The position numbers and the translations under genes are program-made. From Gemmatimonadaceae bacterium (GTDB taxonomy: Bacteria; Gemmatimonadota; Gemmatimonadetes; Gemmatimonadales; Gemmatimonadaceae): DNA of 64,000 nt. Each line of letters opens with the position of its first letter. Within the stretch, counting starts at the first letter, position 1. The notes beneath the pieces are model-generated. The model did no database searches. It was not told the origin of the DNA and worked only from the letters and a program-made list of their open reading frames with translations. The DNA lies in contig JBBDYC010000008.1 in NCBI GenBank assembly GCA_040901985.1, positions 16,490 through 80,489 of the forward strand, in the 5' to 3' direction. This document shows positions 1-64,000 of this stretch, one piece after another.

Positions 1-727
1 CCGCGAGCGGCCGGTACCCGGCCGCGCGGTCGGCGGCGACGGCGGCGGCCAAGGCGTCGGCGCGGAGGCGAAACTCCCTGTCGGTCGCGACGTGCACGAC
101 ATTCTCGGCGCCGAGCCCGAGCGTGATTGCCGCCTTGTCCACCGACGAATGCGCGTGGGTCGAGCAGTACACGCGCAGCTGCGGCAAGTCGGCGCGACCC
201 GCCATTCCCCGTTGGCGAATCGCCAGGGTGGGGTCCATCTCCCGTGCCGCGGCGAGTGCCTGAAGCGTGGAGGTGGACGCGGTGTCGGTGATCATCCCGA
301 ACCATTCGCCGGGCAGCCCCATCGCGTCGCGGAGCCAGGCCGTGGTGACCTGCTCGAGCTCGGCGAGCACCGGCGAGGTGCGCCAGAGGATCCCGACCTG
401 GTTGAGCGCCGCGCTGACGAGCTCGCCGAGGATCCCGGGGACCGAGGCAGTGTTGGCGAAGTAGGCAAGGAACCCCGGATGATTCCAGTGCGTGGCGCCG
501 GGGACGATCACACGGTCGAGGTCGGCGAGGATTGTCTCGAGCGATTCGCCCTGCGCCGGCGCCGCGGCGGGCAGCGAGGCGCGCACCTCGCCCGGTGCGA
601 GTCGGGAGAGCACGGGATATCGTTCGGGGTCGGCCAGATATGTGGTGATCCAGTCAACGAGCGCCGACGCGCGCCTCCGGAACTCCTCGGGCGGCAGGTC
701 GCCGGGCGGCGTGGCGGGCGGTGGCAT
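1..727 (-). CDS. PLP-dependent group II (aromatic-L-amino-acid-type) decarboxylase, runs off the window edge
   Basis: Hand translation of minus strand from ATG at 727: MPPPATPPGDLPPEEFRRR..VDWITTYL..THWNHPGFLAYF..WRTSP..ELE..HAHSSVDKAA; not in ORF track because it is open-ended. Confidence 0.85.
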   Translation of the reverse strand, partial: MPPPATPPGDLPPEEFRRRASALVDWITTYLADPERYPVLSRLAPGEVRASLPAAAPAQGESLETILADLDRVIVPGATHWNHPGFLAYFANTASVPGILGELVSAALNQVGILWRTSPVLAELEQVTTAWLRDAMGLPGEWFGMITDTASTSTLQALAAAREMDPTLAIRQRGMAGRADLPQLRVYCSTHAHSSVDKAAITLGLGAENVVHVATDREFRLRADALAAAVAADRAAGYRPLA

Positions 728-770
728 GCGGGAAATCGAGGGAGTGGCAGGGGCGCCCGCAATGGGAGGG

Positions 771-1886
771 ATGATGGAGCGCGAGGATCGGCGGCTCGAG
801 GCGGCGGTGGCGCTCGGCATCATCAGCGCCGAACAGGCGCAGGCGATCCGCGCGCTCACGCCCGAGCACGCGCGCCGCGACGTCGAGGCGCCGCGGGCCT
901 TCAACCCGACGACGCTGGCGTACGTGCTCGGCACCGTCACGGTGCTCGTGGCGATGGGGTGGTTCCTCTCCGATCGCTGGGAATGGCTCGGCGCCGGCGG
1001 CGTCCTCACCGTGGCCGTTCTCTACGCGGCGCTTTTTCTCGTCGTCGCGCAGCGACTGCGGCGCGAGGGATTCCCCCAAGCGTCGGGGTTCGCGGTGCTC
1101 CTCGCCGTGCTGATGACGCCGGTCGGCGTCGTCGCGCTCAACCAGCTCGTCGGGTGGTTCGACGAGCGACCGCTGATGGCCTGCCGGTATCCGGAGTTCG
1201 TGCTCTGGACTTGCCGGGGCGAGGAGATCTTCGTCGGACTCGTCACCGCCGTGGCGGCGCTCGTCGCGCTGCGGCGCATCCGGTTCGCGCTCCTCGTCGC
1301 GCCGCTCGTCGTCATCGGCCTCCGGATGCTCTTTCACGCCCGTGACACGCTGATGCGGGGAGAACTCGGCAGCGCAACCGCCGGTTGGGTCTGGATGATC
1401 GGCGCGAGCGTGCTCGCCGCGATCGCCTACGCCACGGAGCGCGAACAGGATGGGGACGAGGATTTCGCGCTCTGGGTCCAGCTCGGCGCGGCCCTGAGCG
1501 CGTGCGTGGCGGTGCTGGTGCTGATCGGCGAGTACCGGGAGTTCCGCCACTTCCTCGTCCCGTCGGCGTTCGTCGCCTTTGCCTACTCGCTGCGGATGCG
1601 GCGGTTCGTCTGGCTTCTCCTCGGGATGGGGTGGTTCGTCGGGTATCTCGCCTGGCTGGCGCGCGACGTGTTCCGCGACACGCCGTTCTTCCCAATCATT
1701 CTCGCCGCCCTTGGCGTCGGCGTGATCATCGTGACCGTCTGGGTGCAACGGAACAGCGCCCGCCTCGTCGCGCGATACGGCCCGGTGGCGGGCGAGGGCG
1801 GCCCGTCGTTCCCAGGCGGCATCCCGCTGATCCTCGCGCCCGCGCTCGTCGCGGTCTGGCAGCTCCTCGTGGGGGTAGGCCGCTAA
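771..1886 (+). CDS. Multi-pass membrane protein (DUF2157-like N-terminus)
   Basis: ATG 771 after GGGAGGG; 'AAVALGIISAEQAQAI' then about 10 hydrophobic segments. Confidence 0.65.
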   Translation: MMEREDRRLEAAVALGIISAEQAQAIRALTPEHARRDVEAPRAFNPTTLAYVLGTVTVLVAMGWFLSDRWEWLGAGGVLTVAVLYAALFLVVAQRLRREGFPQASGFAVLLAVLMTPVGVVALNQLVGWFDERPLMACRYPEFVLWTCRGEEIFVGLVTAVAALVALRRIRFALLVAPLVVIGLRMLFHARDTLMRGELGSATAGWVWMIGASVLAAIAYATEREQDGDEDFALWVQLGAALSACVAVLVLIGEYREFRHFLVPSAFVAFAYSLRMRRFVWLLLGMGWFVGYLAWLARDVFRDTPFFPIILAALGVGVIIVTVWVQRNSARLVARYGPVAGEGGPSFPGGIPLILAPALVAVWQLLVGVGR

Positions 1887-1949
1887 TGATGTTCACTCGA
1901 CACGGCCACCGCCTGTCTGAGTTTATTGCCACCTAACTGATTGTGCCCT

Positions 1950-1978
1950 TTGACTTAGTATCATAAGCGGCTTACACT
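1950..1978 (+). promoter_or_regulatory. Sigma70-like promoter, probably leaderless mRNA
   Basis: TTGACT-N17-TACACT; ATG at 1985 lies 7 nt after the -10 box. Confidence 0.55.
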
Positions 1979-1984
1979 GTTGGT

Positions 1985-2248
1985 ATGTCCGCAATCCGAC
2001 GCTACCGCGCCGCCTGGGGGGCGGGGGGCGGCCGCATCGTCCGCCGCACGCTCACGCCCGACGATGCCCGCGCGATGGTTCGCGTCCGCGAGGCCCGCCG
2101 CGCCTTCCACCGCCACCGCGCGCGCTGCTTCTGGTCCTACCGCCCCGACCTCGTCATCACGGCCGCCGACGTGCACTGGGTGGCCGAGCAACTGATGCGC
2201 CACGGCGACCGCGCGGCGTACCGCGCCGGTGCCCGCCTGTGCCACTGA
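1985..2248 (+). CDS. Small basic protein, putative antitoxin/partner of downstream nucleotidyltransferase
   Basis: 87 aa, 'CFWSYRPDL..WVAEQLMRHGD'; overlaps next gene. Confidence 0.6.
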   Translation: MSAIRRYRAAWGAGGGRIVRRTLTPDDARAMVRVREARRAFHRHRARCFWSYRPDLVITAADVHWVAEQLMRHGDRAAYRAGARLCH

Positions 2249-3069
2249 CCGAGTTCCAACGCACGCTGCTCGCGACGCTTGCGGCGGCACCCACGGACGA
2301 TCGCTACCTCGCCGGCGGCGCCGCGCTGCACTTCGCGCCCCACTCGGCGCGCTACAGCGACGACCTCGGCTTCTTCCACGACTCCGAGGCGCGCGTGGCC
2401 TCGGCGTTCGCGGCCGACCGCGCACGTCTGACCGGGGCGGGCTGCGCCGTGGACGTCGAGCTCAGCCAGCCCGGCCTCGTGCGCGCGATCGTCCGGCGCG
2501 GCGAGGGCGCCACGCGCGTGGACTGGGCGCACGACTCGGCGTGGCGGTTCCTCCCCCTCGTGCCCGACGCGCTCGGCGGCTGGCTCCTCCACCCCGTGGA
2601 CCTTGCCGTGAACAAGACGCTCGCGCTGGCGGGCCGCGACGAGCCGCGCGACTTCGTGGACATCCTCTATGTGCACCAGCATATCCTCCCGCTCGCCGGC
2701 CTGGTGTGGGCCGCGCCCGGGAAGGACCCGGGCTTCTCGCCGCTCGCGCTCCTCGAACAGCTCAGGCGGCGCGGCGGCGCCCGACCCGAGGAGTTCGCGC
2801 GACTGCAACTCGCCGTGCCGTTCGATGCGCCCGCGGCCAAGGTGGCGTGGCGGGCAATGCTCGAGGGCGCGGAGACGTTCGCCCGCCAGCGGCCTCCCGA
2901 CGAGGTGGGCTGCCTGTACTACCACGCCGGCGACCGGCGCTTCGCGCTCCCCGTCGAGGACCGGCCGCTCGCCGCCCAGGGCCTCGTCCCGCACTTCGGC
3001 GCGCCGGGCGGCGTCATCCCGCGGGTGGCCGACGCGCGCGTCGAGGGCGCCGACGCGGCTATCATTTGA
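2239..3069 (+). CDS. AbiEii/AbiGii-like nucleotidyltransferase (type IV TA toxin-like)
   Basis: YLAGGAAL..RYSDDLGFF; NKTLALAGRDEPRDFVD. Confidence 0.75.
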   Translation: MPLTEFQRTLLATLAAAPTDDRYLAGGAALHFAPHSARYSDDLGFFHDSEARVASAFAADRARLTGAGCAVDVELSQPGLVRAIVRRGEGATRVDWAHDSAWRFLPLVPDALGGWLLHPVDLAVNKTLALAGRDEPRDFVDILYVHQHILPLAGLVWAAPGKDPGFSPLALLEQLRRRGGARPEEFARLQLAVPFDAPAAKVAWRAMLEGAETFARQRPPDEVGCLYYHAGDRRFALPVEDRPLAAQGLVPHFGAPGGVIPRVADARVEGADAAII

Positions 3070-3210
3070 AGGCATCCCTGATCGCCGGCAGCATCCGCGA
3101 CGCGGGGATGTACGTCCTCGCGCCCGCGTTGGCACGCGGGGGAAACCACGCCCGGTCCGCGTCCGTACGGCTGAGAGATCGCCCTCGGCTCCCTCCAGTC
3201 TGGACAGGCA

Positions 3211-5583
3211 GTGCTTCTCGCCTCGCTCGCACTCGCAGTTCAGGTTTCCGCCCCCGTCGCCTCGGACAGCGCTGCAACTCCGCGCGGTGACGAGGGGCAA
3301 CGGCGCGTGGGCGTGCGCGTGGGCGTGCAGCACGACTCGACCGAGCGCCGGCGACGGATCGAGGTGACCGACGAGATGCGCCGCACCGCGTTCAAGGACG
3401 CCGGCGCGCGCACCCTCCTCCTGCGCGCCCGGGCGGCGCGGCTCGTGCAGGATTCGCTCCTCGTCAGCTACGAGGCGCGCACGTACCAGCGGATCTCGGT
3501 CGGGATGTCGCTCCGCGAGACGGCGCGCGAGCGGCTCGCCTTCCGCACCGAGAGTGCGGCGCTGGTGCGCTGGCATCGCGACGCCGGCGTTCGCATCGAG
3601 GTGCTCGGCGCGCGCTCGGTGGCGCCGATCGCCGGCGCCGCAGAGCGGGAGGTACAGACCGAGATGCAGGACGAGATGCCCAACCTCCCGACCATCCCCT
3701 ACTTCCCGGGCAAGGAGCAGCTCTGGATCGGCGGGGATCGCGTCAAGGCGGAGGTGGACGAGAGCGAGCTCATCCATCCGATCGCCGAAGGGTCCGAGGC
3801 GTATTACACCTTCGCCACCGGCGACTCCATCCTGATGTCGCTCCCCGACGGCAAGCGCCTCACATTGCGCGAGCTTCGCATCGCGGCGCGCGAGCCCAAG
3901 TGGAACGTGATGGTCGGCTCGTTCTGGTTCGAGACCGAGCACGGCCATCTGGTGCGCGCCATCTATCGCTTCTCCACCCAGATGGACATCTGGGCGGTGG
4001 TCGAGGCCGACGACCCGAATGCGCGCGACGACATCCCGGTCCTCATGCGTCCGCTCCTCTCTCCGATGACCGCCGACGTCACGGCAATCAGCGTGGAGTA
4101 CGGACTCCACGAGCAGCGCTTCTGGCTCCCCAAGCTGCAGGCCATTGACGGGTACGCGCGCGTGAGCTTCCTGCGCGTGCCGATCCGACTCGAGGAGCGT
4201 TATCGGTTCGAGACGGTGAATGCGCTCGATTCCCTCCCTGCGCGGCCGCCGGTGCCGACGCAACTCACCACTCGCGAGCTGCGCGACAGCCTCTACGCGC
4301 TCGACCTGGACTCGGCCGAGGTGCGCAGTCGGGTGCGGGTGTATCTCGCCGAGCGGGATTCCACCCGCCGGGCCGTGCGGAAACAGAGCTGCGAGAAGGC
4401 GGGCGAGTACACGCGTTACCGTCTCGATGACAGCACCCTCTGGGTCGGCGTCACGGTCCCCTGCGACTCGTCGCGACTCTGGAACTCCCCCGACCTCCCG
4501 CCATCCATCTACGCATCGGGCGAGGAACTCTTCGGCGCCAAGGAGCGCGAGGAACTCGTGAAGATGCTGTCAATGGATCTCCAGCCGGGGTGGGCGCCGC
4601 AGCCGCCGACGATTGACTGGGGGCTGGCGTTCACGCGCTACAACCGGGTCGAGGGGTTCTCCACCGGGGCGGCCGCCAAGGCGACGCTCGGCCGCGGCTA
4701 CTCGGCGCAGCTGACCGCCCGCGCCTCGGCGGCTGACCTGCAGCTCAACGGCGACCTGACGATGATGCGGAGCAACGGCCGGAGGGAGTTGCGGGCGACG
4801 GCGTACCGCCGGCTGGTGGTGAGCTCGGACTTCGGCGACCCGCTCACGTTCGGCGCGTCACTCGGCGGGCTGCTCTACGCGCGCGACGAGGGCTTCTACC
4901 ACCGCGCCTGGGGGGCCGAGCTCTCCGGCACGCGGCCGGTCCGCGGCGGACTCGACTGGCGGCTCTTCGCCGAGCAGCAGTGGACGGCGCCGGTCGTGAG
5001 TGACTGGTCGCTCACCCGCGGCGCGAACGACGACCGCTTCCCTGGCAACGTCGTTGCCGACAAAGGTTGGTACGGGGGAGTGGCCGCACGGTGGCGTGGC
5101 AGTCGCGGCCTCAACCCCGCCGGGTGGCGCGTTGCCGCCGAGGTCAATGCGGAGGCGGCAGCGGGAGAGTCGGACTATTCGCGCGGATTCGTCGAGGGCA
5201 CAGTCTCCAAGGGCGTCGGTCCGCTGGCTGCGTCGCTCACGGCGGCGGCGGGAACAAGCGGAGGGACGCTGCCGGCGCAGCGCCAGTTCTTCCTCGGCGG
5301 CCTGCACAGCGTGCGGGGCCAGTCTGCAGGCACAGGCATCGGCGAGGCGTTCTGGCTGTCGCGCGTCGAGATCGGCAGCTCCTTTGCCGGGGCGCGCCCG
5401 GTCGTCTTCGGCGACCTCGGCTGGACCGGGGCGCGCGACGCCTGGTCGGAGGTCGGCCAGCCGATGAGCGGCGTCGGTGCCGGTGTGAGCTTTCTTGACG
5501 GCATGATTCGGCTGGACTTGGCGCGCGGAATTCACCCGCGCTGGCAGACGCGGCTCGATTTTTATCTGGAAGCCCGTTTTTGA
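3211..5583 (+). CDS. Outer-membrane beta-barrel protein (Omp85/TamA-like C-terminus)
   Basis: Signal peptide; RYNRVEG, FFLGGLHSVRG, C-terminal YLEARF. Confidence 0.65.
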   Translation: MLLASLALAVQVSAPVASDSAATPRGDEGQRRVGVRVGVQHDSTERRRRIEVTDEMRRTAFKDAGARTLLLRARAARLVQDSLLVSYEARTYQRISVGMSLRETARERLAFRTESAALVRWHRDAGVRIEVLGARSVAPIAGAAEREVQTEMQDEMPNLPTIPYFPGKEQLWIGGDRVKAEVDESELIHPIAEGSEAYYTFATGDSILMSLPDGKRLTLRELRIAAREPKWNVMVGSFWFETEHGHLVRAIYRFSTQMDIWAVVEADDPNARDDIPVLMRPLLSPMTADVTAISVEYGLHEQRFWLPKLQAIDGYARVSFLRVPIRLEERYRFETVNALDSLPARPPVPTQLTTRELRDSLYALDLDSAEVRSRVRVYLAERDSTRRAVRKQSCEKAGEYTRYRLDDSTLWVGVTVPCDSSRLWNSPDLPPSIYASGEELFGAKEREELVKMLSMDLQPGWAPQPPTIDWGLAFTRYNRVEGFSTGAAAKATLGRGYSAQLTARASAADLQLNGDLTMMRSNGRRELRATAYRRLVVSSDFGDPLTFGASLGGLLYARDEGFYHRAWGAELSGTRPVRGGLDWRLFAEQQWTAPVVSDWSLTRGANDDRFPGNVVADKGWYGGVAARWRGSRGLNPAGWRVAAEVNAEAAAGESDYSRGFVEGTVSKGVGPLAASLTAAAGTSGGTLPAQRQFFLGGLHSVRGQSAGTGIGEAFWLSRVEIGSSFAGARPVVFGDLGWTGARDAWSEVGQPMSGVGAGVSFLDGMIRLDLARGIHPRWQTRLDFYLEARF

Positions 5584-5683
5584 GCCACGCTGCGGGAGGA
5601 AGTTCACGCGTGCATTGATTGGCGCTCCTTGCGCGACGCTCTGGTGACGTGCCTCTTACGCGGCTACGGTAAAATCACGGTCG

Positions 5684-7006
5684 TTGTCCGACCGGCACCC
5701 GACGCCCCCGATGCCCGCAACCCAATCACCCTCAGGCCAAGAGACGAACGCGGAGGTACTGCTTTGGCAGGCCCGTTATCGCGCGATTTTCTTGCCGCTG
5801 GTGGGATTCTCGACGGTCACGCTGAAGTGGTTCGGCGTCATCTCCTCCGACTCGCTCTTTGTGGATCGCTTCGGGATGCGCCCGCTGCTCTTGGCCGCGG
5901 TCGGGATGATGGTGGTCTACCTGGCCTTCCACCGCCTGATGGCGGTTTACCTGGGGCGGACCAGGCGCGCCCCGATGGGCCTGGTAATCACGGCAGTCGC
6001 GTCCGATATGCTCGTGTTGTTCGGCGTGGTTGCGCTGATCACCCCGCCCGAGTACTTCGGGCGCGCGCTGATCATCTCGATCTTCACGGTGCAGCTCACC
6101 CAGATCTTCTTCGGCTGGACGGCGACCATCGCCAACCTCGCGCTCATTGCGCTGGGGTACACGGTGCTGGTGGCGTTGGCGGCGGACGCCGGGAATCGCA
6201 TCGAACCGGCCGAGGAGCTCTGGACCCTCGCGCTCTACGGCATCGGCGTGCTCGTCTACGTCGGCCTCCAGGGACACGTGACAGCGCGGATGCGCACGCT
6301 CGTCCAGATTTTCAGCCGCGCGCAGGAGGGCGACTTCTCGGCGCGCTACGAGGAGGACGAGGAACGGATGCCGGACCCGGTCACCGTGATCGGACGCGCC
6401 TACAACCGGATGCGCGAGCGCCTCGAGACGATCGTCCTCACGGACCCGCTCTCCGGGTGCTACAACCGACGGGGACTCAACCAACTCGCCGAGCGCGAAG
6501 TGTCGCGCCTGATCCGGGCGAAGAAGGATCTCGCCGTGCTGGCGATTGACGTGGATCACTTCAAGCGAATCAACGACCAGTTCGGCCACCTGACCGGGGA
6601 CGAGGTGATCCGCGAGGTGGGCGCGCTGTTGCTCGAGACGGCGCGCGAATCCGACGTCGTCGCGCGCGTGGGCGGCGAGGAGTTCACGATTCTCGCTCCG
6701 GAGACGTCGGACGAAGGGTCGCTGATCCTCGCCGAGCGCGTGATGGAGGCGTTCCGCAAGCACGCCTTCCGCTCGCTGCCGCCGAATATGCTGATCACGA
6801 CGAGCGTCGGTGTCGCGGCGGACGTCGCACGCGACGACGAGGTCGCCAAGACGCTGCTCGCCCGCGCCGACGAGGCGCTCTACGTGGCCAAGCGGAACGG
6901 GCGCGACCGGGCGGTCCTCTGGCACGCCGGGATGCGCGCCTTCGACGGCTCGATGGTGGGACGTGGGCGGCCCTCGGTCCCCGGAATGCTGCGCGTCAAC
7001 GAGTAG
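5684..7006 (+). CDS. Membrane-bound diguanylate cyclase (GGEEF)
   Basis: TM helices, TDPLSG, DVDHFKRIND, RESD I-site, RVGGEEF, ADEALYVAK; alternative ATG at 5711. Confidence 0.9.
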   Translation: MSDRHPTPPMPATQSPSGQETNAEVLLWQARYRAIFLPLVGFSTVTLKWFGVISSDSLFVDRFGMRPLLLAAVGMMVVYLAFHRLMAVYLGRTRRAPMGLVITAVASDMLVLFGVVALITPPEYFGRALIISIFTVQLTQIFFGWTATIANLALIALGYTVLVALAADAGNRIEPAEELWTLALYGIGVLVYVGLQGHVTARMRTLVQIFSRAQEGDFSARYEEDEERMPDPVTVIGRAYNRMRERLETIVLTDPLSGCYNRRGLNQLAEREVSRLIRAKKDLAVLAIDVDHFKRINDQFGHLTGDEVIREVGALLLETARESDVVARVGGEEFTILAPETSDEGSLILAERVMEAFRKHAFRSLPPNMLITTSVGVAADVARDDEVAKTLLARADEALYVAKRNGRDRAVLWHAGMRAFDGSMVGRGRPSVPGMLRVNE

Positions 7007-7916
7007 CGACGTCCCCGACCGTCAGCCGTCCCTCGCCGACCAGCACCGCCTGACCGGCCACCCGCACCGCCGTCACGGCACCCGCCGCCTTCTCGGCGCG
7101 CACTTCCAGGCGGCTCGCCCGCCCCATCTCGATCCCCTGGTCCACGGTCCAGGCGAAGTTGCCGTCGGGGCGCGGATCCTTCTGGGCAAGCCACCCGCCA
7201 AACGCGGCCACCCCGCTCCCGGTGGCCGGATCCTCGGTGATGTTGATGCCCGGCGCGAACATCCGCGCCCGCCAATGGTGCTCCCCGCTCTCGGGATCGC
7301 GCGCGGCGAGGAAGATCTCCGGCGCCCAGAAGCGCCGGAGCGTCTGCTCCCAACGGTCCATCCGCACCCGCGCGCGCTGGAGCGCGGCAAGTGACTTGAG
7401 CGGCACGAGGAGGAACGGGTACCCGCAGGAGACCGCCTGCGGCGAGAGTCCGCCGCCGACGAGGTCGTTGGGTTCGAGCGAGAGGATCTCGGCGAGCGTG
7501 TTGAGCGTCGGCGCCTGCGGACCGACCTCGGGAAGCTTGGCCACGCTGAACTCGGCCCAGACGCGCGACGGCGACTCGATTCGCGTCTCCACCGGCACCA
7601 CGCCGACGCCGAGCTCCAGCGTGAGCCGGCCGCCGGCCGCCGCCCCGAGCGCGCCCTCGCCGAGCGCGAGCGCGCCCGCGGTGCCGATGCACGGATGGCC
7701 GGCGAACGGAATCTCCCCGCCCGGCGTGAAGATCCGCACGCGGCGCGTGTGCGCCGCATCGGCCGGCGGATAACAGAACGTCACCTCGGAATAGTTGAAC
7801 TCCCGCGTGATCGGCAGGAGCTGCGCCTCGGGAATCGCCGTCGCGTCGGGAAAGACCGCCAGCTGATTCCCGCCGAAGGGCGTGCCGGTGAAGACGTCGA
7901 GGGTGAGGAAGCGCAG
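6996..7916 (-). CDS. PhzF family isomerase (start codon uncertain, CTG at 7916 assumed)
   Basis: DVFTGTPFGGNQLAVF, NYSEVTF, EIPFAGHP, EDPATGS, QGIEMGR. Confidence 0.85.
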   Translation of the reverse strand: MRFLTLDVFTGTPFGGNQLAVFPDATAIPEAQLLPITREFNYSEVTFCYPPADAAHTRRVRIFTPGGEIPFAGHPCIGTAGALALGEGALGAAAGGRLTLELGVGVVPVETRIESPSRVWAEFSVAKLPEVGPQAPTLNTLAEILSLEPNDLVGGGLSPQAVSCGYPFLLVPLKSLAALQRARVRMDRWEQTLRRFWAPEIFLAARDPESGEHHWRARMFAPGINITEDPATGSGVAAFGGWLAQKDPRPDGNFAWTVDQGIEMGRASRLEVRAEKAAGAVTAVRVAGQAVLVGEGRLTVGDVATR

Positions 7917-7963
7917 CTGGACGACCGGTGTGGGGTGAGAGGTGGGAAGGCGCCCGGTCCTGC

Positions 7964-9595
<1,632 letters not shown>

Positions 9596-9657
9596 CGTCA
9601 GGAAGGGCTGGGGGAATCGAAGTGGAAATCTAATCCCCCTGCGGGCGATACTTCAGG

Positions 9658-10479
9658 ATGCGCGCCCGCCCAATCCTGCCCCTCGCTGCCGTTCTCGCCC
9701 TCGTCGCCACCCTCGCCGTCGCGTGCGTGCCTCAGCCGGTGGTCTGGGACGCCGAGGTGGACCGGACCGGCGGCGTGCTCGCCGACTCGCTGCGGCTGGC
9801 GTTCCCTGCGGACGGCGACGTGCCGGCCTTCCACGCCGCGTGGACACCCACCGCGTGGCCCGCCGAGGACGGCCTCTGCGTGGCGAGTCTCCGCGCCACG
9901 GCGGCGCTGGCCGGCGAGGCCTACGCGTCGTGGTTCCGCGTGCGCCCCGACTCGAGCGTAGTCCTCCGCGTCGCGCGCTCCGACAACGGCGGGCGCACCT
10001 GGCAGCCGGCGGTCACCGCCGACGACACCGACGTCGGCCGCACCGGGTGCGCCCGGCCGGCCCCGTTCATCGCCGCCGACAGCCAGAATGCGTACGTGCA
10101 CGTCGTCTATCACCTCGACGCGCGCGAGGGTTCGGGCATCTTCTTCACCCACACGATGGACCGGGGCGCGCTCTTTCACCAACCGGTGCCGATCGTCTAT
10201 GGCGACCGGCCGGCGGCGGCGGCGGTGACGTCGCGCGGCGACACCGTGGTGGTCGCGTACGAGGACCCCAACAGCCGTTACCCGCGGATTGGCCTCGCAC
10301 TCTCGCTCTCGCAGGGCCACATTTTCGAGCACCGCCTTCCGGCGTCGGACGAGACGGGGGAGGCGCGCACGCCCCGCGTGGCCCTGCGGGGAACGCGAAT
10401 CGCGGTCGCGTGGACGGCAACGCAGCGTGGGGGCGGACTGCCCCGCGTCGCGCTGCGGCTCGGCACCCTTGCCTGGTAG
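9658..10479 (+). CDS. Lipoprotein with BNR/Asp-box repeats
   Basis: Lipobox-like LAVAC; SDNGGRTW Asp-box. Confidence 0.6.
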   Translation: MRARPILPLAAVLALVATLAVACVPQPVVWDAEVDRTGGVLADSLRLAFPADGDVPAFHAAWTPTAWPAEDGLCVASLRATAALAGEAYASWFRVRPDSSVVLRVARSDNGGRTWQPAVTADDTDVGRTGCARPAPFIAADSQNAYVHVVYHLDAREGSGIFFTHTMDRGALFHQPVPIVYGDRPAAAAVTSRGDTVVVAYEDPNSRYPRIGLALSLSQGHIFEHRLPASDETGEARTPRVALRGTRIAVAWTATQRGGGLPRVALRLGTLAW

Positions 10480-10487
10480 GATTCTCG

Positions 10488-11180
10488 ATGCGCCTCCTGC
10501 TGGCTGACGACGACCTCCTGATGCGCGACCTGCTGGCGACGGTCATCGCGACGTTCGAGCACGAGGTCGAGGCGTTCGACGACGGCGCGGCGATCTGGGC
10601 CGCCTTCGAGACACGGCCGGCGCCGATGGTGGTACTCGACTGGGAAATGCCGCGGCTGAGCGGACTCGAGGTCTGTCGGAAGATCCGCGCGCATCCGGCG
10701 GGTGTGGACGTCTACGTCCTCGTCATCACCGCCCGCTCCAAGGCGGAGGACCTCGAGGCGGTGCTCGATGCCGGCGCCGACGACTATCTGCCGAAGCCGG
10801 TGACGCAGAGCGACATCGCCGCGCGGCTGCGGATTGCCGAGAAGCGGATGGAGAACGCCGCCGCGCGCCGCCGCGCCGAGGACGAGCTCCGCAAGGCGCG
10901 CTACCTGGCCGGCGTCGGCGAACTCTCGCTCGCCCTGCAGCACGAAATCAACAATCCACTCGCCGCGCTGCTCACAACGACGGCGCTCATCAACAACGGG
11001 ATGCTCAGGCCGGACGAAATCCCGGAAAGCCTGCGCACCATTGATGCGCAGGCGCAACGGATCGCCGACGTCCTCAAGCGCCTGCGCGAGGTGAGCCAGA
11101 AGCCGACCTCGGTGGAGTACGCGCGCGGCCAGCGGATGGTGGACTTGGCGCGCGAGCCGCGCGACCCCAAGTCGCGATGA
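10488..11180 (+). CDS. Response regulator receiver fused to HisKA-like helix
   Basis: LLADDD, LDWEMP, GADDYLPKP; HEINNPL; no HATPase domain. Confidence 0.8.
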   Translation: MRLLLADDDLLMRDLLATVIATFEHEVEAFDDGAAIWAAFETRPAPMVVLDWEMPRLSGLEVCRKIRAHPAGVDVYVLVITARSKAEDLEAVLDAGADDYLPKPVTQSDIAARLRIAEKRMENAAARRRAEDELRKARYLAGVGELSLALQHEINNPLAALLTTTALINNGMLRPDEIPESLRTIDAQAQRIADVLKRLREVSQKPTSVEYARGQRMVDLAREPRDPKSR

Positions 11181-12085
11181 TCCCGCGCCGCCTCCTCGGG
11201 GTCCACGCGGCGGACGACGGCGGGATCCCGATGGCGGTTCGCCGCGCCGCGGCCGCCGGTGCGCGCGCCGTGCAGGTCTTCACCGCCCCGCCCACGTACT
11301 ACAACGAGAAGGTCGGCCTCAAGCCGCCCAAGGTGGCCAAGGTGCACCAGGCGCTCGCCGAGGCGGGAATCGAACCGCGGGCAGTGATGGTGCACGCGGC
11401 GTACGTCCTCAACACGGCGTCGTCCGAGGAGGAGAAGGCAGTCCGCGCGACTCGCGGTCTCGTCAAGGAGTTCGAGCGCACGACCGCGCTCGGCGCCTGG
11501 GGGTGTTGCTTCCACCCGGGCTCGGCGGGGGAGGGCGACCCCGAGGAGGCGGCGGTGCGGGTGGGCCTGGCGATCACTCGCGCGCTCGAGGGAGTGCCCG
11601 AGGACGCCGCCGGCTCGCGGGTCCTGATCGAGAACACGGCCGGCGCCGGCCGCACGATGGGGCGCAGCGCCGAGGAAATCGCGCTGATGCTCGCGCAGGT
11701 GCCGGCGGGGCTCCGCCACCGCACTGGCTACGGACTCGACACCTGCCACCTCTTCGCGGCCGGCCACGAGATCCACACCACGGCGGCCGCGCAACGCGCG
11801 GTGCTCGACCACTTCGAGCGGACAATCGGCGAGCGCCCCGCCTTTTTCCACCTGAACGACAGCCAATTCCCCTTCGGTTCGAACCGGGATCGCCACGCGC
11901 TCCTCGGCGAGGGTGCAATCGGCGTCGAACCGTTCCGGTGGCTCCTCGAGGACCCGCGTACAGAGGGGATTCCGCTCATCCTCGAGACGCCCGCCGAGCG
12001 GTCGGAAGTGGCCGAGGACGATGTCACCGCTGACCCCGCCGACACACGGATGATCGCGCTCCTCGACGGATTTGTGACGGGATGA
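11177..12085 (+). CDS. nfo: Endonuclease IV
   Basis: HAAYVLN, FHPGS, IENTAG, LDTCH, HLNDS, DRH, ILETP. Confidence 0.9.
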   Translation: MIPRRLLGVHAADDGGIPMAVRRAAAAGARAVQVFTAPPTYYNEKVGLKPPKVAKVHQALAEAGIEPRAVMVHAAYVLNTASSEEEKAVRATRGLVKEFERTTALGAWGCCFHPGSAGEGDPEEAAVRVGLAITRALEGVPEDAAGSRVLIENTAGAGRTMGRSAEEIALMLAQVPAGLRHRTGYGLDTCHLFAAGHEIHTTAAAQRAVLDHFERTIGERPAFFHLNDSQFPFGSNRDRHALLGEGAIGVEPFRWLLEDPRTEGIPLILETPAERSEVAEDDVTADPADTRMIALLDGFVTG

Positions 12086-12210
12086 CCGGGCGCCCCAGAG
12101 GAGGCTCCCTATTGCGCCCCGGGGCGGGAGCCTTACCTTCGAGACAGATCGCGCACGTGCTCGACCGGGCGTAGCACCGCGATCATCACATCCTTTCGAG
12201 GAGAATCTCG

Positions 12211-12537
12211 ATGGCTGCCAAGAAGAAGGCGAAGAAGGGCAAGAAGGCCGCGAAGAAGAAGGTCGCGAAGAAGAAGGGCGCCAAGCGCACGCCGAACGCC
12301 GCGTTCATGAGGCCGGTGACGCCGAACGAGAAGTTGGCGCTGGTCGTCGGCGCGTCGCCGCTCCCGCGCACCGAGCTCACCAAGAAGCTCTGGATCTACA
12401 TCAAGAAGCACGGGTTGCAGGACAAGAAGAACCGCCGCATGATCAACGCCGACGCGGCGCTGAAGGCGGTCTTCGGTGGACGCACCCAGGTGTCGATGTT
12501 CGATATGACCAAGCTCGTCTCCAGGAACCTGAAGTAG
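12211..12537 (+). CDS. SWIB/MDM2-domain protein with Lys-rich N-terminal tail
   Basis: PNAAFM..RTELTKKLWIYIKKHGLQD..INAD..VSMFDM. Confidence 0.85.
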   Translation: MAAKKKAKKGKKAAKKKVAKKKGAKRTPNAAFMRPVTPNEKLALVVGASPLPRTELTKKLWIYIKKHGLQDKKNRRMINADAALKAVFGGRTQVSMFDMTKLVSRNLK

Positions 12538-12557
12538 GTTCGGACGGTCCGACCGTG

Positions 12558-12596
12558 GAGGGGGGGCGCGCCGCAAGGCGCGCCCCTCTCGTTTTC
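12558..12596 (+). terminator. Rho-independent terminator
   Basis: GC-rich stem (..GGGGCGCGCC-GCAA-GGCGCGCCCC..) followed by TTTT. Confidence 0.75.
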
Positions 12597-12676
12597 AGGG
12601 GGGCCGCGGGCCAAATTCCCTTGGCTCCGCGCGGCACGCCGCCGCCCTCCCCTGCCGTCCCCAGCTCCTGAACCCC

Positions 12677-13471
12677 GTGGCCTCCAAGAAGAAGAACGGC
12701 AAGCCGAAGAACCTCGTCGCCGCCGCCCGTGAGGGTGGCAGCGCCACCAAGCCGCGCATTGATCCCAAGCGCCTCTGGGAGGGCGTCAAGTCGCTTGCCG
12801 TCACGATCGCGATCTTCCTCGTGCTCCGCACGTTCTTCGTCGAGGCGTACCGGATCCCGTCGGGGTCAATGATGCCGGCGATGCTGGTCGGCGACTGGCT
12901 GTTCGTGAACAAGCTCCGCTACGGGCCACACCTCCCGTTCACGAAGGTCCGGCTCCCCGGCTACGCCGAGCCGCGGCGCGGCGAGATCGTCGTCTTCATC
13001 TCCCCGGTGCAAGTGGACCAGCCGTGGGACCCGACGCCGATCGTCGTCAAGCGGCTGATCGGGATGCCGGGCGACACGGTCCACTCGCGCGAGGGCGTGG
13101 TGCACATCAACGGCGACGCGCAGCAGCTCGGCTACGCCGTGGCCGGCAGCGGCGCGCCAGGCGACGAGTACTACCCGCTGTTCGACTGGCAGCGGCGGAT
13201 TGCCGTGGCCGACTCGCGCTTCGGGCCACCACCCGAGCGGCCGACGCTCGACGACTGGGGTCCGCTCGTCGTCCCCGAGGGCCACTACTGGATGATGGGC
13301 GACAGTCGGTATAACTCCAAGGACAGCCGATACTGGGGGGTCGTCCCGCGCGAGAACGTGCGCGGGCGGCCGCTCTTCGTGTATTTCTCGTACAACGCCA
13401 ACGACTCCGACCGGCCGCTGCCCTTCATCACCGACATCCGCTGGTCCCGCCTCGGACATATCCTCCGATGA
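12677..13471 (+). CDS. lepB: Signal peptidase I
   Basis: IPSGSM (Ser), VKRLIGMPGD (Lys), MMGDSRYNSKDSRYWG. Confidence 0.92.
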   Translation: MASKKKNGKPKNLVAAAREGGSATKPRIDPKRLWEGVKSLAVTIAIFLVLRTFFVEAYRIPSGSMMPAMLVGDWLFVNKLRYGPHLPFTKVRLPGYAEPRRGEIVVFISPVQVDQPWDPTPIVVKRLIGMPGDTVHSREGVVHINGDAQQLGYAVAGSGAPGDEYYPLFDWQRRIAVADSRFGPPPERPTLDDWGPLVVPEGHYWMMGDSRYNSKDSRYWGVVPRENVRGRPLFVYFSYNANDSDRPLPFITDIRWSRLGHILR

Positions 13472-13923
13472 CACGCGCCTTCCCCCGCCCCCTCCTCATC
13501 GCTGGCTTCCTGATGGCCGCCGGCGCACTCGCCGGCTGCGCGCCACGCGTGCAGTACCACACGCCGTTTGGCGCGCCGACACGCCCCTTCTCGCCCGCCG
13601 TCGAGGTGAACGGCCTGATCTTCCTCTCCGGCCAGATCGGCACCGACGCCTCGGCCGCTGGCGGTCTCGTCGCGGGCGGGATCGAGGCCGAGACGCGCCA
13701 GACGCTCGACAACATCAAGCGCACCCTCGAGGCGATTGGCTCGGGGATGGACCGTGTGGTGAAGTGCACCGTGATGATGGCCGATATGGCCGAGTGGGAT
13801 CGGATGAACGCGGTCTACCGGACGTACTTCCCGGCCGACCGCCTGCCGGCGCGCAGCGCGCTCGGCGCCAACGGACTCGCCCTCGGCGCCCGCGTCGAGA
13901 TCGAGTGCATCGCCAGCCGCTGA
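13468..13923 (+). CDS. RidA/YjgF family protein with lipoprotein-type signal
   Basis: LAGC lipobox; FLSGQIG, PARS, VEIECIA. Confidence 0.85.
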   Translation: MTRAFPRPLLIAGFLMAAGALAGCAPRVQYHTPFGAPTRPFSPAVEVNGLIFLSGQIGTDASAAGGLVAGGIEAETRQTLDNIKRTLEAIGSGMDRVVKCTVMMADMAEWDRMNAVYRTYFPADRLPARSALGANGLALGARVEIECIASR

Positions 13924-13926
13924 CCG

Positions 13927-14421
13927 ATGCCTCTCCTCCGGCCGACGATGGCGCTGGGCGCGCTCGAGGAACCCGCCTTCCTCCGCCGCGTCTCGCTCTC
14001 GCTGCCGCTGATGGCCATTCTCGCCGGCGCCGGCCTCCGCTCCTACCGCGCCGTCGTGCTCGAGTTCGGCTGGAGCGACAGTTGGCTCTGGATCGCCGGC
14101 ACTTTCATGGGCGGCGCCTTCTTCCTGTTCCTGATGGCGACGATGCACCTCGGGAACTACCCGGTCCGCGCCTGGTCCTGGCGCGCCCCCCTCTTCGCCC
14201 TCGTCGAGTCGGCCACTGAGATCGCGGTCAGCCTCGCGCTCACCCTCTTTGGCGTCGAGCGGATCGGCAGTCTCCCCGCGACGATCGAGGACTGGCAGGG
14301 CACCTCGATGCGGATCCTCTTCTATCGCCTCGTCGGGATCACCGGCTTTGCGGTGATCCTCGCACTCGTCTCCACGGTCGTCCGACTGCTGATGATCCCC
14401 AGCAAACCCGAGCACCCCTGA
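13927..14421 (+). CDS. Hypothetical membrane protein
   Basis: About 4 TM segments; operonic spacing. Confidence 0.6.
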   Translation: MPLLRPTMALGALEEPAFLRRVSLSLPLMAILAGAGLRSYRAVVLEFGWSDSWLWIAGTFMGGAFFLFLMATMHLGNYPVRAWSWRAPLFALVESATEIAVSLALTLFGVERIGSLPATIEDWQGTSMRILFYRLVGITGFAVILALVSTVVRLLMIPSKPEHP

Positions 14422-14422
14422 C

Positions 14423-15808
14423 ATGCGCCCACTCGCCGCCCTCCTCCTGTTCTTTCTTGTCGTCGCGGCGCCGACCGGCGCGCAGACACCCGAACGCCCC
14501 TTCGGCACGCTGCGCGAGCAGGCGGTGCTGCAGCAACGCTGGCTCGACGCGCGGCTGCGCACGGTCCTCCCGGCGCTGATGCGCAAGCACGGCGTGGACG
14601 CCTGGGTGATCCCGATGCGCGAGTACAACGAGGACCCGACCTTCTCGTCCCTCGTCTCGCCGACGACGTTTGCGGCGCGCAGGCGGACGATCTACGTCTT
14701 CTACGACCGCTGCGCCAAGGACGGGCGGACCGATCCAGGCGACGGGTCGTGCATCGAGCGGATCGCCCTCGGCGGCAGCTCGCAGGGCGGGCTCTACGAC
14801 GCACGCCGCGCCGCGACGACGGTCGCCGCCGACGTCGGCGGCCGCCAGGCCGAGCTCTGGGGCGACTCGCAGTGGCAGGTCCTCAAGCAGGTCCTCGAGG
14901 AACGCGACCCGCGCGTCATCGCCATCAACGTCTCGCGCACCTTCGCCTTTTCCGACGGCCTCACCGCCGGCGAGCGCGACGGGATGACGGCGGCGCTGGG
15001 CGAGCGCTGGAGCGCGCGATTCCGCTCCGTGGACGCGCTGCCGCTCGAGTTCATCGCCACCCGGCTCCCCGAGGAGGAGGTGGTCTACCGGCAGATGCAG
15101 GAGCTCGTCTGGTCGCTGACGCAGCGGATGTTCTCGGCCGCCGAGATCACGCCCGGCGTGACCCGCACGAGCGACCTCGTCTGGTGGTGGCGCCAGCGCG
15201 TGAACGACCTCGGGCTCGGCACCTGGTTCCAGCCGAGCGTGAGCGTCCAGCGGCGCGGCGTCAGTTCGGCCCAGTTGGGCGACGACCCGATCATCCAGCG
15301 CGGCGACGTCCTCCACTGCGACGTCGGCATCATCGCGCTCGGGCTCAGCACCGACACCCAGCACAACGGCTATGTCCTCCTCCCTGGCGAGACGGACGCG
15401 CCGGCGGGGCTCCAGCGGGCGCTGCAGAACGCCAATCGCCTGCAGGACCTCCTGCTCGAGGAGCTCCGCGCCGGCCGCACCGGGAACGAGATCCTCGCCG
15501 CGACGCTTGGTCGGATGCGGGCCGAGGGGATTGACGGCACGGTCTACTCGCACCCGATCGGGATGCACGGCCACGGGGCCGGCCCGTTGATCGGGCGGTG
15601 GGACCACCAGGACGCCCTCCCCGGCATCGGCGAGGAGCGGGTGATCCCGGGGATGTGGTACTCGATCGAACTTCAGGCCACGACGCGGGTGGAGGAGTGG
15701 GGCGGCCAGCCGGTGCGGATGGCGCAGGAGGAGGACGCGCTGGTCGGGCCCGACGGGCGCCCGCGGTGGGCGCTCCGCCGGCAGGACCGACTTTTTCTCG
15801 TCCGGTGA
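14423..15808 (+). CDS. M24 family (Xaa-Pro-like) metallopeptidase, secreted
   Basis: HCDVG..TDTQH..HPIGMHGHG..SIE..QEED. Confidence 0.8.
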   Translation: MRPLAALLLFFLVVAAPTGAQTPERPFGTLREQAVLQQRWLDARLRTVLPALMRKHGVDAWVIPMREYNEDPTFSSLVSPTTFAARRRTIYVFYDRCAKDGRTDPGDGSCIERIALGGSSQGGLYDARRAATTVAADVGGRQAELWGDSQWQVLKQVLEERDPRVIAINVSRTFAFSDGLTAGERDGMTAALGERWSARFRSVDALPLEFIATRLPEEEVVYRQMQELVWSLTQRMFSAAEITPGVTRTSDLVWWWRQRVNDLGLGTWFQPSVSVQRRGVSSAQLGDDPIIQRGDVLHCDVGIIALGLSTDTQHNGYVLLPGETDAPAGLQRALQNANRLQDLLLEELRAGRTGNEILAATLGRMRAEGIDGTVYSHPIGMHGHGAGPLIGRWDHQDALPGIGEERVIPGMWYSIELQATTRVEEWGGQPVRMAQEEDALVGPDGRPRWALRRQDRLFLVR

Positions 15809-15814
15809 GTTAAA

Positions 15815-16183
15815 TTGTCCCGTATGCGGAAGGGCAAGAAGGAACTGATCGTCGTCGGCGACCGCGTGCTGATCCGCGTGGAGGAAGGGGAGGAGCGCTC
15901 GAAGGTCGGGCTCTATCTCCCCGCCACCGCGGTGGACAGCCAGGCGGTGCAGGGCGGGACGATCGTCGCCACGGGGCCGGGGACGCCGCTCCCCGAGGTG
16001 AACGACCACCTCGACGAGCCGTGGCGGATCGGCGGGACCAAGGAGACGCGGCACGTGCCAATGCAGGCGCAGGTCGGCGACTACGCGCTCTTCTTTCGCA
16101 AGGCGTCGGTGGAGATCACGTTCGACGACGAGCGCTTCCTCGTCGTCCCGCAGGCGGCGATCCTCGCCCTCAGCCGGCAGTGA
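15815..16183 (+). CDS. GroES/Cpn10 family protein (no groEL alongside)
   Basis: VGDRVLI, GLYLP, GTIVATGPG, VGD, AILA. Confidence 0.8.
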   Translation: MSRMRKGKKELIVVGDRVLIRVEEGEERSKVGLYLPATAVDSQAVQGGTIVATGPGTPLPEVNDHLDEPWRIGGTKETRHVPMQAQVGDYALFFRKASVEITFDDERFLVVPQAAILALSRQ

Positions 16184-16245
16184 CGCACGTGTGACCAGAA
16201 GGCGTCAGCCGACGCCGGAACGATATTCAACCGGGAGTTGGACCG

Positions 16246-16680
16246 ATGATGTACGACGAACGGATGGTGGCGCCGATGCGCGCCGAGATCACGCGGCTCG
16301 GGGTCGAGGAGCTGCGCACGGCCGACGCCGTTGACACCGCGCTCAAGGACGCCAAGGGCACGCAGCTGGTGGTCGTGAACTCGGTCTGCGGCTGCTCGGC
16401 GCGCAATATGCGCCCCGCCGTGGCGGCGGCGCTGCAGCACGCCACGCGTCCCGACCGGCTCTATACGGTCTTTGCGGGCAATGACGCCGACGCGACGCGC
16501 CAGGTGCGCACCTACTTCACCGGCTACGCGCCCAGCTCACCCTCGCTTGGGCTCCTCAAGGACGGAAAGCTGGTGCATATGGTTGAGCGCTGGCAGATCG
16601 AGGGGCGCACCGCCGCCGCGATCGCCGAGGACCTGATTGCCGCGTTCGACAAGCACTGCGAGACCGCCGTCGCCAACTGA
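16246..16680 (+). CDS. BrxA/BrxB family bacilliredoxin
   Basis: VNSVCGC, TVFAG, PSSPS, IEGR. Confidence 0.85.
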   Translation: MMYDERMVAPMRAEITRLGVEELRTADAVDTALKDAKGTQLVVVNSVCGCSARNMRPAVAAALQHATRPDRLYTVFAGNDADATRQVRTYFTGYAPSSPSLGLLKDGKLVHMVERWQIEGRTAAAIAEDLIAAFDKHCETAVAN

Positions 16681-16695
16681 CGCCGGCCGCGCGCG

Positions 16696-17991
16696 CTACC
16701 CCTGCCGGATCCAACGCCCGAGCTCCCTGAGACTCGGGCGTTTTCCGTACATCAGCAGGCCCACGCGGTAGATCCGCGCCGAGAGCCAGATTCCCGCGAC
16801 GCAGGCGAGCGCCAGGCCGGCCAGCGAGCCGACGATCTCCACTGTCGGCACCGGGATTGACGTCATCCGCATCGGCATGATGATCGGCGCCGAGAACGGG
16901 AGCCAGCTCATCACCTCGGCGAGGCGCCCAGTGGGGTTCATCATCACCGGCTGTACGAAGATGATGCTGAAGATCAGCATCATGATCACCGGCTGCGACG
17001 CCTGCTGCGCCTCCTCCTGCGAGCCGACCATCGCGCCGACGGCGGCGAAGAGCGACGCATAGAAGGTGTAGCCGAGGATGAAGAAGAGGACCAGCGCGAG
17101 GGCGACCAGCGGGGCGATGCTCGGGAACTGCACCGCCGGCATCCCCTCGACCCCCAGCAGCCCGAAGATCCGGGTGCGCTGGTTCCAGAAGAAGATCCCG
17201 CTGGCGACCCAGACGAACTGCTGGGTGAGCCCGACCGCACCGACGCCGATGACCTTTCCGGCGAGCAAGGTCTCCGGGCTCACGCTCGACACCACGACCT
17301 CGGCCACCCGCGTCGTCTTCTCCTCGAGCACGCCGCGGAGGATGTTCTGGCCGTAGAGGATGATGCTCATATAGAGCAGGAAGGCGATCCCGAAGCCGAA
17401 GACCGCGCCGGCCAGTCCCGAGCCGCCCTTCCCCTGCTCGGTGATGCGTTCGGTGCTGAGCCGCACGCGAACCTGCGCCAGCGACCGGGCGACCTCGGCC
17501 GAGAGTCCGGCCGCCTCGACGCGGTGGGCGAGAAGCCCCGCCCGCACCGCCGCCTCGATCCGCTCCGTCTCGCCCACCGAGCCGGCATTGCGGCCGGCGT
17601 AGCGCGCGCTCTCGCCGCGCAGCGTCAACGAGTCCACGACGAGGTAGCCGGTGATCTCGCGACGCTGGACGAGTGCGATGAGCGAATCCTCGCGCGCCGC
17701 GACGTCCGCCGGCGCGATGCGTTCGACGCGGATCAACTCCTCCACCGTCGTGCTCTGGAGCCCGACCGGCCGCAGCCGCTCGACGATCCGCTCGCCGAGG
17801 CCGCTCCCCGTGGCGTCCACGATCACTACGTTGCCGACCGTCGCCGTGCGCATCCCGCGCACCGAGAGGTAGCCGGGCAGCACCATGATCGTGGCAAAGA
17901 AGATCGGCCCAAAGAGCGTCACGGCGATGAACCACTTGGTGCGGACGCGCTCGAGATACTCGCGCTTGAAGACGACCCAGAACTTACCCAT
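16696..17991 (-). CDS. ABC-2 type permease (NatB/YhaP-like)
   Basis: VLEEKTTRVAEV, LLAGKVIG, multiple TMs. Confidence 0.85.
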   Translation of the reverse strand: MGKFWVVFKREYLERVRTKWFIAVTLFGPIFFATIMVLPGYLSVRGMRTATVGNVVIVDATGSGLGERIVERLRPVGLQSTTVEELIRVERIAPADVAAREDSLIALVQRREITGYLVVDSLTLRGESARYAGRNAGSVGETERIEAAVRAGLLAHRVEAAGLSAEVARSLAQVRVRLSTERITEQGKGGSGLAGAVFGFGIAFLLYMSIILYGQNILRGVLEEKTTRVAEVVVSSVSPETLLAGKVIGVGAVGLTQQFVWVASGIFFWNQRTRIFGLLGVEGMPAVQFPSIAPLVALALVLFFILGYTFYASLFAAVGAMVGSQEEAQQASQPVIMMLIFSIIFVQPVMMNPTGRLAEVMSWLPFSAPIIMPMRMTSIPVPTVEIVGSLAGLALACVAGIWLSARIYRVGLLMYGKRPSLRELGRWIRQG

Positions 17992-18949
17992 GGCCGCTCA
18001 TCCCCTCCTCGACGCCGGTGGCGCCGACGCGCTGCAGGAAGATCTGGTGGAGCGACGGTTGCACGCGCTCGAAGCGCTGGATCGTCGCGCCGGCCTCGAC
18101 AAGGCGACGGAGAAGCACCTGCGGATCGCCGCGCTCGGCCATCTCGAGCTCGACGTATCGGTTGTGGTCGTCGGCGCGTTCCACCAGCGTGCGGTCGCGG
18201 AGGATCGCCGCCACCGCACTGGTCGCGCCCCCCTCGATCGCCAGCGCCACCGTCCGCCCCGCGTTCTCCGCCTTGACCGCGGTCAGCGCGCCGTCAAGGA
18301 CCTTCTCCCCGCGCGCGATGATGCAGACCGCGTCGCAGAGGCGCTCGGCGTTGTCCATCAGGTGCGTCGAGAAGATCACCGTCTTTCCCTGGCGCCGGAG
18401 GTCCACCACGGTGTCCTTCAGCGCCTGCGCATTGATTGGGTCGAGGCCGCTGAACGGCTCGTCGAGGATCACGATGTCGGGCTCGTGCAGCAGCGTGGCA
18501 ATGAACTGGACCTTCTGCTGCATCCCGCGCGAGAGCTCGTCCACCTTCGCGTTGCCCCAGTCCTTCTCCGCGGTGCGCAGGCCGAGCCGGTCGAGCCACT
18601 CGGTGATCCGCGCGTCGGCGACGCGCCCCGGGACTCCCTTCAGCTCGCCGAGGAACTTGAGCACGCCGCGCACCGACATCTTCCGGTAGAGGCCGCGCTC
18701 CTCGGGGAGGTAGCCGAGCCGGTCGAGCGCGCCCTTCTCGCGGTTCGACCGTCCGAGCACGGAAATCGTCCCGCGGTCGGGGGCGATGACGTCGAGGATC
18801 ATCCGGATGGTCGTCGTCTTGCCGGCGCCGTTGGGGCCAAGAAGGCCGTAGACGGAGCCGCGTGGCACGGCGAGCGAGAGGTCGGACACCGCCACGTGCT
18901 CGGCGTAGCGTTTGGAGATTCCCCGGATTTCGAGGGCGAGATCGGTCAT
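17984..18949 (-). CDS. ABC transporter ATP-binding protein
   Basis: GPNGAGKTT, LSRGMQQK, ILDEPFSGLD; ATG 18949. Confidence 0.9.
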   Translation of the reverse strand: MTDLALEIRGISKRYAEHVAVSDLSLAVPRGSVYGLLGPNGAGKTTTIRMILDVIAPDRGTISVLGRSNREKGALDRLGYLPEERGLYRKMSVRGVLKFLGELKGVPGRVADARITEWLDRLGLRTAEKDWGNAKVDELSRGMQQKVQFIATLLHEPDIVILDEPFSGLDPINAQALKDTVVDLRRQGKTVIFSTHLMDNAERLCDAVCIIARGEKVLDGALTAVKAENAGRTVALAIEGGATSAVAAILRDRTLVERADDHNRYVELEMAERGDPQVLLRRLVEAGATIQRFERVQPSLHQIFLQRVGATGVEEGMSGHG

Positions 18950-19058
18950 CGGTCGCGGGGTCGGAGTGGGCCGAAATCTAGGCCCGGGGCGCACGCACCG
19001 TGCGGGCAGTCTCCACCGGGACTGGTGCCGCACGACGCGGCTCGCGACACTACGGGCG

Positions 19059-20021
19059 ATGCCTCCCGCACGATCCACCCGTTCCGCGCGCGCCTTGGCC
19101 GGCGTCGGCCTGTGCATCGCGGCCCTCGTCGCCGTCGGCTGCGGCGCTCCGTCCGGGGGCGGGACCCTCACGGTCTTCAACGCCGGAAGCCTGGCCCGAC
19201 CCCTGCGCGCGGCGCTCGACTCCTTTGCGCGGGTCGAGGGCGTGACCATCGCGCAGGAGAGCGCCGGATCGCTGGAGACCGCGCGGAAGCTCACCGAGCT
19301 GGGGAACGTGCCCGATATCATCGCTCTGGCCGACGCCGAGGTCTTTCCCGGCTACCTCGTGCCGGCGCACGTGGAGGCGTACGTCGCCTTTGCGCGCAAC
19401 CGGATGGTGCTGGCCTACACCGACCGCTCGCGCTTCGCCGCGGAGGTCTCGGCGGATAACTGGTGGCAAATCGTCCAGCGACCGGGCGTCGAGGTCGGCC
19501 GCTCCGACCCCGAGCTCGACCCCAACGGCTACCGCACGCTGATGGTGTGGCAACTCGCGGCGCGGCACTACGGCGACCCCGCGCTCGCGGCGACGCTCGA
19601 GGCGCACGCGCCGCCGCGCAACATCCGGCCCAAGGAGGCGGACCTCGTCGGATTGCTGCAGGCCGGCGAGCTCGACTACATCTGGTCGTACGAGTCCATT
19701 GCCCGCGCGGTTGGCCTGCGGTGGGTCGCGCTCCCGGTCGAGATTGACCTCTCCTCGCCGGACCACGCGGCGCAGTACGCGGCCGCCCGGGTGACGGTGC
19801 GCGGGGCGAGCGGGGGCGGCTCCGTCACCTTTATCGGCGCGCCGATTGTGTATGCGTTTGCCGTGCCGCGCGCCGCACCCCACCCGGAGCTCGCCGCCCG
19901 CTTTGCGGCGTTTCTCGTGTCGCCCGAGGGACGGGCAATCCTGCGCCGCGAGGGCCTCGACGCCCTCGACACGCCGCGACACACTGGCGCGCCGCCGGCC
20001 TGGTTCACGGGGGCGCCGTGA
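19059..20021 (+). CDS. wtpA: WtpA-type tungstate/molybdate-binding lipoprotein
   Basis: AGSL, SAGS, DPNGYR, RPKE, DYIWSYESIA. Confidence 0.7.
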   Translation: MPPARSTRSARALAGVGLCIAALVAVGCGAPSGGGTLTVFNAGSLARPLRAALDSFARVEGVTIAQESAGSLETARKLTELGNVPDIIALADAEVFPGYLVPAHVEAYVAFARNRMVLAYTDRSRFAAEVSADNWWQIVQRPGVEVGRSDPELDPNGYRTLMVWQLAARHYGDPALAATLEAHAPPRNIRPKEADLVGLLQAGELDYIWSYESIARAVGLRWVALPVEIDLSSPDHAAQYAAARVTVRGASGGGSVTFIGAPIVYAFAVPRAAPHPELAARFAAFLVSPEGRAILRREGLDALDTPRHTGAPPAWFTGAP

Positions 20022-20818
20022 CCCTCTCGCCGCGCGGGTTCCACCGGATCGCCAGCGTGGTCGCCGCGTTGGCCGGCTCGGCGTTGCTCCTCTTCCTCGT
20101 CGCGCCGATCGCCGAGCTCGTCGGCGCCGGGGGTCTCGAGGGGATCCGGCGCCTCTTCACCGACGGCGAGCTGCGGTCGTCGCTCGCCCTCACCGGCCTC
20201 ACCGCCACCGTCGCGACGCTCGTCGGCGTCGTTGGCGGCACGCCGCTCGCCTACCTCCTCGCGCGCCGCGAGTTTCCGGGGCGCGCGATCCTCGCCGCGC
20301 TGCTCGACCTTCCGCTCCTCATCCCGCATCCGGTTGCCGGCATCGCGCTGCTGCTCGTCCTCGGGCGCGAGAGCGCCGTCGGCGGCGCGGCGCTCGAGCT
20401 GGGGCTCCGGATCGTCGGCTCGCCGCTCGGCATCATCGCCGCGATGCTCTTTGTCTCGGCGCCGCTCTTCGTGAGCGGCGCGCGCGAGGCCTTTGCCAAA
20501 GTGGATGCCCGCTACGAGGGCGTCGCGCGCACGCTCGGCGATCCGCCCTGGCGCGCCTTTCGCCGGATCACGCTCCCCCTCGCCGGCCGCGGCCTCCTCG
20601 CCTCGGCGGTGGTGATGTGGGCGCGCGCGGTGAGTGAGTTCGGCGCGATCGTCATCATCACCTACAACCCGAAGGTCGCGAGCGTCCTCAGCTACGACCG
20701 CTTCACCAGCTTCGGGCTCGCCGAGGCGCTCCCGGTGGCGGCGGCGCTGGCGATACTCGCGCTCCTCCCGCTCACGCTGCTGCGCGCGCTGCGCACCGAA
20801 CGGCGGGACGACCGATGA
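20018..20818 (+). CDS. wtpB: Tungstate/molybdate ABC permease
   Basis: PLLIPHPVAGIALL, ARTLG, WARAVSEFGA. Confidence 0.7.
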   Translation: MTLSPRGFHRIASVVAALAGSALLLFLVAPIAELVGAGGLEGIRRLFTDGELRSSLALTGLTATVATLVGVVGGTPLAYLLARREFPGRAILAALLDLPLLIPHPVAGIALLLVLGRESAVGGAALELGLRIVGSPLGIIAAMLFVSAPLFVSGAREAFAKVDARYEGVARTLGDPPWRAFRRITLPLAGRGLLASAVVMWARAVSEFGAIVIITYNPKVASVLSYDRFTSFGLAEALPVAAALAILALLPLTLLRALRTERRDDR

Positions 20819-21894
20819 TCGAGCTCGCCGGCGTCGTCGCGCGCAAGGGACGATTTGTCCTCGACGAGATCTCGTTCGCGCTCGAGCGCGGCGAGTACGG
20901 CGTCGTGATCGGCCCCGCCGGCTCCGGCAAGACCACCCTCCTCGAGGTGATCGCCGGCCTCCTCAAGCCGTCGCAGGGTGCGGTGCGTCTTGACGGTGCC
21001 GACGCCGCGCCGCTCGCGCCCGAGGCCCGGGGGATCGGCCTCGTCTATCAGCACGCCTTTCTCTTTCCGCACCTCTCGGTGCGCGAGAACGTCATCTACG
21101 GCGCCGCCGACCCGGCGACGGCGCACGAGGCGGCCGAACGACTCGACGTCGTCGCGCTCTTTGCGCGCGACGTCCGTGGGCTCTCCGGCGGCGAGCGTCA
21201 GCTCGTGGCGCTGGCGCGCGCCCTCGCGCGCCGTCCGCGCCTCCTCCTGCTCGACGAACCCTTCAGCGCGCTCGACCCACGACGGCGCACCCTCGTGCGC
21301 CGTGAGGTCCGCGCGCTGCACCGCGCCTGGGGCCTCACCACGCTCCAGGTCACGCACGACTTCGCCGAGGCGGGAATGCTCGGCGACCGGGCGATCCTCC
21401 TCGACGCCGGGCGCGTCCTGCAGTCGGGCACGCCGGCCGAGGTCTTTCGCCGGCCCGCGTCGCCGTACGTTGCCGAGTTCCTCGGCGCCGAGAATGTCTT
21501 TGCGGGCACCGCGCGCGACCTGGGCGAGGCGCTGCCCGACTGGGTGGACGGCGAGCCGAGCGAGTACGCCCACGGGCACCGCGCCTATGCATTCGAGACC
21601 GAGGGGCTGACTTTCTACGCGGTTGGCGACTTTGCCGTCGGTGCGGGGCACGCGGTGATCCGCGCCGAGGAAATCACCATCGCCCGCGACCACACGCACG
21701 ACTCGGCGCGCAATCGCCTCGCCGGCCGGATCACCGAGGTCGCCACGCTCGGCGCGCTCACCCGCGTGACGCTCGAGGTGCGCGGCACGCCGCTCGTGGC
21801 AGCGCTCACCACGCGCTCGGCCAGCGAGCTCGCGCTCCAGCCGGGGCTGGCGGTGGTGGCGAGCTTCAAGGCGATGGCGGTGCACCTGTGCTGA
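20815..21894 (+). CDS. wtpC: Tungstate/molybdate ABC ATPase with TOBE domain
   Basis: GPAGSGKTT, LSGGERQ, SARNRLAG..ASFKA. Confidence 0.7.
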   Translation: MIELAGVVARKGRFVLDEISFALERGEYGVVIGPAGSGKTTLLEVIAGLLKPSQGAVRLDGADAAPLAPEARGIGLVYQHAFLFPHLSVRENVIYGAADPATAHEAAERLDVVALFARDVRGLSGGERQLVALARALARRPRLLLLDEPFSALDPRRRTLVRREVRALHRAWGLTTLQVTHDFAEAGMLGDRAILLDAGRVLQSGTPAEVFRRPASPYVAEFLGAENVFAGTARDLGEALPDWVDGEPSEYAHGHRAYAFETEGLTFYAVGDFAVGAGHAVIRAEEITIARDHTHDSARNRLAGRITEVATLGALTRVTLEVRGTPLVAALTTRSASELALQPGLAVVASFKAMAVHLC

Positions 21895-23066
21895 GCGGCC
21901 CGCTCGTCGTCTTCGGCACCTACGATCCGCAAAAACAGCGCGCACGCATTCTCCTCGAGGGGCTGCGGCAACTTGGCGTCACCCTGCACGAGGTGAATGT
22001 CCCGACCTGGGCGGGCGTGCGCGACAAGGGCACCCTCACCGCGCGTGAGAAGTTCGGCGCCGGCCTCCGGATGCTCGCCGCGTTCCCGCAGCTCGTCGTG
22101 CGCTACCTGCGGGCGCCGTCGCACACGATGGTGCTTGTGCCGTATCCGGGCGTGTTCGAGGTGCTGTTGCTGCTGCCCTTTGCCGCGGCGCGCGGCGCGG
22201 CCATCACCTGGGACCTCTTCATCTCGCCCTGGGACACGCTGGTGAACGATCGGCGCACGCAGTCGGCGGCGCACCCGGTGTCGCTGCTGCTCTATGCGTG
22301 CGAGTGGATCGCCGCGCGCGCGGTCGCGCACCTCTTTCTCGACACGCAGGCGCACGCGCGGCGCTTTGAGCGGTTGATGGGGCTCGAGCCCGGTCGCGTG
22401 GGCGCGGCGCCGCTCGGGACCGACCCCAACCGATTTCCGCGCCGGACGCGCCAGCGGTCGGCGGAAGGCCCGCTGCGGCTTCTCTTCTACGGGCAGTTCA
22501 TTCCGCTCCACGGGCTCGAGACGATCATTCGCGCGGCGGCACTGCTCGAGGAGCGTGGCGTGCGCGTGGACTGGCGACTCGTCGGCGCCGGGCAGGAGGA
22601 ACCGCGCGTCGCGGCGCTGATCGCGCAACTGGGCGTGCGCACGGTGACCCGGCTCGGCTGGGTGCCGGCCGAGGAGCTGCCGGCGCTGATCTACGACTGC
22701 GACTACGGCCTCGGGATCTTCGGCGTCTCCGACAAGGCGCTCACCGTGGTGCCGAACAAGGTCTACGAGCTCGCCGCCACGCAGACGCCGATCATCACGG
22801 GCAACACGCCGGCGATGCGCGAGTTCGCGCCGGGCCACCCGATGATCCACCTCGTGCCGCCGGGCGACCCGGCCGCGCTCGCCGACTGCGTCGAGCGCCT
22901 GGGCAAGGCGCGCCAGTCGCTGGCCGTGCCATCGTCGTCGCCTACACTCCCGCCCCAGCCGCCCTCGCCACCGCCGCTGCCGGTGATCGGCCCGCGCGAG
23001 GTCGCTGCCGCCGCGCTCCGCGTGATGGGTGTCGCCGCCGAGCATCCATTAGTCGGGGCCGCCTGA
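21888..23066 (+). CDS. Glycosyltransferase, GT4-like
   Basis: FYGQFIPLHGLE, LGIFG..KA..VVPNKVYE. Confidence 0.8.
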   Translation: MLSGPLVVFGTYDPQKQRARILLEGLRQLGVTLHEVNVPTWAGVRDKGTLTAREKFGAGLRMLAAFPQLVVRYLRAPSHTMVLVPYPGVFEVLLLLPFAAARGAAITWDLFISPWDTLVNDRRTQSAAHPVSLLLYACEWIAARAVAHLFLDTQAHARRFERLMGLEPGRVGAAPLGTDPNRFPRRTRQRSAEGPLRLLFYGQFIPLHGLETIIRAAALLEERGVRVDWRLVGAGQEEPRVAALIAQLGVRTVTRLGWVPAEELPALIYDCDYGLGIFGVSDKALTVVPNKVYELAATQTPIITGNTPAMREFAPGHPMIHLVPPGDPAALADCVERLGKARQSLAVPSSSPTLPPQPPSPPPLPVIGPREVAAAALRVMGVAAEHPLVGAA

Positions 23067-23869
23067 TGATGCCGTCACTCGACCCGCGCGTTACCGAGGA
23101 CCGCGACTTCGGCCGCACCGCCGTCGCGCTCGGCTGGGTCCCCGCGCCGCGCTTCCTGCTCCGTCGCGCAGTTGTCCTCGACGCGCTCAGCCGGCGACCC
23201 CGGGGCCGCGTCCTCGAGATTGGCTCCGGGGCCGGCACGTTGCTCGCCGACCTCCACCACGCCGGCTTCACCGCCGAGGCGGTCGAGACGAGCGCCGAGG
23301 CGCGCGAACTCTCGGCGGTCATCCTCTCCGACCTGCCGGCCGTCCGCGTCCACGCGTCGTTGCCGCAGGGCGAGGACGATCGGTTCGACTTCCTGCTCGC
23401 GTTCGAGGTCCTCGAGCACATCGCCGACGATGCCGCGGCGTTGCGCGACTGGGTGCGACTCCTCAGGCCCGGCGGGCGCGTCCTGCTCTCCGTCCCCGCG
23501 CACGCGAATCGTTGGACGGCGACCGACACCTGGGCCGGCCACGTCCGTCGCTACGACCGTCACGACCTCGTGCGGCTCGCCGAGTCGTGCGGCATTGAGG
23601 TGGAGCGCTGCGTGAACTATGGGTTCCCGTTGAGCAACCTGATTGAGCCCGTGAACGCCTGGGCGCACGCGTGGGCGCTCAAACGGTCGGCGTCGCGCGA
23701 TGACCGGAGCGCCGAGAGTGGCGTGCGGCGGACGATGGAGACGCGCCTCTTTCCGCTGATGACGTTTCTGCCCGGGCGCCTGGCGATGCGCGCCGCGATC
23801 GGCGTTCAGGGCTGGTTCGGCAACACCGAGTGGGGCAATGGCTTCGTCCTCGAGGGAATCAAACTGTGA
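23066..23869 (+). CDS. Class I SAM-dependent methyltransferase
   Basis: VLEIGSGAG, FEVLEHI, LLRPGG, GHVRRY. Confidence 0.85.
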   Translation: MMPSLDPRVTEDRDFGRTAVALGWVPAPRFLLRRAVVLDALSRRPRGRVLEIGSGAGTLLADLHHAGFTAEAVETSAEARELSAVILSDLPAVRVHASLPQGEDDRFDFLLAFEVLEHIADDAAALRDWVRLLRPGGRVLLSVPAHANRWTATDTWAGHVRRYDRHDLVRLAESCGIEVERCVNYGFPLSNLIEPVNAWAHAWALKRSASRDDRSAESGVRRTMETRLFPLMTFLPGRLAMRAAIGVQGWFGNTEWGNGFVLEGIKL

Positions 23870-25827
23870 TGTTCAGCGACCCGCGCGTCGGGCTTCCGCT
23901 CGTCCTCCACCACCTCGTCGCGATTGGTGCGGCAACACTCCTCACCCTCCTGCACGTCGCGCTCGGCGCGCGCCTCTGGCGCCTGATGGGCGGCGGCGGG
24001 GCAGGGGAGCCCGGCCAGCGCTGGCCGGTGAACGCCGCGCTCGGCGTCGGCGTGCTGGGGACGTTGCTGCTCGTGCTCGGCGCCGTCCGTCTCCTTCACT
24101 CACCGGTCGTGCTGGTGGTGACCGCCGCGCTCGGCGTGGTGGTCTGGCCCGAGTTGCGCCGAACCGCCGCCGAGTTCGCCGACGGACTCCGCACCGGGTG
24201 GGGGATCGCGAGGGAGCTGCGGCCGGCGCGCGCGCTGCTCGCCTTGGTCGTCGTGCTCCTGCTGGCGGGCGCCGTGGCGCCGCCCACCGAGTGGGACTCG
24301 CTGATGTATCATCTGCGCGAGCCGCTGCGCGCGCTCGAGGCCGGCCGTATCATCCTGCCGCCCGACTCGTTCCACGTCGCGCTGATCGGCGTCGCGCAGT
24401 TTGCGACGCTCCCGCTCCTTGCGGCGGGCATTCTCGTCGGGCCGGCCCTGATGCAGGTGGCGGCAATCCTCCTGCTGATGCTCGGCACACTCGCCCTCGC
24501 GCGCGCCGTCGGTGTGGAGCGGAACGCGGCGTGGTACGCGCTCCCGGTGCTCCTCGGCTGCCCGATGATCATCCTCGTCGGGATCACCGCGCGCGTGGAC
24601 GTGACGCTGATGCTGATGCTGCTGGCGGCGCACCTCGTGCTGCTCGACGCGTGGAAGCAGGAACGACCGCGCGAGGTGTTGATTGCCGCGGTGATCATTG
24701 GCTTCGCGGTCGGCATCAAGCCACAGGCGGGCGCGTACGCCCTGGCCCTCATCCCGCTCGGCCTCGTGGCGGCGCGGCGGATGCCGCTGGCGATTGGCGC
24801 CGCGGCGCTGGCGATCGTGGTATTCCTGCCGTGGGCGGTGAAGAACCAACTCCTCGTCGGCGCCGCGTTCTATCCGAAGGGCTCGCCGGGGTGGTTCGAG
24901 CCCTGGATCGCCGAGTTGTACGGCTCGAAGGTGCCGCCGCCGTACGTGGACCAGTCGGTGCTCGACGTCCTCCCCGAGGGGCGCGCCGAGTTCAACATCC
25001 TCGACGCCTTCCGCAATCCGTCGCGGCTGACGATCGAGGGAGAGGGCGTGAACTACGAGCTCTCGCCGGCGCTGATGCTCGTGCCGTTGATCCTCCTCCG
25101 CTGGCGGCAGCGGCGCGACGTGCTCGCGCTCGCCGCCGTGGCATTGATCTACGCGGCGCTGGTGGTCGTGCCGTTCGGCCGGATCAACCTGCGCTACCTG
25201 ATGCCCGCGCTCCCGGCGCTTGCGGTGACCGTAGCGGCACTGATCGAGCCGACGACGCCGCGCTTCAGGGGCGTCACGCGCTCTGTCTGGATTGCCGCGG
25301 TCGCCACGCTGGCGTTGTTGCCGTTCGGGAAGGCGACCTGGGATCGCTTCCTCAAGCGGCCGGTGCTGATTGCCCACGCGGTCGGGTACGCGCCGGCGCG
25401 GCAGGTCTGGACGCTCCATCCCGACTACACGCCGCGTATCCTCGCCGAGGCGATAGAGGCCACACAGGACCACGTTCCACTCGACGGAAAGATCCTCCTG
25501 CTCTTCGAATCGCGCGGACTGGCCTTTGAGCGCGACGTGCTGGCCGACGTGATGCTCTCGAACTTCAGTTACCTCGAGCAGTCGCCGGCCGCGGCAAGCT
25601 GCCTTGCCGGGTCGGGAATCACCCACGTCGTGATCAACAAATCGTCGGCGCGCTACTACGTGATGCGCGGCGGCGATCCCCTGAAGATGCGCCTCGACCG
25701 TCTCGCCGCGTTTCGCGACCGCTGCCTCGACCCGGTGATGCAGCACAGCCCCGAGTTCGAGTTCTGGCACCTGCGCGCCACACCGCGCGAGTTGCCGCCG
25801 GCGCCGCCGCCGCCGCCGACGGGGTGA
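23869..25827 (+). CDS. Polytopic membrane protein, GT-C-like glycosyltransferase candidate
   Basis: More than 10 TMs; PPTEWDSLMYHL loop, RYLMP. Confidence 0.55.
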   Translation: MFSDPRVGLPLVLHHLVAIGAATLLTLLHVALGARLWRLMGGGGAGEPGQRWPVNAALGVGVLGTLLLVLGAVRLLHSPVVLVVTAALGVVVWPELRRTAAEFADGLRTGWGIARELRPARALLALVVVLLLAGAVAPPTEWDSLMYHLREPLRALEAGRIILPPDSFHVALIGVAQFATLPLLAAGILVGPALMQVAAILLLMLGTLALARAVGVERNAAWYALPVLLGCPMIILVGITARVDVTLMLMLLAAHLVLLDAWKQERPREVLIAAVIIGFAVGIKPQAGAYALALIPLGLVAARRMPLAIGAAALAIVVFLPWAVKNQLLVGAAFYPKGSPGWFEPWIAELYGSKVPPPYVDQSVLDVLPEGRAEFNILDAFRNPSRLTIEGEGVNYELSPALMLVPLILLRWRQRRDVLALAAVALIYAALVVVPFGRINLRYLMPALPALAVTVAALIEPTTPRFRGVTRSVWIAAVATLALLPFGKATWDRFLKRPVLIAHAVGYAPARQVWTLHPDYTPRILAEAIEATQDHVPLDGKILLLFESRGLAFERDVLADVMLSNFSYLEQSPAAASCLAGSGITHVVINKSSARYYVMRGGDPLKMRLDRLAAFRDRCLDPVMQHSPEFEFWHLRATPRELPPAPPPPPTG

Positions 25828-26877
25828 TCAGCGGGCCAGTCGTCCCGCGCGGCGCGCCGCCTCGGCCTCCTCCGCCCAGAATGAGTAGAGCCCGCGGGTG
25901 ATCTCGATCTTCTCGAATCGGCTCGGGTCGCGCTTGCCCACCGCCTTGGCCCACTCCGCCATCCGGCCGATCCCCTCGGCGAGCCCCACGTTCTTCTGGA
26001 GGTCGCCGAAGAGCGAGGCGCAGACGTCGTGCGAGGTCCAGGCGTGCTTCACCTCGTGGCGCGACTCGAGGTGCTTGACCTTCGGGTCCACGCCCATCGC
26101 GCGGGCCACCGTCTGCGCCATCTCGAGGATCGTGTACGGCTGGTCGGCGCCGACGTTGATGATCCTCTGAAAGGCGGCGGGGCGCTCGACCGCCGCCGCG
26201 ATGATCGGCGCCACGTCGGTGATGTACGAAAAGGCGCGCGTCTGCAGTCCGTCGCCGTACACGCTCATCGGCTCGCCGCGCATCGCCTGGTTCATGAAGA
26301 TGCCGATCACATTGCGGTAGCGGTCGGCGATGTTCTGCCGCTCGCCATAGACGTTGTGCGGGCGGAAAATCACGTACGGCAGGCCGAACATCGCGTGCGC
26401 CTGCGCGAGGTCGAGCTCCACCGCGAACTTGGCGATCCCGTACGGATCCTCTGGGCGTGGGGCCATCTCCTCCGTCATCGGCACCTGGCCCGACCCGTAC
26501 ACCGCCAGCGACGAGGTGAACACGAAGCACTTCACCGTCCCCGCATTCACCGCCGCGTTGATCAACACGACGCTGCCGAGGAGGTTGTTGCTGTAGTTGA
26601 AGCCGCGGATGAACGGGCTCAGGCCCTCGGCCGCGTAGGCGGCGAGGTGATACACATAGTCGAAGCGGTGCTTGGCAAAGAGTCGCTCCACGAGCGCCAC
26701 GTCGTTCACCGAGCCTTCGACGAACTCGGCGCCGTTGGGCACGTTCTCCCGGTAGCCGCCCGAGAGGTCGTCGAGCGCAACCACCGTGTGGCCGCGCGCG
26801 AGAAGGTGTTCAGCGACGTGCGAGCCGATGAATCCACCGGCACCGGTGACGAGCGAGACAGGGTTCTTAGCGGTCAT
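25828..26877 (-). CDS. NAD-dependent sugar epimerase/dehydratase
   Basis: VTGAGGFIGSH, YGIAK, NVYG; ATG 26877. Confidence 0.9.
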   Translation of the reverse strand: MTAKNPVSLVTGAGGFIGSHVAEHLLARGHTVVALDDLSGGYRENVPNGAEFVEGSVNDVALVERLFAKHRFDYVYHLAAYAAEGLSPFIRGFNYSNNLLGSVVLINAAVNAGTVKCFVFTSSLAVYGSGQVPMTEEMAPRPEDPYGIAKFAVELDLAQAHAMFGLPYVIFRPHNVYGERQNIADRYRNVIGIFMNQAMRGEPMSVYGDGLQTRAFSYITDVAPIIAAAVERPAAFQRIINVGADQPYTILEMAQTVARAMGVDPKVKHLESRHEVKHAWTSHDVCASLFGDLQKNVGLAEGIGRMAEWAKAVGKRDPSRFEKIEITRGLYSFWAEEAEAARRAGRLAR

Positions 26878-26972
26878 TCGGCAGGTTGTGATTGGCCGTT
26901 CAATATAGGAGTGATCGAGATTGACGACGGGGTAGGGCACTTTGGCAGCCAGAATCAGGTTACAGTCTGCTA

Positions 26973-27037
26973 TTGCGTGCGTAGATATAATACTATAGCA
27001 TTATAAGTAACGACAACTCATAAGGCTATAGCATTAT
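26973..27037 (+). promoter_or_regulatory. Promoter with repeated operator-like 12-mer
   Basis: TTGCGT-N17-TAGCAT; CTATAGCATTAT at 26993 and 27026. Confidence 0.5.
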
Positions 27038-27512
27038 GAAAAAACCAGAGAAGAGAACCAACAAGTCCTCGGGCTCGCTTGAACTGCAGCGAAAGCAACT
27101 TGATGCACGGCTCAGCGACCTGCCTCCCTTGGCATCTCCGAGCGGAGGTTGGATTCGAACCGTTCGCCAATCGCTGGGGATGACGATGAAGCAGCTGGGA
27201 GCGCGTCTTGGAATGTCGCCGCAATCCGTGCTTGATCTGGAGGCCAGGGAGAGGAGTGAGACAATCTCATTGGCGAAACTCCGGCAGGCGGCCGAGGCGC
27301 TCAACTGTGAATTGCAGGTGGCGTTCGTTCCAAGGCCCTCGCTCGGGGAGACGATCCGACGACAGGCGGCGATGAAGGCGCGGGAGGAGCGGAATCGCCT
27401 AGTTCACACGATGCGTCTGGAAGCGCAGGACGCCGGGGTTGAGGAGGTGCTGGACGAGCGAAAGGCCACCGAGCGCTGGCTTTCCGAGCGCATACGAAGA
27501 CTCTGGGATTGA
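27036..27512 (+). CDS. Mobile mystery protein A (XRE HTH)
   Basis: PSGGWIRTVRQSLGMT..QLGARLG, AAEALNC, HTMRLEAQ, LWD end. Confidence 0.85.
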   Translation: MKKPEKRTNKSSGSLELQRKQLDARLSDLPPLASPSGGWIRTVRQSLGMTMKQLGARLGMSPQSVLDLEARERSETISLAKLRQAAEALNCELQVAFVPRPSLGETIRRQAAMKAREERNRLVHTMRLEAQDAGVEEVLDERKATERWLSERIRRLWD

Positions 27513-27515
27513 GCC

Positions 27516-28127
27516 GTGCGGCGCGACGAACCGACTGACGACCACGAGGAAGACGGAAACACGCCCCTCGAAGCGGACGAATCGGAGGAACTGATCCCTC
27601 CGCACCTGACGACACGGACGGAACTGAACCAGTGGGAGGTCCAGAACATTGGGCGCGCCATTGCTTGGGCCGGGGCGCGCAAGCCCAACGTCCTGGATCT
27701 GGCGTTCCTGCAGGAGCTGCACCGACGAATGTTCGACGAGACGTGGGAGTGGGCCGGCACATTCCGGACGTCCGATAAGAGCATCTCCCCGTACCACTGG
27801 GCGGACGTGCCGCGACTCGCGCACGACTTGATCGCGAATACGCTGGTCAGGTACGGGCACAGCGAGAAGTCGCCGAAGGAGCTGGACGAAATGGCGGTTC
27901 GCTTTCATCACGAGCTTGTTCGAATTCACCCGTGGCCGAATGGCAACGGACGGCACAGCCGGCTCGCGACCGATCTGCTGCTCCGCAGTTGGGGCAGGCC
28001 CCCATTCAGTTGGGGGAGTGCGGCGTATCCGACGAAGCGCGGCGAGAGCCGCGCCCTCTACATCGCCGCGTTGAGGGCCGCTGACGCCGGCAGATTCGAC
28101 GACCTGACTCGATTCGCGCGCGCCTGA
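27516..28127 (+). CDS. Mobile mystery protein B (Fic domain)
   Basis: TPL..ELIP..ELNQWE..W(E)WAG, HPWPNGNGRHSRL. Confidence 0.88.
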   Translation: MRRDEPTDDHEEDGNTPLEADESEELIPPHLTTRTELNQWEVQNIGRAIAWAGARKPNVLDLAFLQELHRRMFDETWEWAGTFRTSDKSISPYHWADVPRLAHDLIANTLVRYGHSEKSPKELDEMAVRFHHELVRIHPWPNGNGRHSRLATDLLLRSWGRPPFSWGSAAYPTKRGESRALYIAALRAADAGRFDDLTRFARA

Positions 28128-28163
28128 GGGCAGGTGCCCGGGCGCGCAGTTATCATCAGGGCG

Positions 28164-29144
28164 ATGCACTCCCCGGCCACCGACCAGCCCCGCTCCTCGC
28201 TGCGCCTTGCGCTGCCCGCGCTGCTCTCGCTGGTGCTCGTGGCCGTCGCAGTCGGCTGGTTCGCCGACCGTTGGGCAGCGGTCGCGGCGACGGGTGAACG
28301 ACCGGCAGTGGCGTGGCCCTGGCTCGCCCTCGCGGCGGTGCTCCTCGTGGCGCACGCCTTCACCGCGCTGGCAATCTGGCATCGCGCGATGCGCGCAATC
28401 GGTGCCGTCTTCCCCTGGCGCACCTCGCTCGACCTCTTTGCGCCGTCGCTCCTCGCGCGCTACGTGCCGGGGAAGATCTGGGCCAACGCGCTGCGCCTTG
28501 CGCTGAGCCGGCGCGCCGGCGTGCGGCTCGGCGCCACCACCGGCGCGATTGTCTGGGAGACGATCATCGGGCTCGGCACCGCGGGCGTTGTCGCGCTGGC
28601 CGCGCTGAGCGGCGGGCCCGACAGCCGCCCCCGGAACGCCGCCGCGCTCCTGCTGGCCATCACCGCCACCATTTGGATCGTGGCGCGGCTGGCCGTCCGC
28701 CACCCACGCGGCGCCGCGCTTCTTGCGCGATTTGGGTCCGCCGAACTCCTGCGGGCGCCATCGGCGCTGGCGCGAGCGGTGCCGTACGCGCTCGTCGGAT
28801 GGTTCGCATATGGACTCGCGCACCTCGCCATTGCGCGCGCCGTTGCGCCGGTGACCGGCGCCGACCTGCCGCTGGTGATGGGCGCCGTGGCGCTCGCCTG
28901 GGCCGGCGGCTACCTCGCCTTTGTGATGCCGGTTGGGCTCGGCGTGCGCGACGGGCTGCTGCTTGTGCTCCTCGCGCCGCTGCTGGAGCCAGCGGCGGCG
29001 CTGCTCTTCGTTGCCCTCGGCCGGCTGGTCCAGCTCGCCGTGGACGCCGCCCTCACCGGCGTCTGGCTGATCAGCGCGGCGGCGCGCCGGAGGTATTCGT
29101 CGGCGCCGTCGCCGCCGGCAAAGCCGACCGCTCCATCCGCCTGA
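28164..29144 (+). CDS. YbhN/lysylphosphatidylglycerol-synthase TM-like protein (flippase candidate)
   Basis: ARYVPGKIW, PVGLGVRDG. Confidence 0.7.
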   Translation: MHSPATDQPRSSLRLALPALLSLVLVAVAVGWFADRWAAVAATGERPAVAWPWLALAAVLLVAHAFTALAIWHRAMRAIGAVFPWRTSLDLFAPSLLARYVPGKIWANALRLALSRRAGVRLGATTGAIVWETIIGLGTAGVVALAALSGGPDSRPRNAAALLLAITATIWIVARLAVRHPRGAALLARFGSAELLRAPSALARAVPYALVGWFAYGLAHLAIARAVAPVTGADLPLVMGAVALAWAGGYLAFVMPVGLGVRDGLLLVLLAPLLEPAAALLFVALGRLVQLAVDAALTGVWLISAAARRRYSSAPSPPAKPTAPSA

Positions 29145-30078
29145 GCCGCCACTCGACGTCCTCGAGCAGTTGCCGGTTCACCGCGATGAGATCGGCGAGG
29201 AGTCCCACGACAATCAAGAAGAGCCCGACCCCGGTCAGCATCGCGCCGATGACCACCGACTGGATATGCCCGGCGCCGCCTTCGGTGAAGTAGAACCAGA
29301 CGAACCGCAACAGCGCCGAGCCGCCGACGACGAGGGCGAGGAGCCCGGGGATCGCGAAGAAGCGGAACGGCTTGTAGGTCACGAAGACCCGCAGCAGCAC
29401 GTTCAGCTGCCGCAGCACGTAGCCGGTGTTGCTGCGCGCCAGCCGCGACGGCCGTGTCGGGGGATTCACCGCCACCGGGACCGAGAGCACCGTCATCCCC
29501 TTCCGGCCGGCCTGGATGATCGTCTCGACCGTGTAGGTGAAGCGATTGAAGACGTGCAGCCGCATCGCCGCCTCGGCGCTCATCGCGCGGAAGCCGCTCG
29601 GCGCGTCGGCGATCTTCGTCCCGCTGGCGACGCGCGTCGCGAGGCTCCCCAGCTTCTGGAGGAGCTTCTTGAGCGGCGAGAACGAGGCGATCGTCTCCAC
29701 CGGTCGGGCGCCGACGACGATGTCCGCGCGCCCGTCGAGGATTGGCGCGACGAGCGCGGCGATGTCGGCCCCGCGGTACTGGTGGTCGCCGTCGGTGTTC
29801 ACCACCACGTCGGCGTCGAGCGCGACCGCGCGGTCGAGGCCGGCGAGAAAGGCGCGCGCCAACCCGCGCTGGACCGGCAGCCGCAGCAGCTGCGCCCCGT
29901 GCGCGCGCGCAATCTCCGCCGTCCGGTCCGTGCTCCCGTCGTCAATCACCAGCGTGACGATCCGCTCGATCCCCGGGACCGACTTGGGAAGGTCGTCGAG
30001 CACCCGCGGGAGGATCTCCTCCTCGTTGTGGCAGGGGATCTGGATGACCAGCGTGCGCCCGGCGCCGGAGTGCGTCAC
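29071..30078 (-). CDS. GT2 glycosyltransferase with C-terminal TMs (polyprenol-phosphate type)
   Basis: IPCHNEE, IDDGSTD, NTDGDHQY, DAPSGFRA; GTG overlaps ggt stop. Confidence 0.85.
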   Translation of the reverse strand: MTHSGAGRTLVIQIPCHNEEEILPRVLDDLPKSVPGIERIVTLVIDDGSTDRTAEIARAHGAQLLRLPVQRGLARAFLAGLDRAVALDADVVVNTDGDHQYRGADIAALVAPILDGRADIVVGARPVETIASFSPLKKLLQKLGSLATRVASGTKIADAPSGFRAMSAEAAMRLHVFNRFTYTVETIIQAGRKGMTVLSVPVAVNPPTRPSRLARSNTGYVLRQLNVLLRVFVTYKPFRFFAIPGLLALVVGGSALLRFVWFYFTEGGAGHIQSVVIGAMLTGVGLFLIVVGLLADLIAVNRQLLEDVEWRLRRMERSALPAATAPTNTSGAPPR

Positions 30079-31991
30079 CACGCGATCCCGTAGTCCTCGC
30101 CGAAGTTGCTCGCCGCGCCCCACATCGTGCCGTGGCGGCGGTCGAGCCAGATCGCCGTGATCGGCCCCGAGGTGTAGCGGGCGAACTCGAGCGTGTAGCC
30201 GCGGCGCCGGAGGTCGTCGCGCACCCAGTCGGGGATCCGCTCGTTCAGCTGCAGCCGCCCCGGCCGCGCGACGTGCTCGCCGAAGCTCGTCCGCATCTGG
30301 TAGCTGTGGAACCCCGTGTGCTCCGCCGCCTGCTGCACCGTGAAGTTGAACTCCACCATCGAGAGGAAGAACTGCAGCAGGTCCTGGTCCTGCGTGTCCC
30401 CGCCCTGCACCGAGAACGCCATCCAGGGTTCGCCGTCCTTCATTGCGATGGTCGGCGTGAGCGTCACGCGCGGGCGCTTTCCCGGCTCGACGATGTTGTA
30501 CGGCCCATCCTCCGCGTCGAGCACGAAGCTTTGCATCCGCTGCGAGAGCCCGATCCCCGTGCGCCCCGCGATCACCGCCGGGTTCCATCCGCCGCTCGGC
30601 GTGATGGACACCAGCCACCCGTTCTTGTCGGCCGCCTGGATGCTCGTCGTGCCGCGCGTGAAGGCCTCGTCGAGCTCGGCGTCGCTCATCGGCGACGCGC
30701 GGCGCGCACTGTCGGGACGCGGGCCCGTCGTGGACCACCGCGCACGGAGCTCGCTGAACGGATTCGTTCCGCCCTGGAACGGGTAGGGATCGCCCGGCCG
30801 CACCGCCGGGTCGTTCCGGTCCTGGCTCATCATCCCCCAGCGCTGACGCGCGTACTCCTTGCTCATCAGCCCGGCCACCGGTTCCTCCGGCGGGAACGCC
30901 GGGTCGCCGTAATAGAAGTCGCGGTCAGCAAAGGCGAGGTTCATCGCCTGGTAGATCGTGTGGATGTACTGCGAGCTGTTGTAGCCCATTCCCTTCAGGT
31001 CCGCGTTCTCGAGGATGTTGAGTGCCTGAAGCAGCGCGGGCCCCTGTTGCCAGATCGGGAGCTTGTAGACTTGATAGCCGCGATAGGTGGTCGAGAGCGG
31101 CTCCTCGATCTTCACCCGCCAGTTGGCGAGGTCGGCCATCGTGAAGAGTCCGCCCTCCTCCTGCACCGCGCGCACGAGTTCGGTGGCGATGTCGCCCTTG
31201 TAGAAGCGGTCGTAGGCCGCGTAGATCGCTTCCTTGCGCGACTTCCGCTGGCGCAGCGCCAAGCGCTCCGTCTCGACCAGCTTGCGGAACGTCGCGGCGA
31301 GGTCGGGCTGCCGGAAGATCTCGCCCGGCCGCGGCGCCTCGCGGAGGGAATCGCCGAGGTGCGGGAGAAAGACGCCGGGGGAATGGCGCCACCCCTTGAT
31401 GCGCGCCTTCTGCGACTCGAGTCCGTTGGCCAGCTGCGCCTCGATCGGGTAGCCCTCCTCGGCCATCTGGATCGCCGGCGCCAATACCTGCGCGAGCGAC
31501 ATCGTCCCATACTCGGCGAGCATCACCATCATTCCGCCCGGCGTGCCGGGGGTGGTGGCGGCGAGCGGCCCGTACTCCGGCGGAAAACGCATCCCGCGCC
31601 CACGGAAGAACTCCGGCGTGGCGCCTGTGGGGGCGACGCCGAGTGCGTTGATGCCGATGACCTTCCTGAGGCCCGGGTGGTAGATCAGCGCCTGGGTCTC
31701 GCCGCCGCAGCCGATGGTGTCCCACATCGTACAGGCGGCGGCGAGCATCGCGACCGAGGCGTCAACGGCGTTGCCGCCCTGCTGGAAGATTGCCGCGCCG
31801 GCGGTCGCGGCGAGCGGCTTGCCGGTGACCGCCACCCAGTGGCGGCCGTGTAATTGTGGGCGTTCAGTCCGCTGGGCGAGCGGCGCGTCGAACGGGATGG
31901 CGAGGAGCGCGGCCAGGAAAGCAGCCGAGAGCCGCGCGAGTATGGCAGATGGGCGCAAAGGACGTGTGGTGAGAGACCCCTGAAGGTGCAC
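30075..31991 (-). CDS. ggt: Gamma-glutamyltransferase family
   Basis: GGNAVDA, AFADRD, GTTSIQAAD, PGKRP, GGDTQ. Confidence 0.85.
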   Translation of the reverse strand: MHLQGSLTTRPLRPSAILARLSAAFLAALLAIPFDAPLAQRTERPQLHGRHWVAVTGKPLAATAGAAIFQQGGNAVDASVAMLAAACTMWDTIGCGGETQALIYHPGLRKVIGINALGVAPTGATPEFFRGRGMRFPPEYGPLAATTPGTPGGMMVMLAEYGTMSLAQVLAPAIQMAEEGYPIEAQLANGLESQKARIKGWRHSPGVFLPHLGDSLREAPRPGEIFRQPDLAATFRKLVETERLALRQRKSRKEAIYAAYDRFYKGDIATELVRAVQEEGGLFTMADLANWRVKIEEPLSTTYRGYQVYKLPIWQQGPALLQALNILENADLKGMGYNSSQYIHTIYQAMNLAFADRDFYYGDPAFPPEEPVAGLMSKEYARQRWGMMSQDRNDPAVRPGDPYPFQGGTNPFSELRARWSTTGPRPDSARRASPMSDAELDEAFTRGTTSIQAADKNGWLVSITPSGGWNPAVIAGRTGIGLSQRMQSFVLDAEDGPYNIVEPGKRPRVTLTPTIAMKDGEPWMAFSVQGGDTQDQDLLQFFLSMVEFNFTVQQAAEHTGFHSYQMRTSFGEHVARPGRLQLNERIPDWVRDDLRRRGYTLEFARYTSGPITAIWLDRRHGTMWGAASNFGEDYGIAW

Positions 31992-32083
31992 TCGGGAGGA
32001 CGCGCTGGCTACGCGTCGGCCAGGGACCTCGGCGGGCTTCTCGGGTTATTTTGGAGGCACTTCATCCACTTGGGAGGTTCAGG

Positions 32084-32470
32084 ATGCTCCGACGGACCCT
32101 TGGTCGCTCGTTCGCTTTCGCGGCGGTCCTCGCCGCCGCGCTCGTCACGCCACGCGCCGCCGCTTCACAAGCACTCGCCGCTCCCGCCGCGCCAGAAGTG
32201 GCCGCGCCGGAAGTGGCCGCGCCAGCACCTGGCATCGGCCCCGTTCGCGCCCCGGCCGGCGTGACGCGCTCGGACGATGTCAGCGCGACGGCCACCGCCG
32301 ACGCGCTCAGCTTTCAGAATCGCGGCCCGGGCAACCGCAACGTCCAGTGGATGATCATCGGGGGAGGGCTGCTCCTCGGCGGAGTGATCGTTGGGGATGA
32401 TGTCGGGACGATTCTTGCCGTAGGCGGGTTGGTGATCGGCGGAATCGGACTCTGGCGGTACCTGCAGTAA
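32084..32470 (+). CDS. Hypothetical exported/membrane protein
   Basis: RBS GGGAGG, signal peptide, Gly-rich C-terminal TM pair. Confidence 0.6.
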   Translation: MLRRTLGRSFAFAAVLAAALVTPRAAASQALAAPAAPEVAAPEVAAPAPGIGPVRAPAGVTRSDDVSATATADALSFQNRGPGNRNVQWMIIGGGLLLGGVIVGDDVGTILAVGGLVIGGIGLWRYLQ

Positions 32471-32503
32471 GCAGGCGCGGCCTGGGGCACGGCGACCGGC
32501 CCC

Positions 32504-32532
32504 TTGCGAAACTATATAGGAACTATTATAGT
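32504..32532 (+). promoter_or_regulatory. Sigma70-like promoter with overlapping inverted repeat
   Basis: TTGCGA-N17-TATAGT; ACTATA..TATAGT palindrome. Confidence 0.5.
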
Positions 32533-32571
32533 CTGTATAACAATACATCAAAGATATAAACACGGTACATA

Positions 32572-33168
32572 ATGGACTTCATAGGCCGATTGGAGATCAC
32601 TCGTGCACTCACAATGGTCGGCGAGCTCCTCGCCGCCGAGGGGGAGGAGTTCTCGATCGTGATTCTCGGGGGCGCTGCGCTTAACCTGCTCGGGCTCGTA
32701 TCGCGAACGACGGACGACGTGGACATCGTCGCCTTTGCCGGAGGAGGGGCGGACCGCGCCCGTCTATCTGAACCGCCGACGCCGATGCCTGAGCCGCTCG
32801 TTCGGGCAGCGCGGACGGTGGCTCGGGATCTCGGCTTGGGGGAGGATTGGTTGAACACAGGCCCCGCGCTGCAGTGGCGCACCGGTCTCCCGCCCGGCCT
32901 GGGGACGCGGGTGCAGTGGCAGCAACACGCCGCGCTTTGGGTAGGCATCGTTGCCCGGTACGATCTCCTGTTCTTCAAACTCTTTGCGGCGGCCGATTCG
33001 GCTGGTCCAGCGAGTGTGCACTATAAGGACCTCCTCGCCATGGCGCCCACGGCGTCGGAACTCGCCGCCGCAGGCACCTGGGTCAGGACCCAAGATGCGT
33101 CCGCGCAGTTCGGCACTACCCTCGATCACGTGCTGGCAAGTGTCCGCTCCGACCTTGGCATCACCTAA
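32572..33168 (+). CDS. Nucleotidyltransferase (DUF6036-like)
   Basis: ILGGAAL..RTTDDVDI, WLN, KLFAA, HYKDL. Confidence 0.7.
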   Translation: MDFIGRLEITRALTMVGELLAAEGEEFSIVILGGAALNLLGLVSRTTDDVDIVAFAGGGADRARLSEPPTPMPEPLVRAARTVARDLGLGEDWLNTGPALQWRTGLPPGLGTRVQWQQHAALWVGIVARYDLLFFKLFAAADSAGPASVHYKDLLAMAPTASELAAAGTWVRTQDASAQFGTTLDHVLASVRSDLGIT

Positions 33169-34174
33169 CGCTGCGGCCGAACTGGCCGCGCTCGCCGACG
33201 AGTTGCGCAACGCCGCTCTCGATTTGGTGTGGCGCCAGTGGCGCGCACTCGGTGCGGGGGCTGCGGCGACGGCGGCGGCCCCGTCGGCGGCGCGCGGTGC
33301 GGCGGGACGCGACGCGGGCACCATAGTGGATCCCGAGGCGCTCGTCCTCGTGTCGCTCCAGTTGATGGATCGCGAGCGGCGTCTGGCGGATTTGCTCAGC
33401 GAATGGGCGGCACATCGCGCCGCGCTCCTCAGCGTCCAACGCGTGAAGAATCTTATGCTGGGCCATCCCGAGGAGCTGCTCGATGCGCTGGCGGGCAGAG
33501 TCGGGTGGTTCGCCAGCGTCGCGTACACACGGGGCAAGGATCTCCGCTGGCGCTCGCTCCTCGGCGCCGGGACGGCGGACGCACCGCCACTGCGCGCGCC
33601 GAAGGCGCGCAGCGCGCAGGAGCACTTCACGAGGGCGGCGTCGCTCGTGCTCAGGCTGCGACTTGCGTTCGGCGTCGGCGTGAAGGCAGACGTGCTCGCC
33701 GTCCTGCTCGGGCGTGCGGATGACTGGGCGACGGTCCGCGAGCTCACTGAGGCGACGGCGTACACGCCGGCCGCCGTTCGCCGCGGCGCCGACGATCTCG
33801 CGGCCTCAGGGCTGATCCAATGGCGGGAGAAGCAGCCAGCGGAGTATCGCGTAGTCTACGCGCGTTGGTCGCCGCTGCTCGCGCTCGGCGATCGCCCCCC
33901 GGTCTGGGTGGCGTGGCACCAACAGTTCCGTTTCGTCACGGCGTTCAGCCGGTGGGCGGACGTGACGCGCACGCGCGAGCTCAGTGAGTATGCGTTCGGT
34001 GCACACGGGCGCGACCTGGTGGAGCGGCATCCCGGGGCGTTCGACTGGCCCTCGACGATCGAACCGTCGCTTGCGGCCGCGCCTGAGTCCGGCGCGGATG
34101 CCGTGCGCCGCGCGGTGCGTGCGCTGGTCAGGGGGATGGGTGGCGAGGGCGCCGGCCAGCCCCGCCTCACTTAG
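33155..34174 (+). CDS. Hypothetical protein with wHTH-like segment, putative partner of the nucleotidyltransferase
   Basis: TTG start overlaps upstream gene; WRQWRALG, IVDPEAL, LRLRLAFGVGVKADVL, then HTH-like segment. Confidence 0.55.
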   Translation: MASPNAAAELAALADELRNAALDLVWRQWRALGAGAAATAAAPSAARGAAGRDAGTIVDPEALVLVSLQLMDRERRLADLLSEWAAHRAALLSVQRVKNLMLGHPEELLDALAGRVGWFASVAYTRGKDLRWRSLLGAGTADAPPLRAPKARSAQEHFTRAASLVLRLRLAFGVGVKADVLAVLLGRADDWATVRELTEATAYTPAAVRRGADDLAASGLIQWREKQPAEYRVVYARWSPLLALGDRPPVWVAWHQQFRFVTAFSRWADVTRTRELSEYAFGAHGRDLVERHPGAFDWPSTIEPSLAAAPESGADAVRRAVRALVRGMGGEGAGQPRLT

Positions 34175-34316
34175 CCGTCGGCCGCGACTTCTTCAGGGTG
34201 CGGGCCGCGTCACGCAGGCGCTCGACCACTTGGAGCTTTTCCGAAATCGGCCGCTTGGCATTGATCGCGCGCTGTACGCGTTTCGCGTGTAGCGTCCGTT
34301 CCAATGACTTCTTCAT
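34167..34316 (-). CDS. 49-aa basic protein (not in ORF track)
   Basis: ATGA overlap with upstream stop; MKKSLERTLHAKRVQRAINAKRPISEKLQVVERLRDAARTLKKSRPTAK. Confidence 0.55.
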   Translation of the reverse strand: MKKSLERTLHAKRVQRAINAKRPISEKLQVVERLRDAARTLKKSRPTAK

Positions 34317-34837
34317 TCGGTCTCCTCGAGCATCGCCAAGAATCGTGTCCAGTTCCGCTCAAGCTTGAACTTCGCAACAACTGACTCGAAGCGCGAGCGG
34401 TCAAAGCCATCCGAGGCGAGAAAGATCTCCAGCCGAAGGCGGTCCTTTGGGCGGAACGTCTCCAAGGCGATGGCGGCAAGGTGTTCCGCGGAGAATACGG
34501 GAACTGGCAGGCCGTCAACATTCTTTGGAACCGCCGTCGCCAAGGTCTCCTCAACCAGGAGTGTCGGTGCCACGAACAGCTGCACCTCCTATCCGTGAAT
34601 CACGAGGTGCTCTCCCTCGATCGTCGCGCCGCGACGTTTGAAAAATTCGAGAACGGGTGCCAGCGAGATGAGCGCCGAGTTGGGGGCCGGTGCAGCGGCG
34701 ATGAATACGTCAACATCTTCAGTCGCGCTCGGCTCGATGTAGAAGGTGGCGCCAATGGCACCGCCGATCGCGTAGCGGCGCACGATGCCTGCCTGTTGGG
34801 CGGCGGCGAACTCGCGGAAGACGTCAATGATGGCCAT
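34313..34837 (-). pseudogene. Nucleotidyltransferase interrupted by in-frame TAG at 34589-34591
   Basis: YAIGGAIGA..TEDVDVF then IHG*EVQLF continuing in the same frame to RPKD. Confidence 0.7.
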
Positions 34838-34856
34838 TTCAGGTAACGTACACCGA

Positions 34857-35420
34857 ATGATTGCACAGCGTCTGTCTGACCCTGCGCTTGACCGGCTCTT
34901 CCGTGCCCTCGCCGACTCCACCCGGCGCGACATCGTCGCGCGGTTGCTCAGCGGCCAGTCGGCGTCCGTCTCGGCACTCGCCTCGCGGTACAAGATGTCA
35001 TTCGCCGCCGTGCAGAAGCACGTCGCCGCGCTGGAGGAGGCTGCTGAGTGGCCCGCGACGTTCACGCGGCACGATGTGGCTGTCGGTGGCGAGTCGCACT
35101 ACGTAATGAAGGGGCCCGACGGCGCTCAATCGCGCGGCTGGTTCACGTTCTTCGCCGGCGAACCGCTCAAGCGATTGGAGATGCAAGATGGTTTTGCCGA
35201 CGACACCGGCAAGCCGAATCCCAAGCTGCCCACCATACGGATGGTCTTTGAGTTTGAGGCGACGACGAAAGGCTCACGCTTCAAGTCCACGACGTTCTTC
35301 CCGGACATCGAGGCAATGGAGACCGTGCTGAAGATGGGGATGGAGGAGGGGCTCAAGTCGGCGATGGGGCAGATTGACGCTGTGCTCGCCGACCTCGCGA
35401 GCTTCGCCGCCGGCCGCGCT
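34857..35420 (+). pseudogene. ArsR HTH / SRPBCC in-frame deletion fusion
   Basis: LFRALADSTRRDI..AVQKHVAALEEA joined directly to WPATFTRHD..DGFAD..GMEEG; overlaps convergent Fic gene end. Confidence 0.6.
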
Positions 35421-36783
35421 AGGCCAAGGCGCCAACAGCGGAAAGTCGCGAACGCAGGTTTTGGGCAGGCCGGTAGACGAGGAGCCGCCCACTCTTTCCC
35501 TGCGAAAGAAGTTTCATCTGCGCGAGCTTGAGAAGATCCGTTCGTGCGGTTTCATAGGTGACGCCGTGAGAAATGCGGTGAGACTCCACGGTATACCTCG
35601 CATTCGACGTGTGCAGGGCGTGCCGGATCAGTGCAAGCTGTCGCACGTTCAACTCCTGGCGCACACTGCGTGCGGCAAGTACCAAGAGCTCCGTCTCGCG
35701 CATCTTCCGTGACCGGTCTGCGAGGAATGCGTGCAGGTCGTCGATCGCGCGGCAGAGGACCCGCAACTGATAGAGCACGAAGTACGTGGCGTCGTTTTCG
35801 TCACTTTCTGTATATAGAAAGGAGCGCAAGTATTGACCGCGCGCCTTCTTCAGGATGCGGGAGATCGAGACAAACTCGCAGAGCCAATATCCATATCGCG
35901 CCATCGCCCAATAGAAGAGCGCTCGTGCCGTCCGGCCGTTGCCGTCGACGAACGGATGGTCGTACGCCAACCAGAAATGCAGGACGATCGCGCGGACAGC
36001 CGGCGGCAGGAACTCAGCGTCGTCAACCGCATTGGCAAAGGCGCAGAGACGCTCAAGGCGTTCCGGAAGTTCGGCAGCGTCGGGCGGCGTATGCAGGATG
36101 CGACCAGTGTCGTCCTCCACCACGATCTCGTCGTCGGCGCGACGGAGTCGCCCCACTGCATCGGGCTCGTCGAGCGTTCCATCAGTGAGGCGAGCCTGGA
36201 GCTCGAGGATCAATGCAGGTGTGAGGGGTTCGTCTTTTTTCTCAAGCAGGAAGCGCATCGCGAGGTAGTTGTTGAGAATCATCTTCTCGCTACGATCGCG
36301 TGGATCGCGTCCCTCTTGGATCATCGCCTTCGCCACACGGCGCGTCGTCGAAGCCCCTTCGAGCTGGCTTGATGTGATCGCCTCCTCAACCAGCGACTTG
36401 AAGAGGTAGGTGTCGCGCGTGCTCGGATCCGTTACCTGCTCGGGGCCTTGGATGGAGCCGGAGGCGAATCGATCGATCCGATGGAGGTAGCTCAGCGCCG
36501 GATTTGGGAGTGCGATCTGAAACGGTGTCCCGCCCGTGTCGTTCAACGGCAGCGGGCGATAGAGCGCGCGGCGCGCGATCTTGACCATCATCCACTGCGC
36601 TTCTGCGGAATACTCCGCGAGTGGCGCGGCGTGGCGGAACGTGTCCCAGTGGCGGTATTTACCGGCCGGTGCTGGGCCCAGCGAGTGCGCGGCCAGGGCA
36701 GCAAGACGGGCCGCCCCGCTCTCCGATGCGAATTCGCGGATGAAGAGCGTACTGAGCGGCGGAGGCGAGACGGGTAGTTTCAC
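35419..36783 (-). CDS. Fic family protein
   Basis: ITSSQLEGA, HPFVDGNGRTAR, C-terminal wHTH-like (YETARTDL); GTG 36783. Confidence 0.88.
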   Translation of the reverse strand: MKLPVSPPPLSTLFIREFASESGAARLAALAAHSLGPAPAGKYRHWDTFRHAAPLAEYSAEAQWMMVKIARRALYRPLPLNDTGGTPFQIALPNPALSYLHRIDRFASGSIQGPEQVTDPSTRDTYLFKSLVEEAITSSQLEGASTTRRVAKAMIQEGRDPRDRSEKMILNNYLAMRFLLEKKDEPLTPALILELQARLTDGTLDEPDAVGRLRRADDEIVVEDDTGRILHTPPDAAELPERLERLCAFANAVDDAEFLPPAVRAIVLHFWLAYDHPFVDGNGRTARALFYWAMARYGYWLCEFVSISRILKKARGQYLRSFLYTESDENDATYFVLYQLRVLCRAIDDLHAFLADRSRKMRETELLVLAARSVRQELNVRQLALIRHALHTSNARYTVESHRISHGVTYETARTDLLKLAQMKLLSQGKSGRLLVYRPAQNLRSRLSAVGALA

Positions 36784-36973
36784 AAATACTAATGGAGGTA
36801 GTATTAGTATTAAGGTGCGCGTTCCTGCTGTCAAGTACTAATTCTGTTTCTATTGGTATTTCATTGGTAATTAACATAAGACATTATGAAGCAACAACTT
36901 CAGCGCAAAACAAGCGCTGCAGATGCCAGAAGGCTTGCGGTACTCATTGTATTGAGTAAATTAACTCAATACA

Positions 36974-38188
36974 ATGGGTACGCAAATGATACCGCAATTC
37001 CGACGCCCTCAGGCGGCCGTCCTCTCCGGTAGGCTGGCCGAACCTCGCCGGTTCATCCAGGCCGTCACCGGTCCGCGACAGGTTGGGAAGACGACGCTCG
37101 TCCAGCAAGTGGTGGAGTCGCGGGCAGTGCCATACCACTTCGTGAGCGCGGACGAGCCCACGCTCCGCGATGCGGCGTGGCTCGCCACGCAGTGGGAGCG
37201 CGCGCGGGTATTGGCGTCGTCGTCGGGTGAGATCGGTGCCGTCCTCGTGCTCGACGAGGTGCAGAAGCTCGGGCAGTGGTCCGAGAGCGTGAAGCGGTTG
37301 TGGGATGAGGACACGCGCCGGCGTGTTCCATTGCGCGTGGTCGTCCTCGGTTCCGCGCCGCTCCTCGTGCAGCGGGGGCTCTCCGAGAGCCTCGCGGGAC
37401 GGTTCGAGCGCCTGCACCTCCCGCACTGGTCGTTCAGCGAAATGCGCGAGGCGTTCGGATTCACGCTCGACGAGTACCTCTACTTTGGCGGGTATCCAGG
37501 CGGCGCCGAGTTACGGCACGATCCCGCGCGCTGGCGTAAGTACATTCTCGACTCGCTGATTGAGACGTCAATCTCGCGTGACGTGCTCTTGCTGACGCGC
37601 GTGGACAAGCCGGCGCTGCTGCGCCGGTTGTTCGACCTGGGGTGCTCGTACTCCGGGCAGATACTCGCGTACACCAAGATGCTCGGGCAACTGCACGACG
37701 CGGGCAACACCACCACGCTTGCGCACTACCTGGACTTGCTGAGTGGCGCCGGAATGCTGACGGGGCTGCAGAAGCATTCTGGTCGCGCGGTACGGCAGCG
37801 GGGGTCGAGTCCCAAGCTACAGGTGTTCAACACGGCGTTGATGACGGCAATCTCGGGCCGCGACGCCGCGGAATGGCGCGCCGACCCCGAGTCGTACGGG
37901 CGTCTGGTGGAGTCGGCGGTCGGCGCGCATCTCGTGAACGCCGCGTCGGCGGGCGAGTGCGAGGTGCGGTATTGGCGCGAGCAGGACCGCGAGGTGGATT
38001 TTGTGGTGAGTGGGCGGGGGAAGCTGGTCGGAATCGAGGTGAAGAGTGGTCGGAAGCGAGAGAGCGTCAGTGGGCTGCGTGCGTTTGGGGAGGCGTTCGG
38101 GACCAGGCGGTTGTTGAGTGTGGGCGGGGAGGGGATGCCGGTGGAGGCGCTTCTGGAGCGATCGGTGGAGGGGTGGGTGTTGGCGTGA
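36974..38188 (+). CDS. AAA_14 ATPase with DUF4143
   Basis: GPRQVGKTT, LDEVQK, ESLAGR, GGYP, EVDFV, IEVKSG. Confidence 0.88.
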   Translation: MGTQMIPQFRRPQAAVLSGRLAEPRRFIQAVTGPRQVGKTTLVQQVVESRAVPYHFVSADEPTLRDAAWLATQWERARVLASSSGEIGAVLVLDEVQKLGQWSESVKRLWDEDTRRRVPLRVVVLGSAPLLVQRGLSESLAGRFERLHLPHWSFSEMREAFGFTLDEYLYFGGYPGGAELRHDPARWRKYILDSLIETSISRDVLLLTRVDKPALLRRLFDLGCSYSGQILAYTKMLGQLHDAGNTTTLAHYLDLLSGAGMLTGLQKHSGRAVRQRGSSPKLQVFNTALMTAISGRDAAEWRADPESYGRLVESAVGAHLVNAASAGECEVRYWREQDREVDFVVSGRGKLVGIEVKSGRKRESVSGLRAFGEAFGTRRLLSVGGEGMPVEALLERSVEGWVLA

Positions 38189-38237
38189 GGCGGGACTCCA
38201 CGCGTAGTGGGCCGCTTGCGGGTGCAAGGATTCGATG

Positions 38238-38266
38238 TTGACAGTTTGACGCTCGCCGCCTATCAT
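38238..38266 (+). promoter_or_regulatory. Near-consensus sigma70 promoter
   Basis: TTGACA-N17-TATCAT. Confidence 0.75.
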
Positions 38267-38272
38267 CCCTGT

Positions 38273-38335
38273 GGTACATCCCCCCTGTCGCTACGGCGCA
38301 GGGCGCGAGGCCGCCGAAAGGCGGCCTTTGCTTTT
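38273..38335 (+). ncRNA. Putative ~63-nt two-hairpin RNA/leader ending in a terminator
   Basis: CCCTG.CGC-TACG-GCG.CAGGG and AGGCCGCC-GAAA-GGCGGCCT-TTGCTTTT between promoter and NYN ATG. Confidence 0.5.
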
Positions 38336-38349
38336 CTGCCAAGTTTTCT

Positions 38350-38900
38350 ATGGCGCGTACTTACATCTATGTCGACGGGTTCAACCTGTACTACGGCGCG
38401 CTTCGAAAGACGGCGCACCGTTGGCTGAACCTCGAGCAGCTGTGCCGATTGATGCTGCCGACAAATGACGTTCAGCGAATCAACTATTACACCGCTAAGA
38501 TCGGCGCTCGAATTGGCGATCCCGGTCAGCCGATCCGACAGCAGATCTACTTCCGGGCCTTGGCAACACTTCCAAGCGTTCGCGTCCACCTCGGCCACTA
38601 TCTGAGCCACGCGGTATGGATGCCACTGGAGAATCCACCGACAGGGGCGTCGAGGTTTGCCCGCGTCATCAAGACGGAAGAAAAGGGATCAGACGTGAAC
38701 CTCGCCACGCACTTGGTGAGTGACGCCTATGAGGATGCGTTTGATGTTGCCGTGCTCATCCCCACAAGCATCCCGCCGCCGCCTTGAGCAAGGTCGCGAC
38801 GTTCATCAAGACCCTCAGGTCGGGTGTCTTGCGTGCGAGTCAGTTTCCCGATGTTCTCACCGATTCACGAGGGTCCTTCTCGAAGCCAGCTGCGTGGTAG
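38350..38900 (+). pseudogene. NYN domain RNase, frameshifted near 38760
   Basis: YVDGFNLYYG, EEKGSDVNLA; expected S(N/G)DSD motif absent; C-terminus HKHP..SQFPDVLTD..KPAAW* in another frame. Confidence 0.75.
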
Positions 38901-39992
38901 CGAGAGAGGTGCGGGCGCCGCCACCGAAGGCGGCGCCGTCAGAATCTCCATCAGGCGAACATTGATGTAGTACGTGGCTCGGCCAACCTTCCGCTTCTCG
39001 AGAATGCCGGCAGCGGTGAGCGTTTCGAGATACTTGGCCGCCGTGACGTGCGACTTCTCCAAGTCCTCCATCACAAACCGCACCTTCGTGTACGGGTGCG
39101 TGAAGAGATTGTTGATGAGGTCCTGCGAGTAGATCTTCGGAAACTCGTTGCGCACGCGGTGCTTCACCTCGAGCTGCGCCGCGAGGATGCTGGCGATCTT
39201 TGCGATTCCCTCACGCGCGCTCTCGGCCACCGCGTCGAGTACATAGAGGATCCAATCCTCCCACACCCCGCGATCTCGCACGGCCTGCAAGAGCTCGTAG
39301 TACCGCGGCTTGCTGCGCACGATCGGGCCGCTCAAGTAGAGCACCGGCAGGTCGAGCAGGCCTTCCTTGAGCAGATACAGCACGTTCAGGATGCGGCCCG
39401 TACGGCCGTTGCCATCGTAGAACGGATGGATGCTCTCGAAGTGGTGATGGATGACGGCCATTCGCACCAGTGGGTCCGGTCCATCGCCCGTCGCGGCATT
39501 CAGCTCTGCTTCCAAGGTTCCCATCAGCGCAACGATTTCGCGCGCGTCCTGTGGCGGCGTGTAGACCACGCGGCCGGCATTGTCCTTGAGCGTCGTGCCA
39601 GGCGTCGTGCGGAAGCCGGGCTTGTTGGGTTCCAGCGTGGACTGGATCTTCAGGATGTGGTTGTTCGTAATCAGTCCGTGCTTTCCCACCAGCTCCCAAC
39701 CCACCTGAACGGCCTCGCGATATCGGAGCACCTCCTTTGCTGCTGGATTCTCCGACCCGTCGGCCCCCGATAGGCGCCGAAAGAGCTCATCGTGCGTGGT
39801 GACGATGTTCTCGATGGCCGAGGAATCCTTGGCTTCTTGGAGTGCCAGCGTGTTGATCAGAATGCGCTTCTTCTGGTCGGAGACGGCCGCAACCACTCCC
39901 TTGAACTCCGCCAGGTACCGCGACGCCTCAGTGACCCGCCGGATTATCCGGGGGGTCTCAAGGGCTTCTCGGGGTACAGAGGCGATATTCAC
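38865..39992 (-). CDS. Fic family protein (Fic_N + Fic + wHTH)
   Basis: EAKDSSAIENI, HPFYDGNGRTGR. Confidence 0.9.
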   Translation of the reverse strand: MNIASVPREALETPRIIRRVTEASRYLAEFKGVVAAVSDQKKRILINTLALQEAKDSSAIENIVTTHDELFRRLSGADGSENPAAKEVLRYREAVQVGWELVGKHGLITNNHILKIQSTLEPNKPGFRTTPGTTLKDNAGRVVYTPPQDAREIVALMGTLEAELNAATGDGPDPLVRMAVIHHHFESIHPFYDGNGRTGRILNVLYLLKEGLLDLPVLYLSGPIVRSKPRYYELLQAVRDRGVWEDWILYVLDAVAESAREGIAKIASILAAQLEVKHRVRNEFPKIYSQDLINNLFTHPYTKVRFVMEDLEKSHVTAAKYLETLTAAGILEKRKVGRATYYINVRLMEILTAPPSVAAPAPLSLPRSWLREGPS

Positions 39993-40087
39993 GAAAGATT
40001 TTTGTGTTTTCTATAGTTAATGTAATAATACATAAAGAAAAGCGCAATATCTATTCGTATTTTCCGAATACATAAAGCGCCCGGCGC

Positions 40088-41443
40088 TCAGGTAAACCGC
40101 CTAAACGTCCCCTCAATCTCAGCAATCTGAGCCTTCGCCAGCCCCGCCTCCGTGGCCGCGGCCGGCCACAGCGCGAGCGAGGCATCCACCGCCTCGATGA
40201 TCAGCGCTCCGTTCTTCCTGACGTCAAACTCCCGACCTACTGCGAGCAGATCCTCGCGCGTAAACTCGTCGTCCTTCCCCCTCACCGTCATCTGGTGCGT
40301 ACGCGCCCAGCGCCCGCCCACCGCGTACGTCAGGTCGAACGCCGGCGCGAGTTGCCACGTTCCGTTCGGCTGCATCAGGAAGGCGAAGTTCTTCACGTGG
40401 TCGTCCTGATTGCGCGCGGCGAGGTTGAAGACCATTCGCCGAAACGCTTCATCCACCGCGAGCTGCCCCATCCCGAGCAGGCGCACGGTGCGAAAGTACG
40501 ACTCATACGAGTACATACCGCGGATGTTGTAGTCGAGGTGGTGCAGGCCGCCGAGGCTGTGCATATGCAGGCGAGTGGTCGCGCCGCCATTCTTTTCCTT
40601 TTTGCCGGACGGAACGCGATCGAACCGGCGCGTCATAAAGTGGGCGAACTTCCGCTCGCGTAGCAGATGCGTCGCGGCCATCTCGATCCCCGCGGCGCGG
40701 GCCATCACCGAGTAGGCGTACTCGATGCGGCACCAGGGGCCCGCTTTGAACTCCGCCTGCAACGCGTGTCCGCCGCCGCCGCCCGAGACGCCGTCGAACT
40801 TGATCATCCACGACTCGTCGCCCGGCTCGCTCGGTGCGAACGCCGACTTCACGCGATTGCCGGCGCGGTACCACAGGATGAGCGCCTTTGCGCGCGCCCC
40901 GCCGGGCGATGCGCCCGCCTGCATCATCGCCGGAATGGCCGGAATGTCGGAAGACACGTCGGGGTCGCCGGCGATGACCCGACGCGCTTCCTCTACAAGG
41001 CGCGCGACCTCAAGGGCCTCGCCCACCGCGGCTGCATCTTTACCTTTACCGAAAGACTCCATTGCCGGAGCGAACTCGAGCGCACCCATCGCGCGACTTC
41101 CGATATAGAGGAGCTTCTGTACGGGAGAAAACGCTGCGGCCGGCGTGCCGTGCTGCTCGAAGTAGCGCCGGATGATCGCGTTGCCGAAGGCATCGGGCAG
41201 GGCATCCGCGAGCACGCCGGGCAGGCCGGCAAATGACTCGATGCGCGAGAGCTCGGGGAACGTGACGGGCCCCTTGAGCGAGAGGGGAAGGTGGACTGGG
41301 GAGATCTCGAGGCCGGAGCGCGCAAACGCGGCGTCATACTCGAAGATGATCCGACCGTCGGATTGCTCGGCGACGGCGCCGACCTGTTGGCCCCAGAGAT
41401 TGATGCGGGCGACGATGTCTTTGCCTTTTTCTCTCTCAGGCAT
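40088..41443 (-). CDS. hipA: HipA family Ser/Thr kinase toxin
   Basis: DALPDAFG, GGARAKA, IKFD, RRFDR, NQDDHVKNF, LAPAFD. Confidence 0.9.
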   Translation of the reverse strand: MPEREKGKDIVARINLWGQQVGAVAEQSDGRIIFEYDAAFARSGLEISPVHLPLSLKGPVTFPELSRIESFAGLPGVLADALPDAFGNAIIRRYFEQHGTPAAAFSPVQKLLYIGSRAMGALEFAPAMESFGKGKDAAAVGEALEVARLVEEARRVIAGDPDVSSDIPAIPAMMQAGASPGGARAKALILWYRAGNRVKSAFAPSEPGDESWMIKFDGVSGGGGGHALQAEFKAGPWCRIEYAYSVMARAAGIEMAATHLLRERKFAHFMTRRFDRVPSGKKEKNGGATTRLHMHSLGGLHHLDYNIRGMYSYESYFRTVRLLGMGQLAVDEAFRRMVFNLAARNQDDHVKNFAFLMQPNGTWQLAPAFDLTYAVGGRWARTHQMTVRGKDDEFTREDLLAVGREFDVRKNGALIIEAVDASLALWPAAATEAGLAKAQIAEIEGTFRRFT

Positions 41444-41798
41444 TGGGATCCTTCTTATTCATCTTTCGCCGACGGACGGTACCGGCGCGCTGTCGTTGCT
41501 TGCCACTCAACTCGGCCAGCTCGAGTGGGGAGATCAGTGGCGCGGGGAGGAACGCGTCGAGGGCTTCGACGCGGCCGAGTGCGCGAAGGATGCGCACGAG
41601 TGTGTCGAGCGTGGGGTTCCTGCCGTGCTCGGCGCTTTCGATGGCGAAGCGGGAGAGGCCTGAGCGACTGGCGATCTCGGCGACGGTTCGGTTTTGTTGG
41701 AGGCGGTAGCGGCGGATGCGGTGGCCGAGTTCGGAGAGGATTTCGGTGGTGGTGGCGGTTGCGGAGATGTGGTGGGGTGGGGTGTCTTTGGTTGGCAT
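41436..41798 (-). CDS. XRE HTH antitoxin (HipB-like)
   Basis: LGHRIRRYRL..IASRSGLS..AEHG; overlaps hipA start. Confidence 0.8.
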   Translation of the reverse strand: MPTKDTPPHHISATATTTEILSELGHRIRRYRLQQNRTVAEIASRSGLSRFAIESAEHGRNPTLDTLVRILRALGRVEALDAFLPAPLISPLELAELSGKQRQRAGTVRRRKMNKKDPNA

Positions 41799-42197
41799 AC
41801 TATGAAAGTTATAACAGTTATACAGGCTGTCAAGAGACTTTAATATCTGTTATAAACTGTATTATATGTCAAATATAATGCGAGCCCGAACCGGTCTATC
41901 GCGCGCCGAACGCTTGCGGCCAGTTCGCTGCTGGCAGAACCAGAGCAAGGGTCACGAAGGAAATCGGCGGTATCTAGCTATGAAGTGCGGTAGCGGCGCG
42001 CCACCGCTGAGTCATCGACGCGTAGCACAAGTAGGAAGTGCCTGCACTCATCACTCGGCTCAGAGTGCCCGTGCAGTACGAAACGCGGTTGCTCAGCGCA
42101 GCATACCTTGTTGTCTACTACGGTGGGTGAGCTCCACACCTAAGCGACGCGACGCACCGCACCGCTACAACCGAGAGTCCATTGCGCTAGTCTCGGA

Positions 42198-43076
42198 TTA
42201 CCGCCTGCCTCGGCTCAACACCCAAGAGATGAATTCGTCTGAAAATACAACTCGACCCATCGAGAACCTGACTTGCGAGACGTATTTCTTGGAAGCGGAT
42301 TCACCGAGAACCGCCTCCACTACAACACTCTCTACCTTTCCAGCAAGAATCGAGGTTGCCGGCGAAACCTTATACACGGCCTTTTTCTCGCCTGCCCCCT
42401 GTGCATCCACGCGATCGTAATTCTGAATCTCGCGGAAAATACCAGCGAGGTGGCTCAGCCGAACGATGTTGGCGTCGTGAGTTTCAATGCTCTTGCGGAA
42501 CGCAAGTACCTCTTCGAGCGATATGCCAAAGCATTCCTGGTCGAAGACGTGTACGACGATTATCGGAACCTTGGCGGCGCTTTGCCACGCGCTGAGCGGC
42601 CCCAGGTCCTCTTCTTTGATGAAGATGTTTGGAGCCGTCGGCGCCTTAGCATGCTTTAGCGGCCTCTTGTCCAGCTGAGCTTTGGTCTTACGGACGTAAG
42701 CGCGCTGCTTCATTTCTGAAGCCTTGTACGGCGAGAACTCGACCTCAACAGCGCACCGTGCTTTCGCGAGGACGAAACTCAATTCCGATGAAAGCTTTGC
42801 GGTGGTTACTTCTCGAAGGTCATAATCTCTCGATCGCAGTGCATTATGTTCAGCTGGGCTCAAATGGGCGGCGTCAAAGACCAAGAGATCCGGTACCTTG
42901 GGCTCTCCCGCCACACTCCCGACCAAGTTGTCCGCGCTGACCCCGGAGGTTCCGAGCCTAACGGCAACAAAAGGCTTATGTAGGAACGCCTTGAGCAGTA
43001 TATCCTCGGCCCACTTGCTAGCCTTATAGCGATGCTCAAAATCAACTCCACGTCCTCGACGCTGCGGAGGCATCAC
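42198..43076 (-). CDS. Type II restriction endonuclease candidate (AccI-like)
   Basis: KWAE, KVPDLLVF, AVEVEFS, PNIFIKEED; downstream of C gene, divergent from MTase. Confidence 0.6.
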   Translation of the reverse strand: MMPPQRRGRGVDFEHRYKASKWAEDILLKAFLHKPFVAVRLGTSGVSADNLVGSVAGEPKVPDLLVFDAAHLSPAEHNALRSRDYDLREVTTAKLSSELSFVLAKARCAVEVEFSPYKASEMKQRAYVRKTKAQLDKRPLKHAKAPTAPNIFIKEEDLGPLSAWQSAAKVPIIVVHVFDQECFGISLEEVLAFRKSIETHDANIVRLSHLAGIFREIQNYDRVDAQGAGEKKAVYKVSPATSILAGKVESVVVEAVLGESASKKYVSQVRFSMGRVVFSDEFISWVLSRGRR

Positions 43077-43315
43077 ATGCCCTCCATTAAAGTGGCAACG
43101 GAGACGCGCAAGCCGTTCGCCACGGACGCGAGAACCGTGATGGTCGGGTTTCTAGCTCCCCGCTCCAGGCCGCTCAAATAGGTTACGTGTACTTGACTGC
43201 GGAAGGCGAGCTCCTCTTGAGAGAGGCCCTGATCCTTCCGAAGAATTCGAATCCGGCGACCAAGCTGCTTCGAGACGTCAGCAGACCTAGGGCGAGACCT
43301 TTTTCGTGTAGCCAT
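43073..43315 (-). CDS. R-M controller (C) protein, XRE HTH
   Basis: LSQEELAFRSQVHVTYLSGLERGARNPT; overlaps REase start. Confidence 0.8.
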   Translation of the reverse strand: MATRKRSRPRSADVSKQLGRRIRILRKDQGLSQEELAFRSQVHVTYLSGLERGARNPTITVLASVANGLRVSVATLMEGM

Positions 43316-43344
43316 TGGCTATGGATACGAAGACGCTATAGATT

Positions 43345-43364
43345 CCTCCACAGACTATGAGTAA
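43345..43364 (-). promoter_or_regulatory. C-box operator
   Basis: Minus strand TACTCATAGTC-TGTG-GA resembles C.AhdI/C.PvuII-type boxes; right half degenerate. Confidence 0.6.
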
Positions 43365-43383
43365 ACCATACGATGGCGATGCC

Positions 43384-44904
43384 ATGAGCATACTCGAGAA
43401 GCTTCCTACAGGTGCAGCGCGTGAAGCGCTCAGAGAGAAGGGGCAGTTTTTCACACCCGGTTGGGTGGCGGACGCCATGGTCTCGTTTGCCGGGCGGGGC
43501 GCTAAAGCGCTGTACGACCCCGGCTTCGGCCTCGGAGCGTTCTCCTTGGCGACTGATCGAGTGTTTGGCGCTGCAGCACGAGATTACGCTGGATGTGACA
43601 CGGATCCGACCGTCTGGAGCCGCGCCCGAGATCACGGCGTAAGGGAGGACGTTCTCGAGAAAGTGAAGTGCGTGGACTTCTTCACTGTTGATCGTCTTCC
43701 TGATGGAACGTCCGTAGTGTCGAACCCCCCTTACGTCCGACATCATCGGCTCGAGACAAGCCAAAAGGAACACCTGCGTGCTCTCGGGACTCGCACGCTA
43801 GGGCGCGCCCTTGACGGGCGGACCGGAATTCATGCCTACTTCCTTATCCACGCGCTCAATCTCCTGCCGAAAGGGCAGCGGCTGGCATTCATCGTTCCTT
43901 CGGACATCTGCGAGGGTGTGTACGCGAAGCCGCTGTGGAAGTGGATAACGTCTGCCTACCGCGTTCAGGCGTTGGTGACCTTCTCACCCGAAGCCTCTCC
44001 GTTTCCCGGAGTGGACACAAACGCTGTCGTGCTACTGATCTCGAATGAGTCGCCCGGGAGCGAGTACTCGCTTGCTCGTGTGAAGACCTTCGGAACTGAC
44101 GCGCTGAGCGACTGGATCAAGAATGGACTGCCTGTGCACGACATGCCCGACCTAGTAGCGACGAGACGAACGATAAGTGACGGAGTCAGGGACGGCGTAT
44201 CGCGCTTTCCGCTCGTTGGAGCCCGCGAGAGCGGACTGGTTCTCGGTGACTTTGTGAAGGTTGTGCGTGGAATTGCGACCGGAGCAAATGAGTTCTTCTT
44301 TCTGACTAGCAAGCAGATCGAATCGCTTGGACTTCCCCAAAGTGTCTTAGTTCGCGCTGTGGGGCGTACGCGCGACATCACGAGTGAGGTCGTCTCGCCG
44401 CAGGACTTAGTCCGATTGGACGAGGAGGGGAGGCCCACATTCCTCCTATCTCTCGACGGCTCACGAAAGGAGGATCTATTGCCGGAAATTCGCAACTATC
44501 TTGCCATAGGAGAGGAGCAGCAACTCCACACCAGAGCCCTAATTGCGATGAGGAATCCGTGGTACAAGATGGAGAAGCGGGTTCCGCCTCCGTTCCTTTT
44601 CGCGTACCTCGGCCGCAGAGAAACGCGCTTTGTTGAGAACCGCGCACGACTCGTTCCGCTCACGTCATTTCTTTGCGTATACAATCGTCCGGAGACTGGA
44701 GCATCCGACGCTGAGCTTGGCCGGTTGCTAGCAGATCCGGAGCTACATCGTGCCTTGCCCTTCGTGGCGAAGTCGTACGGCGGCGGAGCGATCAAGCTCG
44801 AGCCACGGTCGTTAGAACGCGTGCCGTTGCTACCGGATCTCATAGTACGGCATAACTGGATCCTGAACGTCGAGCCAACATTGCAGCGAGACCTCGCAAT
44901 CTGA
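43384..44904 (+). CDS. N6-adenine DNA methyltransferase (gamma class)
   Basis: GQFFTP, YDPGFGLGAF, NPPY, RGIATGANEFF, YGGGAIKLEP. Confidence 0.9.
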   Translation: MSILEKLPTGAAREALREKGQFFTPGWVADAMVSFAGRGAKALYDPGFGLGAFSLATDRVFGAAARDYAGCDTDPTVWSRARDHGVREDVLEKVKCVDFFTVDRLPDGTSVVSNPPYVRHHRLETSQKEHLRALGTRTLGRALDGRTGIHAYFLIHALNLLPKGQRLAFIVPSDICEGVYAKPLWKWITSAYRVQALVTFSPEASPFPGVDTNAVVLLISNESPGSEYSLARVKTFGTDALSDWIKNGLPVHDMPDLVATRRTISDGVRDGVSRFPLVGARESGLVLGDFVKVVRGIATGANEFFFLTSKQIESLGLPQSVLVRAVGRTRDITSEVVSPQDLVRLDEEGRPTFLLSLDGSRKEDLLPEIRNYLAIGEEQQLHTRALIAMRNPWYKMEKRVPPPFLFAYLGRRETRFVENRARLVPLTSFLCVYNRPETGASDAELGRLLADPELHRALPFVAKSYGGGAIKLEPRSLERVPLLPDLIVRHNWILNVEPTLQRDLAI

Positions 44905-44976
44905 GCGCACGGGGCGGAATCTGCTTCTCCAAGCTGGTGGTACTGACCAGGAGAGTAAACCAAGGAGGCCGAGTCC

Positions 44977-45037
44977 GGATAGCGTGTGCTTCTGTTGCGA
45001 CCGCATCTGCGCTCGTCGGCAGCAAGCGTCTTTAGCA
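44977..45037 (-). repeat. Degenerate, internally deleted attC-like site
   Basis: Minus: TGCTAAA-GACGCTTGCTGCCGACGAGCGCAG..GCAACAGAAGCACAC-GCTATCC; same family as sites at 54181 and 55261. Confidence 0.6.
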
Positions 45038-45046
45038 CGCCGCGGG

Positions 45047-45616
45047 TATAAACCGAGGACATAGGTAACACTGCTAACGTGGCACGTAACCGGGGAGGTT
45101 GCGATGCCGTGGCGGAAGCTGAGACCTATGGACCAGAAGAAGGGGTTCGTGCGCGAGTACCGGCGCGGACTGTATACGCTGACGGAGCTTGCCGAGCGCT
45201 ACGATCTCTGCCGGAAGAGCGGCTATGCGCTCGTGCGCCGAGTGGACGAGCCAGGCATCGCGGGACTACAGCCGCAAAGCCGGCGACGGCACACGTCGCC
45301 GAACCGGACACCGGATTACGTCGCTACGATGCTCATCGAGGCGAAGCGGAAGTATCCAGCCTGGGGCCTAGAGATGCTGCTGCACTGGCTGCGACCACGG
45401 CATCGGGAGTTCCGCAACTGGCCCGCCAAAAGCACTTCGGTCGCGAACTTCAAGCGCGAGGCGATCCGGCCGCCGAAGGCCACGATGCGCTCGCAACAAC
45501 GGGCCTACGATGCGTTCCGCGCTGGGTACAACGCCGGCCGCCACGCCGATGACCGCAAGCAGAGCCTGCACTGGACGGACCTACGTTGTCCGCCCAGCGC
45601 ATTCTCTATGCTGTAG
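45047..45616 (+). mobile_element. IS481-family remnant (left IR-like sequence plus transposase lacking the integrase core)
   Basis: AACCGAGGACATAGGTAACAC; MPW..HTH..SRR.HTSP..PAWG..PAKST jumps to QQRAYDAFR..YN. Confidence 0.7.
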
Positions 45617-45620
45617 CTGG

Positions 45621-46775
45621 TCAGCTCCCGCGGAAGTTGATCATTGAGTTCGCGAGCAAACTAGACCAATGGCGCTGACTCTTGCCCATCTTATTAGGAT
45701 TTCGACCAGCGTCGTCGCAAGCCTCGTCGGTGACGCGAAGGAGAGAGAGTCCGTGTCGGTCCCAGATGGCGTTGAGATTTAGGTCTTGGCTCACCCAACG
45801 GTACTTATCGTCTTCGCCAACCGTGACGAACTGTCGGAAACAGGCGAGTAGTGGAAGCAGCGCGGATGGGAGTGGCTGCGCGTCACTGGTTCGATCGTTG
45901 AACGGCAGGACTTTCCTACCATTGTGAACCCACTTGAGCCCACCAAACCGGCCGCTAGCGTCATTCCAGACACCCTGGGACGTGGCAGCGATGTGATCGT
46001 GGAGTTCAAGGATATCCGTGACTATTGGAGCCAGTTTCTCGACTCCACTCGAGTCGGCAACATAGTCCTTGAGTACCGCCTCCTTGCTTGAATAAGCCTT
46101 GACAGGTTGTGTCTGGTCGGGCTTTGGCGGGTACTTCGCGATATCGAACATCGAGAGCATCGCAACGACATCACGAGCCGTAAGCTCGCCTTCATCGTTC
46201 TCGCTCCAAGCAATTCGACCGCCGTAGGGTTTACTGGCGAGCACCGCTTTGAGCCAGTCGAACCGACCTTCGAGGTTCTTTAGGCTCATGAGCTTTACTG
46301 CAACCGATGTATTCAGTCCACCGGAAATCACATCGATGAGGTCGGGGCGCAGGTTGGTGAGGACCTCGAGCTTCACATACTGCTCAGGAAACGTCGCGGT
46401 AGTGTCCGCATTAGCCTCCGTAATAATCTTAGCAGTATGCCCCCCATCGACGATTCCGTCCATCATTCCATTCTCATCGTTCAAATGGAGCGTGTACTCG
46501 TCTTCACCGCGCTTTTCCACCCGTCGGGCAATGACCGTGATGCCCTTATTCTTCAGATGAAAAAGACCGTCGTTTGATTTCAGGCTATCGCGAATCTCTC
46601 TGTAAACTGAACGATCGGTGTTGGGTTGTCGTGCATTGGGATCCAAGCACTCAGCGAGCGCGGCAGGGAAGCTGTTCGCCTGCACAAACAAAATATGCCG
46701 GTCCACACCCTCATTCTGATAGGTGGGATCCGGCATCCGGCGGGCAAAGTTGGCCCGAATAACAAATGTCTTCAT
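45621..46775 (-). CDS. AIPR family protein
   Basis: PNAR, FHLKNKGIT, GIVDGGHT, GLNTS. Confidence 0.75.
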   Translation of the reverse strand: MKTFVIRANFARRMPDPTYQNEGVDRHILFVQANSFPAALAECLDPNARQPNTDRSVYREIRDSLKSNDGLFHLKNKGITVIARRVEKRGEDEYTLHLNDENGMMDGIVDGGHTAKIITEANADTTATFPEQYVKLEVLTNLRPDLIDVISGGLNTSVAVKLMSLKNLEGRFDWLKAVLASKPYGGRIAWSENDEGELTARDVVAMLSMFDIAKYPPKPDQTQPVKAYSSKEAVLKDYVADSSGVEKLAPIVTDILELHDHIAATSQGVWNDASGRFGGLKWVHNGRKVLPFNDRTSDAQPLPSALLPLLACFRQFVTVGEDDKYRWVSQDLNLNAIWDRHGLSLLRVTDEACDDAGRNPNKMGKSQRHWSSLLANSMINFRGS

Positions 46776-47216
46776 AAAAAATCTCCCGTCCAAACTGCCG
46801 GCGCTGCCGACGCTGGACTCAAGGTTGATCAATCCTGCCATCCGGCAGGTTGACGGCTCAAGTATAGGCCATCACCTCTGTGGTGTCAAGTTCCAACGCG
46901 ACTCCGAGTCCCGGATTCAGTCATCCCCGCCGGTCCAGAGGAGGACTCGTATGCAGTCGGTGGCCATGGCCCCGGCAGCACGCCAACGGAGCCGAACGCT
47001 CCCCATCGGTCGTCCACTTCGCGGCTGAAAACAGGCTGCAATGGAATCTGGACATGCGAACGTTGGAGCGACCGCGCTACGGGTCGAGCGGAAGCAGACT
47101 TCATGCGTAAGCCCGGCGCTGAAGTGAACGCGGCTTTTCTCACTGCGAATCCCACGTTGGCGATTTCGAAGAACCAGTGTTCGATCAGGCACTCGTCGCG
47201 GAAACCAAACATACAG

Positions 47217-48653
47217 CTATTTCATAAGTCGGCGTCCGGCCGTTCTCCCAAGACCCAGGGCGACTGCAGTCTGGAGGTAAGCGCCCTCGGCATCAAACGT
47301 GATTGGCGGATCGAATCCGAGGAGCTCGCGAAAGCGCGCTTCCACGAACGTCCTGAGGGGAGCAAAACGAAAGGCTCCGCCGACGAATACGACGGAGAAG
47401 TGCCGACTAGCAACTCCGCTGTCGGCAGCGCACAACGTGATAAAGTTATTGAGGGTTGCCCCAAACCCTGACCTGCGAGACTGCATATCTAGCTCGAGCT
47501 CTAGCGATGGAGTGAGTGCGGACAAGAGACAGTGCTGCCTCTGGGAGAGGAGCTGCGAGTTCCGTTGGTCGTGAGCGGTGAGACCGAGAGTATTCGCCAC
47601 ATCGACGAACGTAATGTCCGCGAATTCATTGCCAGAAGAGAATTGGCGCTTTGCGTCCTCGAATTGAGCGTCCAATGTCACTTGTCGGGCCCTACCATCC
47701 AGGAGCTTGAATGCGTCACGCAGTCCCGAATTGCCACGCAAGATGCAGTTGGCCATCGCCTCGTTGAGATTCCGTCCACCAAATCGATGTGAACCGGAGA
47801 CGGTCTCGTTACCTACCTCTACAAGTCCCGAGCCAAGCCGATTCAGTTCGACCAACGACATATCCGTTGTACCGGCACCCGCGTCGATTATCATCAGCGC
47901 TTGGCTCTCACGATGTGGCTGGAGATCGATTCCTCGGGCCGCCGCGAGTGATTCAGGTTGGAACGTCACTTCAATATCCCTTGCACCAAACTCCCCTGCG
48001 AAATCGGCTTCGACCAGCGCCTGTCGTCGGCGCTCAGTGGCCAGCCGATATGACTCAGCCTCCGTCTTTGGAGAAATTGATGGAATGCCAATGACTACTT
48101 GGCTGATGGGTTCTCGGTACTCATCTGCGACCCGCCGTCCGACCGATCGAAATATCGCGGCGGTTGCGACGATCAGATCACTCTCTGATGGCCCGGGAGA
48201 TGCAATCTGGTAGAACTCGCGGCGCACTTCCGTGTTCTCGCTCTGGCTCATTGGATCCCACGTCGACTTGGTCTCCACCACCCGAGACCGGTACGTGGCA
48301 ATGTTGGGCTCGGAGAGCTCCGGTTTGAAGTGGGCGAGCAACATATCTGCTTCATGTCCCTCTCGGCACCAATTCTCGAAAGTGCCGTTGCGCTGCGCAC
48401 CTATACGTCGTTGCCAATACTCACCAAAGTCCTTCTGCGCTGGCTCAAATACGGACCGCACGTATCTTTTGGCCTCACCCGGTCGCCGAATGAGTGGTTC
48501 TAGGGCCGAGCTTCGGGCAAACCACACTTTCGAATTCACCAGTTCGTCAACGTTCTCGAGAATGATCAACCGGGGTCTTAGTAAGTCTGAACTGCGCGCG
48601 ACTGAGACTGCCGTCGTGGCTGTTCCAAAGTCAATTCCGACGGCTAGTGACAT
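47217..48653 (-). CDS. Atypical Hsp70/actin-like ATPase (nucleotide-binding domain only)
   Basis: GIDFGT, PESLAAA, IDAGAGTTD, FGGRNL, EDAKR, VGGA, AVALG. Confidence 0.7.
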   Translation of the reverse strand: MSLAVGIDFGTATTAVSVARSSDLLRPRLIILENVDELVNSKVWFARSSALEPLIRRPGEAKRYVRSVFEPAQKDFGEYWQRRIGAQRNGTFENWCREGHEADMLLAHFKPELSEPNIATYRSRVVETKSTWDPMSQSENTEVRREFYQIASPGPSESDLIVATAAIFRSVGRRVADEYREPISQVVIGIPSISPKTEAESYRLATERRRQALVEADFAGEFGARDIEVTFQPESLAAARGIDLQPHRESQALMIIDAGAGTTDMSLVELNRLGSGLVEVGNETVSGSHRFGGRNLNEAMANCILRGNSGLRDAFKLLDGRARQVTLDAQFEDAKRQFSSGNEFADITFVDVANTLGLTAHDQRNSQLLSQRQHCLLSALTPSLELELDMQSRRSGFGATLNNFITLCAADSGVASRHFSVVFVGGAFRFAPLRTFVEARFRELLGFDPPITFDAEGAYLQTAVALGLGRTAGRRLMK

Positions 48654-50613
48654 GCTCTTGAGCCTCCTCAATCATATTGACGATCTGAGTAATGAACTCG
48701 CCAGCGGCAACGGTCTCCCGCTGCACGACTGCAAGCGTCGAGGACACCTCGTTCTGCACGCGCTCTGCAGCCCAGGCCGTAGTCTCGGTTGCCGCAGACC
48801 GGACGTACTCATGGACTCTTGCCGCAACTTCGTCAACGACGGGGTCAGCCAGCTTCTCGCTGAGTCCGAACGGTTTGTGTGATTTATGAGCATCCCGTAT
48901 CGCAACATGCTTCCAGACCGCACGCTTCGGCCCATCGTTCGCAACCAGCTCCTCTAGAGTGGATGATCCAAGCTCGCTCTTGTTAGTCGCCACGAAGCTA
49001 CACAGCACCTCAAAAAAGTAAGGCGAATCCGCTGCGTATTGCTCTACGCGCAACCGCGCTTCGTTCAGTTCGGTCGGTAACTGCTCAATGAGCGCTCGCT
49101 CTACTGAAGAGCGCGCCGCGCCTCCTACTAGCGCAGTCTGTGAAAGCTGCTGCACTAGCATCGCGAAGTCTGTGTTACCGACTTGTGTTGCGGACTCCGT
49201 GGTCTCGCTCGCCTCTGCCGGCGACTCCGGGAGTCTCTTCGGGCTCGCGATCTCCACGGCATCGACCAGTCGTGCCGTGTCAATGCTCAGCCAAGGCACC
49301 GGATTCTTCTCGAGCCTCCTCAATTCTGCAGCGAGCATGGCTACTAGCCGTCGGAGGCGAGTCGCTTCTTGTTGCGCTGAGGCAAGCCGATCTGCGTGTT
49401 GGGCACCTTCGAGTATCTGCGCGACGCGCGAACTCACTTGGACAAGCTCACGGCGCTCGATCACCCCCTGCAGTCCCTGCCAAAGGCGAATAGCCTCGTT
49501 GGCGTCGGCGGATTCCAGCAACTCAAACGGAGCGGCAGCAGCATCAAGCTTGGACAAACTGACGGCGCTACCATCGCGCGCGGCAACCTTCTGAAATTCA
49601 AGGCGGTCGGCAGGCGCAAGCGTGCGGGCACCAAGGTTTTGAAGAACAGCCTTAAGTGCGCTACTCGTCAGTTGTGGCGTGTTCACGGCCAACAGTGCCA
49701 ACAGTGCGGCTGCTGACTGTTTCTGAAGTTCCGCCAGTTGCTTCGCGCTCAGCTTGTTGGACATTGAGAGCCGAACAGCGTCTGCCCATACGTTGGCGGC
49801 TTCGGCTGGAACGCGTGCCTTGAGAAGGTGCGAGAACAACGGGCCAGCCACGACCTTCTTTCTTGCGGCAGAATTGAAGATAGTGTGGAGGACTTGCTGG
49901 CGAAAATCATTTAGCTTCCGGAATTCGCCCGCCACACCGCCCGTCGCTTTGGTTGGCGCCACGCCTGTCGCCGCAACCTTTGCGATTGCCCGCAGGGCTG
50001 CCGTCTCCTTCGGATTCGCCCCGGCATTTGGAGATAGGCTGAGAACTAGGTGCCGATAGCAGAGTTCCTTTGCCAGCGGGCACCCTAGCGCCGAAAGGGC
50101 TGCTGCGGAGTCGTGAGTGATTCCAACGTCGCGCCAAACAGCATGACTGTCGAACCCGTTGGTATTCGGAAGCCTCAACGTCACGAAAGTACTGAAGATC
50201 GCGGGAACGCTGTTCTCTACTTCGTCGTTCGATAGCGGCCAATTGCGTCGGCGCACGCGATTGGAAATCTGTTCCTCCCATTTGCCACGAGATACCTGCA
50301 ATCCCATCGCCATAGCAACAAGCTGCCGGCCGAGCGGATGCGCATTCATCGCAACACGAGCACTATCATTCTTGGTGAGATTCAGCAGCCTAGGGTCAAG
50401 CAAAGCGTCTAATGCCAAGAAGCTGCCGATGCCACCCAGGAACTCAGCGTTCAAAAAGGCAGCCCGCAGGCCTGCGGGGCTCTTGATAGAGCCTATCAGA
50501 GCCTTCCTTGCTTGCTGGTAGGCCGACCTTGTGAGGGGGTTCGCATCGGTGGCCGTAAGAAGCTGCTCAAGGGCTTGACGCGTGTTCGTTGGCGAAATCG
50601 GCTTTCTATTCAT
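48631..50613 (-). CDS. 660-aa Ala/Leu-rich helical hypothetical protein
   Basis: Long ORF with AGGAG RBS; overlaps Hsp70-like start. Confidence 0.65.
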   Translation of the reverse strand: MNRKPISPTNTRQALEQLLTATDANPLTRSAYQQARKALIGSIKSPAGLRAAFLNAEFLGGIGSFLALDALLDPRLLNLTKNDSARVAMNAHPLGRQLVAMAMGLQVSRGKWEEQISNRVRRRNWPLSNDEVENSVPAIFSTFVTLRLPNTNGFDSHAVWRDVGITHDSAAALSALGCPLAKELCYRHLVLSLSPNAGANPKETAALRAIAKVAATGVAPTKATGGVAGEFRKLNDFRQQVLHTIFNSAARKKVVAGPLFSHLLKARVPAEAANVWADAVRLSMSNKLSAKQLAELQKQSAAALLALLAVNTPQLTSSALKAVLQNLGARTLAPADRLEFQKVAARDGSAVSLSKLDAAAAPFELLESADANEAIRLWQGLQGVIERRELVQVSSRVAQILEGAQHADRLASAQQEATRLRRLVAMLAAELRRLEKNPVPWLSIDTARLVDAVEIASPKRLPESPAEASETTESATQVGNTDFAMLVQQLSQTALVGGAARSSVERALIEQLPTELNEARLRVEQYAADSPYFFEVLCSFVATNKSELGSSTLEELVANDGPKRAVWKHVAIRDAHKSHKPFGLSEKLADPVVDEVAARVHEYVRSAATETTAWAAERVQNEVSSTLAVVQRETVAAGEFITQIVNMIEEAQEHVTSRRN

Positions 50614-50789
50614 TCCGAAAGCTCCTACTCGAACGCTGGATTCCGCAAGCAGCCGAGAGCCCCCGCCGTCCCGATCCGGCTCAGACTCTAGATCATGCTC
50701 CTCCAGGGCCTTGAGGATCGTGGCAATACCTCCGCGATGTACTTCGATCCACGATCATTGGGAAAACGATGACCGCCGCCAGCACGCCG

Positions 50790-50824
50790 TGCGTCAAGCC
50801 CGTCGCCAGCAAGCGTCGTTAACC
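50790..50824 (-). repeat. Partial attC (left arm only)
   Basis: GGTTAAC-GACGCTTGCTGGCGACGG containing the stop of the 50819 gene. Confidence 0.5.
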
Positions 50825-51481
50825 CGGATCTCGAATGCGCGCCACAAGCCAAACCTCCGTGTCGTTTGGCAGCCGATGCGCCACGAGCCACACGTGACAA
50901 CGCTTTCGAACGCGAAGCGCGCGACTCTTGTAAACTGAGAAAGGAAGGAAGCAGGTCACCTCGGCTGCGTAACCGTAATCCGGATCGGCGTCGGCACGAA
51001 GGCGCAACTCAACGTGCGGCTCACTCACGAGCTTGCCTAAGAATCCACGGCTGACCGGATTCTCTGGATAGCTAAGACGCTTGAAGAAGTTCACCTGCCG
51101 CGCCTCTGATATGATTTGACCCTCTATTTCCTCCGAGTCTCCTTCAGGTACGACCGAGACAACCGTCTCTTTCCCGGTCTCGGAAAAGATGTCCCTTTGA
51201 AGTCGGTCGAGCACGGCTGGCGGCACGTCCACGCCACGCTCCACGGCCGCGGCTTCGATGAGTCGCTTGGTCTCTTGGGCGGAGACCCCGCGAGCGCGGA
51301 ACTGACGAATCTGGTAAGGGACGCACGTGCGCGCGTGAAGCGGCCACGGTTCACCCGGACTCTCAAAGAATACTCGCGAACCGCAGCTGCAAGAGAAGAA
51401 GTAGACGCGCGCGGTGCAGTCTTGGCATGTCGTACGCCACATTCTCGAAGAGCAACCCGAGGCATGATTTGGAACGCCCAC
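50819..51481 (-). CDS. Cassette 8: Cys/His-rich putative Zn-binding protein
   Basis: CQDC..FFSCSCGSRVFF..PWPLH..C. Confidence 0.65.
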   Translation of the reverse strand: MGVPNHASGCSSRMWRTTCQDCTARVYFFSCSCGSRVFFESPGEPWPLHARTCVPYQIRQFRARGVSAQETKRLIEAAAVERGVDVPPAVLDRLQRDIFSETGKETVVSVVPEGDSEEIEGQIISEARQVNFFKRLSYPENPVSRGFLGKLVSEPHVELRLRADADPDYGYAAEVTCFLPFSVYKSRALRVRKRCHVWLVAHRLPNDTEVWLVARIRDPG

Positions 51482-51501
51482 TCAGTTGGCCCTCTAGATC
51501 G

Positions 51502-51601
51502 GTGTAGCGTTTACTTCCGCTGCGAGCGCTTTCACAAAATGGTGCCGTGGCCCCACAACCGCCACCTCAGCTGCGTTCGTCGGCAGCAAGGGTCGCTATG
51601 T
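51502..51601 (-). repeat. attC7 (AGC/GCT core)
   Basis: ACATAGC..TTGCTGCCGACGAACGC..GCGCTCGCAGCGGAA..GCTACAC. Confidence 0.65.
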
Positions 51602-52531
51602 CGCCGCGAGCCATCGCGCTACTTCGGTGATCACGTGAACTGCCGGAGGCGCGCCAAAGGCGGCCAGCCACTCGTCAGCCGAACCGTGAACGAGGACACC
51701 CTGTCTCGGCAAGCAGAGCGCGAGCCGAGTGAAGCCAAACGGTGCATGGCCGTGGCTGCGGCTCCTGTCAAATGCGAAGTAACAGATCAGTTGAGCGACC
51801 GCCTTGGCCTGAGCACCGGCTTGGGTACACTTGAGCTCCACGAGCGTGTCCCCGGAGATCCAGTCTCCATCGCTTGCGATTACTGGACCGATGCCGCCGA
51901 AGCGCGGGTTGGGGAAGAAGTCACCGCCTATGCGAGTGTCGCGAACGTTTCGCAGTAGCGCTGCAATCTCCGCAAGGCTTTGTGGTGGAATGATGCGCTC
52001 AAACCACAAGCGAGCCGCGCGCGGAGAAATATGTCTTGGCAGCAATGAACTATTGATATCGCTCAGAGGCCGATAGCCCCGCCTCACAGGATCGAGCATT
52101 CCCAAGACTGCGAGCCATCCGAGGTAGGCTTCGCTATGAAAGTGTCCGCGACTGGGCAAGCGATAGCGGGCGATCGCATCTGCGATTTGCCGCGAGGCCG
52201 GGCCTCGACCGCGCAACCAAGTGATGGCAGGTTGCGCGATGTCGACACCAGACAAGTGGAGAACACCTCGATCTACTGCTTGGCCCACAACCGAGTAGAG
52301 AGATTGCGACCTCGTCGCTTCAGATGCTGGTACTGCGAGCCCAGTGCGAGCGGCGCAATTGATAGCTGCAATGGTGCTGCGAGACTGGGGAAGGAGCTGA
52401 CGCGTAAACTCAGGGGTTGCGCGCAAGAAGTCCGAAAGTGGCGCCCGCGCTGGCTTCTTCTGCGGAGCATCGAGTCTCCATTGCTTAACCTCCCGCGCAG
52501 GGAGTGAAAGCTGGCTAAGTGCGATGCGCAT
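51596..52531 (-). CDS. Cassette 7: PD-(D/E)xK-like nuclease candidate
   Basis: NPRFG..SDGDWI..LVELKCT..QLICY. Confidence 0.55.
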   Translation of the reverse strand: MRIALSQLSLPAREVKQWRLDAPQKKPARAPLSDFLRATPEFTRQLLPQSRSTIAAINCAARTGLAVPASEATRSQSLYSVVGQAVDRGVLHLSGVDIAQPAITWLRGRGPASRQIADAIARYRLPSRGHFHSEAYLGWLAVLGMLDPVRRGYRPLSDINSSLLPRHISPRAARLWFERIIPPQSLAEIAALLRNVRDTRIGGDFFPNPRFGGIGPVIASDGDWISGDTLVELKCTQAGAQAKAVAQLICYFAFDRSRSHGHAPFGFTRLALCLPRQGVLVHGSADEWLAAFGAPPAVHVITEVARWLAAT

Positions 52532-52549
52532 CCGACCTCAAGTCAGTCC

Positions 52550-52684
52550 ACATCGCATTTGCCGGTGCTGTGGACGCTCATTCAAAAAGACTCTGGCGGC
52601 GTGGCCGCAACCAGCCCGGGTCATCACGGCCACCCCGTCCAACCCATCATTACGCGCGGCCGTCGGCAGAAAGCGTCGCTATCC
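52550..52684 (-). repeat. attC6 (degenerate)
   Basis: GGATAGC-GACGCTTTCTGCCGACGG..TCCACAGCACC..GCGATGT. Confidence 0.5.
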
Positions 52685-53266
52685 ATTCGCGGGCCGAATC
52701 GCAGCTGGGTGTGGAGTTCCAGCGGTCTGCCCCACGAGGGAAAAGAGCATTCCGCCGCGAACGGTAAGACGCTGCAGAGTTCGCGGATTGGACTCAATGG
52801 AAGCATGAAAGCGCTCCCAGCCGCGAACAACGGCATTCGCGAGATCCTCCAGTTGTACAGCAACCGCCTCCTTCTCGTCGCTCACGGCAATGAGCCGCCT
52901 AAGTGCCGGTAGAGAGCCGCTCCCCAATGCGTAGGAGATTGGGCGAGCCTTTCCCTTGCGCTGAAGTGCAGAATAGGCAGAGAACGAATGCAGAACTCCG
53001 CACCGTGCGGCATACAGATCAAGTGCCGAGCAGTCGAGTCCCGACTGGGGCAGCAGGTACTCGTCAACCCACCTTACGAAATCTTTCTTGGTGACGTCGC
53101 CACCGTGTTCAACAGAAAGCCACGCGGCCGCATCGATCGTCGAGTAGAGAACGACGAGAAAGGATTGAATGTGTCCTTTATCGAGGAGAACTCTGAGGCT
53201 CGCGAACGACTGGTCGAATGCACTGCGAATTGAGAGCGCGCTTAGCGCGGCAAGGTCCTGTGCCAT
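52679..53266 (-). CDS. Cassette 6: HEPN-like helical protein
   Basis: ATG directly after GTTATCT core; LYAARCGVLH Rx4H motif. Confidence 0.55.
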   Translation of the reverse strand: MAQDLAALSALSIRSAFDQSFASLRVLLDKGHIQSFLVVLYSTIDAAAWLSVEHGGDVTKKDFVRWVDEYLLPQSGLDCSALDLYAARCGVLHSFSAYSALQRKGKARPISYALGSGSLPALRRLIAVSDEKEAVAVQLEDLANAVVRGWERFHASIESNPRTLQRLTVRGGMLFSLVGQTAGTPHPAAIRPANG

Positions 53267-53400
53267 AGATAACGTTTGGTTGTGCTGCAGCCGATCAAAC
53301 AACATGCGGGACGGCGGCCACGCCGACCCCTGCCTTACAATAGAGCGTGGCCGCCGTCCCGCTACATTAGCCCGGCTGTCTGCACCAACCACCGTTAGGC
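53267..53400 (-). repeat. attC5 (canonical cores)
   Basis: GCCTAAC-GGTGGTTGGTGCAG.CAGCCG..CGGCTGCAGCACAACC..GTTATCT; long internal palindrome. Confidence 0.8.
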
Positions 53401-53413
53401 TGGGCGGGCCACG

Positions 53414-54148
53414 CTATAGGGCCTTGAAGTAGGTCGCGCCATCGAGCTGTCGGAAAAGGAACGAGATGAAACTGAGGATATCAAGAGCATCCTCCTTCAG
53501 AATCGGCCAGTCGAGTGCGGGCTCGTGCGCGGTCGGATTGCGAATGGCCTGCATCAGGCCGGCCGAAAGGAACTTCACGCCGTCCTGCACATTGCGATCT
53601 GTGTCCGTCACGCACGCAGTGATCTTTAGGACTCCCTTCTCCGCACCCAGTACGTCGAGCATCAACGACTGGCCATCTTTGGAGCTCTTGGACTTTCGCT
53701 TTACTTCCACGTTGTAGACTTTCGCGGACTCGAATACCGCGTGGAAATAGTTGCCCTGGAGAAACAGCTTGCGCGAGTGTTGCACCACGGTGGAGTGAAA
53801 TCGACGACTCGCGAACAGCTCTAGATTCTCTTTGTTCACGATGGAGGCACCGATACCCGCCTCGCTGAGGATGCGCTGGACCGCTTCGCGTTCGGCTTCG
53901 GCCGATATCTTGAGGCAGAACTGAACGAGGAGCCTGTCTCGCTCCTCACCGGTCAGTGGCTGTTTCGCCAGAGTCAGAATCCAGTCGTGCACCAGCTGCG
54001 CGCGCAGTGACGTAATCGCGTCGTTGACGAACGACTGCTTCTGAAACCGAAAGAGTGCGCCCGCAACGCGATTAATCTCGTTGACTGTGGACGACCACTT
54101 GAAGATGTCTCCGACTTCAACGGCGATCGCGCGATAGTTCGGAGCCAC
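53414..54148 (-). CDS. Cassette 5: TIGR02391 family protein
   Basis: GNYFHAVFESAK, DGQSLM, IRNPTAHE, DALDILSFIS. Confidence 0.75.
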   Translation of the reverse strand: MAPNYRAIAVEVGDIFKWSSTVNEINRVAGALFRFQKQSFVNDAITSLRAQLVHDWILTLAKQPLTGEERDRLLVQFCLKISAEAEREAVQRILSEAGIGASIVNKENLELFASRRFHSTVVQHSRKLFLQGNYFHAVFESAKVYNVEVKRKSKSSKDGQSLMLDVLGAEKGVLKITACVTDTDRNVQDGVKFLSAGLMQAIRNPTAHEPALDWPILKEDALDILSFISFLFRQLDGATYFKAL

Positions 54149-54180
54149 TCTCTCTCCGTTCACGGTTAAGGTGGACCTCA

Positions 54181-54280
54181 GCCGAATGTGTGCTTCTGCT
54201 GCGAGCGCTTCCATAAAGTGGAGCAGTGGCCCCACAACCGCTACCGCACCTGCGCTTGTCGGCAGCAACCCTCGCTATGC
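54181..54280 (-). repeat. attC4 (mutated cores)
   Basis: GCATAGC..TTGCTGCCGACAAGCGC..GCGCTCGCAGCAGAA..ATTCGGC. Confidence 0.7.
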
Positions 54281-54321
54281 AGCCGCGACGAGAGGTCATG
54301 TACTAGGTTGGCAGGCTACGG

Positions 54322-55218
54322 CTACGGGACAAGCAGGAAGTTGAACAAGTAAATGCCGTAGTTGTCCTGCACCCAACAATCGACGTGACACGCGCGGCCG
54401 ACAGGAACAGAAAGTGGGACCCCTGAGGAATGCCGAAAGTCGCGAAGGTCCTTGCTGAGAGTTTGTCGAGCCGAAAGCCGAGGAATCACAGCGTAGAATG
54501 CGTCTACGAAGGCCCAGCTATTGCGCGGCTGGTCGCCCACAAAGAGCCCTAAGCGGACCGACTGCATGTCGGTGTCTCCGAGGTTTTCGAGGCTGATTGA
54601 GTCCGTTGTCAGGGCAACGGCCATGTGGACTCGATGCTCAACCCCTTCGTGCGGGCGTAGATTGCGCAGTGGTCGGGCGTCAATCGAAAATGTTCCGGTC
54701 AGTGGAGGAATAGCAGGAAACGCCAGACCTGCAGAAGCCTTTGGCGCTTGAGCGAACGAGATACCCCTTTCCCTCGCCTTTTTGAAAGCCTCTCGTAGCG
54801 TGTCAAGTGCGAACGCGTTGGAGCGTTGCTGATACTCCCTCGCCAAGCGCTGCTTAAGCTCCTCAAGCCCATCGGCAATCTGCGGAAGTTCGGAAGCCCC
54901 TTTCAAGAGAGCATACGCAGCTGGGATGCCGACTGCGACTATAAGATACGCCTCGATGACAAATGAGCCCTTATACGCATCTCCAATCCTTACCTTAGGC
55001 CGCTCTTCAGGCGAAAGCCCGACTCTGGCAAAGTACTCGTCTGCAATCTCAGAGACAGTCGCCACGAAGAGCTGCTTCCACTTGCCAGAGTACTCCATAA
55101 GAAAGTTGTCGTCACGGGCAAACCACTCGTCAGCTGCATGGTCGGTCATCCAGCGGCGAACTTCATCCGTGAAGGCGAGTTCCGCGCGGAGATTGGCGAT
55201 GACTGTCTCGCGTTCCAT
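54322..55218 (-). CDS. Cassette 4: hypothetical protein with one TM segment
   Basis: 298-aa ORF filling the attC3-attC4 interval. Confidence 0.65.
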   Translation of the reverse strand: MERETVIANLRAELAFTDEVRRWMTDHAADEWFARDDNFLMEYSGKWKQLFVATVSEIADEYFARVGLSPEERPKVRIGDAYKGSFVIEAYLIVAVGIPAAYALLKGASELPQIADGLEELKQRLAREYQQRSNAFALDTLREAFKKARERGISFAQAPKASAGLAFPAIPPLTGTFSIDARPLRNLRPHEGVEHRVHMAVALTTDSISLENLGDTDMQSVRLGLFVGDQPRNSWAFVDAFYAVIPRLSARQTLSKDLRDFRHSSGVPLSVPVGRACHVDCWVQDNYGIYLFNFLLVP

Positions 55219-55260
55219 GGTCGGTGGTCTGAGGTGATGACACCAAGCGAGCTAGAGTCC

Positions 55261-55327
55261 GCATAACGTGTGCTCCTTCTGCAACCGCTACCGCACCCGC
55301 GCTTGTCGGCAGCAAGCGTCGCTAGCT
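55261..55327 (-). repeat. attC3 (internally deleted)
   Basis: AGCTAGC-GACGCTTGCTGCCGACAAGCGC..GCAGAAGGAGCACAC-GTTATGC. Confidence 0.7.
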
Positions 55328-56386
55328 GGTGCGGCGGTCGCGCATCCAGCCGGCCACCGGACGAACAAGCCGGCCGGACGGAATCGAGGAGACCTCAAGA
55401 GTCTCAAGATTGTAGTCGTGTGCTGAACGAAGGTCGATCCAGACACCCTTGGGGCTCAGCGCAAGGCGAACATCGTAGGGACGTTCGCTAAAGAGGATGA
55501 CAGTACCAAGAATGTCTGTGGACTCGTCTGCGTCCCAGGTGGCGGCAATGAAGTGGTGCCTGCCAGCACGCTCACCCGCGTGACGATTCTGGTCCTCGGA
55601 TCTGGGTTCCATCGGCCGGACGAACGCACGCATGTCTCCCTCTCCGTAACGAATGAAGCACCGAATGGGATTGAAGTCAGGCGAGTATACAAATGTCGGG
55701 TACTCCTTAGCCGTTACCTTTGCCAAGTAATTGAATGCGATTTTTGCGACCGCACGCCGCACAATTGCATCGACAGTCTGTCTCACCTCGAGCTGGAACT
55801 CGAAGCCGTCTGGCGGTGGCGTAAACTGCTCACCAGGACGAAACGTGAGACCGTGCGTCGCCAAGTGCTCGATCAGTCGGTCCTTTGCTCCCGGATGCTG
55901 GACGGACCAGAATAGATCCTTCCTTTCAACATCAATGTCCGGTACAGACTTCGGATCTGTGGTGACGAGTTCGGCCTCAGTCATGCAAATAAACCCGCCG
56001 CTCTTGAGCCGGAAACGGACCTGCGGGCGTAGCACAAACCCTATTCGACCGTCGGAACTGCCCGGCGCTAGCTCAAGATAGAGCGGACCCAGCGGCGAAT
56101 CGGGAGGCAGCTGAACGGTGACTCGGGACTTCCTAATCTCGTAGGCCTCGTCCGCGGGTTTGAGTCCGAGTGTAAGCCGCAGCATCGCCTCGACCGAGTC
56201 CCGTGTGAGGACCAAGTCTAGGGTCCTGCCAAACTCTGTGTTGCACGTTGCGCAAACCCTTGGGTCCTCGGAAGGAGTCAGCGTGAGAGCTCCCTGAAAG
56301 CCACCGAACGCTGCGTGGAGAACGTGCTCCCGATTGAACTGTTCGAGAGGCTTCGTTTCGAGACAGTAGATGCAGAGCGCCTTCAG
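55322..56386 (-). CDS. Cassette 3: HNH endonuclease (CTG start)
   Basis: In-frame upstream extension of the 297-aa ORF: CIYC..REHV..FGG..VCATCN; GGAG shortly before CTG 56386. Confidence 0.7.
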   Translation of the reverse strand: MKALCIYCLETKPLEQFNREHVLHAAFGGFQGALTLTPSEDPRVCATCNTEFGRTLDLVLTRDSVEAMLRLTLGLKPADEAYEIRKSRVTVQLPPDSPLGPLYLELAPGSSDGRIGFVLRPQVRFRLKSGGFICMTEAELVTTDPKSVPDIDVERKDLFWSVQHPGAKDRLIEHLATHGLTFRPGEQFTPPPDGFEFQLEVRQTVDAIVRRAVAKIAFNYLAKVTAKEYPTFVYSPDFNPIRCFIRYGEGDMRAFVRPMEPRSEDQNRHAGERAGRHHFIAATWDADESTDILGTVILFSERPYDVRLALSPKGVWIDLRSAHDYNLETLEVSSIPSGRLVRPVAGWMRDRRTS

Positions 56387-56414
56387 TGTTGGCTCCAGTG
56401 ACGATGCTGCATCC

Positions 56415-56510
56415 AGCTAACGTGGGATTTTGCTGCGGACACTCCAATAAGATGCGGGCGCGAAGCGCCAGCCTCAATAGAGTGGCCGTCAGTACCAAGC
56501 GGCGTTAGCT
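56415..56510 (-). repeat. attC2 (canonical)
   Basis: AGCTAAC..CTGACGGCCACTC..GAGTGTCCGCAGCAAAATCCCAC-GTTAGCT. Confidence 0.88.
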
Positions 56511-57377
56511 CGCGACTCGGCTCGATCCATCCGTGGCCATAAGCACCAGAGGAAGGTTCAGTCGAGAGACGACGAGGTAATGGAGTATCAAGTCAGCGCC
56601 ATTCAAGAAGTCGTCCCGCTCGTTCTCTGAGAGTTCGTCCTTGAGTGCAAGTGCAGATCGCTTGTCGACTAGATGCCTAGTCTCCCTTCGATTGTTACTG
56701 ATGTCGAAGAACCAGGGCAATGCGCGAGGGAGGGATGCGATTACCGCCGGAGGCATCGCCGCCTGTTTCGCCGTTAGATCCATGCCTGGCAGCAACTCGC
56801 GCCCCAGCTCGAGGCCTTTGCTGAGCAAGAGAGGAGCGAGCGAGGGATCGTGAGTGGTCAGAGCGCCATAATGGAGCTGACCGAGTTCCGCCGTGGTTGT
56901 ATCAGCACTTCCGATCGCCTCGAGAGCCCGCAGCGTGTCGTCGAGCGGAGTTGCGGGCAGCACTCTCGTGCGCGGACGCGACGCAATCCCGTCGAGTAGC
57001 TCCCAGTCGTCTGCCGCGATGAGTTCTTTGCTGGTTGCGTCGAGCGACCAAGCGCGCGGCACTTGTTGCGGCTGAATAAGGTATCGAAACGTCTTTCCAT
57101 TGAGCGGCCAACCGGTTGCGTAGTTGAAAGCGCGGTCAACATCTCGGGCGAGGTCACAGGCGCGCATGAACACGATACCGGGATCATCACCTTCCTCAAT
57201 CGCGCCGTCCAGCTGAATCTGGTAGGCTGGACCTGAGATGCTCTCGTGCCAAGTGACGGACTCAGACAGTGTCCACACTCCGCGAGTCTCCGAGTGCGGT
57301 GCGAGCTTGGTGTCGACCTCAACGCGAATCGGGTGCGAATGAAGCGACAACAACCGAGGCGGAATAGTTCGCTCCAA
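56505..57377 (-). CDS. Cassette 2: HEPN-like (ApeA/MauJ-type) protein
   Basis: C-terminal helical region with RRETRH Rx4H; stop codon inside the attC inverse core. Confidence 0.55.
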   Translation of the reverse strand: MERTIPPRLLSLHSHPIRVEVDTKLAPHSETRGVWTLSESVTWHESISGPAYQIQLDGAIEEGDDPGIVFMRACDLARDVDRAFNYATGWPLNGKTFRYLIQPQQVPRAWSLDATSKELIAADDWELLDGIASRPRTRVLPATPLDDTLRALEAIGSADTTTAELGQLHYGALTTHDPSLAPLLLSKGLELGRELLPGMDLTAKQAAMPPAVIASLPRALPWFFDISNNRRETRHLVDKRSALALKDELSENERDDFLNGADLILHYLVVSRLNLPLVLMATDGSSRVAS

Positions 57378-57381
57378 GTCG

Positions 57382-57478
57382 AGCTAACGTGGGATTGTGC
57401 TGCGGACACTCTAGTAAAATGCAGCGTCGCAGGCGCTGCTACCATAGCGTGGCCGTCAGCCACCACGCGTCGTTATCC
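57382..57478 (-). repeat. attC1 (canonical)
   Basis: GGATAAC..CTGACGGCCACGCTA..TAGAGTGTCCGCAGCACAATCCCAC-GTTAGCT. Confidence 0.88.
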
Positions 57479-58003
57479 TGCACGCACATCAGTCGATACG
57501 GGGAGGCTCAGTCGGAGCCAGCGGCGCGCGCAAGCGCTTTCCCCGGCGTCTATGAGTGAAGCGCGAAATAGCTGAGTCCGGGGCTTGGCGAGTCTAAAGA
57601 GCGGCTCGCTCGTCGGGAGATACGCATAGAACTCACGCACGGATTCGGCCGGGACTTGCGCTGTAGCGAAGCGGCTATACAGCGGGAGCGTGGCAACGTG
57701 CCCAAGAACTCCTGACAGCACCAGCGCTTTGAGCTCGACACCAATCCGTCCCTGGTTCTGGACGCGCAAGGTAATCGTGGGCGCCGGCGGACCCACGAAT
57801 GTGTCAGTCGACGGGTCGTAGCTTGAGGACGGATGTTGAGACCCAAATCCTACGGAGAAATGCAGTCGCGGCACGTCCCGGAGGCGCTGTGCGCGTCCAA
57901 CAACGATCGTCGCGAGGATTCCAAGGAGCCCGACAACCGCAGTGAGCATCTCGCCCGCAGAAATCTCTTCGACAATTGCGGACAAGAGGCCGGTCTCTAC
58001 CAC
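57473..58003 (-). CDS. Cassette 1: hypothetical protein with N-terminal TM anchor
   Basis: AAGGAG RBS then GTG 58003; stop codon inside GGATAAC. Confidence 0.65.
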   Translation of the reverse strand: MVETGLLSAIVEEISAGEMLTAVVGLLGILATIVVGRAQRLRDVPRLHFSVGFGSQHPSSSYDPSTDTFVGPPAPTITLRVQNQGRIGVELKALVLSGVLGHVATLPLYSRFATAQVPAESVREFYAYLPTSEPLFRLAKPRTQLFRASLIDAGESACARRWLRLSLPVSTDVRAG

Positions 58004-58019
58004 CTGAGTCTCCTTGTCT

Positions 58020-58037
58020 GGATAACGAGTGTTAGGC
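58020..58037 (-). other. attI-like recombination site overlapping the sufS stop codon
   Basis: Minus: GCCTAAC-ACTC-GTTATCC; GTTATCC is complementary to the cassette 1 inverse core GGATAAC. Confidence 0.6.
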
Positions 58038-59318
58038 CGCGAAGAATCTTTGTCGAGCGCTTTCAAGACCCTGGGCGAGGCGCAGAACATCGGCGCTCAT
58101 GCTATAAACCCAAACACTAGCCCGCACCGTAGCCACCACCCCCATCCCCCGCATCAGTGGCTGCGCACAATGATGCCCCGCTCTCACGCATACGCCGGCA
58201 GCATCGAGCGCAGTAGAAACATCATGCGGATGCACCTCCGCCAACGAAAACGAAACCACCCCCGACCGCGCCTCAGCAGTAGCAGTCCCATACAAAGTCA
58301 CCCCAGGCACCTCGCCCAAAGCAGCCATCATCTCCCGAGTAAGCTCCACCTCGTGAGCCCGCACCTTATCCATCCCAAGCGCATCCAAGTACGTACAAGC
58401 AGCCGCCAACCCAACAGCACCAGCCACATTCGGCGTCCCCGCCTCGAACTTATGCGGCAACGCATTCCAAGTCGTCGAGAGATCCGAAACCCACTCAATC
58501 ATATCCCCGCCAAACTGATACGGCGGCATCGCCTCAAGCACAGCGCGCCGAACCACCACGCCACCTGATCCCATCGGCCCACCCATCTTGTGCCCGCTGA
58601 ACGCATACACATCCACACCCAGCGAATCCACCGACACAGCAAGATGCGGCACCGCCTGAGCCCCATCGCAAACAACTAACGCCCCACGCGCACCAGCCCG
58701 CGCGATCGCGACGATCTCCGCAACAGGATTGATCGTCCCAAGCGCATTCGACACGTGCCCAAACGCGACAACCTTCGTGCGTGCGTCAACCAACCGAGCC
58801 ATCATCTCGAGATCAACCCCGCCCGCAGCATCCAACTCGCAGATCCTGAACTCGGCCCCCACGCTCAAAGCCAGCTGCTGCCAAGGCACAAAGTTGGCGT
58901 GATGCTCCATCCGCGTGACCACGATGTTGTCACCCGCGCGGACATTAGCCCGCCCCCAAGCGGTGGCCACGAGATTCAACCCCTCGGTGGTCCCCCGCAC
59001 AAAGATCAGCGTATCAGCATCCGCCACACCCACAAACCGCGCGATCCGCACACGCGCATCGTGATACGCCTGCGTCGCCGCCGCCGACAACGCGTACGCC
59101 CCGCGATGCGGATTGGCGTTCTCTGTCTCGTAGTAGTTCCGAATGGCATCCAACACCACACGCGGCTTCTGCGACGTCGCGGCAGAATCCAAATACACAA
59201 GATCCGGCTGCGCAGCGAGCAACGGAAAATCCGATCGTGGCGCGAGCGACCCCTTCGTCACGCCAGCGCCCGCCGGCCGCTTCGCGCCCCGCGCGACCTT
59301 CACGCCCGTCTTACCCAC
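58032..59318 (-). CDS. sufS: Cysteine desulfurase SufS
   Basis: YLDSAATSQKP, EHHAN, FSGHKM, EAGTP, VRAGHHCAQP. Confidence 0.95.
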   Translation of the reverse strand: MGKTGVKVARGAKRPAGAGVTKGSLAPRSDFPLLAAQPDLVYLDSAATSQKPRVVLDAIRNYYETENANPHRGAYALSAAATQAYHDARVRIARFVGVADADTLIFVRGTTEGLNLVATAWGRANVRAGDNIVVTRMEHHANFVPWQQLALSVGAEFRICELDAAGGVDLEMMARLVDARTKVVAFGHVSNALGTINPVAEIVAIARAGARGALVVCDGAQAVPHLAVSVDSLGVDVYAFSGHKMGGPMGSGGVVVRRAVLEAMPPYQFGGDMIEWVSDLSTTWNALPHKFEAGTPNVAGAVGLAAACTYLDALGMDKVRAHEVELTREMMAALGEVPGVTLYGTATAEARSGVVSFSLAEVHPHDVSTALDAAGVCVRAGHHCAQPLMRGMGVVATVRASVWVYSMSADVLRLAQGLESARQRFFAA

Positions 59319-59635
59319 ATCCCCCCCTCGCGCTCCTCGATTTCATAGCGCACCAACGGATCCTCGGCCGGCCCGCGCAACACCTCGCCGGTGACGCACG
59401 AGAACTTGGCCCCGTGCCAGCAGCACTCGAGCTCGCCATTCGCGTACAACGTCCCCTCGGAGAGCGGATACTCCGAGTGCGGACAGGAATCCTTCACCGC
59501 GAAGAGCGCCCCTTGGTGCCGGCCGATGCACAGGCGCGCGCCATTCGCCAGCGTCACCGCCACAAGCGTCCCCTCGTCCACCTGCTCGGGCTTGAGGCCG
59601 CTCACCGGCACGAGCCCGTCCGCCGCTGCCGTCAC
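59300..59635 (-). CDS. Rieske-type [2Fe-2S] ferredoxin
   Basis: CPH..LSEG..ECCWHG..GPA. Confidence 0.85.
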   Translation of the reverse strand: MTAAADGLVPVSGLKPEQVDEGTLVAVTLANGARLCIGRHQGALFAVKDSCPHSEYPLSEGTLYANGELECCWHGAKFSCVTGEVLRGPAEDPLVRYEIEEREGGMWVRRA

Positions 59636-60120
59636 GCGCCACCGCCGCGCGCGTCGGCGTCTTCGGTCGTCGCGACCTTCGTCCCGTCCAGCGCGGCCTT
59701 CATCGCGTGCCAGCTCAGGGACGCGCACTTCACCCGCATCGGGAACTTGCTGACCCCGCTCAGCGCCCGCAGCGCGCCCAGCTCCTTGTCGGTCGCCAAC
59801 GCGGGATCCTCGCCGGTCACCAGTCGGTGCACCTTGTCGAAGACCCGCACGGCCTCGCCGCGCGACTTCCCCTTCACGGCCATCGTCATCAGGCTCGCCG
59901 ACGCCTTGGAGATCGCGCACCCGACGCCTTGGAACGAGATGTCCTCAATCGTGTCGTCGTCCACCTTGAGCCACACGGTGAGCGCGTCGCCACAGTTGGG
60001 ATTCTTCCCCTCCGCGCTGCACGTGGCCCCGGGCATCGGATGATAGTTCCGCGGCCGTCGGTTGTGATCGAGGATCACTTCCTGGTAGAGGGCGTCGAGC
60101 GTAGCGTCTTGCTTGGCCAT
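59632..60120 (-). CDS. sufU: SUF system NifU/SufU protein
   Basis: LYQEVILDH, NPNCGD, GCAISKAS, RVKCA. Confidence 0.92.
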   Translation of the reverse strand: MAKQDATLDALYQEVILDHNRRPRNYHPMPGATCSAEGKNPNCGDALTVWLKVDDDTIEDISFQGVGCAISKASASLMTMAVKGKSRGEAVRVFDKVHRLVTGEDPALATDKELGALRALSGVSKFPMRVKCASLSWHAMKAALDGTKVATTEDADARGGGA

Positions 60121-60124
60121 CGCG

Positions 60125-61435
60125 CTAGACGAGCTGCGAGTGAGTGAACCGCTCAAACACGGCACGCTCCAGGTGGAGCCGCAGTGCGTCAATCTCGATC
60201 GTCTCCAGCGTCTCCGCGGCAAAGGCGTACGTCAACAGCGCGCGCGCGTTGTCACCGCCAATCCCGCGGCTCTTGAGATAGAACAACGCGTCCTCGTCCA
60301 TCCGCCCGATCGTCGCGCCGTGCGTGCACTTCACGTCGTCGGCGAAGATCTCCAGCTGCGGCTTGGTGTCCACCCGCGCCTTCGGCGAAAGCAACAGCGC
60401 CTTGTTGGTCTGCTTGCCGTCGGTCTTCTGGGCAATCGGATCCACGTACACCTTGCCGTTGAACACGCCGTGCGACGAGCCATCGAGAATGCCGGCATAC
60501 AACTCGCGGCTCGCGCAGCCCACCGCGAGATGCTCCACAAAGGTCTGATGGTCGGCGTGCTGCGCGTCGTCGAGGAGATAGAGCCCGTTGAGACGCGCCT
60601 CGCCCCCCTCGCCCGACAGCTTGGTGTAGACGTTGGTCCGCGAGAGCGAGCCGCCCGCCGCGTACGAGAAGGAGTGGTAGATCGAATCGCGCCCCTGCGA
60701 CACCTGCGTGGTCCCCACGTGGAACGCCTCGGCGCATTCCTGCTGCACCTTGTAGTGGTCCACGCGCGCGCCATTGCCCACCACGACCTCGGCGACGCCA
60801 TTCACCAGGTACGAATGCCGCCCGATGCCGACGAAGCTCTCGACGACCATCACCTGCGCGAGCGCCTCGGCAACGACCAACAGCCGCGGATGGAGCGCCG
60901 CGCCCGCCGCCTGGCCGTCCACGAGGTGCAGGATGTGGATTGGCACGTCCACGACCTCGGCCTTCGGCACGCGCAGCACGGTTCCTTCCTGCAGGAAAGC
61001 GGTGTTGAGCGCGGTGAACGCCGCACGGTCAAAGCCGGCGAGCGCGCCGAGGTGCTCCTCCACCCACTCGGGCTCCTCGCGGAGCAGCTCGGAGAGCGGC
61101 GAAAGCTCAACCGCGGCCGGCAACCCGGCGAATGCCGAGAGCGCGGGTTCGAGCTTTCCGTTCACGAACACCAGGCGATGCCACTCGGCGTCCACGAGGT
61201 AGGGCTCGAGGTCGGCGAGCTTGAGCGTGGTCGACGCGGGCTTCACCGCCTTGAACGTCCGCTCGGTGATCGGCGTGACGGAGGTGAAGTGCCAGTCCTC
61301 GTCGCGCGTGGTGGGGAATCCGAGCGCGGTGAAGCGGTCGAACGCCTTGCGCCGGAGCGCGGGAAGCCACGCCGGCCCCTGCGCCCCGCCATTCGCCACG
61401 AAGTCGGTGAACTGGTCGGCGTACGGCGTCGTCAC
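60125..61435 (-). CDS. sufD: Fe-S assembly protein SufD
   Basis: FPTTRDEDW, FNGKV, PQLEIFADDVKCTHG. Confidence 0.93.
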   Translation of the reverse strand: MTTPYADQFTDFVANGGAQGPAWLPALRRKAFDRFTALGFPTTRDEDWHFTSVTPITERTFKAVKPASTTLKLADLEPYLVDAEWHRLVFVNGKLEPALSAFAGLPAAVELSPLSELLREEPEWVEEHLGALAGFDRAAFTALNTAFLQEGTVLRVPKAEVVDVPIHILHLVDGQAAGAALHPRLLVVAEALAQVMVVESFVGIGRHSYLVNGVAEVVVGNGARVDHYKVQQECAEAFHVGTTQVSQGRDSIYHSFSYAAGGSLSRTNVYTKLSGEGGEARLNGLYLLDDAQHADHQTFVEHLAVGCASRELYAGILDGSSHGVFNGKVYVDPIAQKTDGKQTNKALLLSPKARVDTKPQLEIFADDVKCTHGATIGRMDEDALFYLKSRGIGGDNARALLTYAFAAETLETIEIDALRLHLERAVFERFTHSQLV

Positions 61436-61437
61436 GG

Positions 61438-62190
61438 TCAGGCGCCCACGGGCTCGAGGAGCCAGTCGTACCCCTTCGCTTCCAGCTCGAGCGCCAGCTC
61501 CTTCCCGCCCGAGCGCACGATCCGTCCGCCGGCCAACACGTGCACCTGGTCGGGCACGATGTAGTTGAGCAGCCGCTGATAATGCGTGACGATGATCGTC
61601 GCCTTGTCAGGGCGCCTGAGGGAGTTCACCCCCGCCGCCACGATCCGCAGCGCGTCAATGTCGAGGCCGGAGTCGGTCTCGTCGAGCACGGCAAGCTTGG
61701 GCGCCAGCACGGCCATCTGGAGGATTTCGTTCCGCTTCTTCTCGCCGCCGGAAAACCCCGCGTTCACGGAGCGCTGCATCATCGCGGTGTCCATCTCGAC
61801 GAGCTTGAGCTTCTCCTCCATGATGTCGAGGAACTCGATGGGGTCCACCTCTTCCTCGCCGCGCGACTTGCGAATCTCGTTATACGCCGCGCGAAGGAAG
61901 TACGCGTTGGTCACGCCGGGGATCTCCACCGGATACTGGAACGCCAGGAACACGCCCTTCTGCGCGCGCTCCTCGGCGTCCATCTCGAGGAGGTCGTCGC
62001 CCTCGTACGAGATGCTTCCGCTGGTCACTTCGTAGCCGGGATGACCCGCGATGACCTGGGCGAGCGTGGACTTGCCGGAGCCGTTCGGGCCCATAATTGC
62101 GTGGACTTCGCCCGCCTTGACTTCGAGCGAGACGCCCTTGAGGATCTCCTTGTCGCCGGCAGTGGCGTGCAGGTTCTTGATGCTCAGCAT
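61438..62190 (-). CDS. sufC: Fe-S assembly ATPase SufC
   Basis: GPNGSGKST, FQYPVEIPGV, FSGGEKKRNE. Confidence 0.95.
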   Translation of the reverse strand: MLSIKNLHATAGDKEILKGVSLEVKAGEVHAIMGPNGSGKSTLAQVIAGHPGYEVTSGSISYEGDDLLEMDAEERAQKGVFLAFQYPVEIPGVTNAYFLRAAYNEIRKSRGEEEVDPIEFLDIMEEKLKLVEMDTAMMQRSVNAGFSGGEKKRNEILQMAVLAPKLAVLDETDSGLDIDALRIVAAGVNSLRRPDKATIIVTHYQRLLNYIVPDQVHVLAGGRIVRSGGKELALELEAKGYDWLLEPVGA

Positions 62191-62251
62191 TGCTCGTGTT
62201 GTTGTCGGGTGGTCGAACTCGGTGCGTGTCGGTCGGCGTGTCCTTCGCTAC

Positions 62252-63685
62252 TCAGCCGACGGAGCCCTCGAGCGAGATGCCCAGCAGTTGCTGGGCCTCC
62301 AGCGCGAATTCCATTGGGAGCTCCTTGAAGACTTCCTTGCAGAAGCCCGCGACGATCAGACTGATGGCGTGCTCGGCGTTCAGACCTCGCGACTTGCAGT
62401 AGAAGATCTGGTCTTCGCCGATCTTCGAAGTTGACGCCTCGTGCTCGAGCGTGGCCGTCGGGTTCGCGACCTCGATGTACGGGAACGTGTGTGCGCCGCA
62501 GGCGTTGCCGATCAGCATCGAGTCGCACTGCGTGTAATTCCTGGCGCCAGACGCCTTTGGCAGGATCTGCACCTTGCCGCGGTACGAGTTCTGACCCTTC
62601 CCGGCGCTGATGCCCTTTGAGATGATCGTGGACTTCGTGTTCTTGCCGATGTGAATCATCTTCGTTCCGGTGTCGGCCTGCTGGTGGTTGTTGACCACCG
62701 CCACGGAGTAGAACTCGCCGACGCTGTCGTCGCCCTGCAGGATCACGCTGGGATACTTCCACGTGATGGCACTGCCCGTCTCGACCTGCGTCCACGAGAT
62801 CTTCGACCTGGTGAACGCCTTGCCGCGCTTGGTCACGAAGTTGTAGATGCCACCGACGCCCTCGGCGTCGCCGGCGTACCAGTTCTGGACGGTGGAGTAC
62901 TTCACGGTCGCGTTGTCCAGCGCCACGATCTCGACCACCGCGGCGTGCAGCTGGTGGGTGTCGCGCTTGGGGGCGGTGCAGCCCTCGAGGTAGCTCACGC
63001 TCGCGCCCTCGTCGGCGACGATCAGCGTGCGCTCGAACTGGCCGGTGTCGGCCGCGTTGATGCGGAAGTACGTCGAGAGCTCGAGCGGGCACTTCACGCC
63101 CTTCGGCACATACACAAACGAGCCGTCGGAGAAGACGGCGGAGTTGAGTGCCGCAAAGAAATTGTCCGAGTACGGCACCACCGAGCCCAGGTACTTCTGC
63201 ACGAGCTCGGGATGCTCGCGCACGGCCTCGCCGAACGAGCAGAACACGACGCCCACCTTCTGCAGCTCGGCCTTCATCGTCGTGCCCACGGACACGGAGT
63301 CGAAGATCGCGTCCACGGCGACGCCGCTCAGGCGCTTCTGCTCGGTGAGCGAGATGCCGAGCTTTTCGTACGTCCTGAGCAGCTCCGGGTCCACCTCGGC
63401 GAGCGATTGCAGCGGCTTCACGCTCTTGGGCGCCGAATAGTAGGTCTGCGCCTGGTAGTTGATCGGCGGATACTTGACGTTCGACCAATGCGGCTCGGTC
63501 ATCGTCTGCCAGCGCTTGAACGCCTTGAGCCGCCAGTCGAGCAGCCACGCCGGCTCGTCCTTCTTGGCCGAGATGAGGCGGACGGTCTCCTCGGTCAGCC
63601 CGCGCGGGATGGTGTCCGACTCGATGTCGGAGACGAACCCGTACGCGTACTCCCTATTGACCAGTGCTTCGATTGATGCGGACAT
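62252..63685 (-). CDS. sufB: Fe-S assembly protein SufB
   Basis: [33 protein letters not shown] end. Confidence 0.96.
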
Positions 63686-63728
63686 AGGTATTTCGGCCCT
63701 TCAGCAACCCTTGGGGAGGCAACATCTA

Positions 63729-63752
63729 ATATGGATAAAAATACTCGGGTAT
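63729..63752 (-). promoter_or_regulatory. Possible Rrf2/IscR-type box upstream of sufB
   Basis: AT-rich ATACCCGAGTATTTTTATCCATAT just downstream of TTGACC. Confidence 0.35.
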
Positions 63753-63792
63753 AGCCCCCCGGTCAACGAATCCGGGGTTCCACCGAGTCGTT

Positions 63793-64000
63793 TCAGACCC
63801 CCAAGCCCGGCTCGAACGCCCCGAAAACCTCGTTCCGGTCCCGGCCGAGCGCCTTGGCCCGGTACATCGCCTTGTCGGCGTGGTCAATCGCCGTCTTGAT
63901 GGTGTCGCCCTCCCGCATCAGGGCGATCCCGCCGCTCCCGGTCACCCGGAGCTCGGTGCCGTTGGGGAGGACGAACGGCTTCTCGCCGAGGGCGCGGCGG
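63793..64000 (-). CDS. C-terminal end of a GGDEF protein (partial)
   Basis: LRVTGSGGIA..ADKAMYRAKALGRDR. Confidence 0.75.
   Translation of the reverse strand, partial: RRALGEKPFVLPNGTELRVTGSGGIALMREGDTIKTAIDHADKAMYRAKALGRDRNEVFGAFEPGLGV

Follow-up and report, generated by a model that had tools for sequence, protein, structure and literature searches.

The window, a 64,000-nucleotide stretch of a Gemmatimonadaceae genome, holds an array of eight cassettes that begins six bases past the stop codon of sufS, and the array is confirmed as real. We regard it, with a probability of roughly 70%, as a satellite integron array, in which host-family attC cassettes would have docked behind sufS by the action of an integrase encoded elsewhere.

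Cassettes and attC sites of the array

As the earlier note had described, eight co-oriented minus-strand ORFs span 58003 to 50819. Of the attC sites in the array, seven are full and one is a half-site; the palindrome claimed for every gene is complete after seven of them, while the eighth (50824) has its left arm alone.

57473..58003, minus strand: cassette 1 ORF, 176 aa, no family found, AAGGAG upstream
57382..57478, minus strand: attC1, 97 nt, 92 bits, fold z -3.3
56505..57377, minus strand: cassette 2 ORF, 290 aa, no family found
56415..56510, minus strand: attC2, 96 nt, 88 bits, fold z -4.5
55322..56416, minus strand: cassette 3 ORF, N-terminal HNH domain (PF14279, E 2.5e-8)
55261..55327, minus strand: attC3, 67 nt, internally deleted, 43 bits, outside the training set
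54322..55218, minus strand: cassette 4 ORF, 298 aa, no family found
54181..54280, minus strand: attC4, 100 nt, 65 bits
53414..54163, minus strand: cassette 5 ORF, TIGR02391/Hypoth_Ymh domain
53267..53400, minus strand: attC5, 134 nt, 103 bits, fold z -8.4
52679..53266, minus strand: cassette 6 ORF, 195 aa, no family found
52550..52684, minus strand: attC6, 135 nt, degenerate R' GCG, 70 bits
51596..52531, minus strand: cassette 7 ORF, C-terminal PD-(D/E)xK-like domain (PADLOC RTasPDDEXK, E 2.6e-14)
51502..51601, minus strand: attC7, 100 nt, R' GCT, 74 bits
50819..51481, minus strand: cassette 8 ORF, 220 aa, no family found
50790..50824, minus strand: attC8, left arm only, E 0.34, missed by the covariance model

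The start of cassette 3 is uncertain; its frame is open from 56416 and a CTG start is likely. The cassette 5 product also matches PD-Lambda-3_B and HEPN-like defence profiles, and the cargo matches overall are nuclease/defence-like, with none related to Fe-S metabolism.

Seven of the eight repeats pass an attC covariance model, the check that had been proposed for them. This model was trained on 18 attC-like sites from the same genome, in place of the IntegronFinder model, and it recovers the seven array sites at 43-103 bits, although six of the seven are themselves training members and only attC3 lies outside the training set. It also finds a lone short attC-like site at 44977-45037. The attC anatomy is canonical (R''(7)-5 nt-L'' with two unpaired bases, then L'-6 nt-R'). 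Across the 18 sites, 87.9% of stem cells pair, and double-sided changes occur in 10 of 25 pairs, compared with 0 of 500 shuffles. As single strands, attC1, attC2, and attC5 fold beyond their shuffles; attC3, 4, 6, 7, and 8 fold no better than shuffles, which counts against them.

The core at each cassette start complements the inverse core at its end in 7, 7, 6, 6, 5, 5, 6, and 4 of seven positions for cassettes 1 to 8, which reproduces the values given earlier for the first four. At the four variable core positions, 28 of 32 match (permutation p 1e-4), as in integron gene cassettes. Stop codons do often fall in the inverse core (6/8 cassettes), and three of four TAGC variants are explained by TAG stops. 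The core match drops with distance from sufS (rho -0.84, p 0.009), as expected if cassettes enter at sufS. Against the satellite reading, an array that had moved as a block could have brought this polarity of decay along with it.

With at least two attC sites (R''/L''/L'/R' boxes, unpaired bases, covarying stem, by our own model) and no intI match or remnant on the window's contig at E<1, the array agrees with the CALINs described in a 2016 study (PMC4889954), which likewise lack a nearby intI or intI pseudogene and have the integrase elsewhere. The earlier description as an integrase-less cassette array is therefore supported. One contig from a sequencing run covers 55292-60200 with zero differences; this is the probable source run and is not independent. 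A join of 50717-58071 in another run was disregarded, with one side of only 20 nt. No RNA run was listed as holding array sequence, and the single holder may be the source sample.

The sufS junction as a putative attI-like site

The array adjoins the last gene of a sufB-C-D-U-Rieske-sufS run.

58032..59303, minus strand: sufS cysteine desulfurase, intact; TIGR01979 509 bits, above cut-off
58020..58038, minus strand: putative leaderless attI-like core GGCCTAACACTC|GTTATCC, with TAA-N5-GTT geometry as in clade-A attI
58032..60100, minus strand: strand-skewed silent-site zone, T at 4-fold sites

The junction GCC-TAA-CACTCG-TTA-TCC is present as earlier described, and its GTTATCC matches the cassette 1 inverse core at 7/7 positions. 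The TAA stop of sufS (58034-58032) is native, at the same position as in orthologs. Replacement of the sufS C-terminus by leader DNA was considered and rejected: a 12-nt match to a leader (L087) is within shuffle scores, the stop is at the orthologous position, and the end is homologous. The last 25 sufS columns are more diverged (0.47 vs at least 0.60) yet homologous.

In the mechanism that we propose, an integrase in trans would have inserted the cassettes at the G|TT that lies six bases past the sufS stop, with the crossover presumably at 58026/58025 and the stop TAA acting as an inverted binding half-site. New arrivals would be added next to sufS and displace the older cassettes away from it, and the sites of the displaced cassettes would then decay. 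IntI recombination at this site is putative. The acting enzyme would most likely be the clade-A IntI encoded on contig C3; the junction is similar to the attI core of this integrase, TAATCCAC|GTT. Judged by its bases, the junction CCTAACACTC|GTT appears to be a degenerate version of the genus attI core. It scores 4.6 with the attI PWM, rank 61 among 41,909 GTT sites of the genome (60 sites score higher), compared with 10-19 for most satellites. Geometry and rank favour an attI-like site at the sufS stop, but the junction mismatches the genus core at two positions that are invariant across 17 intI-linked cores, an invariance that is partly circular since these cores were chosen with a motif. 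The pattern [CA]TAA..C.CGTTA, picked after seeing both sites, matches twice in the genome, at the contig C3 attI and at the sufS junction. Capture at a native attI-like site and deletion of a leader at a shared CTAA have about even odds as the origin of the junction.

An unlikely, though not negligible, alternative is a one-off attG insertion behind sufS, followed by attC x attC growth or by arrival of a block, so that the junction was not reused and the array is an ordinary CALIN. In the account of attG sites and SALINs by Loot et al. (10.1101/2022.09.11.507474), as at sufS, the insertion point is a host GTT, there is no integrase, and cassettes can be expressed from a host promoter; such insertion needs little beyond GWT and is frequent in E. 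coli. The sufS junction has GTT at 58026, and the CRGM position of attG (+6..+9) reads CAGA, yet those bases belong to cassette 1, and no copy of the site without cassettes was recovered. The modest PWM score and the missing leader suit this alternative, as does the finding that TAA-N5-GTT follows 5 of 157 TAA-ending genes of the genome and so arises by chance. However, the freshest cores adjoin sufS, attI-likeness in the top 0.15% is improbable for a random GWT site, and the silent-site skew suggests long residence. In that account attG sites are described as unlike attI, whereas the sufS junction is similar to the core of the host's attI and has eight cassettes behind it. The same authors propose that attI could derive from attG hotspots, and the sufS site, as the minimal case, offers a direct test of that proposal.

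Integrases in trans and attI leaders across the genus

The satellite reading places the integrase elsewhere in the genome, and a genome search for intI gave two intact integron integrases on other contigs (C3 and C17), both of which score above the TIGR02249 cut-off, match the profile over its full length, and have their catalytic motifs intact. An integrase available in trans, as the earlier note supposed, is therefore present, whereas we infer which enzyme acts and that the site was used repeatedly. A single attC family is common to the window array and the intI-linked arrays, which counts for the satellite reading.

Throughout the genus, intI and its cassettes point the same way, and a leader ending in TAATCCAC|GTT follows intI. 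In 16 of 31 intI loci, attC sites are in reach and all lie downstream on the same strand; 17 of 31 contain the clade-A attI core. This arrangement on C3 and C17 is like that of the inverted-integrase sedentary integrons described in PMC4889954, and attI after the intI 3' end is likewise described in archaea (10.1101/2022.02.06.479319). Unlike in inverted-integrase integrons, the genus leader (a promoter-like site plus the attI core) also stands alone at several chromosomal sites per genome, with copies heading integrase-free arrays behind many housekeeping genes, some of them at orthologous loci. The exact core YAATHCACGTTA has 57 matches in 29 of 55 genomes (reversed control, 0), with five exact cores for one intI in genome G016 and three for one in the closed genome G078. 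Among 29 assembled intI-less array starts, the core is strong in 15, weak in 3, and absent from 11. Two candidates were removed: L083 from the 19-junction set, as a candidate start without an attI-like core, and L105 as doubtful.

Since no attI can be recognised in them, CALINs are usually interpreted as dead remnants or as stores of cassettes. The CALIN study (PMC4889954) looked for attI solely as exact matches to those of classes 1-3; we instead derived the attI of this family itself, and it heads most assembled CALIN starts of the genus. These starts have a promoter-like leader, and some occupy the same locus in different species, which suggests live platforms that an integrase serves in trans. 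In the literature covered, which included few subscription journals, no paper described genomes with several attI-headed satellites, the anatomy of integrons in Gemmatimonadota, or a strand skew next to attI.

PMC4889954 lists four CALIN origins, including secondary-site integration in trans and also intI loss. The latter would make the array what is left of a complete integron, its intI between sufS and the cassettes deleted together with the promoter. Although genus intI genes do sit directly upstream of their own arrays, we consider this very improbable: neither an adjacent intI nor a trace of one is found on the window's contig, orthologous sufS ends show no intI downstream and no attC within 1.5 kb, and leaders with neither intI nor any remnant of it are widespread in the genus (0 intI matches in 42 and 25 loci).

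The earlier note had asked for a conserved sufS junction among relatives, and this expectation fails. Of 54 other genus genomes searched, 45 gave a sufS match; four were truncated, which left 41 complete ends, and in none of the 41 do the 1.5 kb flanks contain the junction, an attI core, or attC, though flanks of this length could miss a first cassette that is longer and lacks an attI core (one end has only 19 nt downstream). Model R1 on 17 Gemmatimonadota sufS loci did not find the junction, the exact junction pattern had 0 matches in metagenome contigs, and the search for a second strain carrying another first cassette found none. Because the junction is absent from 41 relatives, sufS is not a dedicated platform; from its sequence context, it would be a lineage-specific, leaderless case within genus-wide satellite attI platforms.

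Transcription and silent-site skew

The first cassettes, being leaderless, would be read only via the suf transcript or from their own promoters. The lack of a terminator before cassette 1 was borne out by a promoter/terminator scan between the sufS stop and cassette 1, a scan whose overall counts equal chance. Upstream of cassette 1, no leader similarity exceeds shuffles, and the best promoter-like score is equalled by 26% of synonymous shuffles, so the Pc and accessory leader that precede attI in a complete integron are absent. A candidate internal promoter in the sufS 3' end (GTGCGG-17-TAGCAT at -101) was rejected, since other sufS windows score as well. Without a leader or promoter, suf read-through would be the default transcription source of the first cassettes; Fe-S or oxidative control of them is conjectural. 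That sufS evolved as a dedicated platform placing cassettes under Fe-S/oxidative-stress control, the strong form of the earlier note's idea, is scarcely credible even with tightly packed suf-run genes and neither terminator nor leader ahead of cassette 1, given its absence at 41/41 other sufS ends, satellites behind many unrelated genes, and the nature of the cargo.

The silent sites of sufS are strand-skewed as well. T at 4-fold sites rises from ~0.03 in sufB-sufU to 0.12 at the sufS start and 0.3-0.4 near the junction, and comparable strand skew occurs ahead of other satellites. A general operon-end effect was rejected as the source, being small (means 0.01-0.06). A mirror skew past array ends was likewise set aside as weak (-0.20 and -0.16 over the initial 500 nt, with poorly defined anchors) and is partly normal 5'-end bias (-0.05 to -0.08). 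We tentatively offer a further and rather doubtful proposal, that the junction is an attI born from host sequence, its stop codon mimicking a core site and serving repeatedly as a leaderless entry point, in a distributed integron where one or two integrases serve many fixed chromosomal platforms and whose activity scars ~1 kb of the neighbouring housekeeping gene (top-strand C loss, T and G gain). If recombination is its cause, the skew would mean that integrons impose a cost on the essential genes beside them, and such a strand-specific scar could be a clock of integron activity.

The cassette array behind sufS

The eight open reading frames and the repeats that the earlier note described behind sufS were found in the window, and the array that they form is a genuine CALIN (an attC cluster without a nearby intI). 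The features considered here are as follows:

58034-58032: TAA stop codon of sufS, which is native
58026/58025: inferred crossover G|TT
50790-58037, minus strand: eight cassettes with attC1-attC8
43357-50613, past cassette 8: 660-aa unknown ORF, Hsp70/actin-like ORF, AIPR gene, IS fragment, and type II methyltransferase
44977-45037: lone short attC within 43357-50613
Contig C11, 99600-100896 (L039:3600-4897): second intI-free array of the host genome (G000), 206 nt behind its docking gene

An alignment of 18 host-genome attC sites has the canonical layout (87.9% of cells paired), with double-sided changes in 10 of 25 pairs, exceeding 500 of 500 shuffles. Seven window sites, six of them training rows for the covariance model built from these 18 sites, score 43-103 bits, and attC8 retains the left arm alone. 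The claimed match between each cassette's start core and its own inverse core was borne out, at 7, 7, 6, 6, 5, 5, 6, and 4 of 7 positions for cassettes 1-8 (permutation p 1e-4). The farther a cassette lies from sufS, the poorer this match (rho -0.84, p 0.009), as expected if the sufS end is where cassettes enter. Among the window sites, attC1, attC2, and attC5 alone fold better than shuffles; the distal sites have hence undergone partial decay. One contig from what is probably the source run spans the junction between sufS and the cassettes with zero differences. The same attC family is present on contigs C3, C7, C9, C11, C14, C16, and C17.

No terminator was found after sufS, in agreement with the earlier note, and the suf genes are tightly packed; on these sequence features, transcriptional read-through from sufS into cassette 1 is plausible. 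No RNA run was listed among the sequencing runs that contain this DNA. Cassette cargo matched HNH, TIGR02391/HEPN-like, and PD-(D/E)xK-like proteins, while five of the eight ORFs had no match in Pfam or PADLOC; none of the cassette ORF matches ties the cargo to Fe-S stress. Past cassette 8, the gene content of 43357-50613 resembles a defence island that expanded from the array's old end.

The first or early cassettes of the arrays on C3 (L043:1470-2190), C17 (L005:490-960), and C16 (L041:330-990) look, from sequence, like two-gene toxin-antitoxin modules. On C16, a mercury module, presumably merR-merT-merP-merA-like judging from its motifs, runs straight into an attC inverse core (L041:1075-2600), as though it had been acquired in the form of a large cassette. 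IS30-like and other repeats break arrays at contig ends (starts on C3, C16, C19, and C14; end on C7), so that it is uncertain how many arrays the genome has.

Integrases, attI cores, and intI-free arrays in the genus

A genome search for intI, which the earlier note had proposed, found one integron integrase on C3 and one on C17; both exceed the TIGR02249 cut-off, match the full length of the profile, and have their catalytic motifs intact. A search of the window's own contig found no intI remnant. Across the genus, 35 of 55 genomes have intI matches. Cassettes lie 3' of intI on the same strand in all 16 of 31 intI loci with attC in reach; with intI co-oriented with its cassettes, these loci have the inverted-integrase arrangement, which is already known (PMC4889954). 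The stretch from intI to the first cassette ends in a core like TAATCCAC|GTT in 17 of the 31 loci, C3 included (clade A), and in TGAAT-N5|GTT in six, C17 included (clade B); the other eight have neither core or their sequence ends too soon. In 50 of 58 leaders (promoter-like site plus attI core), a predicted promoter, TTGCG-17-xAxxxT, is placed 60-125 nt upstream by consensus match only.

Related arrays occur without intI. In a model search of near-complete relatives, scoring at most 150 candidates per genome, the matches listed include multiple arrays per genome. Of 40 array starts fetched, 11 were left out for short upstream sequence; among the 29 assessed, 15 open with a strong attI core, which the inverse core of the first cassette matches too, three open with a weak core, and 11 have no core. 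None of the 29 has an intI match, nor do 25 further core-bearing loci. There are 57 exact copies of the core, spread over 29 of 55 genomes (reversed control, 0), with five copies per one intI in G016 and three per one in the closed genome G078. A leader's best match is often another leader of the same genome, and six docking genes are each common to two to four species. Platforms that have attI but no intI are thus regularly found in this genus. Seven leaders of ~200 nt (L088, L089, L090, L101, L102, L108, and L109) are near-identical within a genome and contain internal direct repeats, and their palindromic left end resembles an inverted integrase-binding site.

The sufS junction, CCTAACACTC|GTT, has clade-A geometry, and a single base separates it from the core in L100, TAACACAC. 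With a matrix from 17 intI-linked cores, it scores 4.6 (rank 61 of 41,909 GTT sites); most satellites (attI-headed, intI-free arrays) score higher, at 10-19, and weak satellite cores score near it. Similarity of the junction to known leaders does not exceed that of shuffles. An apparent internal promoter match in the sufS 3' end failed its control. The preferred reading of the array is a satellite platform that has no leader and is served in trans. It is known in kind; what is new is the genus-wide attI-headed satellites and, here, a host stop codon as half-site, on neither of which a literature search found a paper.

Two origins fit equally well. Cassettes may have been captured at a native site mimicking a core, by the attG route (10.1101/2022.09.11.507474); alternatively, a normal leader would have inserted and been lost by deletion between two CTAA copies. 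The conservation test that the earlier note proposed fails: junction, core, and attC are absent from all 41 other complete genus sufS ends (1.5 kb). The closest named SufS relatives are from Gemmatimonadaceae (identity up to 78%), so the host probably belongs to this family. In L176 (G005 C266), a host stop codon lies just 46 nt before the attI core, a possible intermediate between a full leader and the sufS state.

The C11 array has the core CAATCCTC|GTT (rank 6 of 41,909 GTT sites). Its docking gene is one that we take, from its motifs, to be a MoxR-like ATPase, and a core of this type is absent from the other genus MoxR loci among 29 fetched.

Silent-site skew beside the arrays

Among 1402 genes called with a simple purpose-made caller, sufS is the most extreme at four-fold sites, both for T minus A and for (G+T-A-C). 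Four-fold T, ~0.03 across sufB-sufU, climbs to 0.3-0.4 where sufS meets the array. It is 0.34 over the last 170 sufS codons, where 39 of 41 complete orthologs have ≤0.11 and the exceptions 0.28 (a lower-GC genome) and 0.20. Upstream of 19 junctions, sufS included, the top strand has a skew of +0.55 over the nearest 500 nt, fading by 1.5 kb, in related genomes that are not independent; the mean at ordinary gene ends is 0.01-0.06. At 25 new loci, it is positive in both co-oriented (+0.29) and opposite-strand genes (+0.57), and so tracks the array strand.

By established chemistry, C>T and G>T are the changes expected when an exposed top strand is deaminated and oxidized. Against array-free orthologs from the host genome, pooled sites within 700 nt have a skew of 0.37 vs 0.02, with C>T 63 vs G>A 14 and G>T 41 vs C>A 12, and substitutions are symmetric past 3 kb. 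Several results count against arrays causing the skew: only 13 of 19 gene pairs are positive in the per-gene comparison with these orthologs (p 0.087), orthologs without an array already span 0.04-0.59 for sufS and reach 0.72 for MoxR, and many clade-A intI genes are C-rich. Leaders may instead be drawn to already skewed loci. Two strongly G-rich-skewed genes (C7:102651-103517 and C17:187546-189081) precede low-GC islands where no matching array start was seen, which suggests that such skew is a mark of hotspots for insertion of any kind.
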